From Telmatocola sphagniphila (lineage in GTDB: Bacteria; Planctomycetota; Planctomycetia; Gemmatales; Gemmataceae), in NCBI RefSeq assembly GCF_018398935.1, contig NZ_CP074694.1, positions 5,250,001 through 5,282,000 of the forward strand: a DNA stretch of 32,000 nt, in the 5' to 3' direction. Positions within the stretch are counted from its first letter, which is position 1, and each line of letters opens with the position of its first letter. Made by a program: the position numbers and the translations under genes. This document shows positions 1 through 32,000 of this stretch, piece by piece. The notes below the pieces were generated by a model, which had not been told where the DNA came from, searched no databases, and saw only the letters and a list, made by a program, of their open reading frames with translations.

Positions 1-61
1 TCGCCCCAATGGCAAAGAGCATCAGAGCAATAGCCAGCATTGCTGTCGGATGACTGGACAT
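1..61 (-). CDS. First ~20 codons of a gene that runs off the left edge; hydrophobic N-terminus (MSSHPTAMLAIALMLFAIGA...)
   Basis: An ATG at 61..59 on the minus strand opens a frame with no stop down to position 1. The N-terminus looks like a signal peptide or TM segment. It is too short to assign a family. Confidence 0.3.
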   Translation of the reverse strand, partial: MSSHPTAMLAIALMLFAIGA

Positions 62-564
62 ACTGAATTAACGTGTACCCCCGAGTTCTACTCCCACTCG
101 TCCTTCGAAACCCCCAAATTTCGGGATACCTACCATTCTACAGTTCGAAATAACTCTCCGCCCGTGCAATACAGAGAGCTTCGATTCTTTTGGAAATTTT
201 AGGTCGGATTCTGAGGGCTAGGCGATGTGGTCTCCCCGGGGTACTACTTCTCGGCGATTCCGGGGCTCGTATCGGAAGTCAAGTTGGTTCAGGACAATTC
301 CGTACTGTCGTATCGGGTTGTCTTGAAGGTACGAAGGAGGACTTAAGTGTGGATCGCACCGTGAGCCATTAAGCGGAAGCAAATTAAGGATTTGGATATC
401 TCAAAAAATATCTTGACATAAATTATGTACAAGTTAATATCACCAAATCTTCATCTTCGTAAAAAAAGAGCTCGGCAAAATTCTACTAAATGTAGTTGTG
501 ATTTTGCAGAAATTAGATTTTGTTTTAACTGTAATTTTTTCCGGGCACGGATTCAAGAAAGTAT

Positions 565-1017
565 ATGTCCCAAATACCCTTTCCTGTTTCGAAATACCGT
601 CACTTAGTTATTATAATTTTGCTGGGTTCTCTTACCGGATGCAGCGCTCCGGATGATGGTCGAGTGGAAATCAAAGGGACCGTCCAGTTAAAAGGTAAGC
701 CGATAGCCGATGGAGCGATGATTCAGTTCTTTCCGCAGGAAAATCAAAGTACTGAAGGTTTGGTTGCTACCAAAAATGGCGCCTTCACTCTGCCGAAATC
801 GAATGGGCTCAAGCCCGGCAAATATAAAGTGACCGTGAGTCTGGGGGACGGAAAGACGGCTGTCAATCCTGTCGAAGGAGGGTCGCCGCCGGGTCCGGGT
901 GGCGGAACGAACATTATTTCCAAAGAGCTCGTTCCTTCCGATTGGAACAAAAAATCCAAACAGACTGTAACGGTGACCAAGGAAGGCCCGAATAAATTCG
1001 ACTTCGATATTCCCTGA
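565..1017 (+). CDS. Small lipoprotein, carboxypeptidase-regulatory-like (Ig-like beta-sandwich) type, typically found next to DUF1559 genes
   Basis: Signal peptide with a lipobox (LLGSLTGC|S). The motif '[25 protein letters not shown]...GAFTL...[10 protein letters not shown]' is the usual CarboxypepD_reg-like pattern. It lies directly upstream of a DUF1559 gene. Confidence 0.75.
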
Positions 1018-1079
1018 TGATTCCATTCAGGGCTTTTCGCACTCAAATTCTAGTTCTTTACTCGCACGAATCGAAGGAG

Positions 1080-2147
1080 ATGAGTATGCGGTCTCACAAT
1101 CGAAAAGGCTTTACATTAATTGAGCTATTGGTGGTTATTGCCATCATTGCCATCCTTATCGGCCTTCTGTTGCCCGCCGTGCAGAAAGTGCGCGAAGCCG
1201 CCGCACGTATGAAGTGCAGCAACAATATGAAGCAGATTGGTCTGGCGAATATGAATTACGAAAGCGCCTATGGTGCTTTTCTGCCGGGGATCAGCCGAAG
1301 TGGTTGTTGCTGGGGCACTTGGATGATACCCATTCTCCCCTACATGGAACAAACTAATCTCTTCAACATTTACGTCGGCTTTGGCGGTCAGGGTTATGCC
1401 ACACTCGGCGCTTCGCCCCGTTATGCCAGTTCCCCGAACGATCAGGTCAGCACCCAAAGACTGAGCACCTTTACCTGTCCGAGCGACACCCCGCAGACCT
1501 GGGCCGGCGGCACACTTACCATGCATAACTACGCACTGAATGCCGGTAATACGAATCTCTACCAGACCAGCATGCCCTTTGGATGCTCGGGAGGCTCGAC
1601 TGTCGGCGCTAATGGTTGTGTAACTTTCGGAGGCTCCCCCTTCGGATGGTACGAAGACCCGGCTGCATTGGCTTCCGGAGGTGATTCCTCCCCCTCCGAT
1701 TACAACAATGGTAATCCCGCTAGCGGAGTCATGGGTAAACCGCGTGCGATCACATCCATCACGGATGGGACCAGCAATACCCTTTGCGTCAGCGAAATTA
1801 TTCAAGGGCCCAGCAGTGGTGATATCCGCGGTTTTACCTGGTGGGGAGGGGCCGCCGGGGTCACCACTTACCAGACACCGAACAACGATAGCGCCCCGGA
1901 CGTTATGACCGGTGGCGGTTGCGGCGGGGCCTCGATCACTGGATATGCAACTTCTCCCAAGATGCCCTGTACCACGACATCAACCTCCAGCTTGGCGCGG
2001 ATGCAGCTGGCGCGCAGTAAGCACACCGGTGGGATCAATGCCGGTTTTTGCGATGGAAGCGTTCGCTTCGTCACCAATTCAATTGATGTGGCGACCTGGC
2101 GAGCGGCCGGTACTTCGCAAGGTGGCGAGACTCTGTCGATGCCCTAA
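1080..2147 (+). CDS. DUF1559 family protein with a prepilin-type N-terminal cleavage/methylation domain and a C-terminal H-X9-DG motif
   Basis: '[48 protein letters not shown]' is the type IV pilin-like class III signal plus DUF1559 core. '[17 protein letters not shown]' is H-X9-DG. The ORF opens at 1017, but AAGGAG at 1074-1079 favours the ATG at 1080 or 1086. Confidence 0.95.
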
Positions 2148-2208
2148 ATGAATGTGATAAATCGAATCCATTCAAAGATAGCTTCCGACGGAATTTGAAA
2201 TAGTAGCG

Positions 2209-2232
2209 ACGGGTGAACGCGGCTTCACCCGT
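2209..2232 (+). terminator. Perfect 9-bp stem / 6-nt loop hairpin about 60 nt after the DUF1559 stop
   Basis: ACGGGTGAA-cgcggc-TTCACCCGT. No U-tract follows, so its terminator function is uncertain. Confidence 0.35.
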
Positions 2233-2570
2233 TGGATCCTGAAGGCAACGCTCAGCTTCGGACCAATTATATTTATTAAATCGTCCATATCGTCCCATAA
2301 AATTCTAAATATGTAGGCGATATACCTTTCATTAATGCTAAACTCTTTAGTCTCAGGTTTTGCAGTAGAGAAGAATAAATTCTTATCACATCTTAAGATT
2401 TACTTTTTTATCCCGACTCCAAGTATACAATTTGAATCGTCCGATATTCCCGGAGGGAAATTCTGACCCGCGAAAGGTCTATTTTTTCCTCCGATTTCCG
2501 AGCTAATCCAACCGCTGAGATTTTGAAGTGGAATGACTTCCACCAGGCAGCAAGCAATAGGAATAGAAGT

Positions 2571-3440
2571 ATGGCCTCATCCAAGTCCTCCGGGACTGTT
2601 CTTCTGGATATATTGAAGCATCGACACGAAAAGTTGTTGTCCGATTGGTGGGACGAATTGAAATCGCAGTCATCGATTTCAATTGCCCGCAATGGGGAAG
2701 AAGAATTGAAAGCCCAGATTGAGCGATTCATCGCGCTCATTCGACAATCGGCCGATGCGCAATCTCTCTCGAATTTGAATTCGGCAAACTGGCGCCCGCT
2801 GACCGAATATCTCCAGGAAATTTCCCGCTCGCGAGCTCAGCAGGGTTTTACCAGCGAGCAGACGGCTACTTTCATTTTTTCGCTAAAGAAACCCTTCTTC
2901 GAAGCCATCCGCCTGGAAACCGCGCATAGCCCCGAAAAAGCGGTCGCTGCGATGTGGGAGGTGACCGAGTTAATCGATCATCTGGGCTTATTGACCGTCG
3001 CCTATTTTCAGCAGAGCCGGGAAGAGGTCATTCGACGGCAGCAGGAAGAGCTGCTGGAGCTGTCGACTCCCGTGGTGAAACTCTGGGACGGTGTGCTCGC
3101 ACTGCCAATGATCGGCACTCTGGACAGCGCCCGAACGCAAATTGTCATGGAATCGCTACTGCAGCGGATCGTTGAGACCGAATCCGAACTCGCCATCATC
3201 GACATCACCGGTGTGCCGACCGTCGACACGCTCGTTGCTCAGCATCTTCTGAAGACGGTTACTGCAATTCGTCTGATGGGGGCGGATTGCATTATTAGCG
3301 GGATTCGTCCGCAGATCGCGCAAACCATCGTTCATCTGGGCGTTGATCTCCAGGGAGTGACGACGAAGTCCAACCTGGCCGATGCCCTGGCGCTGGCCCT
3401 CAAACGAACCGGCTTTACCGTAGCGAGGAATCGGCCGTGA
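2571..3440 (+). CDS. rsbR: RsbR-type stressosome sensor/co-antagonist (RsbRD_N-like N-terminal domain + C-terminal STAS)
   Basis: The C-terminus 'LSTPVVKLWDGVLALPMIGTLDSARTQ...AIIDITGVPTVDTLVAQHLL...ISGIRPQIAQTIVHLGVDL' is collinear with B. subtilis RsbRA STAS. Both phospho-Thr positions are conserved (DITGVP, AQTIV). The ORF opens at 2523; the start is probably MASSKSS at 2571. Confidence 0.9.
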   Translation: MASSKSSGTVLLDILKHRHEKLLSDWWDELKSQSSISIARNGEEELKAQIERFIALIRQSADAQSLSNLNSANWRPLTEYLQEISRSRAQQGFTSEQTATFIFSLKKPFFEAIRLETAHSPEKAVAAMWEVTELIDHLGLLTVAYFQQSREEVIRRQQEELLELSTPVVKLWDGVLALPMIGTLDSARTQIVMESLLQRIVETESELAIIDITGVPTVDTLVAQHLLKTVTAIRLMGADCIISGIRPQIAQTIVHLGVDLQGVTTKSNLADALALALKRTGFTVARNRP

Positions 3441-3841
3441 GCGAGGCTTCGACGCGAATACCCGTACTGCGAATGGGCGAATTCCTCCTCGTCACAATTC
3501 AAGTGGACATGCACGATCGCATGGCGCTTCAATTACAGGACGACTTGACGCGCCACATCGAGAAGACCGGTGCCCGGGGCGTTTTGATCGATATCTCGGC
3601 TTTGGAAATGGTCGATTCGTTCATCGGGCGAATGATTGCCAATATCTCCAGTATTTCGCAAATTCTGGATGCCCAGACAGTGATTGTCGGCATGCAGCCG
3701 GCCGTGGCGATTACCCTCGTCGAACTCGGCATGCAACTTGCGGGTGTAAAAACGGCTTTAACCGTCGAACGGGGTATGAAATGCCTGCGGGAAATGCGGG
3801 CCTCATCAGCGGGGGGAGAGCATGCCAGTCACGAAGAGTGA
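3437..3841 (+). CDS. rsbS: RsbS-type STAS scaffold protein (stressosome antagonist)
   Basis: 'IPVLRMGEFLLVTIQVDMHD...VLIDISALEMVDSFIGRM...VIVGMQPAVAITLVELGM' is collinear with RsbS and keeps the phosphorylatable Ser in 'MVDSFI'. Its GTG start overlaps the rsbR stop (GTGA). Confidence 0.9.
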   Translation: MSEASTRIPVLRMGEFLLVTIQVDMHDRMALQLQDDLTRHIEKTGARGVLIDISALEMVDSFIGRMIANISSISQILDAQTVIVGMQPAVAITLVELGMQLAGVKTALTVERGMKCLREMRASSAGGEHASHEE

Positions 3842-4226
3842 CACCCTTCCCTTGATGTCGGAGCAGGATATCGTCCATACCCGACAACTTGTTCGCAAAC
3901 TTGCGCTGGAACAGGGCTTTTCATTGGTCGATCAGACAAAACTGGTTACCGCCGCGAGCGAACTCGCTCGAAATACCGTCAAATATGGCGGCGGCGGACA
4001 CGTATTCTGGGAATTGCTCACAGACGGCTCCCGGAAAGGAATTCGTCTGCGCTTTCAGGATGAGGGGCCGGGAATCGAAGATGTCTCTCTGGCGATGACC
4101 GAGGGATGGACTTCCGGCAACGGTATGGGATTGGGGCTTTCCGGCTCCAAGCGGCTGGTCAATGAATTCGATATTGATTCTGCTCCTGGCCGGGGAACGC
4201 GTGTGACCATCGCCCGCTGGAAATAA
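3822..4226 (+). CDS. rsbT: RsbT-type GHKL serine kinase (stressosome switch kinase)
   Basis: N-box 'ASELARNTVKYG', G1 'QDEGPGI' and G2 'GNGMGLGLSGSKRL'. The N-terminus 'MSEQDIVHTRQLVRKLALEQGF' parallels B. subtilis RsbT. It overlaps rsbS by 20 nt. Confidence 0.9.
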   Translation: MPVTKSDTLPLMSEQDIVHTRQLVRKLALEQGFSLVDQTKLVTAASELARNTVKYGGGGHVFWELLTDGSRKGIRLRFQDEGPGIEDVSLAMTEGWTSGNGMGLGLSGSKRLVNEFDIDSAPGRGTRVTIARWK

Positions 4227-4231
4227 TCGAC

Positions 4232-5245
4232 ATGCCGTCGCATCTGATTTTCCCGATAAACGAGAGCTCGCAGGTCGGGGAAGCGCGAAGAATGGCCAGC
4301 CGCATTGCGGAACAGGCCGGATTTGGAGAAAACGATCGCGGCAAAGTCGCTATTGTCGCCACGGAACTGGCGACGAATCTCGTCAAGCACGCGCGACAGG
4401 GCCGAATCTTGCTACGGTCTTTTAGATCCGCTGCCGAATCCATCGTGGAAATTCTGTCCATCGATTCCAATCCCGGGAAGGCGGATTTTGCCGCGTGTCT
4501 GGCAGATGGTTATTCGACTGCAGGCACGCCGGGCAATGGCCTGGGTGCAGTAAAGCGACTATCCCGGACCTTCGATTTTTATTCAGGCCCAGGCAATGGC
4601 ACTGTCATTCTGTCCCAAATCGCCCCCGGAGAATTCAAGGACACGCAACCTTCAAGATCCCATTTCGAATGGTGTGCGCTAACGGTAGCCGCACCCGGAG
4701 AAACCGTTTGCGGAGACGCCTGCGGGGTCGAAGTGAGGGAGGGTCAGCTGCGCCTGATGATTGCCGATGGACTGGGACACGGACCCGGGGCGGCGGAAGC
4801 GTCGGAGAAAGCGTGTGATGTTTTTACCCAGATGAATTCGTTTACTCCGCGAGCATTGATCGAGCTTTCGCATCGTAGTTTGATGGGCACGCGTGGAGCT
4901 GCCCTGGCAGCGGCTTCGGCCGATGCGAATTCCCAGGATCTGGAGTTTGCCGGTGTCGGAAATATCTCAGCCAGCCTTCAGAGCCTGACCGGTTCGCGGG
5001 GACTGATGTCCTACAACGGCACTCTGGGAGCTCAGTTCCGCTCGGTCCGGCAGTTGACTTATCAATGGGCGAAAGATTCGATTCTGGTACTGCATTCCGA
5101 TGGGATCAAGACACACTGGAGTTTAACCGATAATCCCGGACTGTTTCACTGTCATCCCGCCGTAATTGCCGCCGTGCTGTTGCGCGATCAGTGCCGGGGT
5201 CGAGACGACGCGTCGATCGTTGTGGTCCGCCGAAAGTCCGCTTGA
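4232..5245 (+). CDS. Fusion protein: N-terminal RsbT/RsbW-like GHKL ATPase/kinase domain + C-terminal PP2C (SpoIIE/RsbX-like) phosphatase
   Basis: N-terminal half: 'ATELATNLVKHA', 'IDSNPG', 'GNGLGAVKRLS'. C-terminal half: 'GDACGV', 'MIADGLGHGPGAAEAS', 'VLHSDGI', 'DDASIVVV' (PP2C/SpoIIE metal-binding motifs). It starts 6 nt after rsbT. Confidence 0.9.
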   Translation: MPSHLIFPINESSQVGEARRMASRIAEQAGFGENDRGKVAIVATELATNLVKHARQGRILLRSFRSAAESIVEILSIDSNPGKADFAACLADGYSTAGTPGNGLGAVKRLSRTFDFYSGPGNGTVILSQIAPGEFKDTQPSRSHFEWCALTVAAPGETVCGDACGVEVREGQLRLMIADGLGHGPGAAEASEKACDVFTQMNSFTPRALIELSHRSLMGTRGAALAAASADANSQDLEFAGVGNISASLQSLTGSRGLMSYNGTLGAQFRSVRQLTYQWAKDSILVLHSDGIKTHWSLTDNPGLFHCHPAVIAAVLLRDQCRGRDDASIVVVRRKSA

Positions 5246-5255
5246 GATTGAGATT

Positions 5256-6191
5256 ATGATGTGGGATTCCCTTCCCCAACTCCCGAATGAAGAAATCGCA
5301 AACCTCGATCGCGAAGGTTTGATAGCCCGCTTGCGCGATCAATCGGAGCTCCTGAAATCGTTGACCACCGAGCTAGCGGAGACCAATCAGGGAGTGGTAG
5401 CGCTCTATGCCGAGTTGGAGGATCGCGCCGAGCAGTTGCGGGCGGCGTCGGATCTTAAGAGCCGATTTTTGTCCTACATGAGCCACGAGTTTCGCACGCC
5501 CCTCGGCGCCATTCTGAGCATCGCCCGCATCCTGCTGGATCGGATGGACGGCCCCCTGACCGACGAGCAGGAAAAGCAGGTATCCTTCATCAAATCCTCG
5601 GCCACCGAATTGACCGATATGGTCAACGATCTACTCGATCTGGCAAAAGTCGAAGCTGGTCGCATCGCCATTTCCCCGGCCTGGTTCGAGATGGTGGATC
5701 TGTTTGCCGCCCTGCGGGGCATGTTCAAACCGATTCTTTTCAAGGCCGATGTGTCGCTGATTTTCGAAGAGCCGCACGAGATTTCGCGGATCTATACCGA
5801 CGACGTGAAACTCTCGCAAATTCTCCGAAATTTTATTTCCAACGCTCTGAAATTTACCAATCAGGGAGAGGTTCGGGTTATCACCCGTCCCGTCGAGAAT
5901 GACTGCGTCGAATTTCAAGTCGCCGATAGCGGCATCGGTATCAGTGCGGAAAATCTATCTGCAATTTTTCACGACTGGGTTCAGCTGGATTCGCCCATGC
6001 AAAAGCGGCTGAGAGGCTCGGGGTTGGGCCTTTCGCTCAGTAAGCGATTTGCCGAAATGCTCGGCGGGCGCGTCGGTGTGACCAGTAAATTGGGGGTCGG
6101 CTCGGTCTTTTCGGTGATAATCCCACGCTGCCTGCCCGGACACCAGACCGAGGGGACGATGAGTTCTCTCGAACCGCGGGGAGGGACTTAA
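5256..6191 (+). CDS. Soluble histidine kinase (N-terminal coiled coil + HisKA + HATPase_c); no TM or recognisable sensor domain
   Basis: H-box 'FLSYMSHEFRTPL', N-box 'QILRNFISNALKFT', and 'DSGIGI', 'GSGLGLSLSKRFAEMLGG'. The ORF opens at 5166, overlapping the upstream gene. The ATG at 5256 (MMWDS...), 11 nt after the upstream stop, is preferred. Confidence 0.9.
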   Translation: MMWDSLPQLPNEEIANLDREGLIARLRDQSELLKSLTTELAETNQGVVALYAELEDRAEQLRAASDLKSRFLSYMSHEFRTPLGAILSIARILLDRMDGPLTDEQEKQVSFIKSSATELTDMVNDLLDLAKVEAGRIAISPAWFEMVDLFAALRGMFKPILFKADVSLIFEEPHEISRIYTDDVKLSQILRNFISNALKFTNQGEVRVITRPVENDCVEFQVADSGIGISAENLSAIFHDWVQLDSPMQKRLRGSGLGLSLSKRFAEMLGGRVGVTSKLGVGSVFSVIIPRCLPGHQTEGTMSSLEPRGGT

Positions 6192-8503
6192 TGAAGCCAT
6201 CTGCGCAAGGGACGATTTTGATCGTCGATGATCAGGAAGTCAACCGTTATACCACTACCCGAATTCTTCGCGACGTCGGTTTTTCAACGCTCGAAGCTAA
6301 AAATGGCCAGGAAGGTCTGCGCCTGGCGGAGACGGGCCCCGATTTGATTCTTCTCGATGTCAACTTGCCGGATATCGATGGTTTTCAGGTTTGTCGAATC
6401 CTGAAATCGAATCCGAATACCGAACAGATTCCCGTCGTTCATGCTTCGGCGACATTTGTCAGCGACCGCGATAAAGCGCAAGGTCTCGATGATGGGGCGG
6501 ACGGCTACCTGGTTCGACCGGTGGAAGCCTGCGTATTAGTGGCCACCGTTCGCTCCTGCATTCGGGCGCGCCGGGCCGAAGAGAAAATCAGCCAGCAGCA
6601 ACGTCAGTTGCAAACGCTCGCGGACAACTGTCCCGATATTCTCACTCGATTCGACTTGGAGCACCGGCATATATTCGTCAGTGCGGCCATCGAACGCGCT
6701 ACTGGTCGCGCCTCGTCCGAATTTTTGGGAAGGACCAATCGCGAACTCGGTCTGCCGGAAAATCTTTGCGACTTCTGGGAAGCGGCCATCCAGACGACGA
6801 TTGATTCGCGCCAACCGCAATCGATCGAGTACAGCTTTCCCTCCCAACTCGGCCCGCGCCATTACATTTCGCGCCTTATTCCTGAGTTCAACCGGGAGGG
6901 TGATGTCGAATCGGTCCTTTCGGTTGTCACCGATATTACCGAACGCCGTGAAACCGAAGAAGTTTTGCGAATCACGGCCGAGCGGTTGCAGCTGGCCGCT
7001 GAAGCCGCCAATTTTGGAACCTACGATGTCGATTTGAGCACCGGTCAGGTTTACTGGTCCCCGCAAATGCGAGTGATCTTCGGCGTTGCACCCGAGGGGA
7101 ATGTTGACGATTTTCTCCACAACGGCCCACCGGGAATTCATCCAGAAGATCGCGATCGATTTCTCGGAATGATCCGAACGCTGCAACGCTCCGAGTCTCT
7201 GCCGAGTTCGGAAATCGAATTTCGGCTGGTCAGTCCGGAAGGGGATATTCGCTGGGTTCTCCTGCTCGGTCGGAATTACTTTACCGAGGCCGGACCTCGA
7301 CAACCGGTACGCATCTCCGGCGTCTCGTTCGATATTACGGATCGCAAAATCGTCGAAGAATCCTTGCGCGATGCCGATCGCCGCAAGAACGAGTTTCTGG
7401 CCATGCTGGCTCACGAGTTGCGAAATCCGCTGGCGCCGATTCGAAATGCCATGCAAATCCTTCGTCTGGCTCCCGAACGCGAGGCCCAGGAGCGAGCCCG
7501 CCAGATGGTCGACCGGCAATTGGGGCAACTCGTCCGGCTCGTGGACGATCTTCTGGATGTCAGCCGGATCAGCCAGGGGAAGTTGAAACTGCGCAAGGAG
7601 CGCATCGATCTGGCCAGTGTGCTGGCCAACGCCGTCGAAACCAGTCGGCCTCTGATCGAACAGATGGGGCACGAACTCCTCGTGACACTGCCCAATCCCT
7701 CGATTGAGATCGACGGCGATGCCACGCGGCTGGCGCAGGTCTTCATGAACCTGCTTAATAATGCTGCCAAGTATAGCGAACGGGGCAGTCGGATTTGGCT
7801 GTCGGCGCACGCCGAGGGGGCTGAAGCGGTGATAACCGTCCGCGATAACGGTATCGGCATCGCCGTGGATCAGCTGCCGCGCATCTTCGAACTTTTTGCT
7901 CAGGTCGATCGATCTCTGGAAAAATCCCAAGGGGGATTAGGGATCGGGCTGACGCTGGTGAAACAATTGGTCGAGTTGCACTCTGGCAAAGTGGAAGCAA
8001 AAAGTAGCGGCTCGGGCCAGGGATCGGAATTCAGTGTGCGACTTCCCATCCTGACTACCATCCAAGTTGCAAAGGTCGATGCGGCCAATCAGAACGGCGA
8101 TATGAAAAAAACGTCTCTGCGCGTGCTGGTGGTGGACGACAATCGGGACGGCGCCGACAGTCTGGCCATGATGTTGAGACTGATGGGAAATGAAACGCGC
8201 ACCGCTTACGATGGGGAAGAAGCGCTGGCCTTGGCCTCGCGCTTTCTTCCCGATGCGATTCTCCTGGATCTCGGCTTGCCCAAAGTCAACGGCTACGATG
8301 TTTGCCGCCGGATTCGGGAACTATCCGGAAATCGCCGTCCGTTAATTATTGCCCAAACCGGCTGGGGTCAGAACGAAGATCGCTTACGCACCGCCCAGGC
8401 GGGCTTCGATGAACATATGATCAAACCGATCAATCCCGAAGCCGTGTTGCAAATGCTCCGGAAACTCGAAAATCGGATGGGAAAGGTTTCAGTACGCGGT
8501 TGA
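6191..8503 (+). CDS. Hybrid sensor kinase/response regulator: REC - PAS - PAS - HisKA - HATPase_c - REC
   Basis: N-terminal REC ('ILIVDDQE...LILLDVNLPDIDG'). Two PAS-like segments. H-box 'LAMLAHELRNPL', 'NLLNNAAKYS', 'DNGIGI', 'GGLGIGLTLVKQL'. C-terminal REC ('VLVVDDN...AILLDLGLPKVNG...MIKP'). Its ATG overlaps the upstream TAA (TAATG). Confidence 0.95.
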   Translation: MKPSAQGTILIVDDQEVNRYTTTRILRDVGFSTLEAKNGQEGLRLAETGPDLILLDVNLPDIDGFQVCRILKSNPNTEQIPVVHASATFVSDRDKAQGLDDGADGYLVRPVEACVLVATVRSCIRARRAEEKISQQQRQLQTLADNCPDILTRFDLEHRHIFVSAAIERATGRASSEFLGRTNRELGLPENLCDFWEAAIQTTIDSRQPQSIEYSFPSQLGPRHYISRLIPEFNREGDVESVLSVVTDITERRETEEVLRITAERLQLAAEAANFGTYDVDLSTGQVYWSPQMRVIFGVAPEGNVDDFLHNGPPGIHPEDRDRFLGMIRTLQRSESLPSSEIEFRLVSPEGDIRWVLLLGRNYFTEAGPRQPVRISGVSFDITDRKIVEESLRDADRRKNEFLAMLAHELRNPLAPIRNAMQILRLAPEREAQERARQMVDRQLGQLVRLVDDLLDVSRISQGKLKLRKERIDLASVLANAVETSRPLIEQMGHELLVTLPNPSIEIDGDATRLAQVFMNLLNNAAKYSERGSRIWLSAHAEGAEAVITVRDNGIGIAVDQLPRIFELFAQVDRSLEKSQGGLGIGLTLVKQLVELHSGKVEAKSSGSGQGSEFSVRLPILTTIQVAKVDAANQNGDMKKTSLRVLVVDDNRDGADSLAMMLRLMGNETRTAYDGEEALALASRFLPDAILLDLGLPKVNGYDVCRRIRELSGNRRPLIIAQTGWGQNEDRLRTAQAGFDEHMIKPINPEAVLQMLRKLENRMGKVSVRG

Positions 8504-8589
8504 TTTTATTCGCAGAGACGTTTTGTATCCTGGGTGTTCCCAGAGGCGGATATCTGAAGTCCTTTCGGAGCGAACGGAAAGCCCGCTGC

Positions 8590-8838
8590 CTAATTGGCCC
8601 CCAGATCTTCCACAAATCTCGATGATGGGTACACCCGCTCATAATCCACGGCCAATGACTCCGAGATCATTCGACGCACCTTCAAAGCGATCTCCGGGTT
8701 CGTTCCCGGCCGACAGTTAGCCATAAATTCTTCATCCGAAATCGGTGGAAATTTTTCGCGAAACTTGGCCCGGGAACGGTGTTCACAGATCGTTATAAGT
8801 GCAATAAATGCAGTCAGAAAAATAAGAAATCCTGGCAT
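8590..8838 (-). CDS. Small membrane-anchored hypothetical protein (82 aa) with an ACP helix-I-like C-terminal half
   Basis: N-terminal TM segment (GFLIFLTAFIALITI). The codon usage looks coding. The C-terminus 'IALKVRRMISESLAVDYERVYPSSRFVEDLGAN*' parallels E. coli ACP '[34 protein letters not shown]' and stops before the Ser. Confidence 0.5.
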   Translation of the reverse strand: MPGFLIFLTAFIALITICEHRSRAKFREKFPPISDEEFMANCRPGTNPEIALKVRRMISESLAVDYERVYPSSRFVEDLGAN

Positions 8839-9326
8839 GGCAAAATCTCTATGCTAAGGGTTTCAGTCGGGCGCTAAAAACATTTTGCTCCAAGTTCATT
8901 TCTGGTAGCCATGTTATTTTATTTTAAATGCCATTGCTTAAAAAAGAAGGCATCTTCTCGTTCATATCTCGTTCTTTTTTTAAAAAATCATCGCAAATTT
9001 TCTGCTTAATCTGGGCTTCAGGTAAGTGATCTACCATTGGTGCAATGAGAGTTTTTTAAGAACTCCAATGCCATATCTGAGATCGGTTTTTCTTCATTCG
9101 ATTGACTCTCGAGTTCCGGTCACTCTCCGGCGCTCGTTGCAGATCAGAAAGGAGGCTGCGCGGAGGCTCCGTAGCTGAGGTACTCGCGTTCTCAGCCGTT
9201 AGAAACGTTTTTAATACGAATTCCAGACTCGCAGGCTGGCGTTTTTTAACTTTGAGATCTCGCGACAGAAATTATGTCCGGATCGGACCAAGTGTCATTT
9301 CCCATATCCAGGCGAGGTAGGAATCC

Positions 9327-11696
9327 ATGAATCTTTCACATGTCATTCTCGGTAGATCGAATCGTAAAAAAGCTGCTCGTCCTATTCGAAAATCCAAAAC
9401 GATCCTGAAGTTCGAGACTCTCGAAGATCGGCTGCAACCCTCAGTCAGCGTGTTTCGGCCCATCACCGAGGTCGGCAACAATGTCGCCAACCCGACTTGG
9501 GGTGTTGCGGGAACCGATTTAATTCGGCTCACGGCCGCCGCCTATTCCAACGGGATCAATTCGCCTTCCTTACCCCAGGACCAAAGCGCCCGGGCCATCA
9601 GCGACATCCTTAATAGCCAGGCCGATCCGAACAATACGGCGTTAGACAGCCAGACGGTCAATCAGCAATCCTTGTCGGATTTTGTCTATAGCTTTGGTCA
9701 ATTCATGGATCACGACATGGATCTGACTCTCGATAATGGGGCTTCCGATCCGATTGCCGTACCCGTGGGAGATCCGATCGGCGGTTCGACCGATGCTTCC
9801 CTGGCGTTCAATCTGTCGAATGTCGATCCTGCCACCGGAACGAGTACCAAAAATCCCGCGCAGGATATCACTTCCATCACGGCTTATCTGGATCTGTCGC
9901 AAATTTACGGCTCCGATCTGGCAACCGATAATGCTTTGCGAACTTTCTCGGGCGGGCAGATGAAAACCAGCACCGGCGGTCTGCCACCGCTGGATAATCT
10001 GACGTACTTCACGGCCACCCAGTTGGCCCAGATCAATGCGTCTGTTGGCGGAATGGCGAACGATGGTCCCCTTCCCGAGTCGGATCTCTATGTCACGGGG
10101 GATACCCGGGGCAACGAAAACGTGGAGTTGACCGTTCTCCAGACTTTGTTCCTGGACAATCACAATAAGATCGCCAGTGAATTGCAGAAAATGAATCCGA
10201 CCTGGAGCGATGAGCAGATTTTCCAGGAAGCCAGAAAATTAAACATCGCGGAATATCAGGCGATCGTTTACAACGAATGGATACCCGATGTCCTCGGAGC
10301 GAATGCCCTACCCGCTTATAAGGGCTATAATCCGAGCGTTAACCCCAGCATTTCCAACGAATTTTCTACGGTTGCCTTTCGCTTCGGTCATAGCTTGCTG
10401 AGTGGCAATGTGGAACGACAAGGCAACGACGGTCAGGCCGTGGCGGACAGTGTTCCTTTGTCCGAGGATTTTTTTGATTCAAGCATTCTCAATGGGGAAG
10501 GCCAGGCCTCCACGACCGATCCTGTGACGGGATTGGCAACAACCGATATTGGTGCAGTATTGAAAGGCGATGCGGATGGGGATGCCCAGGCTGAAGACCC
10601 GCAGGTTATCAATGAAGTCCGCGATCTGCTTTTCAATGAAGTGATTCCGGGTGTAGGCGGTGGTCAGGATCTCATCGCACTGGATATTCAAAGAGGTCGA
10701 GTTAATGGCATCGGTTCTTATAACCAGGTGCGCGAAGGATTAGGGCTTCCGGCCGTTACAAGTTTTGCTCAAATAACCAGCAACGTTACAGTTCAGCAGG
10801 AATTGCAGCAAGCTTACGGCAATGTGAATAATATCGATGCCTTCGAAGGCGGCCTGGCGGAAGATCCGGTTCCTGGCTCGGATGTCGGCCCCTTGTTCCA
10901 GAAGATCATGGTCAATCAGTTTGAGCGCTTGCGAGATGGGGACCGCTTCTTTTATCTGAACGAAACTTTTACCCCTCAGGAATTTCAGATTTTCGAGCAG
11001 GGCAACACCCTATCCAAGGTGATTGAAAATAACACGGACATTACCAATCTTCAAAGCGACGTGTTTATCTTCCAGGCTTCAATCAGCGGCACAGTACACG
11101 GTTCCAGCCCCAATCACGCGGGCGTTCCCGGTATCACCGTTCAACTCGAAGATACCAGCGGCGATATCCTGGCAACGACTAAAACCGGACCCGGTGGACA
11201 CTACAGCTTTAATCAGCTGAGTGGTCCCGCAGCCGATCCCTCGAATGCTTCGGGCGTTTCCGGTACGGGTTATTATCAAATCGTGCTTTCGCTGCCGACC
11301 GGTGTCAAGCAGGTGACCCAGAGTCCAGCGGCCGTCTTGATTTCAGTGAGTGGAACGAACATAACCAGTGTGGATTTTGGCATCAATATCCCAGCCCCAC
11401 CCCCGCCTCCGCCCGCCGGACACGGTGGTCCGATGGGGCAATCGGGTCCTGGCATGCTGCCGAATATTCTTCAATCCCCGCCAGCATCGACTTCCGTAAC
11501 TAACGCTTCCTCCTCGAGTATAACTAGCGCAGCGCCCGTTGTGAAATCGAATCTATCGACCCCCCTGGATTTCAATTCACTCATGCAGGGAACTCGAGTT
11601 TCGAATTCGATTCTTGAACAAAAATCGGAAATGCGGGTTTATAAATCTACCCAGGTTTCGAATTTGGCTTCCGGGTTGTTCGTCACCGGGTTGTGA
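9327..11696 (+). CDS. Animal-haem-type peroxidase (peroxidase-cyclooxygenase superfamily) with a C-terminal CarboxypepD_reg/SdrD-B-like domain and a Pro/Ser-rich tail
   Basis: Distal site 'FGQFMDHDMDLT'. 'GDTRGNENVELTVLQTLFLDNHNKIA'. Proximal His 'FRFGHSLL'. 'DLIALDIQRGRVNGIGSYNQVR' and 'LRDGDRFFYLNE'. Then 'ISGTVHG...GITVQLEDTSGDILATTKTGPGGHYSF', followed by PAPPPPPPAG. Confidence 0.9.
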   Translation: MNLSHVILGRSNRKKAARPIRKSKTILKFETLEDRLQPSVSVFRPITEVGNNVANPTWGVAGTDLIRLTAAAYSNGINSPSLPQDQSARAISDILNSQADPNNTALDSQTVNQQSLSDFVYSFGQFMDHDMDLTLDNGASDPIAVPVGDPIGGSTDASLAFNLSNVDPATGTSTKNPAQDITSITAYLDLSQIYGSDLATDNALRTFSGGQMKTSTGGLPPLDNLTYFTATQLAQINASVGGMANDGPLPESDLYVTGDTRGNENVELTVLQTLFLDNHNKIASELQKMNPTWSDEQIFQEARKLNIAEYQAIVYNEWIPDVLGANALPAYKGYNPSVNPSISNEFSTVAFRFGHSLLSGNVERQGNDGQAVADSVPLSEDFFDSSILNGEGQASTTDPVTGLATTDIGAVLKGDADGDAQAEDPQVINEVRDLLFNEVIPGVGGGQDLIALDIQRGRVNGIGSYNQVREGLGLPAVTSFAQITSNVTVQQELQQAYGNVNNIDAFEGGLAEDPVPGSDVGPLFQKIMVNQFERLRDGDRFFYLNETFTPQEFQIFEQGNTLSKVIENNTDITNLQSDVFIFQASISGTVHGSSPNHAGVPGITVQLEDTSGDILATTKTGPGGHYSFNQLSGPAADPSNASGVSGTGYYQIVLSLPTGVKQVTQSPAAVLISVSGTNITSVDFGINIPAPPPPPPAGHGGPMGQSGPGMLPNILQSPPASTSVTNASSSSITSAAPVVKSNLSTPLDFNSLMQGTRVSNSILEQKSEMRVYKSTQVSNLASGLFVTGL

Positions 11697-11699
11697 TTC

Positions 11700-12183
11700 G
11701 GCCCCGGGTCATGATCATAACCCCGGGTGTTTTAAATTCCCCGGGTATGACCCGGGTGTTTTAGCATCCCCGGGTCATACCCGGGTCTAAGATCTGGAAC
11801 CCCTCCGGGGTTCCATTTTTATGATGCCGCGGAGGGGCATCAGAGATCAGCACCGGGTGAGCGTAGCGACACCCGGTGAAATAGGGTGAATGGAAAATGG
11901 GTAACGAAACCCGGGTGTTTTAGCATCCCCGGGTCATACCCGGGTCTAAGATCTGGAACCCCTCCGGGGTACGATTTTTATGATGCCCCGGAGGGGTTTC
12001 AGAGATCAGCACCGGGTGAGCGTAGCGACACCCGGTGAAATAGGGTGAATGGAAAATGGGTAACGAACCCCGGGTGTTTTAGCATCCCCGGGTCTTCGAT
12101 CTGGAACCCCTCCGGGGTTCCATTTTTATGATGCCGCGGAGGGGCATCAGAGATCAGCACCGGGTGAGCGTAGCGACACCCGG
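11700..12183. repeat. Tandem array of a ~159-bp palindrome-rich unit (2 full copies + 1 truncated copy), preceded by short CCCCGGGT sub-repeats
   Basis: Copy 1 is 11751-11909. Copy 2 is 11910-12067. Copy 3 is 12068-12183, with an 11-nt internal deletion and a truncated 3' end. The degenerate lead-in is 11702-11750. The copies are near-identical by eye. Confidence 0.9.
11796..11821 (+). terminator. Intrinsic-terminator-like hairpin inside repeat copy 1 (also present in copy 3 at 12103-12128)
   Basis: GGAACCCC-tcc-GGGGTTCC followed by ATTTTTA, about 100 nt downstream of the peroxidase stop. Confidence 0.5.
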
Positions 12184-12218
12184 TATATATTCATAAATAC
12201 GTCAATCACCGATTTATT

Positions 12219-12617
12219 TCACACCAAGAACCGGCCATCCGTAGCGGGCTCGTACGGCCGGTCCCATTGCAATACTTCGATTCGATTCCCGTCCGGGTCG
12301 CGAATAAAAAATCGGTCGGCGCCGGGGATCTTCACCGTTTCATCCACGGGAATGCCTTGTTCCCGACAGTGCTGACGGGCGGCCATTATATCCTTCACGT
12401 GCAGGCAGAAGTGTCGCGAACTGATCGAATCCGGCTGAGGCTTCAAGAGTAGATGAAGGTATGTGCCGCCTAGATCGTACCAGACCACCACGAAATCGAA
12501 GGTTCGCGGCGGCGCGATCTCGCGCAGTCCCAATTTTTCGCCGTAGAACTCTCGCGACCGGCCCACATCGGTGATCAACACCGAACAGTGATCGATGTGT
12601 GTAACGGGAAAAGCCAT
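12219..12617 (-). CDS. VOC family protein (glyoxalase/bleomycin-resistance/dioxygenase fold)
   Basis: 'ITHIDHCSVLITDVGRSREFYGEKLGL...HFCLHV...ADRFFIRDPDGNRIEV' is the typical VOC beta-alpha-beta-beta-beta pattern with its metal ligands. Confidence 0.9.
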   Translation of the reverse strand: MAFPVTHIDHCSVLITDVGRSREFYGEKLGLREIAPPRTFDFVVVWYDLGGTYLHLLLKPQPDSISSRHFCLHVKDIMAARQHCREQGIPVDETVKIPGADRFFIRDPDGNRIEVLQWDRPYEPATDGRFLV

Positions 12618-12697
12618 GGGGGAATTATAGCCGGTCCACGGCGGTCTGCAAAATGCCTATCATAGTCTCTTGCGGAAAACCCCCGTGAAAAGACTAC

Positions 12698-15235
12698 TTG
12701 GAAGGCTCGTTGATGTCGCTGACCCCGATGATGCAGCAGTACCAAGATGCCAAGACCCGGCATCCGGGAATGATTGTCCTGTTTCGCAATGGCGATTTTT
12801 ACGAACTTTTCGAAGACGATGCCGAGCTGGGCTCCAAGCTACTGGGCTTGACGCTCACCAAGCGCGACAAGCATATTCCCATGGCCGGTTTTCCGCATCC
12901 GCAACTCGAGCGGTATGTCGGCAAGTTCATTCAAGCCGGGCATCGCGTCGCGGTGTGCGAACAGGTCGAACAGCCGGACGCCAAGACTAAGCTGATTCGC
13001 CGGGAAGTGACCCGGGTGATTACCCCGGGCACGGTCACCGAGGAAGAACTGCTCGATCCACGTCAGCCCAATTATCTGTTGGCCATTCATTACAGCAAAT
13101 CGGACATTGGCTTGGCCTGGGTCGATCTGTCGACTGGCTCGTTCTGGGCTTGCGACTCCACACCGGAAGGTTTTGCGGACGATATCACTCGAATTAATTC
13201 GGCCGAGTGCCTGATCTCCGACAGCACCGCGGAAAAACTTCCTGAGGAGCTGCAGCGAATTCTGCCGCGCACTCGCAGCCGACGACCCGATTGGACCTTT
13301 GATTCCTCGACGGCCGTGGATGCTCTGAAAAAGCATTTTGCGGTGAAAAGTTTCGCCGGTTTCGGCTTCTCGAACGATCAAGCGGGTCTGGTGGCGGCCG
13401 GGGCGATCATCTTCTATCTGCAGGAGATGCTGAAGGCCAGCCTGGGTCATGTCCGCAAGATTGAGCCCTTCTTCAGCAAGGGCTATCTGATGCTGGACGA
13501 GGTGACGCGCCGAAGTCTGGAACTGACTCGCACTATGCGTGACGGCCAGCGTGACGGCTCTTTGTTGAGCATCATCGATCGCACAGTCACACCCATGGGA
13601 GCCCGCTTTCTGCACGATGCGATCCTCGCCCCGCTAAATAATATCGAACATATCAACGCCCGACTCGATGGCGTGCAGGAACTACTGTCTGAGTTTGCCT
13701 TGCGAGGCGAGTTGCGTTTGCTGCTCGATGCGACCTCCGACCTGCAGCGATTGACCGCACGCATCAGTACTCGCAGGGCCAATCCCAAGGATTTGGCCGC
13801 CGTGCAACGGACCTTGCGGCAACTCCCCAAGTTGAAAGCTCGGCTGGCCGGTCGCAAATCGGCCTTGCTGAGTGAATTGGAAGGCCGGCTGGAACTTTGC
13901 CACGAATTACGCGAGGCCATTGACTCGACGCTGACCGATGATCCCCCTTTCAACCCCTCCGACGGCGGGGTTATTCGCACCGGCTGTAACACGCAGCTCG
14001 ACGAATTGCGAAGTCTGGCCAGTGAAGGCAAAAATTGGATCGCCCGCTACCAGGCGCAAGAAATCACGCGTTCCGGCATCAACAGTCTGAAGGTCGGCTA
14101 CAACTCGGTGTTCGGCTATTACATCGAGATCACGAATATTCATACCGCCAAGGTGCCGGCCGATTACATTCGCAAGCAGACGCTGAAAAATGCGGAGCGC
14201 TATATCACGCCGGAGTTGAAGGAATACGAAGAAAAAGTTCTGACGGCCGAGGAACGCGCCCTGGCTCTGGAACAGGAATTGTTTGCGGCTTTACGGGAGC
14301 AGGCTGCGACGGAAATTCCGCGTTTGTTGAACACCGCCGAAGTTTTGGCTCGTCTCGATTTTCTGGCCGGGCTAGCGGAACTGGCCAGCGAGCGCGGCTA
14401 TATCCGGCCGATTCTCACCGAAGAGCCGATTCTGGAAATCATCGATGGGCGCCATCCCGTGCTCGATCAAACTCTGCCGCCGGGAACGTTCGTGCCTAAC
14501 GATGCCGCTTTGCACCCGGCCGAGAGCCGCTTCTGGCTGATTACCGGGCCGAATATGTCGGGTAAGAGCACGTTCATTCGCCAGGTCGCGCTGTTGACAT
14601 TACTGGCTCATGTGGGCAGTTATGTCCCGGCCAAGTACGCGCTGGTAGGACGGACGGATCGGATATTTACTCGAGTTGGCGCCGCCGATGAGCTGAACCG
14701 CGGCCTGAGTACCTTCATGGTTGAGATGACCGAAGCGGCCAACATTCTGAATAACGCCACGCCGAACAGTCTGGTGATTCTCGATGAAATCGGTCGGGGT
14801 ACGAGTACCTATGATGGCGTTTCGCTGGCCTGGGCCATTACCGAACATCTGCACGATTACGTCGGTTGTCGGACGCTGTTCGCAACCCATTATCACGAAT
14901 TGGCTCAGTTATCCGAAACGCTGACAGCCCTGAAGAATTATCACGTGCAGGTGACCGAAGATCATCGGGAGATTGTGTTTCTGCACAAGATATCGCCCGG
15001 CTTCGCGGAGCGGAGCTATGGCATTCACGTGGCCAAGCTGGCCGGGGTGCCGGAGTCGGTTTTGAAGCGGGCCGAAGGCATTCTGACCGAACTCGAGTCG
15101 CGTCATGCATTACCGGAAGCGCAGCGGCCGAAGCTGACGGTGCCGCCGGAGAAGATGAAAAAGCTGAAGCGGGAGCGGGTGATCACCGGCCCGACTCTGT
15201 TTACGTGGGACGAGGGACCCGAGGAAACAAAATAG
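12698..15235 (+). CDS. mutS: DNA mismatch repair protein MutS
   Basis: 'TPMMQQYQDAKTRHPGMIVLFRNGDFYELFEDDA' is the mismatch-binding domain. Walker A is 'GPNMSGKSTFIRQ'. 'LDEIGRGTSTYDG' and 'FATHYHEL' are also present. The start may be the ATG at 12713 (MSLTPMM...). Confidence 0.97.
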   Translation: MEGSLMSLTPMMQQYQDAKTRHPGMIVLFRNGDFYELFEDDAELGSKLLGLTLTKRDKHIPMAGFPHPQLERYVGKFIQAGHRVAVCEQVEQPDAKTKLIRREVTRVITPGTVTEEELLDPRQPNYLLAIHYSKSDIGLAWVDLSTGSFWACDSTPEGFADDITRINSAECLISDSTAEKLPEELQRILPRTRSRRPDWTFDSSTAVDALKKHFAVKSFAGFGFSNDQAGLVAAGAIIFYLQEMLKASLGHVRKIEPFFSKGYLMLDEVTRRSLELTRTMRDGQRDGSLLSIIDRTVTPMGARFLHDAILAPLNNIEHINARLDGVQELLSEFALRGELRLLLDATSDLQRLTARISTRRANPKDLAAVQRTLRQLPKLKARLAGRKSALLSELEGRLELCHELREAIDSTLTDDPPFNPSDGGVIRTGCNTQLDELRSLASEGKNWIARYQAQEITRSGINSLKVGYNSVFGYYIEITNIHTAKVPADYIRKQTLKNAERYITPELKEYEEKVLTAEERALALEQELFAALREQAATEIPRLLNTAEVLARLDFLAGLAELASERGYIRPILTEEPILEIIDGRHPVLDQTLPPGTFVPNDAALHPAESRFWLITGPNMSGKSTFIRQVALLTLLAHVGSYVPAKYALVGRTDRIFTRVGAADELNRGLSTFMVEMTEAANILNNATPNSLVILDEIGRGTSTYDGVSLAWAITEHLHDYVGCRTLFATHYHELAQLSETLTALKNYHVQVTEDHREIVFLHKISPGFAERSYGIHVAKLAGVPESVLKRAEGILTELESRHALPEAQRPKLTVPPEKMKKLKRERVITGPTLFTWDEGPEETK
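15178..15217. repeat. Left copy of a perfect 40-bp direct repeat (inside the mutS 3' end)
   Basis: GGTGATCACCGGCCCGACTCTGTTTACGTGGGACGAGGGA is identical to 17170-17209. Confidence 0.95.
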
Positions 15236-15311
15236 TACTGTGGTACGTTCTAAAACGAATTGGAATTGTCAACAGTTAATCAGCTCAAAAATTTTCTAAA
15301 TAGGTAAAACT

Positions 15312-17114
15312 ATGAGTAGATCTGCCCGGGTAGGACAAGCTCTATTTTTCATCATTTTTGCGATCATATTAACGCATCAAACTTCAATTATAATTTCGCG
15401 AATTCGGCATGGAGGCTCTTTCGCGTTCTGGGCGCGTGATATCTGCTTTGCTGGGGGATTTTTGTCTTATTTTGTCTTTTTATACAAGGGTGATTTGAGC
15501 TTTAAGCCGTATATGTTTTGGGTGTCCTTGATCTACGGAGCTATATGTCTGAAAGAGGCATTTGATATCTTCAAGACCGTGCAACCTGTTGAAGATATTC
15601 CGCTTCAACAGCGAGCCAAACTGGTGGCGTTTGTTAGCATTCTTTTGGGATTGTTCTACATATCCGCAGCGTTGTTATTTAAGTACTTAAAATCGATAAT
15701 TGCATTTTTGAATCATCAAGAGCGAGTGTCGACCACCGGAACAGGAGGCTTTGTCGATTGGATACTGAATCCGGGATGGCGAAGGTCCCTAGAAGAGAAT
15801 ACCGCACCTAAAGAATTGAATGAAACGCAGTGTCGGCAGCTCGTTCAGCGGCTTGTATCGGAAAATTACGATGATGGAGTCCGCTATGCCTTGCGGCACG
15901 CAGGTCCGGCGAAAATTCTACCATTAGTCGAGGCACTTCAAAACGATCAATGTCTAAGGCCTTATGACAATGCTAAATCGGCCCACTTTGGGACGACTCC
16001 CTATGAGCAAATACTCAATCAGCTGAATGAATCTTACCCAGAAGAGTCGTTACCGATCGTGTTACGCCATGCCGAGTCTGAAGACATCAATATCAGAAAA
16101 GCCTCTATCAGCTATCTAGCGGGAATAAGCTCTCCGGAGTGCTTGCCTGCTCTGAAAAAAGCCTTGGAGCGGGCCGATAAAGAAATTCTCTCCGGTTTGC
16201 TATGGGGCTTGATACATCATCTGTCTTCAAAAAGTCCTCAACAGATTCAGCAGCTATCACAAGAATTGTACGATCCGATTCTTCAGTTATTGAAGCAGAA
16301 TGAGGAACGAGATTTAGAAGAGCCTTTAGCCAAATCTCTGCTATCTCTTGATCGTTCTAAAGCCCAAAAAGATATGACAGACCCCAATATTTTGAAGCTG
16401 GATCGTCCACAACTCTTTCGAATTCTGGAAGCTTTGAACAAATTCGAGATCGCGATCCCAGAAACTGAGTGTTTGAAGATATTGCAAGCCGTTTTCTCAG
16501 AGAGAGAAGACTATCCCAATAGCTATATTTACTCCCAAATTGTCATCGCATTAGCTCGAATCAAATCGCCAAAAGCTCAAGCTTTGATCGAGGAATCATT
16601 TGCTAATATCACGGATAAAATGATTCGCGAATCCCTCTGTGAAGCGAAATTGTTACTAAACGACATCTCCGATCCTTACAAAGTCGTTTTCCGGAAAGAA
16701 GAAAAAATCGGTTTTAAGGGACTTTCAGCACCTCAAAGAGCAATCTATACCACCTATTTTTTGAAAGCGGAAGTCGATAATGGGGGGTTCAGCCAATACT
16801 TGGTCAATTCTTCTGGAGATCATTTTCGAGAGGCCTTGGATGGTTGTCGAGCAATAGGCGATCTTAAAGCGGTTGCCCTGCTTACCGAAATCAGCAAGTA
16901 TTTCGGTTCCGATGGTCCCTCCGATAATCATGATCGTCGACACGATCAGTTATCCAAAATTTATACCTCCCATGAAGATGATTTTTCTCGTCTGGACTCG
17001 GAATATTACGCATCGGATGCGGAGCGTACCGTACTGTGGATGGAGTATATCCTTCAGAACAAGTCCGATTTCATTAAAGAAAAAACTTCTCAAGGCGAAC
17101 AGAAAGACTCCTAA
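15312..17114 (+). CDS. Membrane protein: ~4 N-terminal TM helices + HEAT-like repeats + C-terminal DUF4375 (DMP19-like) domain
   Basis: Hydrophobic segments lie in residues ~9-125. 'HAESEDINIRKASISYLAGISSPECLPALKKALERAD' is HEAT/PBS-lyase-like. 'LSAPQRAIYTTYFLKAEVDNGGFSQYLVNSSGDHFREALDGCRAIG' is the DUF4375 core signature. GC is about 40%, against about 58% in mutS. Confidence 0.8.
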   Translation: MSRSARVGQALFFIIFAIILTHQTSIIISRIRHGGSFAFWARDICFAGGFLSYFVFLYKGDLSFKPYMFWVSLIYGAICLKEAFDIFKTVQPVEDIPLQQRAKLVAFVSILLGLFYISAALLFKYLKSIIAFLNHQERVSTTGTGGFVDWILNPGWRRSLEENTAPKELNETQCRQLVQRLVSENYDDGVRYALRHAGPAKILPLVEALQNDQCLRPYDNAKSAHFGTTPYEQILNQLNESYPEESLPIVLRHAESEDINIRKASISYLAGISSPECLPALKKALERADKEILSGLLWGLIHHLSSKSPQQIQQLSQELYDPILQLLKQNEERDLEEPLAKSLLSLDRSKAQKDMTDPNILKLDRPQLFRILEALNKFEIAIPETECLKILQAVFSEREDYPNSYIYSQIVIALARIKSPKAQALIEESFANITDKMIRESLCEAKLLLNDISDPYKVVFRKEEKIGFKGLSAPQRAIYTTYFLKAEVDNGGFSQYLVNSSGDHFREALDGCRAIGDLKAVALLTEISKYFGSDGPSDNHDRRHDQLSKIYTSHEDDFSRLDSEYYASDAERTVLWMEYILQNKSDFIKEKTSQGEQKDS

Positions 17115-17169
17115 TTCAAGTGAAATCGTGTTACACATTGCCGGAAGCAAAATGGCTCAAACTTAAGCC

Positions 17170-17209
17170 GGTGATCACCGGCCCGACTCTGTTTACGTGG
17201 GACGAGGGA
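17170..17209. repeat. Right copy of the perfect 40-bp direct repeat
   Basis: Identical to 15178-15217. Confidence 0.95.
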
Positions 17210-17227
17210 GAGTCGGAGAAGGGGTGA
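17171..17227 (+). pseudogene. Orphaned ancestral 3' end of mutS (VITGPTLFTWDEGESEKG*)
   Basis: It reads in the mutS frame across the repeat and ends at a TGA (17225-17227). A strong terminator follows 22 nt later. The live mutS reads VITGPTLFTWDEGPEETK*. Confidence 0.7.
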
Positions 17228-17249
17228 GCTGATGGATAATCGCTTTTCG

Positions 17250-17277
17250 AAAAAAGTCTCATCTGTGAGACTTTTTT
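17250..17277. terminator. Bidirectional rho-independent terminator
   Basis: AAAAAAGTCTCA-tctg-TGAGACTTTTTT is a perfect 12-bp stem including A/T tracts on both sides. Confidence 0.8.
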
Positions 17278-17328
17278 AGTTGAACTTCTTATCATTCTCT
17301 GGGATTATGAGAGATAGGAGGCAAGCCC

Positions 17329-17703
17329 ATGACAGTGGCAGTTTTCGATCTGAATTCCCGGCGAAAAGCGTTAAAAATGCCGGTGGATATACTCGTGAAA
17401 CGCTCCGGTGTGCCACGACCGACGGTTTTCCGCATACTTCGGGGGAATACGGACAAGGTGCGCTTTGGGTATGTTCAAAGGGTCGCGGAAGTCCTCGGGT
17501 TAGGATTCGGACAGCCCGCTTTGGATCCGGAAGAACTTCGGCGGCAGGAAGCAAAACGGAAAGCTCGTTTGCTGCGTCGGCTTACTCAGGGCACTATGGG
17601 GCTCGAAGCGCAGGCAGTATCGGATGAAGTGCTGAGCGAATTGGAAGAAATGACGATTGCAAAATTACTGGCTGGTAAAGGCCGCAAGCTCTGGAGCGAT
17701 TGA
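17329..17703 (+). CDS. XRE-like HTH protein, 'mobile mystery protein A'-like (putative antitoxin/regulator of the adjacent Fic)
   Basis: 'RRKALKMPVDILVKRSGVPRPTVFRILRGNTDKVRFGYVQRVAEVLGL' fits an HTH_XRE pattern. AGGAGG lies 10 nt upstream of the ATG. Its stop overlaps the start region of the Fic gene. Confidence 0.75.
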   Translation: MTVAVFDLNSRRKALKMPVDILVKRSGVPRPTVFRILRGNTDKVRFGYVQRVAEVLGLGFGQPALDPEELRRQEAKRKARLLRRLTQGTMGLEAQAVSDEVLSELEEMTIAKLLAGKGRKLWSD

Positions 17704-18293
17704 CGCTTATGACCTGGAAGTCGATCCCCGGTGAAACTCCGATTGATCCATCCGGTTTACGCAGTAAGAGTATCCGCACGAGAAAGCAACTCAACGAGGC
17801 TGAAGGTCGAAATATCGCCCAGCCTATTTTCAAATATTTGATCGGGGAATTGAAACCTGAAATGGCTCCTTTCGACCTGACATGGACTCTGGCTCTTCAT
17901 GAAGAAATGTTCGGAAAGGTTTGGGAGTGGGCCGGCCAAACTCGCAAAATCGATCTGAATATGGGTGTCTCCTGGCACCAAGTTGAAACGCAGCTTTACG
18001 ACTTGCTGCAGAGAATTCCATTTTGGAGCGATAAATCATTAGTCGAACAAGCAGCTCGAATTCATCACGGAGCGGTAGCAATCCATCCGTTCTTGAATGG
18101 TAACGGTCGCTGGTCGCGAATGCTTGCCAACATCTGGCTTAAACTTAACCACTCTAAAGTGACGGTTTGGCCTGAGCAAGCGGTGGGCGAAGTCAGTATC
18201 ATCCGTGAGGAGTATCTACAAGCCATTCGAGCTGCAGATAGCCTGGATTTCAATCCACTAATTCAATTACACGAAAAGTATTCGGAATTATAA
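17700..18293 (+). CDS. Fic/DOC family protein, 'mobile mystery protein B'-like
   Basis: Fic motif 'HPFLNGNGRWSR'. The N-terminus 'IPGETPIDPSGLRSKSIRTRKQLNEAEGRNI' is typical of this subfamily. The TTG at 17700 overlaps the upstream TGA; an alternative ATG is at 17709. Confidence 0.9.
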   Translation: MTLMTWKSIPGETPIDPSGLRSKSIRTRKQLNEAEGRNIAQPIFKYLIGELKPEMAPFDLTWTLALHEEMFGKVWEWAGQTRKIDLNMGVSWHQVETQLYDLLQRIPFWSDKSLVEQAARIHHGAVAIHPFLNGNGRWSRMLANIWLKLNHSKVTVWPEQAVGEVSIIREEYLQAIRAADSLDFNPLIQLHEKYSEL

Positions 18294-18386
18294 TTTTGAG
18301 TATTCAGCAAAAAAAAATCTGATTTCATGTTATGTAACAAATGATAATCCATCAGTTGACTGAATGATAAAAACTTGGAGTGGAAG

Positions 18387-19241
18387 TCACTTCCCCTCTT
18401 TCAACAGCGGTTCGTCCAGCTTCCACCGCTTCTTGAATTCATTTTTTAAGAACTCCAAACCCGCTATCTCCGGTTCTTCCGAGTCGGGCTGGGATTTTCC
18501 AAGCATTGAAATGGGACGCACAGCGGTTGGCTCTTTCATAGACACCGTTTGAATGGGTACAGATGACTTTTCGACCTTAGCCGGTTCGGGATCCTTCTTT
18601 ACATCAGCTATCAAAGCCGCGAAATAAAGAGGATCCTTCTCCAGAATTTGCGTCGCGAATTTTCGAGCCTCCGCCGGGCGGTTGGCCTTGGCGGCTAATT
18701 CGTAACTCTTGCGCAGAATCAGCAAATGCTTCCGAGTCGGATCTTTCTCGGCATTCAGCTGAGGAATCAATTCCGCAAGGATCGCATGCTCCGCCGCTAT
18801 ATGACAAACCACCACCGACTCCACGGCCGGGAAATATTCCACTTTGTCCAAATTGTCTTCGAGTTTGGAAAGCAGTGTCTCCCTCAAGACTTTCGCGATA
18901 TCCGGAAAAGTTTCAATTTTGTAGGTTTGAATTACTAAATCCGTTGGTTTGGCTTTCTGTAATAAAGTTGGATCGGGTAATTGCAGATTCGCGACATCTA
19001 CTTTGGGTATCTGGATTTCTATTTCGGATTTTTCGAGCCCCTTGATTTCGAAAGAATCAAGCTTCCTCGCTTCATCCTTCATCTCTTTCCAGCTCACATC
19101 ACGATAGATGCCGATTTTTTTCTCTACCGGGACCTCAGGAGTGACTTGAGCCAACTCTTTTAAAGGTCTGGTTCGCATTCCCCAATAACTCAACAACCCC
19201 ACACCGGCGAAAACCAGAAGAAATAAAGCAATCCTTCGCAT
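18387..19241 (-). CDS. Hypothetical secreted/membrane-anchored protein (284 aa)
   Basis: N-terminal signal/anchor 'MRRIALFLLVFAGVGLLSYWG'. A long uninterrupted ORF at about 45% GC. I recognise no family motif. The C-terminal half is helical/TPR-like (ANRPAEARKFATQILEKDPLYF). Confidence 0.65.
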   Translation of the reverse strand: MRRIALFLLVFAGVGLLSYWGMRTRPLKELAQVTPEVPVEKKIGIYRDVSWKEMKDEARKLDSFEIKGLEKSEIEIQIPKVDVANLQLPDPTLLQKAKPTDLVIQTYKIETFPDIAKVLRETLLSKLEDNLDKVEYFPAVESVVVCHIAAEHAILAELIPQLNAEKDPTRKHLLILRKSYELAAKANRPAEARKFATQILEKDPLYFAALIADVKKDPEPAKVEKSSVPIQTVSMKEPTAVRPISMLGKSQPDSEEPEIAGLEFLKNEFKKRWKLDEPLLKEGK

Positions 19242-19414
19242 GGCGATGCTCCTGAGAGAATAAATCGTACTTCAGGGTACCCAGTCTGTTTTTTTTCGCC
19301 AAGGTCAACTTCCGCGACAATTTCGATTCAATAGACCTCCGGCAGGCCCAAAAAGAACTCGTACTCTCCGCCGGTTTCTGTTATCCTGCCCAGACCAATA
19401 TCGCGAGACTACCC

Positions 19415-22150
19415 ATGCGCCGAATTTCCGCTCTTTTTCTGCTGTTTCTGACCTCCTGCGGCGGAGGAAATAAACCCCAAGCCAAGGTCGAAATCGCCGA
19501 GGCCCCGGCCACTACCAAGGCCGAGACGAAAAAGCTCGAACCGGAAAAAGTGACCGTCAAAGCGGTGGAACTGAGCGACTACGGCTATCGATTTGTCATT
19601 GATTTGCCAACTGATGTGCTAGTCGAGCCGCAGAAGGATGGCGCTGTGCTTCTGAAGCGAGGCGAAACCCTGGCCATCCGGATCGACCGAAAGTCGAGCG
19701 CTTTCAATCTGGCCGATCAGGAGGAGTTGGACGTTAATCATGCTTCCACTTTTTTCGGCAGCGAACTCGAACCGGCCCTGCGCTTCCAGTTCGATAAACA
19801 GGAAAAGGGAGACGTCCGCCAGCTGGAAGGTCGCTTGCAACCGGGCAAAGCCGGTTATGCGGTTCACATTGCCGGTAAGTTCACCGAAGCTCAGATGAAC
19901 GAAATGGTGGCAATTCTGGCCACGGCGCGCGTCAACGAATCGATCAAACTGCTCGAACAGAAGCAGGAAGATGCGGCCGTCCGGCTGTCGCAGACGAAGA
20001 TCGCGATCCGTCGCCAAAATGGCCTTCCCACACTCGCGTTGGACCGGCCCGTTTCGCCGGAGCTGCTTCCCGATCTCTTGAGCCTCATCGATCTGCGCGG
20101 CCTCGCCTTCTACAAGTATCCGTTCAAAGACGCCGATCTGGTACCTTTCGCCAAAATTCCCTTCGTGGAAAATCTGCTGCTCGAAGGACCGGGCATTTCC
20201 GACAAAGCTTTTGAAACCATCAAGCAGTGGAAGTGGCTGCGCGAACTGCGACTGATCGGTACGCAGGTAATCGGCACCGGCTTCAACGATCTGCGAAGTG
20301 CCCAGTATCTTCAGGAAGTTTCGATCAGCTTTGGCCCATTCCGAAATGCCGGGCTGCAATCGCTTCAGGGTGTGCCGCTGGAGAAGATCACGCTGAATAC
20401 CACGGACATCACCGATTCGGGTGTCGCTTTTCTATCTCAGATACCGACCTTGCGAACGATCACCCTGATTGATAATCGGGTCGAGGGCAAAGCCATCGAG
20501 GGCCTGAGCAAGATGCCCGAATTGAAATCGCTGGCATTCATCGCCTGCCCTTTGGACGCTGCGGCCTTCAAAGCAATTGCCGGCTGTGTCAAGCTCGAAT
20601 CGCTGGCGTTTGGCAATATCGCCCTGGGCACCAGCGATCTCAGCTGGCTGGGCTCACTGAAGGACTTGGAATCGCTCAGCTTCTTCGATACCGATATGAC
20701 CGCTAAATCTCTGCAGACGCTGGCCGCCGGCCCGGCCCTGAAAACCCTGCAGATTCGCGATGTGAATTTGCCCGAAGCGGAACTGCTGGCTTTCGAAAAG
20801 AAGAATGCGAACCTGAAGGTGCAATATCCGCGGCCGCGGGCCGAGCCCGATCTGCTGGGTGTATTACCTCCCAAACCGATTTCTGAATTGCCGGCGGCCG
20901 ATCCTAAGAAGATGATCGATACCCATAAAGGGCAAATCAAAATTAACGAAGAGGCCGAAGGGAAGCCGATTGTGGCCGTCGTGTTGAAAAATAGTCAGGT
21001 CAGCAATTTGGATCTGGCGGAACTCCGCTCGCTGAACAAGCTCGAACGACTCGATTTGACCAATTGCCCCGGCGTGTTCGACCAGGGGCTGGCGTACATC
21101 GGGGAACTGAAAAACCTGCAAGTACTGAAGCTCAATGGCACCAGCATCACGGGCGACGGCTTCGGTTTTCTGAAGGATCTCAAGAACCTGACGACCCTGG
21201 AACTGCCCAATCAAAATTTCACGACCAAGCAGCTGGCCCCCTTGATGGCCTTGCCCAATCTGGAACGAATCAACTGTCTCAATGGCGAAAATCTTTACTT
21301 CAAGCTGAAGAATCTCGAAGGCTTGAAGAATCTGAAGGAACTCGATCTTACCAGCCCCGATATGGTCGGCTTCGATCCTTTGATGTTTCTGCCGCATTTC
21401 AAGAAGCTGGAATCCTTGAAGGTGAACAACCCGGCCTCGCGATCCTTGCCCAAGGTCGGTGAACTCGTGGAATTGCGGACGCTTCAGATGACGGGCATTT
21501 ATTATTCGCGACTGGATCAGTGGAGACCGCTCAGCAATTTGAAGGAACTTCGCGAATTGACGATTTCCAGTGGCATGCTGGATGACACGAAATTAGTTGT
21601 GCTTCGCGAACTCTCTAACTTGGAAAAGCTGCACTTGAACTGTCCGCGATTGACGGATAAGGGCATTGGCCGCGTGCGCGATTACGGCAAGCTGCGCGAC
21701 CTGTCGCTGGCCGACTGCGGCATCTCCGATGCAACGCTCGAAAGCATCGGCGATATGAAGGAACTGGAAGAGCTCGATTTGACGGGGACTCAAATTACCG
21801 ATGCCGGATTGGCCAAATTGAAGGAAATGGAAGAGCTTCGCAATTTGAAGATTGGCAACGATAAGTTGACCGGTAAAGGGTTGAACGAGTTGCGTTCTCT
21901 GAAGCGGATTCGCACGCTTCAATTGTCGGATATGAAATTCGTGGACGGCACGGCCGAGGCGATTCGCGGTTTGAACGGCCTAATCGAAGTGCATCTGCTC
22001 GGATGTTCGCTGAAGTCTAGTGATGTGGAGAAGATCCTCGGCCTGCCGGAATTGCGCCGGCTAACACTCCCGACCTTGATCGAGACCGAGCAGGCGAAGG
22101 TGGACGAGATCGTGAAGAAGTATCCGAAGGTGAAGATTGTGGTGCAATGA
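19415..22150 (+). CDS. Large leucine-rich-repeat (RNI-like LRR) lipoprotein
   Basis: Lipobox 'LFLLFLTSC|GGG'. More than 20 repeats of the type 'LxxLxxLxLxxTxITDxGLxxLxxL' run through the C-terminal ~650 aa. Confidence 0.9.
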   Translation: MRRISALFLLFLTSCGGGNKPQAKVEIAEAPATTKAETKKLEPEKVTVKAVELSDYGYRFVIDLPTDVLVEPQKDGAVLLKRGETLAIRIDRKSSAFNLADQEELDVNHASTFFGSELEPALRFQFDKQEKGDVRQLEGRLQPGKAGYAVHIAGKFTEAQMNEMVAILATARVNESIKLLEQKQEDAAVRLSQTKIAIRRQNGLPTLALDRPVSPELLPDLLSLIDLRGLAFYKYPFKDADLVPFAKIPFVENLLLEGPGISDKAFETIKQWKWLRELRLIGTQVIGTGFNDLRSAQYLQEVSISFGPFRNAGLQSLQGVPLEKITLNTTDITDSGVAFLSQIPTLRTITLIDNRVEGKAIEGLSKMPELKSLAFIACPLDAAAFKAIAGCVKLESLAFGNIALGTSDLSWLGSLKDLESLSFFDTDMTAKSLQTLAAGPALKTLQIRDVNLPEAELLAFEKKNANLKVQYPRPRAEPDLLGVLPPKPISELPAADPKKMIDTHKGQIKINEEAEGKPIVAVVLKNSQVSNLDLAELRSLNKLERLDLTNCPGVFDQGLAYIGELKNLQVLKLNGTSITGDGFGFLKDLKNLTTLELPNQNFTTKQLAPLMALPNLERINCLNGENLYFKLKNLEGLKNLKELDLTSPDMVGFDPLMFLPHFKKLESLKVNNPASRSLPKVGELVELRTLQMTGIYYSRLDQWRPLSNLKELRELTISSGMLDDTKLVVLRELSNLEKLHLNCPRLTDKGIGRVRDYGKLRDLSLADCGISDATLESIGDMKELEELDLTGTQITDAGLAKLKEMEELRNLKIGNDKLTGKGLNELRSLKRIRTLQLSDMKFVDGTAEAIRGLNGLIEVHLLGCSLKSSDVEKILGLPELRRLTLPTLIETEQAKVDEIVKKYPKVKIVVQ

Positions 22151-22695
22151 GCGGCGAGAAATCTTTAGATTGTTGAGAATTTTCGAATCGGAATAAAGTG
22201 TTATTTTTTGTCTACGCGCCATCGAGTTACTTGAATGAATCTCAAAAAGATTGAACCGCAGAGGACACAGAGAGCACAGAGGAATGTGTATATAGCATCC
22301 AAAATAGAAATTGATTTGAGTTCCATGAAAAAGCTTTAGCAAGATGACTTGTGTTCGAGTGTCAGAAAGCGCGCACGAAATGGAAGAAGTAGGGGGAGAA
22401 AATACCAAATATCCCCCCAAATTGTTTAAGAAATAAGGAAATCTTCCTTATTCTCTGGAACAGAGTCTACCACGGCGAGCTTCACCAAAAACCCCGCTTG
22501 GAAAAGGCATATAAAACCCGCATTGAACAGAGCAGATTCTCTTCAACTTTCAAGCCTACCCGAATCGAACCTCATCTCGAGAGTCATTTTTCGCATGAGG
22601 ACCTGCCTTCGATCTTCCCGGAAAGTTACGTGGTAAGGCTACGTAAAAGATAGTGCATGATACTTGCGGCCGTCTCATTCGGGCAAGCTTCAAGT

Positions 22696-23832
22696 TCAGA
22701 TTTTACGCAAAAAGGGACGTTCGAAAGCCAGGAAGAACAGATAAGAAAAAGCCAAAATGAGCGGCACGCCGATCAAAACAAGTAACGCTAACATTCGTTC
22801 GGGAGGATCTTGCGACGAAGCAAACGGATATTGCCAGAGGATCTGAATGATCGGTGCATGAATCAGATAGATGCTATAAGCAAACGACCCGAGGAATACC
22901 AGTGGCTTCAAACTCAATAAACGGCGCAGATAATTTCCTTCCCTTCGGGATGCCAGAATCAAAAGCACCATCGCCCACAGTCCGACAATGTAGTCGCAAA
23001 CATAATCGGGCACCTTCCGGTCGAAGAGTTTCTCCGCTTCCTGAGCCATTCCCAGACCCCCCAACAGGAATATCGTCAGTAATCGCCAGGGAATCCTGGC
23101 CGTGATCGCAGCGTAGTCCGGCGTGGGTATGGCTATCTTCGCTCCCAGCATGCCGAATGCAAACAGTCCGATATAGTGAGCGGTTAAGCCACTCTCGTAA
23201 TATTCCCTAAAGAATTCGAAGAGCAACCAGGAACTTAGCGTTGCTAAAATCGTCGTGCGCACGGCCCCGATCTTCCGCCACAATAATACTAACAACGGAA
23301 AGAGGAAATAGATCCGCCATTCCACGGCAATCGACCAGAGCACGTAGTTAATCGTGTGGTCTTCAAAAAATAGGTCCTGTACCAGAAACAGGTGTGCGAT
23401 AAAGCTTTTCATCGTTACCTGCAGGCTTTTATCCCAGACGCGCTCTGTCTTGTCATGAATCAATAACGAGATCAAAACCAGCGAGAGAGCGACAGAAAAT
23501 AAATAGGGTAACACAATTCGGCGACATCGCCCCTTATAGAATTCGATCGCTCCCAAGCGCAGCTTCCCGCCATTTTGAACTACCGGCCGCATTAAACAAA
23601 AGCCGGAAAGGACGATAAAAATATCGACCGCATAATTACCGAAATAGAAAAGCTTCATGCCATAGGTGGCCAGTCCGGGAATTACCTCCGAACTGAATTT
23701 CGGATTGACTTGCAGTACAACATGATGCACGACCACATAGAGCGCGGCCAAGGCTCGAAGGCCATCAAGATATTCGAGATGTCGCCCGGCGGTTGGCTTG
23801 CTTGCTTCGAATTGATCCGCGTTGGATGCCAT
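22696..23832 (-). CDS. Acyltransferase family 3 (OafA/YrhL-like) integral membrane protein
   Basis: 'HLEYLDGLRALAALYVVVHH' is the canonical acyltransferase_3 N-terminus, followed by about 10 TM segments. The ORF stays open up to 24015, but the extra 61 residues are basic and atypical. Plausible starts are M at 23832 or 23886. Confidence 0.88.
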   Translation of the reverse strand: MASNADQFEASKPTAGRHLEYLDGLRALAALYVVVHHVVLQVNPKFSSEVIPGLATYGMKLFYFGNYAVDIFIVLSGFCLMRPVVQNGGKLRLGAIEFYKGRCRRIVLPYLFSVALSLVLISLLIHDKTERVWDKSLQVTMKSFIAHLFLVQDLFFEDHTINYVLWSIAVEWRIYFLFPLLVLLWRKIGAVRTTILATLSSWLLFEFFREYYESGLTAHYIGLFAFGMLGAKIAIPTPDYAAITARIPWRLLTIFLLGGLGMAQEAEKLFDRKVPDYVCDYIVGLWAMVLLILASRREGNYLRRLLSLKPLVFLGSFAYSIYLIHAPIIQILWQYPFASSQDPPERMLALLVLIGVPLILAFSYLFFLAFERPFLRKI

Positions 23833-24039
23833 AGAGTTGGAATGGGAAGTTGTTCGACTCGAATCCTGCCTGCCGTGGTCCCGCATAAACCAATCTTTTG
23901 AACTATAGCTCCAAACTTGTGTTTCCACGGACAAAATCACTTGTTTCCTCCATTTTCCCCGGCGCTGAACCCGCCCCTGAAATTGCCGATCATCCGGGTC
24001 GAATTTCCCTAGCATAACCCTTTCCAGCGATGAACCACA

Positions 24040-26163
24040 TTGAGAGGAACGCTGATGATTCGCTTGCTAATGGCACTCTGCGTGTTCGGGGGTCTTATGG
24101 TGGAAGCCAGCGCGGCCGAGAAACGGCCCCTGCAAATAGACGATCTGTTCAAGCTCAAGCGTGTGGCCGATCCCCAGATTTCCCCCGACGGAAAATATGT
24201 GGTCTACCAGGTCACCGAAATTCTGGATGCGGACAAAAACAAGAAACAGACCCATCTGTGGCTGGCGGCCAGCGACGGCAAAACGCCGCCCCGTCAACTG
24301 ACCAGCTCGGGCAAGAGCGATACCCATCCGCGCTGGAGCCCAGACGGCAAAAAGATCCTATTTGAATCGAGCCGGGCCGGCACGCCACAGCTATACGTTC
24401 TCGATCTCAGCGGCGGAGAAGCTGTCAAGATCACCGATATTTCGAGCGGAGCCGGAAATGCCATCTGGAGTCCCGATGCTTCCAAGATCGCTTTCATGTC
24501 GGCGGTATATCCAGAATTCAGCGAGCTGCCATTTACCGAGAGCAACAAGAAGAATCAGGAAAAAAGTGATGGCATCGATAACAACATCGTCAAAGCCAAG
24601 GTCTTTACCAAGCTGTTTTTCCGCCACTGGGATGAATACGTCGGCGATAAGCGAAATCACCTGTTCGTGATCGATGCCGATGGCAAGAACTGCCGCGATG
24701 TCACCCCCGGTGATCGCGATGCCTACCCGAATAGCACGACTTTCAGCGTCGGCGACGATTTCGTATTTTCACCCGATGGCAAATATCTGGTGTTCGCGGC
24801 GGTGCCGGAGAAGAATGAATCGTGGAGTACCAACTACGATTTGTGCAGGGTCTCCCTCGACAATAAATCGACCAACTGGGAAAACCTGACCAAGGATAAT
24901 CCGGCCGCCGATAACTGTCCTCGCTTCAGCCCCGATGGCAAGAAACTGGCTTACCGAGCTCAAAAGAAGCCGGGCTACGAAGCCGATAAATGGGATATCC
25001 TGGTCGTTGATGTGAAGCCGGATGGCACCTTCGCGGGCAAGCCGGAAAATGTCACTTCGTCGCTCGATCGCTCGTTTGATTCCATCGTCTGGTTGAAGGA
25101 CAGCACCACTATTCTTACCGACGGCAACGACAACGGCGCTACCGCCATCTGGGATGTTTACACCCGCGAAAAGACCTTGACCAAGTTGATCGAAGGCGGC
25201 CAGATGAGTTCTGTGGGTGTCAGCAATGACGGCAACAAGTTGGTCTTCGCTCAATCGAAGTTGAATCATCCGAACAAGATTGTGGTGACCAGTACTCTAA
25301 AGGGGGCTGAAAGCGGCACAGTCACTATCGATGCCAATGCGACTCTGCTCGCCAGCCTCGATCTGCCCCGGCCCGAATCGGTGTCCGTTGACGTCGAAGG
25401 GGGCAAGATGCAGATGTGGATTCTGAAGCCGCCGGGCTTCGATCCTAGCAAGAAATGGCCGGTCGTTTATCTGGTGCACGGCGGGCCGCAAGGGGCCTGG
25501 GAAGATGGCTGGAGCAACCGCTGGAACCCGGAAATCTGGGCGGCTCAAGGCTACGTGATCGCTCTGCCGAATCCGCGCGGTTCAACCGGTTTCGGCCAGA
25601 AATTCTGCGATGAGATCAGCGGCGATTGGGGAGGAAAGTGCTACCGGGATCTGGTAGCCGGTCTGGAAGTCGTCAAAAAGCTGCCTTATGTCGATAAGGA
25701 TCGCATGGGCAGCGCCGGGGCCAGCTTCGGCGGTTACATGCAGGATTGGTTTGCCGTGAATGAGATTTCCAAAGAGTTCAAATGCCTGATCACCCACTGC
25801 TCGGTTTATAACTTCGAGAGTATGTGGGGGACGACCGATGAACTGTGGTTCGATGAATACGAACATGGCGGCTTGCCTTGGGAAATTCCTGGCAAGTATC
25901 GGGAATATTCGCCGCATACCCGGGCACAGAATCTGGGCAAGTACAAGACGCCGATGCTGATCATCCACAACGATTACGACTTCCGCTGTCCGATTGGTCA
26001 AGGGTTGGAATTGTTTAGTGCACTTCAGCGGCAGGGCGTACCGAGCCGATTTGTGAACTTCCCGGATGAAGGGCACTGGGTGTTGAAGCCCGCCAACAGC
26101 AAGTACTGGCACAAGGAAGTGTTCGCCTGGTTGACCAAGTATGCCCCGCCGGGTGGGAAGTAG
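24040..26163 (+). CDS. S9 family serine peptidase (prolyl oligopeptidase/acylaminoacyl-peptidase type) with an N-terminal PD40/TolB-like beta-propeller
   Basis: Signal peptide (MIRLLMALCVFGGLMVEASA, probable start 24055). Repeated 'SPDGK' propeller motifs. Nucleophile elbow 'GASFGGYM', with 'HNDYDFRCP' and 'DEGHW' as the catalytic Asp and His. Confidence 0.95.
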   Translation: MRGTLMIRLLMALCVFGGLMVEASAAEKRPLQIDDLFKLKRVADPQISPDGKYVVYQVTEILDADKNKKQTHLWLAASDGKTPPRQLTSSGKSDTHPRWSPDGKKILFESSRAGTPQLYVLDLSGGEAVKITDISSGAGNAIWSPDASKIAFMSAVYPEFSELPFTESNKKNQEKSDGIDNNIVKAKVFTKLFFRHWDEYVGDKRNHLFVIDADGKNCRDVTPGDRDAYPNSTTFSVGDDFVFSPDGKYLVFAAVPEKNESWSTNYDLCRVSLDNKSTNWENLTKDNPAADNCPRFSPDGKKLAYRAQKKPGYEADKWDILVVDVKPDGTFAGKPENVTSSLDRSFDSIVWLKDSTTILTDGNDNGATAIWDVYTREKTLTKLIEGGQMSSVGVSNDGNKLVFAQSKLNHPNKIVVTSTLKGAESGTVTIDANATLLASLDLPRPESVSVDVEGGKMQMWILKPPGFDPSKKWPVVYLVHGGPQGAWEDGWSNRWNPEIWAAQGYVIALPNPRGSTGFGQKFCDEISGDWGGKCYRDLVAGLEVVKKLPYVDKDRMGSAGASFGGYMQDWFAVNEISKEFKCLITHCSVYNFESMWGTTDELWFDEYEHGGLPWEIPGKYREYSPHTRAQNLGKYKTPMLIIHNDYDFRCPIGQGLELFSALQRQGVPSRFVNFPDEGHWVLKPANSKYWHKEVFAWLTKYAPPGGK

Positions 26164-26406
26164 GATCGATTATTCCCGGTGCCTGCAGTGGACTTTGCGG
26201 TTAAAGGTTTTTAGTGACTTAATACACCGAAAAACCGACTGCACTGCGGGCATCGTAAACCGAGACGTAAAATTACTTTTCGAAAGTGTTTATTGACGAA
26301 AAGGTCGTCCCATCCGACTTTTGTGCTCTCCCACTCTATACGGGTTCAGTGCCAGCAAGTTTTTGTACTTTCTTGTAAGACAGACTAACCCGCTTTAGAC
26401 TTGTTT

Positions 26407-26979
26407 CTACCTCTGCACCTTACTTAATCCTCGAGCCGCAAAAAATCGCGGCGTTTCCGGAATCCACGAGGCTTCCTCTTCGAATTCCAAGGTCGAGCCG
26501 AACACATTGGGCCGGACTTCCAGGTGATTGATCCAGTCTTCCGCTTGCGTCTTGTTCAAAAGTTTTCTGTAATCTCGCATTATCTCTTTCAGGCTCTCCG
26601 GCTTGATGGTCAGTTCAATTCGATGAGCTAAGACCGTAAAGTCCATGGTTTGAAGTACGTATGTGGTCGAACGGGTAATGACCGCACGAAATGCCGAGTA
26701 GATGGCGGCATAGGCCGTGGCCTTCACAACGTTTCGCTCGCCTCGGGCAAACGCCAGAAACGGCGACGTGTTGTAAGCCAGGGCCGCCGAGGGGTCACAG
26801 GTACAGTTCTCGGCAATCGTGATCATTTCATCGATAATTTCCTTCTGCCGATCATTCATAATGGGCCACCAGCGATTCAAAATTCCCTGCACTCGCCGGG
26901 CACACCGGGCGGCGAAGGCGATTTGTGCGTTCTTGGGAAGAATCAGGATCTCGGCTTCGGACAAAAGGGAAAGAGCCAT
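26407..26979 (-). CDS. Hypothetical all-alpha protein (190 aa)
   Basis: Clean ORF with no recognisable catalytic motif. The N-terminus 'AQIAFAARCARRVQGIL' resembles helical-repeat or immunity-like proteins, but I cannot assign a family. Confidence 0.6.
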   Translation of the reverse strand: MALSLLSEAEILILPKNAQIAFAARCARRVQGILNRWWPIMNDRQKEIIDEMITIAENCTCDPSAALAYNTSPFLAFARGERNVVKATAYAAIYSAFRAVITRSTTYVLQTMDFTVLAHRIELTIKPESLKEIMRDYRKLLNKTQAEDWINHLEVRPNVFGSTLEFEEEASWIPETPRFFAARGLSKVQR

Positions 26980-27251
26980 TGGAGTAGCCTCACAAGTTGC
27001 TTCTCATGTTTCGCTAATAAATTGTAGCCTCGCGTTTTGCCCTATCTAACACGGCAATTTTCATTGAAAACAGCTTTTAATTAATGAGACTCGTTTAAAA
27101 TGAAGCATCTGATGAGCGATTTTGAGCGCGGCTTAGGGTTTTCTACGGACGAAGCAGCGGAACTATGCTTTTTCGCTGCTGAAAATTGCAACGATCTTAA
27201 AAGTAGGTTTGGTCGCTATATTTTTTAAATTTGACAGTTGGGCGAGCTCGC

Positions 27252-28316
27252 TTATGCGGCCGGGGCCTCTTCAGACTGGGCTTCACTCTGATACTGATCC
27301 AGTTTTTTGTGCAGTGTATTGCGATTGATCCCGAGCTTGTCAGCGGCTTTAACCTGCACGCCGTCGCATTGCACCAGAACGTGCTCGATTAGAGCTTTCT
27401 CCAGCCCGCCGACCAGATAGTCGTAGAGTTTGGTATCGCCATTGGGGGCCGATTGCACCCCCACCTTTACCAGCTGCTGTATGAGCCCTGGGACATCTTC
27501 CGTGCGCGGCTTGGAGCTTCGCATGTTGTACTTGGGTCGGCCAAAGCGATGTAACAACTCGGGCGGTACCGTTCGGCCAATGGTGAAAACAATCAGCCGT
27601 TCGATCGTATTTTCCAGCTCCCGCACGTTCCCGGGCCAGTCATGATTTTGCAGGGCTGTCTGAAGTTCGGGCGTCCATTCGGGAACTTCCCGGCGATTCA
27701 GGTCCGCATAGCGCTTCAAAAAGTACTGCGCCAGTAATGGAATATCATCCCGCCGTTCGCGCAAGGGCGGCAAAGGAATCGGCACCACGTTCAAACGATA
27801 GTACAAGTCATCGCGAAAGCGTCCGGCCTCGATTTCATCTTCCAAAGCCTGGTTAGTCGCGGCTACTACTCGCACATCAACCCGCACGGTTCGAGACTCG
27901 CCGACTCGTTCGAATTCCCGTTCCTGCAAGACTCGCAGAAGTTTCACTTGCAGTTTGGGCGACATGCTCGAAATTTCATCAAGGAAGATGGTTCCGCCAT
28001 GGGCCGCTTCGAATCGGCCGGTCTTGTTATCGACCGCCCCGGTGAAGGCCCCTTTTACGTGACCGAACAGTTCGCTTTCTAGCAGATTTTCGTGCAGTGC
28101 CCCGCAGTTGACCCGTACGTAAGGACCATCGGACCGCTTGCTGAGTTTATGAATGGCTCGGGCGATCACTTCCTTACCGGTACCAGTCTCCCCGATAATC
28201 AGAACGCTGGCGTTGGTCGGGGCCGCCAGACGGGTCAGGCGGTAGACCTCCTGCATGTGGGAACTGTTACCAACGATATCCGGCAGGGGTGATTCCACCG
28301 TTTCTTGCCGTGCCAT
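27252..28316 (-). CDS. Sigma-54-dependent transcriptional activator (bEBP): AAA+ domain + Fis-type HTH, lacking any N-terminal regulatory domain
   Basis: Walker A 'GETGTGKEVIARAIH'. 'ESELFGHVKGAFTGA' is the GAFTGA sigma-54 contact loop. 'GGTIFLDEI', 'RVVAATN', 'WPGNVRELEN' are present. C-terminal HTH is 'KAADKLGINRNTLHKKL'. The AAA+ core starts about residue 15. Confidence 0.95.
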   Translation of the reverse strand: MARQETVESPLPDIVGNSSHMQEVYRLTRLAAPTNASVLIIGETGTGKEVIARAIHKLSKRSDGPYVRVNCGALHENLLESELFGHVKGAFTGAVDNKTGRFEAAHGGTIFLDEISSMSPKLQVKLLRVLQEREFERVGESRTVRVDVRVVAATNQALEDEIEAGRFRDDLYYRLNVVPIPLPPLRERRDDIPLLAQYFLKRYADLNRREVPEWTPELQTALQNHDWPGNVRELENTIERLIVFTIGRTVPPELLHRFGRPKYNMRSSKPRTEDVPGLIQQLVKVGVQSAPNGDTKLYDYLVGGLEKALIEHVLVQCDGVQVKAADKLGINRNTLHKKLDQYQSEAQSEEAPAA

Positions 28317-28566
28317 AAGGAGCCCAAAGGATCGAATTAGGAGAGATAAGCTTAGTATAGGTGAAGGGTGCCTTTTCTTGCAACAGTAAACGCTACAAGT
28401 GTGTGCGAATAGTTCAAAGAGTAGGCTCGGAGCAGCTTCGAAGTCTCGATTTTGTACGAATTTGGCAAATATTCTGTGAAATATGCTTCAAAATAGAGCA
28501 ATTAATTCGCTTTTTGATGCAAAAACTTAGCGAAGATGAACAGGCCGGAGAGTCGATACAGATTGC

Positions 28567-30057
28567 ATGAGCGTCACAGATCAGAGAGTTCATCATCAGG
28601 TTCTGGCCGGTTCGGTCAGCAATCTGCTCCTGTTCGTCGGCAATCTGGCCGTGACCTTCTTCCTGGCTCCCTTCCTGATCGCCCATCTGGGAGACGCTTC
28701 CTACGGCCATTGGGCGTTAGTGGAATCACTGACAGCCTACTTTACCCTCCTAGACTTAGGGATCTCCAGCTGTCTGGTCCGATTCATCGCTGCCCGGCCC
28801 AGCTCGGAGTGGCCGCGATATACTACCACAGCTTTTCGCACTCTGGCAATTGTGGCCGGGGTAGGGCTGGCGGTGGTTCTCCCGCTCGGCTTCTTATCGT
28901 CACATCCGCTGTTTTTCATCCTCTGTATGGTGCCGGTGGCTACTGGGCTACCCATGGGGGTCTACCCGGCCGTGCTGGATGGCATGCAGGCTACGGTTCT
29001 CAAGAGCCTTCTGCGCCTGGGACTATTGCTTGCCAAGACAGTATCCCTGGTTGTAGTCATTCGCAATCAGCCTACCTTGAACTGCTTGGGGGTCGTGCTC
29101 GGCGTTTTCACTCTGCTGGAACAGGTTCTTCTCTACGGCATTGTGCGAAAGGTGCAAGCATCGTTGAGCAGCGAAAGGAGCCCATCGGTTACCGGTTGGA
29201 ACCGAGCGGCGTTTCGGGAAATGCTATCCCTCTCTAAGCAAGCTTTTGTAATTCTGCTTTCGGGTCGGATGGCCGTGCAGTCGGGGCCGATATTAATTGG
29301 TCTGATGCTGAATGCACCGCATGTGGCTTTTTATGCAATTGCATTTCGATTGGTCGATACCGGTAAGAGCGCTCTTCGGACGGCCACGAGTACTTTGACG
29401 GCCGCTTTCGGAACGTTTTCAACGCGATCGAATTTGAAGCCGATTCAAACTCTATATCGCTACGCCACGCGCTGGACCTTATATGCTGTGATACCCATGC
29501 AGATTGGCATCTGGTTCTGGGGGGAGTGGTTTTTGCGCTGCTGGCTTCCGGAAGGCGAATACGCAAGGCAAGGTGGTCCGGTGTTGTGCGTCCTCGCCCT
29601 GTCACTCACGATGAGTTTGGCGCAATCGCTGGCCGCCCGAATACTCTACGGTCTGGGCGATTTAAGTTTTTTTGCCCGCGTTTCCATGCTGGAAGCGATT
29701 ACCGGCGTCTTGTTGGCTCTTATCCTGATACCTTCGTTCGGATTAGTGGGTTTAGGTGTAGCGATCACACTGCCGAACCTGCTGGCCGACTTCTGGGTTT
29801 TGCACTACACTCATCGCCGGATTGAATTGCCTTTCCGCGATTATCTGCAGGAATGGATTCCTCCCTATCTCTGCGGCCTGAGTCTGAATTTCTTCTGGAC
29901 GGCGCTCTTAATGCTACGGTTGCCGATCGGAAACTTTTATATCGTGCTCAGTGGTGTTTTGGTTTACGGGTTATGTGTGTTGATTGTGGAGGGGCGGGTC
30001 TTTGAAAGACAGAGCGTGCGAAGTCGAATTATACGGCGACTACCTGTAGCGGAGTAA
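28567..30057 (+). CDS. Polysaccharide/oligosaccharide flippase (MOP superfamily, Wzx-like)
   Basis: About 12-14 predicted TM segments across 496 aa. The N-terminus 'LAGSVSNLLLFVGNLAVTFFLAPFLIAHLGDASYGHWALV' is typical of Wzx/polysaccharide-biosynthesis proteins. Confidence 0.8.
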   Translation: MSVTDQRVHHQVLAGSVSNLLLFVGNLAVTFFLAPFLIAHLGDASYGHWALVESLTAYFTLLDLGISSCLVRFIAARPSSEWPRYTTTAFRTLAIVAGVGLAVVLPLGFLSSHPLFFILCMVPVATGLPMGVYPAVLDGMQATVLKSLLRLGLLLAKTVSLVVVIRNQPTLNCLGVVLGVFTLLEQVLLYGIVRKVQASLSSERSPSVTGWNRAAFREMLSLSKQAFVILLSGRMAVQSGPILIGLMLNAPHVAFYAIAFRLVDTGKSALRTATSTLTAAFGTFSTRSNLKPIQTLYRYATRWTLYAVIPMQIGIWFWGEWFLRCWLPEGEYARQGGPVLCVLALSLTMSLAQSLAARILYGLGDLSFFARVSMLEAITGVLLALILIPSFGLVGLGVAITLPNLLADFWVLHYTHRRIELPFRDYLQEWIPPYLCGLSLNFFWTALLMLRLPIGNFYIVLSGVLVYGLCVLIVEGRVFERQSVRSRIIRRLPVAE

Positions 30058-30095
30058 AGGAGATTTCACCGCAATTCCTATCAGTTTACCCGTTT

Positions 30096-30282
30096 GTTAG
30101 CCCGACGCGTAAGCGAGGGCAATTTATATCTGTTAATCCGACGCGTGAGCGAGGGCAAATCATAAAAAAATGGCATTTTCTTATAATTACTTATATAAAT
30201 TGTGCAGATTAAGATGTTTTTCCATTGGATTGCAATTAAATTCCTCCCTTACGCGTCGGGCTAACTAAGGCGTCGGCTTAAC
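30096..30282. repeat. Two tandem 27-bp repeats and two inverted counterparts flanking an AT-rich ~85-bp core
   Basis: Left arms: GTTAGCCCGACGCGTAAGCGAGGGCAA (30096-30122) and GTTAATCCGACGCGTGAGCGAGGGCAA (30132-30158). 30248-30265 is the exact reverse complement of the first 18 nt of arm 1. 30267-30282 is a 13/16 inverted match to arm 2. Confidence 0.85.
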
Positions 30283-30322
30283 GAGCAGTTTTTTCGCTTC
30301 GATACAAATAGAAAAATAAACC

Positions 30323-31480
30323 CTATTCCATCCGCCTTCGGAACAGCCAGCTGGCCAGTGATAGTGTAAACAGGGCGATAACCATCAGCGGCACGAGTGC
30401 TCGAAATACTTCAATCGCCGGTAATCCTTTTAAGAAGAGCCCTTTCATTACCGGCATCAGATGTCTCACTGGATTAGCGTAGGTCAACGTTTGGAGCCAG
30501 GCGGGCATATTTTCCACCGGCGTCGCAAATCCTGAAAGCAGCATGGCCGGGACCATGAAGACGAAGTTGTAGAGAATGGCCTGCTGCTGGGTTTTCGCCA
30601 CGCTGGAGATGAACAGTCCCACACCCGCTAGCGCTAAAAGATAGGTTAACAGTGAAATGTAAAGCAAAATGATCGAACTTCGGAAAGGAACGCCGAAGAC
30701 GAAGACCCCGACCAAACACATGCCGGTTGCTTGGACGGTTCCAATAATCAAGGCCGGGATACTCTTCCCGATGAGTATTTCCGTCGGGGATAACGGTGAA
30801 ACAAGCAGTTGATCGAAGGTGCCCATCTCCCGCTCGCGGGCGACCGATAAGCCCGTAATCATAAGCCCCATCAGCGTTGTGAGAATTACCACGAGTGCGG
30901 GCACCGTGCTCCACTTCGGTTCCAGGTTGGGGTTGAACCAAACTCTGTTTACCACGGTTGTCGAGGCGAGTTGCCCTTGCAGGTATTGAGTCAGCTCGGC
31001 TTCGTAACGGACTACTATGTTTTCTGCGTAGTTAGCGACAATCTGGGCCGCGTTAGCTCGTCGGCCATCCAGCAAAAATTGGACGGAGGCTGGTTCACCG
31101 GCCGCCACTTTCCGGGAAAAATCGGTACCAATAATCAGCACCATCAGGCATTCCCGGCTGTCCAGGGCCGGCGCTACTTCGCTGTCGGATTGCAAATGAA
31201 GGACGCGGGAAAAATTCGGCGAACCTTTCAAGCGCGTGACCAGATCGCGGGCATATATCCCGGCATCCTTATTCAACATGGCCACCGGCACATCTTTAAC
31301 TTCCTGAGTAGCCGCGAATGAAAAGATAAGAAGTTGCAGTAGGGGCGGTACGATGAGAATTGTGCGGGTTTTCTTATCGCGCCAGACCATTAGCAGTTCT
31401 TTGATGATCAGACTTCTCAGTCGAATGGAAAGCACCTCAGCCCTCCAATCGCGTTCGCGTGGAACGATAGAGAAGAACAA
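30323..31480 (-). CDS. ABC-2 type transporter permease (YbhS/YbhR-like)
   Basis: 'IKELLMVWRDKKTRTILIVPPLLQLLIF' followed by a large periplasmic loop and 5 C-terminal TM segments ('REREMGTFDQLLVSPLSPTEILIGK'). An alternative GTG start at 31435 lies just after the upstream stop. Confidence 0.9.
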   Translation of the reverse strand: MFFSIVPRERDWRAEVLSIRLRSLIIKELLMVWRDKKTRTILIVPPLLQLLIFSFAATQEVKDVPVAMLNKDAGIYARDLVTRLKGSPNFSRVLHLQSDSEVAPALDSRECLMVLIIGTDFSRKVAAGEPASVQFLLDGRRANAAQIVANYAENIVVRYEAELTQYLQGQLASTTVVNRVWFNPNLEPKWSTVPALVVILTTLMGLMITGLSVAREREMGTFDQLLVSPLSPTEILIGKSIPALIIGTVQATGMCLVGVFVFGVPFRSSIILLYISLLTYLLALAGVGLFISSVAKTQQQAILYNFVFMVPAMLLSGFATPVENMPAWLQTLTYANPVRHLMPVMKGLFLKGLPAIEVFRALVPLMVIALFTLSLASWLFRRRME

Positions 31481-32000
31481 AAAGTATTGTGGCGAAGGTC
31501 ATCAGCACAAGAGTATTAGGCACCAGAACTTGTGGAACATCCCCGGCGAGGAAAACAGTCTGCAAACCCGCCACAAAATATCGGGGCGGAAGCACACGCG
31601 TTAATAACTGAATCGGCAGCGGCATGGAATCGATTTCGAATAACAGTCCGCTGAGTTCGAACGCGGGAAGAAATCCCGCGATAAGAGCCGCCTGACAGGC
31701 CACGAACTGATTTCGGGTTCGGGTCGATATCAGCAAACCCAGCGAAAGTGTGGTCATCAAATAGGACGCCGAGAGCACGATCAGCGCCAGAATCGAACCG
31801 CGGAAGGGGACTCCAAAGCCCCAGACCGCCGTACCCGCCGATACGGCCATGGCCAGCATGCCCAGCGTGAAGTAGGGCAAGAGCTTGCTAATCAAGAATT
31901 CCATTCGGGTGATCGGGGTGGCCAATAAACCTTCCATCGTTCCGCGTTCCCATTCCCTGGCCACAACCAGAGCGGTAAGCAGAACACCGATTAGCGTCAG
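31437..32000 (-). CDS. ABC-2 type transporter permease, C-terminal part (the gene continues past the right edge)
   Basis: 'AREWERGTMEGLLATPITRMEFLISK' is the ABC2_membrane signature. The frame stays open to position 32000, so the 'start' at 31964 in the ORF track is internal. Confidence 0.9.
   Translation of the reverse strand: MTLIGVLLTALVVAREWERGTMEGLLATPITRMEFLISKLLPYFTLGMLAMAVSAGTAVWGFGVPFRGSILALIVLSASYLMTTLSLGLLISTRTRNQFVACQAALIAGFLPAFELSGLLFEIDSMPLPIQLLTRVLPPRYFVAGLQTVFLAGDVPQVLVPNTLVLMTFATILFVLLYRSTRTRLEG

What the first reader, a model, noticed from the sequence alone, without database searches (positions are those of the whole stretch)
2523..8503. Complete stressosome module (RsbR-RsbS-RsbT-PP2C) wired to a two-kinase phosphorelay instead of sigma-B
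**Operon structure.** Six same-strand genes are tightly or overlappingly spaced: GTGA at 3437, a 20-nt overlap at 3822, a 6-nt gap at 4226/4232, an 11-nt gap at 5245/5256, and TAATG at 6189-6193.

**Conserved phospho-sites.** The RsbR STAS domain keeps both phospho-Thr positions (DITGVP, AQTIV). RsbS keeps the phospho-Ser (MVDSFI). These are the residues the RsbT kinase needs to target.

**Missing partner-switching genes.** No RsbU/V/W or sigma-B gene follows. Instead there is a sensor-less histidine kinase and then a REC-PAS-PAS-HK-REC hybrid.

**Context.** RsbRST modules feeding two-component outputs are known from comparative genomics. To my knowledge, how RsbT couples to a histidine kinase is poorly characterised, and I know of no experimentally studied stressosome from the Planctomycetota. 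No DNA-binding or enzymatic output domain is encoded in the operon, so the terminal output is unknown.
Basis: partly seen in the sequence, partly recalled or inferred. Interest (0 to 1): 0.68.

Follow-up and report, generated by a model that had tools for sequence, protein, structure and literature searches.

The report
Stressosome operon with two-kinase output
This is an intact six-gene stress-sensing operon (a "stressosome" plus two histidine kinases) in a planctomycete genome; it is one copy of a cassette found across at least a dozen phyla, so it is an ordinary member of a known but barely studied class.

Summary
The six same-strand genes at 2523/2571-8503 are real, and every domain call is confirmed: RsbR (RsbRD_N+STAS), RsbS (STAS), RsbT-like GHKL kinase, RsbX-type PP2C, a sensor-less histidine kinase, and a REC-PAS-PAS-HK-REC hybrid kinase.

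- The RsbR phospho-sites are not DITGVP/AQTIV. They are Ser202 (LDSAR) and Thr236 (TVDTLV), and both are phosphorylatable.
- The "PP2C" is a fusion of a second RsbT/RsbW-like ATP-binding domain with an RsbX-type phosphatase.
- Two of the stated gaps are off by one.

The cassette is not a planctomycete peculiarity. The same order, R-S-T-X(fusion)-HK-(REC-HK-REC), recurs in at least 551 reference genomes from about 12 phyla, and the fusion phosphatase family has more than 6,000 protein clusters. No output domain, Hpt or conserved seventh gene accompanies it in any of the 80 loci examined.

The first kinase has no RsbU_N domain. Its only input element is a long N-terminal helix carrying an invariant TNxGVxALYAEL patch, which is my candidate RsbT contact.

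Stressosome modules with two-component outputs are already described and partly studied in Vibrio. Verdict: a new member of a known kind.

The parts
2148..2570 (+). Upstream intergenic region, AT-rich between about 2260 and 2440. Presumed promoter and 5' leader of the operon.
   Evidence: A 375-nt gap follows the DUF1559 gene. No consensus sigma-70 promoter and no Rfam family was found here. The promoter is inferred, not shown.
2571..3440 (+). rsbR-like gene: RsbRD_N sensor domain plus STAS domain. It is 289 aa from the ATG at 2571; the mechanical ORF starts at the TTG at 2523 and gives 305 aa. The phospho-site equivalents are Ser202 and Thr236 in 305-aa numbering, or Ser186 and Thr220 from the ATG.
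   Evidence: Pfam RsbRD_N 3.3e-22 and STAS 3e-14. PDB matches are V. vulnificus RsbR 7o0i_B at 2e-33 and Listeria RsbR at 2e-31 over aa 35-297. Site mapping is and the start codon evidence.
3437..3841 (+). rsbS-like gene: a single STAS domain of 134 aa. The phospho-Ser is Ser61, in the MVDSF motif.
   Evidence: STAS 8e-10. PDB matches are Listeria RsbS 8.5e-30, B. subtilis RsbS 4e-29 and Moorella MtS 8e-27, with a gap-free alignment across the phospho-Ser.
3822..4226 (+). rsbT-like gene: a 134-aa GHKL Ser/Thr switch kinase. It keeps the N-box (ELARNT), the G1 box (DEGPGI) and the G2 box (GMGLGLSG).
   Evidence: HATPase_c 1e-13 and HATPase_c_2 1.4e-6. The nearest NCBIfam model is anti-sigma F factor SpoIIAB at 2e-10. 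A profile search of the PDB gives SpoIIAB at 2e-8. Orthologues average 58% identity across phyla.
4232..5245 (+). rsbX-like gene as a fusion: an N-terminal RsbT/RsbW-like GHKL domain (XN, aa 12-127) plus an RsbX-type PP2C domain (aa about 145-334). NCBI names the family 'ATP-binding SpoIIE family protein phosphatase'.
   Evidence: - Domains and family: Pfam HATPase_c_2 4e-12 and SpoIIE 2e-9; more than 6,147 homologous clusters.
- Invariant residues: ATP-binding N49, D78, P81, G82 and G98-G105, and PP2C metal ligands D162, D179, D290, D325 and D326.
- Structure: AlphaFold model with pLDDT 88 and pTM 0.89. Foldseek best matches are MtX 3zt9 (TM 0.89, rmsd 2.1) and RsbX 3w40 (TM 0.81).
5256..6191 (+). 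Sensor-less cytoplasmic histidine kinase (HK5, 311 aa). It has an 84-residue N-terminal signalling helix carrying the invariant patch E39-L-x-x-T43-N44-x-G46-V-V-A-L-Y51-A-E-L54. This helix continues into the DHp helix that carries His77, followed by the CA domain.
   Evidence: HisKA 3.6e-18 and HATPase_c 2.5e-23. It has no RsbU_N domain and no other Pfam domain in aa 1-75, and no TM-like segment. Motif conservation across 74 loci is shown. The AlphaFold model has a continuous helix over residues 11-94 with pLDDT about 90.
6191..8503 (+). Hybrid kinase (770 aa) with the order REC1, PAS_4, PAS_3, HisKA, HATPase_c, REC2.
- REC1 has acceptor Asp56, but the conserved Lys is replaced by Arg109.
- HisKA carries His408.
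- REC2 is canonical, with Asp, Thr and Lys present.
   Evidence: Pfam. REC residue statistics are: the REC1 Lys position is never Lys in 49 loci, while REC2 has Lys in 46 of 47. The PAS region's best PDB match is a sensory-box HK PAS domain, 3mr0, at 1e-14.

Best explanation
The region is a six-gene operon encoding a stressosome-type signalling module whose output is a two-kinase His-Asp phosphorelay, not a sigma factor.

**Shown by sequence**
- RsbR (sensor domain plus STAS) and RsbS (STAS) carry the phosphorylatable Ser/Thr residues of stressosome scaffolds.
- RsbT is an intact GHKL Ser/Thr kinase.
- Gene 4 is an intact RsbX-type PP2C fused to a second ATP-binding GHKL domain.
- Gene 5 is a soluble kinase with no sensor domain.
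- Gene 6 is a REC-PAS-PAS-HK-REC hybrid kinase.

**Inferred mechanism**
1. In the resting state RsbT is held on the RsbR/RsbS STAS core.
2. A signal sensed by the RsbRD_N domain lets RsbT phosphorylate RsbS Ser61 and RsbR Ser202/Thr236, and RsbT is released.
3. Free RsbT engages the long N-terminal helix of HK5 at the invariant TNxGVxALYAEL patch. This patch has a polar Thr in the coiled-coil core, flanked by invariant exposed residues. RsbT binding switches HK5 autophosphorylation at His77, by analogy with RsbT ordering the RsbU linker.
4. HK5 phosphorylates REC1 (Asp56) of gene 6. Together with the two PAS domains, this gates the second kinase (His408), which passes the phosphoryl group to its C-terminal REC2.
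5. The final target, an Hpt protein or response regulator, is encoded elsewhere in the genome.
6. The gene-4 phosphatase resets the system. Its RsbT-like N-domain probably docks it onto the same STAS surface that RsbT uses.
For: - **Domain and residue evidence:**
- **Operon structure:** junctions are overlapping or at most 10 nt apart, and there is no internal terminator signal above shuffle expectation.
- **Functional coupling of the stressosome genes to the two kinases:**
  - gene order is conserved in 80 loci from about 12 phyla
  - distance matrices are correlated, and T-HK5 is the highest pair at r=0.85
  - RsbT residues Trp63 and Trp96 track whether gene 5 lacks its own GHKL domain
- **HK5 has no other input:** it has no TM segment, no sensor domain and no RsbU_N.
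- **The HK5 N-terminal helix:**
  - it is one confident continuous helix running into the DHp
  - its non-core positions N44, G46, A49, Y51, A52 and E53 are invariant or nearly so (67 to 74 of 74 loci), and the core 'd' position is Thr43 in 72 of 74
- **A natural domain fusion:** in 59 of 78 loci the same kinase carries an RsbT-like GHKL domain fused in cis to its N-terminus.
- **Literature precedent:**
  - RsbT orders a coiled-coil linker to activate RsbU (PMC12143880)
  - stressosome operons with histidine-kinase outputs are described (PMC12143880)
  - RSTX modules with phosphorelay outputs are described (PMC9237108)
Against: - No step of the signal flow has been tested experimentally in this cassette type.
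- In the only studied stressosome with a two-component output (V. vulnificus), no RsbT-kinase interaction could be detected (PMC9237108).
- HK5 lacks RsbU_N, the only experimentally established RsbT-binding domain.
- The distance correlations and the Trp co-variation are confounded by shared ancestry, because the short-form cassettes may form a single clade.
- REC1 lacks the conserved Lys in every locus, so it may not behave as a standard phospho-receiver.
- Assembly of R and S into an icosahedral particle cannot be inferred from sequence.
- Only 32 kb of a 6.59-Mb genome could be examined, so a sigma-B-type partner elsewhere is not excluded.
Confidence: 0.6

Rival explanations
1. The components are the same, but the coupling is catalytic, not stoichiometric. 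Released RsbT, or the GHKL domain of gene 4, phosphorylates HK5 on a Ser or Thr. The most obvious target is the invariant Thr43 on the signalling helix, and this phosphorylation would switch the kinase.
For: [quoted passage not shown] That would explain their negative binding result (PMC9237108).
- The Moorella RsbT homologue is reported to phosphorylate its downstream diguanylate cyclase (summarised in PMC4976288).
- Thr43 is present in 72 of 74 loci.
- T keeps all of its catalytic boxes.
Against: - Thr43 falls on a core 'd' heptad position, which would be poorly accessible in a formed coiled coil.
- GHKL Ser kinases of this family are known to act on STAS domains, and HK5 has none.
- Two of 12 sampled cis-fused GHKL domains have degenerate ATP boxes. 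That fits a binding role better than a catalytic one.
Confidence: 0.15
2. The signal runs the other way, or in parallel. The two kinases, through PAS sensing in gene 6, are inputs or a separate co-regulated pathway. The R-S-T-X set would then be a small STAS/kinase/phosphatase partner-switch, not a megadalton stressosome, and its real target would be encoded elsewhere, for example an anti-sigma factor or an RsbU-like phosphatase.
For: - No RsbU_N docking domain is present in either kinase.
- Only 32 kb of the genome is visible.
- Gene 6 in this window has its own PAS sensors.
- Stressosome assembly is untestable here.
Against: - The PAS domains are a window-specific addition, seen in only 2 of the other loci. 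Gene 6 is normally REC-HK-REC, and gene 5 never has a sensor, so the kinases generally lack any input other than the upstream module.
- Gene order is kept across about 12 phyla despite evident horizontal spread.
- RsbR and RsbS match bona fide stressosome scaffold proteins at 1e-30, including the RsbRD_N turret domain.
- No PP2C in the cassette carries a REC domain that the kinases could control.
Confidence: 0.15
3. The switch protein that talks to HK5 is the N-terminal GHKL domain of gene 4, not gene 3. Gene 4 would be a bifunctional kinase/phosphatase that both resets the STAS proteins and relays the signal, and RsbT would only phosphorylate the scaffold.
For: - XN is an intact, conserved ATP-binding domain, with N49, D78, P81, G82 and G98-G105 invariant.
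- Gene 4 directly abuts gene 5, and one SpoIIE-containing protein carries the HK5 motif, which looks like a gene 4-5 fusion.
- XN-HK5 distances also correlate (r=0.79).
Against: - The T-HK5 correlation is higher (0.85).
- The GHKL domain fused to long-form HK5 is closer to T (34% identity) than to XN (23%).
- T is the most conserved of the three GHKL groups (58% against 43.5%).
- The T residues W63 and W96, not XN residues, were found to track the gene-5 form.
Confidence: 0.1

Closest known systems
Vibrio vulnificus stressosome locus (VvRsbR-S-T-X plus the two-component pair VvD1/VvD2)
   Same: - It is an rsbRSTX module with no sigma-B, followed directly by two-component genes that are co-transcribed with it.
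- RsbR has a Ser/Thr phospho-site pattern.
- Its STAS domain is the best PDB match to the window's RsbR (7o0i_B, 2e-33).
- The RsbT-to-kinase step is unresolved there too (PMC9237108, PMC10014275).
   Different: - Vibrio RsbR has a haem-globin sensor; here the sensor is RsbRD_N.
- Vibrio RsbX is described as a single-domain PP2C; here it is a GHKL-PP2C fusion.
- VvD1 is a kinase of about 1,060 aa. VvD2 is thought to control c-di-GMP, so that system has an enzymatic output. Here the pair is a 311-aa sensor-less HK plus a REC-PAS-PAS-HK-REC hybrid, with no output domain.
Bacillus subtilis / Listeria monocytogenes stressosome (RsbR-RsbS-RsbT-RsbU-RsbV-RsbW-SigB-RsbX)
   Same: - RsbR aligns over its full length with Listeria RsbR (2e-31).
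- RsbS matches at 1e-29 to 1e-30 and keeps the phospho-Ser.
- There is a small RsbT-type GHKL kinase and an RsbX-type PP2C (3w40; fold TM 0.81).
   Different: - The window has no RsbU, RsbV, RsbW or sigma factor.
- No RsbU_N domain is present on any downstream protein.
- RsbX comes immediately after RsbT and is fused to a GHKL domain.
- The first RsbR phospho-site is Ser, not Thr.
Moorella thermoacetica stressosome (MtR-MtS-MtT-MtX-MtG)
   Same: It has the R-S-T-X order, with X directly after T. MtX is the best structural match to the gene-4 PP2C domain (3zt9; E 7.6e-18, TM 0.89, 30% identity). MtS matches RsbS at 8e-27. The output is not a sigma factor.
   Different: The Moorella output is a diguanylate cyclase with an RsbU_N domain that RsbT acts on (PMC12143880). 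Here the output is a histidine-kinase pair without RsbU_N. The solved MtX chain is a 192-193-residue PP2C that aligns with the gene-4 PP2C domain only.
Histidine kinases with an RsbU_N domain in proteobacterial stressosome operons (Heinz 2022; Baral/Bradshaw eLife 2025)
   Same: This is a stressosome-to-histidine-kinase design, with a predicted coiled-coil linker between the RsbT-receiving element and the DHp.
   Different: HK5 has no detectable RsbU_N four-helix bundle (Pfam at E up to 10). Instead it has a single long helix with a family-specific invariant patch. In most relatives it also has a cis-fused RsbT-like GHKL domain.
Mycobacterium tuberculosis Rv1364c (PP2C-GHKL kinase-STAS multidomain protein, PDB 3ke6)
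   Same: A PP2C phosphatase and an RsbW-like GHKL kinase domain are combined in one polypeptide. It appears among the structural matches (ranks 19 and 26).
   Different: The domain order is reversed (PP2C then kinase), it has additional PAS and STAS domains, and it is not part of an RsbR/RsbS/RsbT operon.

Membership tests
Stressosome (RsbR/RsbS/RsbT/RsbX module) | An RsbR-type protein with an N-terminal sensor domain plus a C-terminal STAS domain carrying two phosphorylatable residues (B. subtilis T171/T205, Listeria T175/T209). | tested here: met
   RsbRD_N 3.3e-22 and STAS 3e-14. The protein aligns with Listeria RsbR over aa 35-297 at 2e-31. T175 maps to Ser202 and T209 maps to Thr236.
Stressosome (RsbR/RsbS/RsbT/RsbX module) | An RsbS-type single STAS protein with the conserved phospho-Ser (B. 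subtilis S59, Listeria S56). | tested here: met
   The match to Listeria RsbS is 8.5e-30 with a gap-free alignment. Ser61 in MVDSF aligns with the Ser in IDSF.
Stressosome (RsbR/RsbS/RsbT/RsbX module) | A small (about 130 aa) GHKL Ser/Thr kinase (RsbT), encoded immediately after rsbS, with intact ATP-binding boxes. | tested here: met
   The protein is 134 aa and overlaps rsbS by 20 nt. It has HATPase_c 1e-13, and its nearest solved relative is SpoIIAB at 2e-8. N51, D80xGxG and the G2 box are invariant in orthologues. No RsbT sequence was available for direct comparison, so orthology rests on family, size and synteny.
Stressosome (RsbR/RsbS/RsbT/RsbX module) | An RsbX-type PP2C feedback phosphatase. 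| tested here: met
   Sequence matches are MtX 2.3e-18 and RsbX 2.6e-10. Fold matches are TM 0.89 and 0.81. The metal-binding Asp residues are invariant. Unlike the reference RsbX proteins, it carries an extra N-terminal GHKL domain.
Stressosome (RsbR/RsbS/RsbT/RsbX module) | Assembly of RsbR and RsbS into a megadalton pseudo-icosahedral particle that sequesters RsbT. | not testable with these tools
   This needs co-expression followed by SEC or cryo-EM. No multimer prediction was available.
Stressosome (RsbR/RsbS/RsbT/RsbX module) | A downstream RsbT target that carries an RsbU_N docking domain. | tested here: not met
   No RsbU_N hit was found in HK5 or gene 6 at E 0.01 or below, nor in HK5 aa 1-75 at E 10 or below. 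This feature defines the Bacillus and Moorella type of output. According to PMC9237108 it is absent from most non-Bacillus loci, so its absence does not exclude a stressosome.
Sigma-B partner-switching cascade (RsbU-RsbV-RsbW-SigB) | rsbU, rsbV, rsbW and a sigma factor gene adjacent to rsbRST. | tested here: not met
   No such genes occur anywhere in the 32-kb window, nor next to the cassette in 80 related loci. The rest of the 6.59-Mb genome could not be examined.
Two-component phosphorelay | Histidine kinases with the H-box His and the N, G1, F and G2 boxes. | tested here: met
   HK5 has His77 (SHEFRTP) and gene 6 has His408 (AHELRNP). HisKA and HATPase_c score far above threshold, and the boxes are conserved across 51 homologues.
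Two-component phosphorelay | Receiver domains with the acidic pocket, the acceptor Asp, the Thr/Ser and the Lys. | tested here: inconclusive
   REC2 has all of these features. REC1 has the DD pair, Asp56 and Ser86, but the Lys position is Arg here and is never Lys in 49 loci. Whether REC1 is phosphorylated normally is unknown.
Two-component phosphorelay | An Hpt domain and a terminal response regulator with an output domain. | tested here: not met
   Neither is present in the operon, in the window, or as a conserved neighbour in 80 loci. It may be encoded elsewhere in the genome.

The most novel reading that the evidence does not exclude
This cassette, R-S-T-(GHKL-PP2C)-HK-(REC-HK-REC), may define a distinct and very widespread route from the stressosome to His-Asp signalling that does not use RsbU_N. 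RsbT-family GHKL domains, either free or fused in cis, would bind an invariant polar-core patch (TNxGVxALYAEL) on the pre-DHp signalling helix of a dedicated sensor-less kinase. The reset phosphatase would be targeted to the STAS core by its own RsbT-like domain. If so, the cassette would give a tractable soluble system, and a concrete interface, for answering how RsbT controls a histidine kinase.
Probability: 0.3. Interest if true: 0.6.

Novelty: new member of a known kind. Interest (0 to 1): 0.4.

Why it matters
Stressosomes are well understood only where they control sigma-B. How the released RsbT kinase controls other outputs, histidine kinases in particular, remains open, and the one studied case (Vibrio) gave a negative interaction result.

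This window adds no new kind of system. It does show that a single compact, fully soluble six-gene version is shared by hundreds of genomes from about a dozen phyla, with three specific and testable features:
- a kinase-like domain fused to the reset phosphatase
- a sensor-less kinase whose only input is one helix with an invariant surface patch
- a receiver domain that never has the canonical Lys

These features make the RsbT-to-kinase question directly testable with purified proteins. It would also be the first stressosome candidate described in Planctomycetota, but that is a taxonomic first only, not a mechanistic one.

Tried and rejected
1. **Is the HK5 helix motif a portable RsbT-receiving module?** I tested whether it also sits in front of other outputs such as PP2C or GGDEF.
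   - A word-indexed profile search returned only short fragments and was uninformative.
   - An exhaustive phmmer search found only 299 cluster representatives. Of 67 full-length hits, 64 had HisKA and only one had SpoIIE.
   - The motif is specific to this kinase family, so I rejected the idea.
2. **Is there an RsbU_N domain in HK5?** None was found even at E up to 10.
3. **Is there a conserved seventh gene (an output regulator or Hpt) next to the cassette?** Clustering the flanking ORFs from 80 loci gave only lineage-specific neighbours.
4. **Are there other REC, STAS, GHKL or HK genes, or a sigma factor, in the window?** None. The sigma-54 activator at 27252-28316 has no receiver domain and is 19 kb away, so I did not link it to the operon.
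5. **Is there a riboswitch or leader RNA upstream?** There are no Rfam hits in the whole window.
6. **Do promoter and terminator scans define the operon?** All counts were at shuffle expectation, so they are uninformative for a planctomycete.
7. **Pané-Farré et al. 2005**, the primary comparative-genomics paper on RsbRST output modules, is not held in the library. I therefore could not check whether it already drew this exact six-gene architecture.
8. **Can the source organism be named?** Names are masked for the window's own proteins. The closest MutS is 84% identical and unnamed, so only the phylum could be assigned.

Full report
**1. The observation**

The window contains six intact ORFs on the + strand between 2523 and 8503.

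rsbR and rsbS overlap by 4 nt (GTGA), rsbS and rsbT overlap by 20 nt, and genes 5 and 6 share TAATG. The other two gaps are 5 and 10 nt, not 6 and 11.
- An independent gene caller working on an identical public contig called the same six genes. It starts RsbR at the ATG at 2571 (289 aa) and gene 5 at the ATG at 5256.
- No internal terminator or promoter signal exceeds shuffle expectation, and no Rfam family is present.
- None of the six proteins has a membrane-like segment.

**2. Domain identities**

Pfam supports every assignment far above threshold.

| Gene | Domains |
|---|---|
| 1 | RsbRD_N + STAS |
| 2 | STAS |
| 3 | HATPase_c / HATPase_c_2 |
| 4 | HATPase_c_2 + SpoIIE |
| 5 | HisKA + HATPase_c |
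| 6 | REC, PAS_4, PAS_3, HisKA, HATPase_c, REC |

Comparison with solved structures places the first four proteins among experimentally characterised stressosome components.

- RsbR matches V. vulnificus RsbR at 2e-33 and full-length Listeria RsbR at 2e-31.
- RsbS matches Listeria, B. subtilis and Moorella RsbS at 8e-27 to 8.5e-30.
- The gene-4 PP2C domain matches Moorella MtX and B. subtilis RsbX by sequence.
- An AlphaFold model of gene 4 (pLDDT 88, pTM 0.89) matches the same two proteins by fold, with TM 0.89 and 0.81.
- RsbT has no close solved relative. A profile of its orthologues hits the SpoIIAB anti-sigma factor/Ser kinase at 2e-8, which is the correct family.

**3.

- **RsbR phospho-sites.** The gap-free Listeria alignment puts T175 on Ser202 (LDSAR) and T209 on Thr236 (TVDTLV). 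The PDB entries with Ala at exactly these positions confirm which residues experimenters treat as the sites.
- **RsbS site.** Ser61 in MVDSF is correct.
- **Gene 4.** It is not a plain PP2C. Residues 12-127 form a second RsbT/RsbW-like GHKL domain with invariant N-box, G1 and G2 residues, and the PP2C metal ligands are also invariant.

**4. Context and organism**

- The rest of the window encodes unrelated functions: a DUF1559 pseudopilin-like protein, a haem peroxidase, MutS, a Fic protein, an LRR protein, a sigma-54 activator without a receiver domain, and transport and polysaccharide genes.
- It encodes no sigma factor, no RsbU/V/W, no Hpt, and no additional REC, STAS or kinase genes.
- All of MutS's closest named relatives are Planctomycetota at 64-68% identity. 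DUF1559 with an N_methyl motif is a planctomycete hallmark. The phylum attribution therefore holds.
- The protein lies on a 6.59-Mb contig.

**5. How widespread it is**

- The gene-4 fusion belongs to a very large family, with more than 6,147 clusters at E<1e-5 and about 50% identity across phyla. NCBI names it "ATP-binding SpoIIE family protein phosphatase".
- A scan of one genome per species found at least 551 loci. The best 80 come from these groups:
  - Cyanobacteriota
  - Alpha-, Beta- and Gammaproteobacteria
  - Planctomycetota (six loci)
  - Gemmatimonadota, Acidobacteriota, Verrucomicrobiota and Nitrospirota
  - Myxococcota, Desulfobacterota, Bacteroidota and Actinomycetota
  - a Methanoregula archaeon
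- I used the window's own domains as phmmer queries.
  - R, S and T precede the phosphatase in 67 of 68 loci that have enough flanking sequence.
  - A kinase of the gene-5 family follows in 78 of 79.
  - A REC-HK(-REC) hybrid follows that in at least 49 of 66.
- Flanking genes beyond the six are lineage-specific.
- The cassette is therefore a self-contained, horizontally spread six-gene unit, and none of the 80 loci examined encodes its output next to it.

**6. Variation within the cassette**

- Gene 5 comes in two forms.
  - The short form, as in this window, occurs in 19 loci, including Pseudomonas, Rhizobacter, Schlesneria and a Planctomycetaceae MAG.
  - The long form occurs in 59 loci. 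It has an additional N-terminal RsbT-like GHKL domain (G5N) and often one or two C-terminal receivers.
- The three GHKL groups (T, XN, G5N) are distinct orthologous sets. T is the most conserved, at 58% mean identity across phyla, and G5N is closer to T (34%) than to XN (23%).
- Gene 6 is normally REC-HK-REC. The two PAS domains seen here occur in only two other loci.
- REC1 of gene 6 always keeps the acidic pocket, the acceptor Asp and the Ser, but it never has the canonical Lys: the position is Q, E, H, R, A or S in all 49 loci. REC2 is canonical.

**7. The RsbT-to-kinase step**

- HK5 has no RsbU_N domain and no other recognisable domain ahead of HisKA.
- Its first 70 or so residues nevertheless contain one of the most conserved segments of the whole cassette, ELEDTNRGVVALYAELD. 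In it T43 is present in 72 of 74 loci, and N44, G46, V47, A49, L50, Y51, E53 and L54 in 73 or 74 of 74.
- AlphaFold predicts one continuous helix from residue 11 to 94, with pLDDT about 90, running directly into the DHp helix that carries His77.
- The best heptad register has these features:
  - Leu or Val at the a/d core positions
  - Thr43 and Lys/Arg57 at polar 'd' core positions
  - the invariant N44, G46, A49, Y51, A52 and E53 on non-core positions
- That pattern is what I would expect of a marginally stable coiled coil that also serves as a protein-binding surface. It resembles the RsbU linker, where a polar core residue (Q94) keeps the linker flexible until RsbT binds (PMC12143880).
- Pairwise distance matrices of all cassette proteins correlate, and T-HK5 is the highest pair at r=0.85. 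T residues Trp63 and Trp96 occur almost only where gene 5 lacks its own GHKL domain: 13 of 15 and 14 of 15 short-form loci, against 0 of 34 long-form loci.
- These correlations fit a direct T-HK5 contact, but shared ancestry confounds them.
- The motif is not portable to other output domains.

**8. Most likely mechanism**

*Shown:*
- All catalytic and acceptor residues needed for a Ser/Thr kinase-phosphatase cycle on STAS proteins are present.
- All residues needed for two rounds of His-Asp phosphotransfer are present.
- The six genes are inherited together.

*Inferred:*
- R and S form a scaffold that holds T.
- A signal sensed through RsbRD_N causes phosphorylation of the scaffold and release of T.
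- T binds the HK5 helix and switches the kinase.
- HK5 phosphorylates REC1 of gene 6. Together with PAS input, this gates the second kinase and its REC2.
- The terminal partner lies elsewhere in the genome.
- Gene 4 resets the scaffold, with its GHKL domain acting as a docking module.

*Rivals:*
- T phosphorylates HK5, with Thr43 as the obvious candidate site.
- The signal runs in reverse or in parallel, and R-S-T-X is only a small partner-switch.
- XN, not T, acts as the relay.

**9. Comparison with what is known**

- rsbRSTX modules lacking sigma-B and followed by two-component or c-di-GMP genes have been known from comparative genomics since 2005 (Pané-Farré et al., cited in PMC9237108, PMC10014275 and PMC3360785).
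- They have been studied in V. vulnificus, where the downstream pair VvD1/VvD2 is co-transcribed with the module but no VvRsbT-VvD1 binding was found (PMC9237108).
- Histidine kinases with RsbU_N in stressosome operons are also noted in the literature (PMC12143880).
- The present cassette differs from these studied systems in four ways:
  - the GHKL-PP2C fusion
  - the absence of RsbU_N
  - the dedicated sensor-less kinase with its signature helix
  - the lack of any output domain
- I could not retrieve the 2005 paper to check whether this exact architecture was already drawn. No paper in the library links stressosomes with Planctomycetes in any substantive way.

**10. Verdict**

- It is a new member, in a new phylum, of a known kind of system, and one instance of a very common cassette. 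A specialist would not be surprised by its existence.
- Its value lies in the concrete, testable features it offers for the open RsbT-to-kinase question.
- Interest 0.4.

Noticed in passing
window 6191-6565 (gene 6 REC1), and L-series loci: The first receiver domain of the hybrid kinase never carries the canonical Lys (the CheY K109 position) in 49 loci. The position is Q, E, H, R, A or S, and it is Arg109 here. The acidic pocket, the acceptor Asp56 and Ser86 are all kept. The C-terminal receiver is fully canonical.
   Followed up: partly
L001-L080, gene 5 (e.g. L001 9017-10573, L018 9469-11292): In 59 of 78 related loci the first kinase carries a third RsbT-like GHKL domain at its N-terminus, and often one or two C-terminal receivers. 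The window's copy is the short form. Two of 12 sampled copies of this domain (L031 Isosphaeraceae, L074 Archangium) have degenerate ATP-binding boxes.
   Followed up: partly
window 3822-4226 (RsbT residues 63 and 96): Trp63 and Trp96 of RsbT are found almost only in cassettes whose gene 5 lacks its own GHKL domain: 13 of 15 and 14 of 15 short-form loci, against 0 of 34 long-form loci. This could be co-variation or simply shared ancestry.
   Followed up: partly
proteins P0331-P0474, consensus: Some long-form relatives of the first kinase carry the TNRGVxALY helix motif twice in tandem.
   Followed up: no
L041 5189-7874 (Methanoregula sp. MAG): The R-S-T-X part of the cassette also occurs in an archaeal MAG, preceded by PAS and histidine-kinase genes. 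The contig ends right after the phosphatase, so the downstream kinases cannot be seen.
   Followed up: no
window 9327-11696 (+): A 789-aa animal-haem-peroxidase family protein (Pfam 5.5e-130) has a C-terminal SdrD_B/CarboxypepD_reg-like domain and a proline-rich tail. It is the next same-strand gene after the operon, 823 nt downstream. It is not conserved next to the cassette in other genomes.
   Followed up: partly
window 17329-18293 (+): A small ORF with a weak HTH_3 match overlaps by 4 nt with a Fic/DOC family protein (2.5e-14). This looks like a Fic module with an upstream partner gene.
   Followed up: no
window 15312-17114 (+): A 600-aa protein combines HEAT repeats with a C-terminal DMP19-like domain (8.9e-27).
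   Followed up: no
window 27252-28316 (-): A sigma-54 activator consists only of an AAA+ domain and a Fis-type HTH (354 aa), with no receiver or sensor domain.
   Followed up: no
window 8590-8838 (-): An 82-aa ORF with a hydrophobic N-terminus and no family match lies convergent with the end of the operon. An independent gene caller also called it as a gene.
   Followed up: no

Follow-up and report, generated by a model that had tools for sequence, protein, structure and literature searches.

A tandem array of hairpin modules in Telmatocola sphagniphila is probably a REP-type cluster related to repeats that bracket a Y1 transposase-family gene

The window analysed here, a stretch of 32,000 nucleotides of Telmatocola sphagniphila (NZ_CP074694.1, positions 5,250,001 to 5,282,000), contains a palindrome-dense tandem repeat between two convergent genes, which raises the question of what kind of object such an array is and how it grew. 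A sequence-only reading of the window had listed four identities without choosing among them: a REP/BIME-like family, a stack of terminators, a protein-binding array and a structured non-coding RNA. The array fills the convergent gap, starting 6 nt past the stop of a peroxidase gene (11696) and ending 34 nt short of the stop of a VOC gene (12219), beyond which lies mutS (at 12698). Tandem Repeats Finder (TRF) bears out the 159-bp unit that had been described, with a period of 159, 2.8 copies, 92% matches and a score of 751 (11750-12184), and also reports a 29-nt sub-repeat in the lead-in (11722-11786). The hairpins, the differences between copies and an 11-nt deletion, all described earlier, were found again at exact coordinates. 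The features are as follows, in coordinates of the window:

9327..11696, + strand: animal-haem-type peroxidase gene, 789 aa (Pfam An_peroxidase, E 5.5e-130); left flank, context only
11697..11750, + strand: lead-in, with three extra CCCCGGGT arms at 11702, 11721 and 11739, at a spacing of 18-19 nt
11740-11756, + strand: extra A-type hairpin in the lead-in, CCCGGGT-atg-ACCCGGG
11751..11909, + strand: unit 1, 159 bp, made up of A, B, AT spacer, B', A' and a 30-nt tail (delimited by TRF, regex coordinates and DNA folding)
11910..12067, + strand: unit 2, 158 bp, which folds as a long B:B' hairpin (REPIN-like)
12068..12188, + strand: unit 3, truncated and without the tail; an 11-nt loss took the 3' arm of A
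11769-11785 and 11928-11944: A hairpin, CCCGGGT-cat-ACCCGGG
11796-11814, 11955-11973 and 12103-12121: B hairpin, GGAACCCC-tcc-GGGGTTCC, followed each time by ATTTTTATG
11823-11841, 11982-12000 and 12130-12148: B' hairpin
11851-11878, 12010-12037 and 12158-12184: A' hairpin, CACCGGGT-12 nt-ACCCGGTG
11879-11908 and again 12038-12067, + strand: purine-rich, locus-specific 30-nt tail
12219..12617, - strand: VOC/glyoxalase-family gene, 132 aa (Pfam Glyoxalase, E 1.8e-13); right flank, context only

A coding function was rejected because no open reading frame longer than 58 aa crosses the array, although its period is a multiple of 3, and a CRISPR array was rejected because the units are contiguous and lack spacers; both points agree with what had been read from the sequence. 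The genuine CRISPR of this genome lies at about 3.577-3.580 Mb and has a 36-nt repeat unrelated to the array. No Rfam family was found at the array, where searches of 11000-13000 and 11755-11985 gave sub-threshold chance matches to eukaryotic miRNA and snoRNA models.

The three copies fold far better than shuffled sequences (z-scores of -7.4, -8.8 and -4.9, with no shuffle as good). In folds computed for single-stranded DNA, separate local hairpins form in copies 1 and 3, and a long B:B' hairpin of 19 bp in copy 2, the alternative fold that had been thought possible for it. The five substitutions that separate copy 2 from copy 1 all fall within these two hairpins (2 in B and 3 in B'), as had also been noted, but the direction of change assumed earlier, with copy 2 as the altered one, holds only for B. 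In B', it is copies 1 and 3 that are derived: copy 2 retains the family-typical 3' arm (GGGGTTTC), and the other two carry a compensatory TT>CA change that restores the local stem with its mutated 5' arm. Copy 3 is identical to copy 1 except for two adjacent changes and the 11-nt loss between CCGGGT repeats, for which replication slippage, as proposed before, is plausible.

The internal symmetry of the unit was resolved by a covariance model, R1, of the segment B'-linker-A'. Because R1 matches both halves of the unit on opposite strands, the 159-bp unit is a REPIN-like inverted doublet followed by a tail of 30 nt, and the whole array is a row of six two-hairpin modules of about 55-60 nt in the orientations -, +, -, +, -, +, forming three inverted doublets:

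11765..11814, - strand: module 1, the A-B half, which repeats B'-A' in inverted form (R1, E 1.7e-10)
11823..11881, + strand: module 2, composed of B', AGAGATCAG and A' (R1, E 7.5e-15)
11924..11973, - strand: module 3 (R1, E 2.0e-9)
11982..12040, + strand: module 4, the nearest of the window copies to the family consensus (R1, E 5.8e-16)
12065..12121, - strand: module 5, damaged by the 11-nt loss (R1, E 1.1e-7)
12130..12188, + strand: module 6, the last, with an A' hairpin lacking its final G (R1, E 1.3e-12)

The genome, a single contig of 6.59 Mb with 52.7% G+C, was searched for further copies. The earlier reading had allowed for a unit unique to this locus; a BLAST search with the unit detects related tandem arrays near 680.6-681.2 kb, 4,959 kb, 6,060 kb and 6,066 kb, and weaker ones at 4,660-4,662, 4,684, 4,750 and 4,767-4,769 kb, and R1 extends the list by a doublet (3,030.7 kb) and a lone module (4,702.7 kb). 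BLAST and R1 together place 56 modules, in alternating orientation, at 11-12 loci. Several tandem arrays of 130-200 bp units in this genome are thus one family, including a 177-bp array (680,300-681,300) that separates argS from the 16S rRNA gene, the end of which is at about 680,300. The arrays share one plan, in the order A, a linker GCT-N4-TCTG, B, an AT-rich spacer, B', a linker CAGA-N3-yAG, and A'. The A hairpin is CCCCGGrT, a short loop and AyCCGGGG; B consists of 4 variable bp followed by CCC-TCC-GGG; B' has the same stem with the loop GGA, so that its 7-8 bp are closed by CCC-GGA-GGG; and A' is an 8-bp stem of the CCnGGGT type with a loop of 10-19 nt. The conserved B'-A' linker ends in YAG. 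At the foot of A', the window has TCAG, subfamily II (below) has ACAG, TAAG or TTAG, the family consensus has TTAG and one relative has GTAG; the relative apart, these tetranucleotides are similar to the canonical REP tag GTAG without being identical to it.

Units of one array are 91-96% identical, units of different arrays 56-88%, and two subfamilies can be distinguished. Subfamily I comprises the window and the arrays at 680, 3,030, 4,959, 6,060 and 6,066 kb; subfamily II comprises the units flanking a Y1 transposase-family gene and the loci at 4,684, 4,702, 4,750 and 4,767-4,769 kb. All subfamily II loci (4,660,600-4,769,400) are on one side of the Y1 gene and no more than 110 kb from it (binomial p = 2e-4), a clustering that suggests activity in cis. 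Subfamily I is spread across the chromosome, has an A' loop similar to the consensus of other genera, and its window units are only 61-67% identical to those that flank the Y1 gene; it may be older, or its members may be orphans of a lost paralogue.

Nearly all arrays end at their outer edges in 2-5 sub-repeats with a period of 18-22 nt, each composed of one arm of an A or A' hairpin plus 10-13 nt. Such edges are seen in the window (11702-11750) and at 681,150-681,245, 3,030,850-3,030,940, 4,959,262-4,959,340, 6,060,515-6,060,580 and 6,066,020-6,066,290. Slippage could have produced them, or they could be scars left by an enzyme.

The Y1 gene (4,661,035-4,661,484, - strand) is the only strong match to PF01797 (Y1_Tnp) in the genome (E 4e-25). 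It is bracketed by the module of the array, with two units of about 200 bp on each side and the module on the + strand to the left and on the - strand to the right. A search for a gene of the RAYT/TnpA_REP type, suggested by the sequence-only reading, thus leads to a RAYT-like Y1 gene, and of the four identities listed there the REP/BIME-like family is the one favoured by a module that is both dispersed and arranged around such a gene. The predicted protein of 150 aa has the motifs DHVH, WQ and YIRNQREHH, belongs to a strongly conserved clade with intact catalytic residues, and passes the NCBIfam IS200 model (71.8 bits). Its best relatives in the PDB are the TnpA proteins of IS200, IS608 and ISDra2; E. 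coli TnpA-REP is absent from its PDB sequence matches. Class 2 RAYT was rejected on the grounds that the motif is YIRNQREHH and not YIxxNP and that the PDB matches are of the IS200/IS608/ISDra2 type. TnpA-Y1 subclass 1.2 has been defined by Y---Q--HH, WQ and DH[IV]H motifs, a median length of 148 aa, low copy number and a conserved C-terminal tail (PMC6006769). Judged by its motifs and length, the gene fits subclass 1.2. There are two weak Y1_Tnp matches elsewhere in the genome, one a fragment with a stop codon (3,454,765-3,454,896) and the other in a 210-aa frame (5,369,690-5,369,917, 26 bits).

The association of module and gene was examined in 100 genomes of the same family, each at least 90% complete and all from other genera. 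Homologues of the Y1 protein with 35-54% identity are encoded in 60 of them, and R1 modules are present in 68, with at least 54 scored copies in some. Both occur in 54 genomes, the gene alone in 6, the module alone in 14 and neither in 26 (odds ratio 16.7; Fisher 9e-9); when R1 or the Rfam motif RF01687 is counted as the module, the corresponding numbers are 59, 1, 21 and 19 (odds ratio 53; Fisher 1.5e-8), and since these genomes are kin and many are draft metagenome-assembled genomes (MAGs), both statistics overstate independence. The gene has R1 modules on the + strand to its left and on the - strand to its right at 12 or more of 24 related Y1 loci. The module-gene-module layout was read base by base in loci L085-L087, and it also holds in L208, L210 and L217-L219. 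Outside the phylum, the same layout is found in Roseimicrobium sp. ORNL1 (a Verrucomicrobium) and in one metagenome contig, and a third contig has 71-nt tandem arrays made up of modules on both sides of its Y1 gene. The pattern of the canonical module occurs in more than 120 stretches of named records, most of them MAGs assigned to Gemmataceae, Gemmatales, Zavarzinella or Gemmata. Exact matches also occur in ten MAG stretches (L090, L093, L098, L104, L117, L122, L145, L148, L161 and L162) labelled Methylococcaceae, Victivallales, Nitrospirales, Gammaproteobacteria, Hydrogenedentota, Anaerolineae and Roseiflexaceae, which could reflect mis-binning or horizontal transfer.

Conservation of the hairpins was assessed at several depths. 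Across 16 units from 9 loci of the genome, the four local helices are 92% paired, with 13 pairs changed on both sides; none of 500 shuffles matched this, and controls in which the helices were slid gave 26-57%. The A' helix is 96% paired, with five pairs doubly changed, in 17 modules that include seven other genomes, and 99% paired in 83 modules from 41 contigs of named MAGs, an alignment that was fitted to the model and seeded by pattern and is therefore biased towards structure. Template switching can produce compensatory changes in quasi-palindromes too, even in the absence of selection. The long B:B' pairing is compatible with the alignment as well (89% paired), but as a conserved structure it was set aside, being slightly poorer than the local hairpins at the discriminating columns. 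The units at 4767-4769k moreover mix B and B' from different subfamilies; on both counts the local hairpins are primary and the long fold is optional. While the stems vary, the A' loop (GAGCGnAGCGAy) and the linker (..ATTAG) are conserved, a pattern that would be expected of a hairpin read by a protein.

A related element has been catalogued as Acido-Lenti-1 (RF01687; Weinberg et al.), an Rfam family typed as sRNA, of unknown function (PMC2864571; bioRxiv 10.64898/2026.10.21.760802). It exceeds its gathering score in 53 of 101 family genomes. A hairpin found beside other Y1 homologues, CCCAGGGC-gtt-GCCCTGGG, is part of the RF01687 motif, and is dispersed as inverted doublets of 100-120 bp. At three loci, elements of RF01687 stand inverted 5-20 nt from each end of a subclass-1.2 Y1 open reading frame, which they flank:

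L217: 117-162 (+ strand) and 633-678 (- strand)
L218: 116-161 (+ strand) and 639-684 (- strand)
L219: 85-130 (+ strand) and 840-885 (- strand)

These sister modules share with those of the window an 8-bp hairpin, a CUAA-type linker and a short hairpin with a UUC loop. The window modules differ in failing the RF01687 model (no match in the window at E up to 10, with a gathering threshold of 37 bits, and none in the genome), and their context suggests a repeat at the level of DNA, in contrast to the sRNA typing of Rfam. With this common architecture, the module of the window is a diverged sister of Acido-Lenti-1.

Taken together, these data make it likely that the array is a BIME-like cluster of REP type that was enlarged by tandem duplication in place and presumably seeded by a Y1-mediated insertion of single-stranded DNA. 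If it behaves as IS608 TnpA and E. coli TnpA-REP do, the subclass-1.2 HUH-Y1 enzyme would bind the hairpin in single-stranded DNA and cut beside the tag, and would in this way move the module. A founder doublet would have moved into the convergent gap between the peroxidase and VOC genes, where it would do no harm; together with the 30-nt tail it was then duplicated in tandem on the spot. The tail occurs at no other locus (BLAST gives only chance matches of 14-17 nt to unit positions 134-150) and yet is repeated with the doublet, so that the array grew by local tandem duplication and not by repeated insertion; slippage or unequal exchange between the CCCGGGT-rich arms is the mechanism that the duplicated tail suggests. 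Point changes, some of them compensatory, and the 11-nt slippage deletion would have followed. Termination or stabilisation of the peroxidase mRNA by the B hairpin and its + strand T-run is a possible side effect. Against this reading of the array stands the small number of copies, 56 modules that are nearly all in tandem arrays; classical REPs have hundreds of dispersed copies. The array is an ordinary kind of object, a selfish-type hairpin cluster, and not a new gene or a regulator of the peroxidase, VOC or MutS genes.

Several other explanations were weighed against this one. The array might be kept for work at the RNA level, as terminators or 3'-end stabilisers of the peroxidase and VOC genes, its kinship to transposase-associated repeats being only historical. 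There are seven terminator-like sites on the + strand of the window where 1.3 would be expected, and TTTTTAT follows B in all three units; the arrays adjoin stop codons and prefer convergent gaps, which hold 9 of 13 family occurrences and make up 19.5% of gaps overall (p = 1.4e-4, with a crude map of ORFs and counting the 16S rRNA/argS gap, which was verified with Rfam); and REP elements and BIMEs are known to affect mRNA ends (PMC3733652). Yet the VOC gene has no terminator-like site on the - strand of the window, the T-run after B is not conserved at other loci of the family, the modules lie in both orientations, one locus occupies a divergent gap, two of the gaps are those beside the Y1 gene, and a single hairpin would suffice for termination. 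The earlier suggestion of a terminator stack survives in the excess of + strand sites, whereas the T-run is not a feature of the family, so that termination is at most a side effect and its role as the reason for the array is unlikely. That the array is maintained as a landing site for some DNA-binding protein of the host, whether a nucleoid protein, a gyrase or a regulator specific for CCC-N3-GGG dyads, is less likely still. BIMEs do bind IHF and gyrase, the dyad cores CCC-TCC-GGG and CCCGGG are invariant, and the arrays are regular, but compensatory changes in the outer stem keep pairing and not a fixed recognition sequence, no candidate gene for a binding protein is linked to the arrays, and the association that was found is with an enzyme of single-stranded DNA.

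It would be surprising if each unit were a gene for a small structured RNA, in the way that Rfam files Acido-Lenti-1, and the array a tandem sRNA cluster. Stems that covary around a conserved loop and linker would suit such genes, as would the fact that the sister modules reach the gathering score of a family typed 'sRNA'; against this, no promoter-like site precedes the units, the module of the window matches neither RF01687 nor any other Rfam family, and the modules occur in both orientations, in numbers per genome that run from dozens to over 54 scored copies, and as inverted brackets around a transposase gene. As primary identities, the structured RNA and the protein-binding array of the sequence-only reading are not supported. 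A neutral duplication confined to this one locus, with neither a family nor a partner enzyme, can be dismissed almost entirely: the tail is locus-specific and the last steps of growth were local, but the architecture recurs at 11-12 loci within the genome and in 68 of the 100 related ones, which refutes it.

Among known systems, the BIME/REP and REPIN-RAYT repeats of E. coli and Pseudomonas (PMC3116915, PMC3733652, PMC3479197) are among the closest to the BIME-like cluster proposed here. Like them, the family consists of short, GC-rich extragenic hairpins, in inverted doublets able to fold into one long hairpin and in clusters of alternating orientation with two alternating spacers, sited past stop codons and mainly between convergent genes, and it includes a single-copy HUH-Y1 gene bracketed by inverted copies. 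It differs in that its module has two hairpins and a conserved linker and not one hairpin, its tag is YAG-like (TCAG; TTAG in relatives) and not GTAG, its enzyme belongs to class 1 subclass 1.2 (Y---Q--HH) and not to the class 2 RAYTs (YIxxNP), and its copy number is low, with nearly all copies in tandem arrays. The IS200/IS605 elements and their PATE and MITE derivatives belong to the same enzyme superfamily and would share the recognition of hairpins in single-stranded DNA. An IS200/IS605 insertion sequence was rejected, as the genome has one strong copy of the gene, without tnpB, flanked by inverted and not by direct hairpin modules, and copies without the gene far outnumber the gene.

Subclass 1.2 itself was described as lacking repeats ('REP: no') and as ranging over Cyanobacteria and Bacteroidetes (Quentin, Siguier, Chandler & Fichant 2018, PMC6006769). 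The partner gene agrees with that description in its length of about 148 aa, its DH[IV]H and WQ motifs, its Y motif of the YIKNQKEHH type, its conserved C-terminal tail and its low copy number, but the genes considered here are bracketed by dispersed inverted hairpin modules and occur in Planctomycetota and in a Verrucomicrobium. A conserved, dispersed hairpin partner in many genomes of the family and beyond contradicts the published property of having no repeats. Searches of the literature found nothing on REP sequences in Gemmataceae, no follow-up on subclass 1.2 of TnpAY1, and no paper describing either the link of subclass 1.2 to repeats or a kinship with Acido-Lenti-1. The kind of object is known, and the variant, with its subclass-1.2 partner and its kinship to Acido-Lenti-1, is not described in the literature searched. 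If confirmed by biochemistry, it would be a further, independent instance of a transposase domesticated with a repeat system of its own, would offer a possible explanation for RF01687, an abundant RNA motif to which no function has been assigned for 16 years, and would prompt its re-typing. Tentatively, and with somewhat more doubt than conviction, the subclass-1.2 HUH-Y1 proteins may be regarded as a third, phylum-spanning lineage of REPtrons whose partner is the two-hairpin module, with Acido-Lenti-1 as one of its branches, the array of the window as a diverged and possibly orphaned BIME, and the edge sub-repeats as scars of the enzyme and not of slippage.

The genome also contains other non-coding tandem arrays, with units of 76-294 bp according to TRF. 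Arrays of the GTTGAAAATGCAnnGCATTTTCAAC type are located at 2,606k, 4,417k and 4,620k, and arrays of the AACCGCAGAG type at 4,014k, 4,630k, 5,942k and 6,453k.

Follow-up and report, generated by a model that had tools for sequence, protein, structure and literature searches.

A candidate insertion-duplication at the 3' end of mutS in the planctomycete Telmatocola sphagniphila

How can a gene of foreign composition come to lie among the last codons of a mismatch-repair gene, bracketed by two identical pieces of that gene's end, and leave the gene whole? This question is raised by a locus in the complete 6.59-Mb chromosome record of T. sphagniphila, a planctomycete of peat bogs, which we analysed within a stretch of 32 kb (hereafter the window, to which all coordinates refer). 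The original prediction, made from the letters alone, was that DNA of foreign composition had been put into the extreme 3' end of mutS, with a duplicated part of the gene on either side, and the repeat and the GC and GC3 values reported here support it. For its origin we favour, with about an even chance of being right, a Campbell-type insertion-duplication through mutS-tail homology that is now an integrase-less remnant resembling a cis-mobilizable element. The features of the locus are as follows.

12698..15235, + strand: mutS, complete; Pfam MutS_I to MutS_V, NCBIfam MutS equivalog at 1022 bits
15178..15217, + strand: copy 1 of the repeat, within mutS; codes for VITGPTLFTWDEG, where a beta-clamp-binding-type motif (PTLF) lies
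15218..15311, + strand: last five mutS codons (PEETK*) and a 76-nt AT-rich spacer; the left insert junction lies somewhere inside
15312..17114, + strand: cargo gene, 600 aa, GC 43.4%, GC3 0.438, with Pfam domains
17138..17227, + strand: probable untranslated mutS-tail relic, reading LPEAKWLKLKP-VITGPTLFTWDEG-ESEKG*; stop in register with the mutS stop
17167..17182, no strand: perfect 16-nt palindrome GCCGGTGATCACCGGC from the inverted-repeat list, spanning the left edge of copy 2
17170..17209, + strand: repeat copy 2, identical to copy 1
17250..17277, no strand: perfect 12-bp hairpin with A-run and T-run flanks, terminator-like in both directions
17329-17703, + strand: HTH gene; weak match to 'mobile mystery protein A' (33 bits vs a cut-off of 123)
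17700-18293, + strand: Fic gene; product scores above the NCBIfam cut-off for 'mobile mystery protein B'

The duplicated mutS tail and the gene between its copies

The 40-mer GGTGATCACCGGCCCGACTCTGTTTACGTGGGACGAGGGA is present at 15178-15217 and again at 17170-17209 without a single mismatch (40/40), as had been predicted, and the two copies are spaced 1992 nt, or 664 codons, apart. Even with three mismatches allowed no third copy is found, a count that covers the 32-kb window rather than the whole chromosome. After copy 1 the gene ends PEETK* (TAG at 15233-15235), after copy 2 the same frame ends ESEKG* (TGA at 17225-17227), and both endings read from the sequence as originally described; the offset between their stop codons is the same 1992 nt (15233 + 1992 = 17225), which puts them exactly in register. 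Because the DNA of the closest relative is only about 67% identical over this segment, the identity of the copies points to a recent exchange or duplication. That the repeat arose by chance, is dispersed in the genome or comes from misassembly is scarcely credible: 100 shuffles gave no match to the 40-mer, not even one of 37/40; the 40-mer keeps the reading frame and corresponds in position to the MutS tails of relatives, which makes it part of the gene; the pattern is absent from metagenome and viral collections; and the record is a complete chromosome.

Similarity between the copies extends beyond the 40-mer on the upstream side. Identity reaches 43/44 over 15174-15217, and the 20 nt 5' of the copies are identical in register at 12/20 positions (empirical frequency 8/2719, p about 0.003), while a gapped comparison of the 40 nt upstream is not significant (p 0.17) and the right flanks, at 5/18, are at chance level. 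Based on the upstream match and the stop register, we suggest that copy 2 is probably the identical part of a mutS-tail relic that is longer (about 78-90 nt) and otherwise diverged, for which the support is statistical over 17150-17227 and suggestive only over 17138-17149; in a search within the window, the relic matches the MutS tail at the protein level with an E value of 6e-9. The duplication of 40 bp that was originally proposed is therefore exact as a repeat and understated in extent, the duplicated piece being probably longer than 40 bp. In its left flank, copy 2 resembles the tail of the host clade and that of the KLKPQITGPTLF clade to about the same degree, and since this similarity does not discriminate between clades, a foreign-clade origin of the flank was dropped. 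The equivalent in copy 1 of the 16-nt palindrome (15175-15190) has one mismatch. No further mutS-tail copy, as might mark a tandem array of elements, was found in the window at the DNA or the motif level.

MutS itself stays intact, and the repeat keeps its beta-clamp-motif region. The T. sphagniphila MutS protein (P0003, 840 aa) is a 100% match to the mutS of the window, with an ATG start at 12713 by count, and its C-terminus reads ...KRERVITGPTLFTWDEGPEETK*. The position of PTLF in the repeat matches that of QLTLF/GPTLF in other planctomycete MutS tails, the clamp-motif consensus QL[S/D]LF and the C-terminal motif of MutS having been described previously (PMC5027486).

The DNA between the repeats comprises 1,952 bp at 42.8% GC, compared with 57.1% for mutS and 52.1% for the window, and holds one gene (15312-17114), whose GC3 is the lowest among the 22 window genes, most of which lie at 0.57-0.69; the low-GC, one-gene insert of the original prediction is thus confirmed by measurement. 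The cargo protein is identical to a T. sphagniphila 'DUF4375 domain-containing protein' (P0001) and has about four hydrophobic segments in residues 1-140 (by sequence inspection), a Pfam HEAT_2 repeat match at 237-292 and a C-terminal DMP19/DUF4375 domain at 470-583. Its homologues (449 cluster representatives at E<1e-10, roughly 450-490 aa) are at most 35% identical to it, about 30% for full-length matches, and are without the N-terminal 140 aa. The only close-word homologue (P0002, locus L096) has no mutS tail nearby and has 36-nt flanking repeats of its own. A membrane-HEAT gene is also present 2-3 kb 3' of mutS at L099 and L101, two further loci from Gemmataceae; the idea that the cargo is simply this native neighbour was rejected, as BLASTP and profile comparison show no relationship.

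A promoter scan found no promoter for the cargo gene. The hairpin that follows copy 2 folds at a dG of -22.8 kcal/mol for a 76-nt stretch (z -2.5), whereas shuffled sequences fold as well as the one that follows the present mutS stop (z -0.86), in agreement with the terminator that had been placed after copy 2 and with nothing comparable at the mutS stop; the terminator scanner missed this hairpin because its T-run belongs to the stem. No Rfam family was detected in 11000-20000. The genes at 17329-19241 also have lower GC3 (0.49-0.53), and the HTH-Fic pair among them is probably a second acquired module.

Mobility genes and candidate routes of insertion

No integrase, transposase or tRNA was found in the 32 kb, where every large ORF was checked (Pfam, NCBIfam, PHROGs and PADLOC for the cargo and its immediate neighbours, Pfam for the other large ORFs). 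Likewise, no integrase remnant appears among ORFs of 60 aa or more that lie between the repeats or next to them, and the inverted-repeat list holds no terminal inverted repeat joining the two insert borders, in agreement with the original prediction as regards integrase, transposase and inverted repeats. The locus is thus without the recombinase of an integrase-driven element (genomic island, ICE, IME or prophage); it has direct repeats of the attL/attR type in the 3' end of an intact target gene (40/40, complete mutS ORF), and, as in a CIME, integration and transfer genes are absent and att-like repeats are kept. Three other classes were rejected. A transposon or IS would bring a transposase, terminal inverted repeats and a target duplication of about 2-15 bp; the scans gave neither a transposase nor an inverted repeat joining the borders, and the duplication is at least 40 bp. 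For an integron gene cassette, there is no intI in the window, and the only GTT-type heptamer 3' of the cargo, GTTTACG, misfits GTTRRRY (attC was judged by eye on this DNA, which is probably the mutS-tail relic). A diversity-generating retroelement is contradicted by the lack of a reverse transcriptase among the scanned window ORFs and by repeats that are identical instead of differing at adenines.

Searches elsewhere returned no relative of the insert. Further copies or target sites of the 40-mer, which the original prediction had proposed to look for in metagenomes, did not appear: GPTLFxWDE, a degenerate pattern covering codons 4-12 of the 40-mer, gave 12 metagenome matches, none of them mutS, and 0 in the viral collection. 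The 40-mer has no match in 101 fetched loci, the DNA of the 2.1-kb region has none among plasmids and phages, and the cargo protein has one weak, unrelated match among plasmids and none among phages and viral contigs.

These results bear on the possibility of a decayed site-specific element, that is, a CIME in the strict sense, in which an integrase-bearing island would have used the mutS tail as attB and lost its integrase and transfer genes but kept attL and attR, so that a related element could mobilise it. We regard this as doubtful. In its favour are a conserved target gene with direct repeats at its 3' end, a restored frame and foreign composition, together with the perfect 16-nt palindrome, a candidate recombinase site where copy 2 begins, and the adjoining low-GC HTH-Fic pair, which suggests repeated acquisition here. 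However, neither an integrase remnant nor a third att-like copy was found in the window, no relative turned up in the metagenome, viral, plasmid and phage collections or in the 101 loci, and the insert, at 2 kb and one gene, would be a very small remnant of an island.

In the Campbell-type insertion-duplication that we favour, a circular foreign DNA of about 2 kb, carrying one gene and a mutS-tail-like segment, would have recombined by a single crossover with the chromosomal mutS tail, leaving the cargo between two hybrid tails. The upstream hybrid tail would complete a working mutS in which the clamp-motif region is kept, and the downstream one would be an untranslated relic with its stop at the same position, followed by the terminator. 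We place the exchange tentatively within the 40-mer, which would have been either an identical core or a tract of heteroduplex later corrected to a single sequence, and an exchange within these 40 bp would account for the sharp drop in identity on either side. Because no recombinase is encoded, the exchange would have been carried out by host homologous recombination or by a site-specific recombinase from elsewhere. The element would now be fixed or at best mobilizable in cis, and the cargo is probably co-transcribed with mutS, with termination at the 17250-17277 hairpin. The predicted circle junction is ...CTTAAGCC-[40-mer]-CCCGAGGAAACAAAATAG... (…AAGCC-core-CCCGAG…), and the predicted empty site is ...GGGAGCG-[40-mer]-GAGTCGGAGAAGGGGTGA and then the hairpin (…GAGCG-core-GAGTCG…). 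The model is supported by the perfect 40-nt repeat, the in-register relic, the foreign composition, the host-core-insert pattern of codon usage described below, the absence of mobility genes, the sole strong hairpin after copy 2 and an analogous locus in another planctomycete; it is disfavoured by the lack of a mutS-related match in the metagenome and viral searches and of any plasmid or phage match, and by the fact that natural circularisation of a 2-kb fragment is uncommon.

A Campbell exchange predicts ESEKG* as the native end of mutS, and the original prediction likewise took ESEKG* and the terminator as ancestral and PEETK* as brought by the insert. This was not confirmed. In the closest relatives that lack the insert, MutS ends ...AWDEGPEN* (P0123, locus L094) and ...VWDEPKE* (P0004, locus L081); these ends resemble the present GPEETK*, unlike ESEKG*, and at the DNA level CCCGAGGAA and CCGAAGGAA are identical at 7/9 positions. 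Relatives without the ESEKG* ending had been named in the original prediction as evidence that would refute it, but this counts only weakly against ESEKG* as the ancestral end because mutS DNA identity to the two relatives is no more than about 76%. Codon usage points the opposite way: the synonymous codons of ESEKG are host-like and those 3' of copy 1 and 5' of copy 2 insert-like, giving a pattern of host-core-insert ... insert-core-host. Relatives' tails and codon usage therefore point to different ancestral ends. No empty site was found in the genome, protein or metagenome collections searched; a scan of the genome collection with MutS gave relatives at most 62% identical, and closer ones came from the protein database, namely P0004 (84%) and, in the tail, the fragment P0123 (86%). 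Neither L081 nor L094 has a neighbour in common with the window, and the mutS-adjacent position is taken by Uma2 in L094 and by a hypothetical gene in L081.

The relatives' tails would fit better with a duplicative insertion just past the stop, involving no Campbell exchange. Break repair or template switching would have duplicated the last 80-90 nt of mutS, so that the upstream GPEETK* is native and under selection, and the downstream copy decays freely, apart from its central 40 nt, which gene conversion from the working copy would have re-homogenised recently. We consider this a real but somewhat unlikely alternative. It accommodates GPEN* and PKE* in relatives next to a dissimilar ESEKG*, the stops in register and the 12/20 match upstream, yet it requires a separate conversion event ending sharply on the right, where the flanks share no homology that could resolve it (5/18); moreover, flank codon usage fits the Campbell pattern better, and target duplications of 80-180 nt are not routine for any known bacterial insertion route.

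A second locus with the same layout

A second, independent case is found at locus L019 of an unrelated planctomycete MAG, in which mutS (GC3 0.73) is followed by one lower-GC gene (GC3 0.55) and a second mutS tail. This tail is 88% identical to that of its mutS over about 89 nt, with stops in register, and is followed by a possible small hairpin with a T-rich run (read by eye). The MutS proteins of the two loci are 50% identical, and their tails and cargo are different. At L019 no recombinase lies within 8 kb and the neighbours are housekeeping genes; the same layout in such surroundings argues against a decayed element. In agreement with a duplicative insertion, copy 1 of L019 is native-like along its whole length and copy 2 has diverged upstream of the 88% block.

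The L019 cargo reads in frame into the second tail, in line with the idea that the second tail is functional. At the window locus, such a product could be a small clamp-motif peptide (from GTG 17120 or TTG 17138) or a C-terminal extension of the cargo, made when the ribosome shifts by -1 at the A6 run (17080-17085), and either could be a competitor for the beta clamp; over 17078-17227 the tail frame is open, overlapping the last 12 cargo codons, and a MutS clamp-motif peptide is able to displace partners from the clamp in vitro (PMC5027486). Nevertheless, we find this idea very improbable, as selection at the protein level would not keep 13 synonymous sites, the cargo frame is without a canonical slippery heptamer, the cargo is apparently membrane-anchored, such a peptide has no homologues, and the L019 cargo carries a signal peptide, by which its tail would be exported.

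Given two independent cases, with stops in register and no recombinase nearby, we speculate, with little confidence, that in Planctomycetota the mutS tail serves repeatedly as a landing pad for single-gene cassettes without an integrase. Each cassette would bring along a tail copy of its own, and they would spread by popping out as circles and inserting again through host recombination. If the window locus is a one-off, a foreign gene has slipped between the last codons of a housekeeping gene and its terminator, leaving that gene unharmed and gaining both transcription and termination. If it is an example of something general, as the L019 parallel may reflect, conserved-gene-tail cassettes would allow recombinase-free gene gain by host recombination alone, never damaging the target gene, and would add a route in a phylum for which little is known about mobile elements; the signature to search for would be a duplicated gene tail, stops in register and a single gene of odd composition in between. 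For annotation, we caution that a repeat-to-repeat deletion would exchange the last five residues of MutS and should not disable repair.

Comparison with known systems

CIMEs are integrase-less remnants of ICEs or IMEs with attL and attR flanks at the 3' end of a target gene (PMC5704250). The window insert is similar in its intact target gene, its lack of integration and transfer genes and its foreign composition. It differs in that there is no evidence of an ICE or IME origin, of a cognate element or of an integrase, that it consists of one gene in 2 kb, that the target is mutS in a planctomycete and that the surroundings of the core resemble a diverged copy of the whole tail. In laboratory insertion-duplication, circular DNA with a fragment of the target enters by a Campbell-type single crossover, and the fragment is duplicated with no dedicated recombinase. 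The topology is the same at our locus, but the event would be a natural one, and the homology spans only 40-90 nt and is diverged outside the core.

Minimal mobile elements of Neisseria are cassettes between conserved genes that are swapped by transformation and homologous recombination. They share with the window insert a cargo of a single or few genes, the lack of mobility genes and a position beside a conserved housekeeping gene at which relatives differ, but they are not defined by a duplicated gene end. Xer-dependent elements (IMEX) rely on a host recombinase and have dif-like flanking repeats, the 28-bp site consisting of two 11-bp arms and a 6-bp centre. As in IMEX, the window insert has no recombinase of its own and short direct repeats at both ends; its repeat is, however, mutS coding sequence and appears to be without the layout of two arms and a 6-bp spacer, the 16-nt palindrome at one edge having no spacer. 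SpyCI, a phage-like island with an integrase in the mutS-mutL region of Streptococcus pyogenes, interrupts mutL expression. Both are associated with a mismatch-repair gene, whereas the window locus leaves MutS intact and has no integrase. The locus looks mostly like an ordinary footprint of recombination, its less usual aspects being the lack of a recombinase gene nearby and the presence of the same layout in a distant relative.

A second mutS tail downstream of a single low-GC gene

MutS and the cargo protein each match a Telmatocola sphagniphila (Gemmataceae, Planctomycetota) protein at 100% identity. The locus comprises the following features:

12698-15235, + strand: mutS, with profile matches to all five MutS domains
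15178-15217: repeat copy 1, encoding VITGPTLFTWDEG, then PEETK*
15312-17114, + strand: cargo gene
17170-17209: repeat copy 2, in the same frame as copy 1, then ESEKG*
17250-17277: 12-bp hairpin

Our analysis bears out the original prediction that two perfect 40-mer copies enclose low-GC DNA with exactly one gene and offer mutS two alternative same-frame endings, PEETK* and ESEKG*. The copies have no mismatches (0 such pairs expected by chance; we rate chance or artefact as most improbable) and lie 1992 nt, or 664 codons, apart; no further copy occurs in the 32 kb with up to three mismatches allowed. GC content between them is 42.8% compared with 57.1% in mutS, and the cargo gene has the lowest GC3 (0.438) among the 22 window genes. 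The hairpin is strong (folding z -2.5), and folding 3' of the present mutS stop is at shuffled-sequence level, in line with the claim that no comparable hairpin follows it. A 16-nt perfect palindrome, GCCGGTGATCACCGGC, spans the left edge of copy 2, with one mismatch in its copy 1 counterpart. The second-tail frame (17078-17227) stays open over 49 codons and runs across the final 12 codons of the cargo. It begins with an A6 run (17080-17085), and a single -1 shift would therefore suffice to give the cargo the clamp-motif tail.

In other planctomycetes, the MutS C-terminus consists of a basic stretch, QLTLF, and a helical domain of ~45 residues. In Pseudomonas, the C-terminus of MutS carries a β-clamp-binding motif with the consensus QL[S/D]LF (PMC5027486), and judging from position the repeat covers this motif here. 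Because the motif is retained in both possible endings, the insertion should be silent for mismatch repair; that the second tail, motif included, is itself functional seems very unlikely to us. Across the MutS tails of P0003-P0131 and the loci L001-L022, Gemmataceae proteins stop a few residues past GP[TS]LF, without the ~45-residue C-terminal domain (…LTPxEAxxLL…) kept by other planctomycetes. In a Planctomycetales MAG (L003:10506-10508), mutS has an in-frame TAG at the Q position of the QLxLF clamp motif, past which the normal tail resumes in frame (…QQK*LFDFPEDPLLDEIRKLEIDNLSPIQAL…).

Upstream of mutS, a tandem repeat (11750-12184; 159-nt unit x 2.8, 92% matches), rich in CCCGGG-type hairpins and containing a perfect 37-nt pair at 12000 and 12148, fills part of the gap between the peroxidase and glyoxalase genes. 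In four other Gemmataceae loci (L095, L099, L100, L101), STAS and HATPase_c_2 genes precede mutS, the HATPase gene ending 180-470 nt before it, with a PDDEXK_2 gene between them in L095. The equivalent pair in the window (3437-4226) lies ~8.5 kb upstream, separated from mutS by kinases, an animal-haem-peroxidase homologue (9327-11696), the tandem repeat and the glyoxalase gene.

Extent of the duplication and the ancestral end

The duplication probably exceeds 40 nt. Positions 15174-15217 match the copy 2 region at 43/44 positions, and the next 20 nt upstream match in register at 12/20, a level that only 8 of 2,719 randomly chosen window positions attain at this offset. Read in frame, copy 2 gives LPEAKWLKLKP-core-ESEKG* and mutS gives PPEKMKKLKRER-core-PEETK*, with the two stop codons exactly in register. 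Because a gapped similarity test over 40 nt lacked significance (p 0.17) and identity of the right flanks is at chance level (5/18), we regard 17150-17227 only as a probable relic of the whole mutS tail, and 17138-17227 as a possible one. The closest relative's DNA is only ~67% identical over the equivalent 40 nt (hand count), and the perfect identity thus reflects recent exchange, duplication or conversion, not conservation.

No empty site, that is, mutS without the insert at the same junction, was present in the collections searched. The proposal that ESEKG* is the ancestral end draws mixed support. In its favor, the ESEKG codons are host-like in synonymous usage (log10 ratio +0.48). Those that follow copy 1 (-0.12) and those that precede copy 2 (-0.26) resemble the insert, as would be expected if attL were host-core-insert and attR insert-core-host. 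Against it, the MutS proteins of the closest insert-free relatives end in ...KRERVPTGPTLFAWDEGPEN (P0123, locus L094) and ...GPTLFVWDEPKE (P0004, locus L081), sharing Pro-Glu/Lys after WDE(G) with the present end and nothing with ESEKG*; at the DNA level, CCCGAGGAA and CCGAAGGAA match at 7/9 positions. The two signals conflict, and both rest on a handful of codons. The main rival to the single exchange discussed below, a duplicative insertion directly behind the stop codon, after which the downstream copy would have decayed and had its center converted, explains the relatives' tails better but requires an extra event, and we consider it rather unlikely.

A parallel case and the cargo family

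Among 87 mutS loci scanned for a second mutS tail at the DNA and protein levels, only one outside the window had one: L019, from a Planctomycetota MAG (JAKPDO010000006.1) whose MutS is 50% identical to that of the window.

L019:10473-11788: single lower-GC gene between two mutS-tail copies

There, mutS (GC3 0.73) stops at 10562, and 23 nt later starts a gene (GC3 0.55) encoding an alkaline-phosphatase-superfamily phosphodiesterase with a signal peptide. This gene runs in frame into the second tail, a copy of the last ~29 mutS codons (88% identical to the first, stop in register), which places the C-terminal helix-loop-helix peptide of MutS at the end of its product. A candidate small hairpin and a T-rich run follow (by eye), and weaker homology continues ~90 nt further upstream (p ~0.006). 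The neighbors are housekeeping genes, with no recombinase within 8 kb. Counting this independent case and the window, the layout of mutS, one gene of odd composition and a second tail arose on at least two occasions.

In the cargo protein, residues 1-140 contain about four hydrophobic segments (by inspection), followed by a HEAT-repeat match (237-292) and a C-terminal DMP19/DUF4375 domain. A word-indexed search returned a single distant homologue, P0002 (28% identical), and an exhaustive HMMER search recovered a HEAT+DMP19 family of roughly 450-490 aa (449 cluster representatives at E<1e-10), with identities of at most 35% and ~30% for full-length matches. Matches start past approximately residue 110, none spanning most of the N-terminal membrane part, and no relatives were present in the plasmid, phage and viral collections. 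The Neisseria DMP19 is reported to be a DNA-mimic protein blocking an HTH regulator and HU (PMC3384305, PMC5722371). The P0002 gene (locus L096) is bracketed by 36-nt direct repeats (194-229 and 1873-1908; 89% identical) with hairpin potential, unrelated to mutS.

Origin of the layout

As predicted, no integrase or transposase was found among all large window ORFs scanned and no terminal inverted repeat joins the two borders; the window also contains no tRNA and no third mutS-tail copy. A decayed site-specific element is improbable in our judgment. Immediately 3' of the hairpin lies an HTH-Fic gene pair (17329-18293) of lower GC3. Its Fic protein exceeds the cut-off of the NCBIfam model 'mobile mystery protein B' and matches the PADLOC candidate PDC-S04; for 'mobile mystery protein A' its HTH protein reaches only 33 bits against a cut-off of 123, a weak match. 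The genes are flanked by two short pairs of inverted repeats (17224-17297, 18343-18376; 18 nt at 83% and 15 nt at 87%), not in mirrored order.

The topology matches that of a single reciprocal exchange, in which a circular molecule carrying a tail-like segment would have recombined once with the chromosomal mutS tail; we give this reading about an even chance. Such an exchange would account for the direct repeats, the intact mutS, the composition pattern and the lack of mobility genes, as well as for right ends that look random (the window retains the cargo stop, whereas L019 has lost it) and for the sharp edges of the perfect block, provided that this block is the exchange tract.

Gene-end duplications around genomic islands are well known. 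Integrase-less remnants have been named cis-mobilizable elements (CIMEs; PMC5704250). Compared with these, less usual features here are the one-gene size, the mutS clamp-motif tail as target, the fact that mobility genes are absent altogether and the reappearance of the layout in a lineage that is only distantly related.
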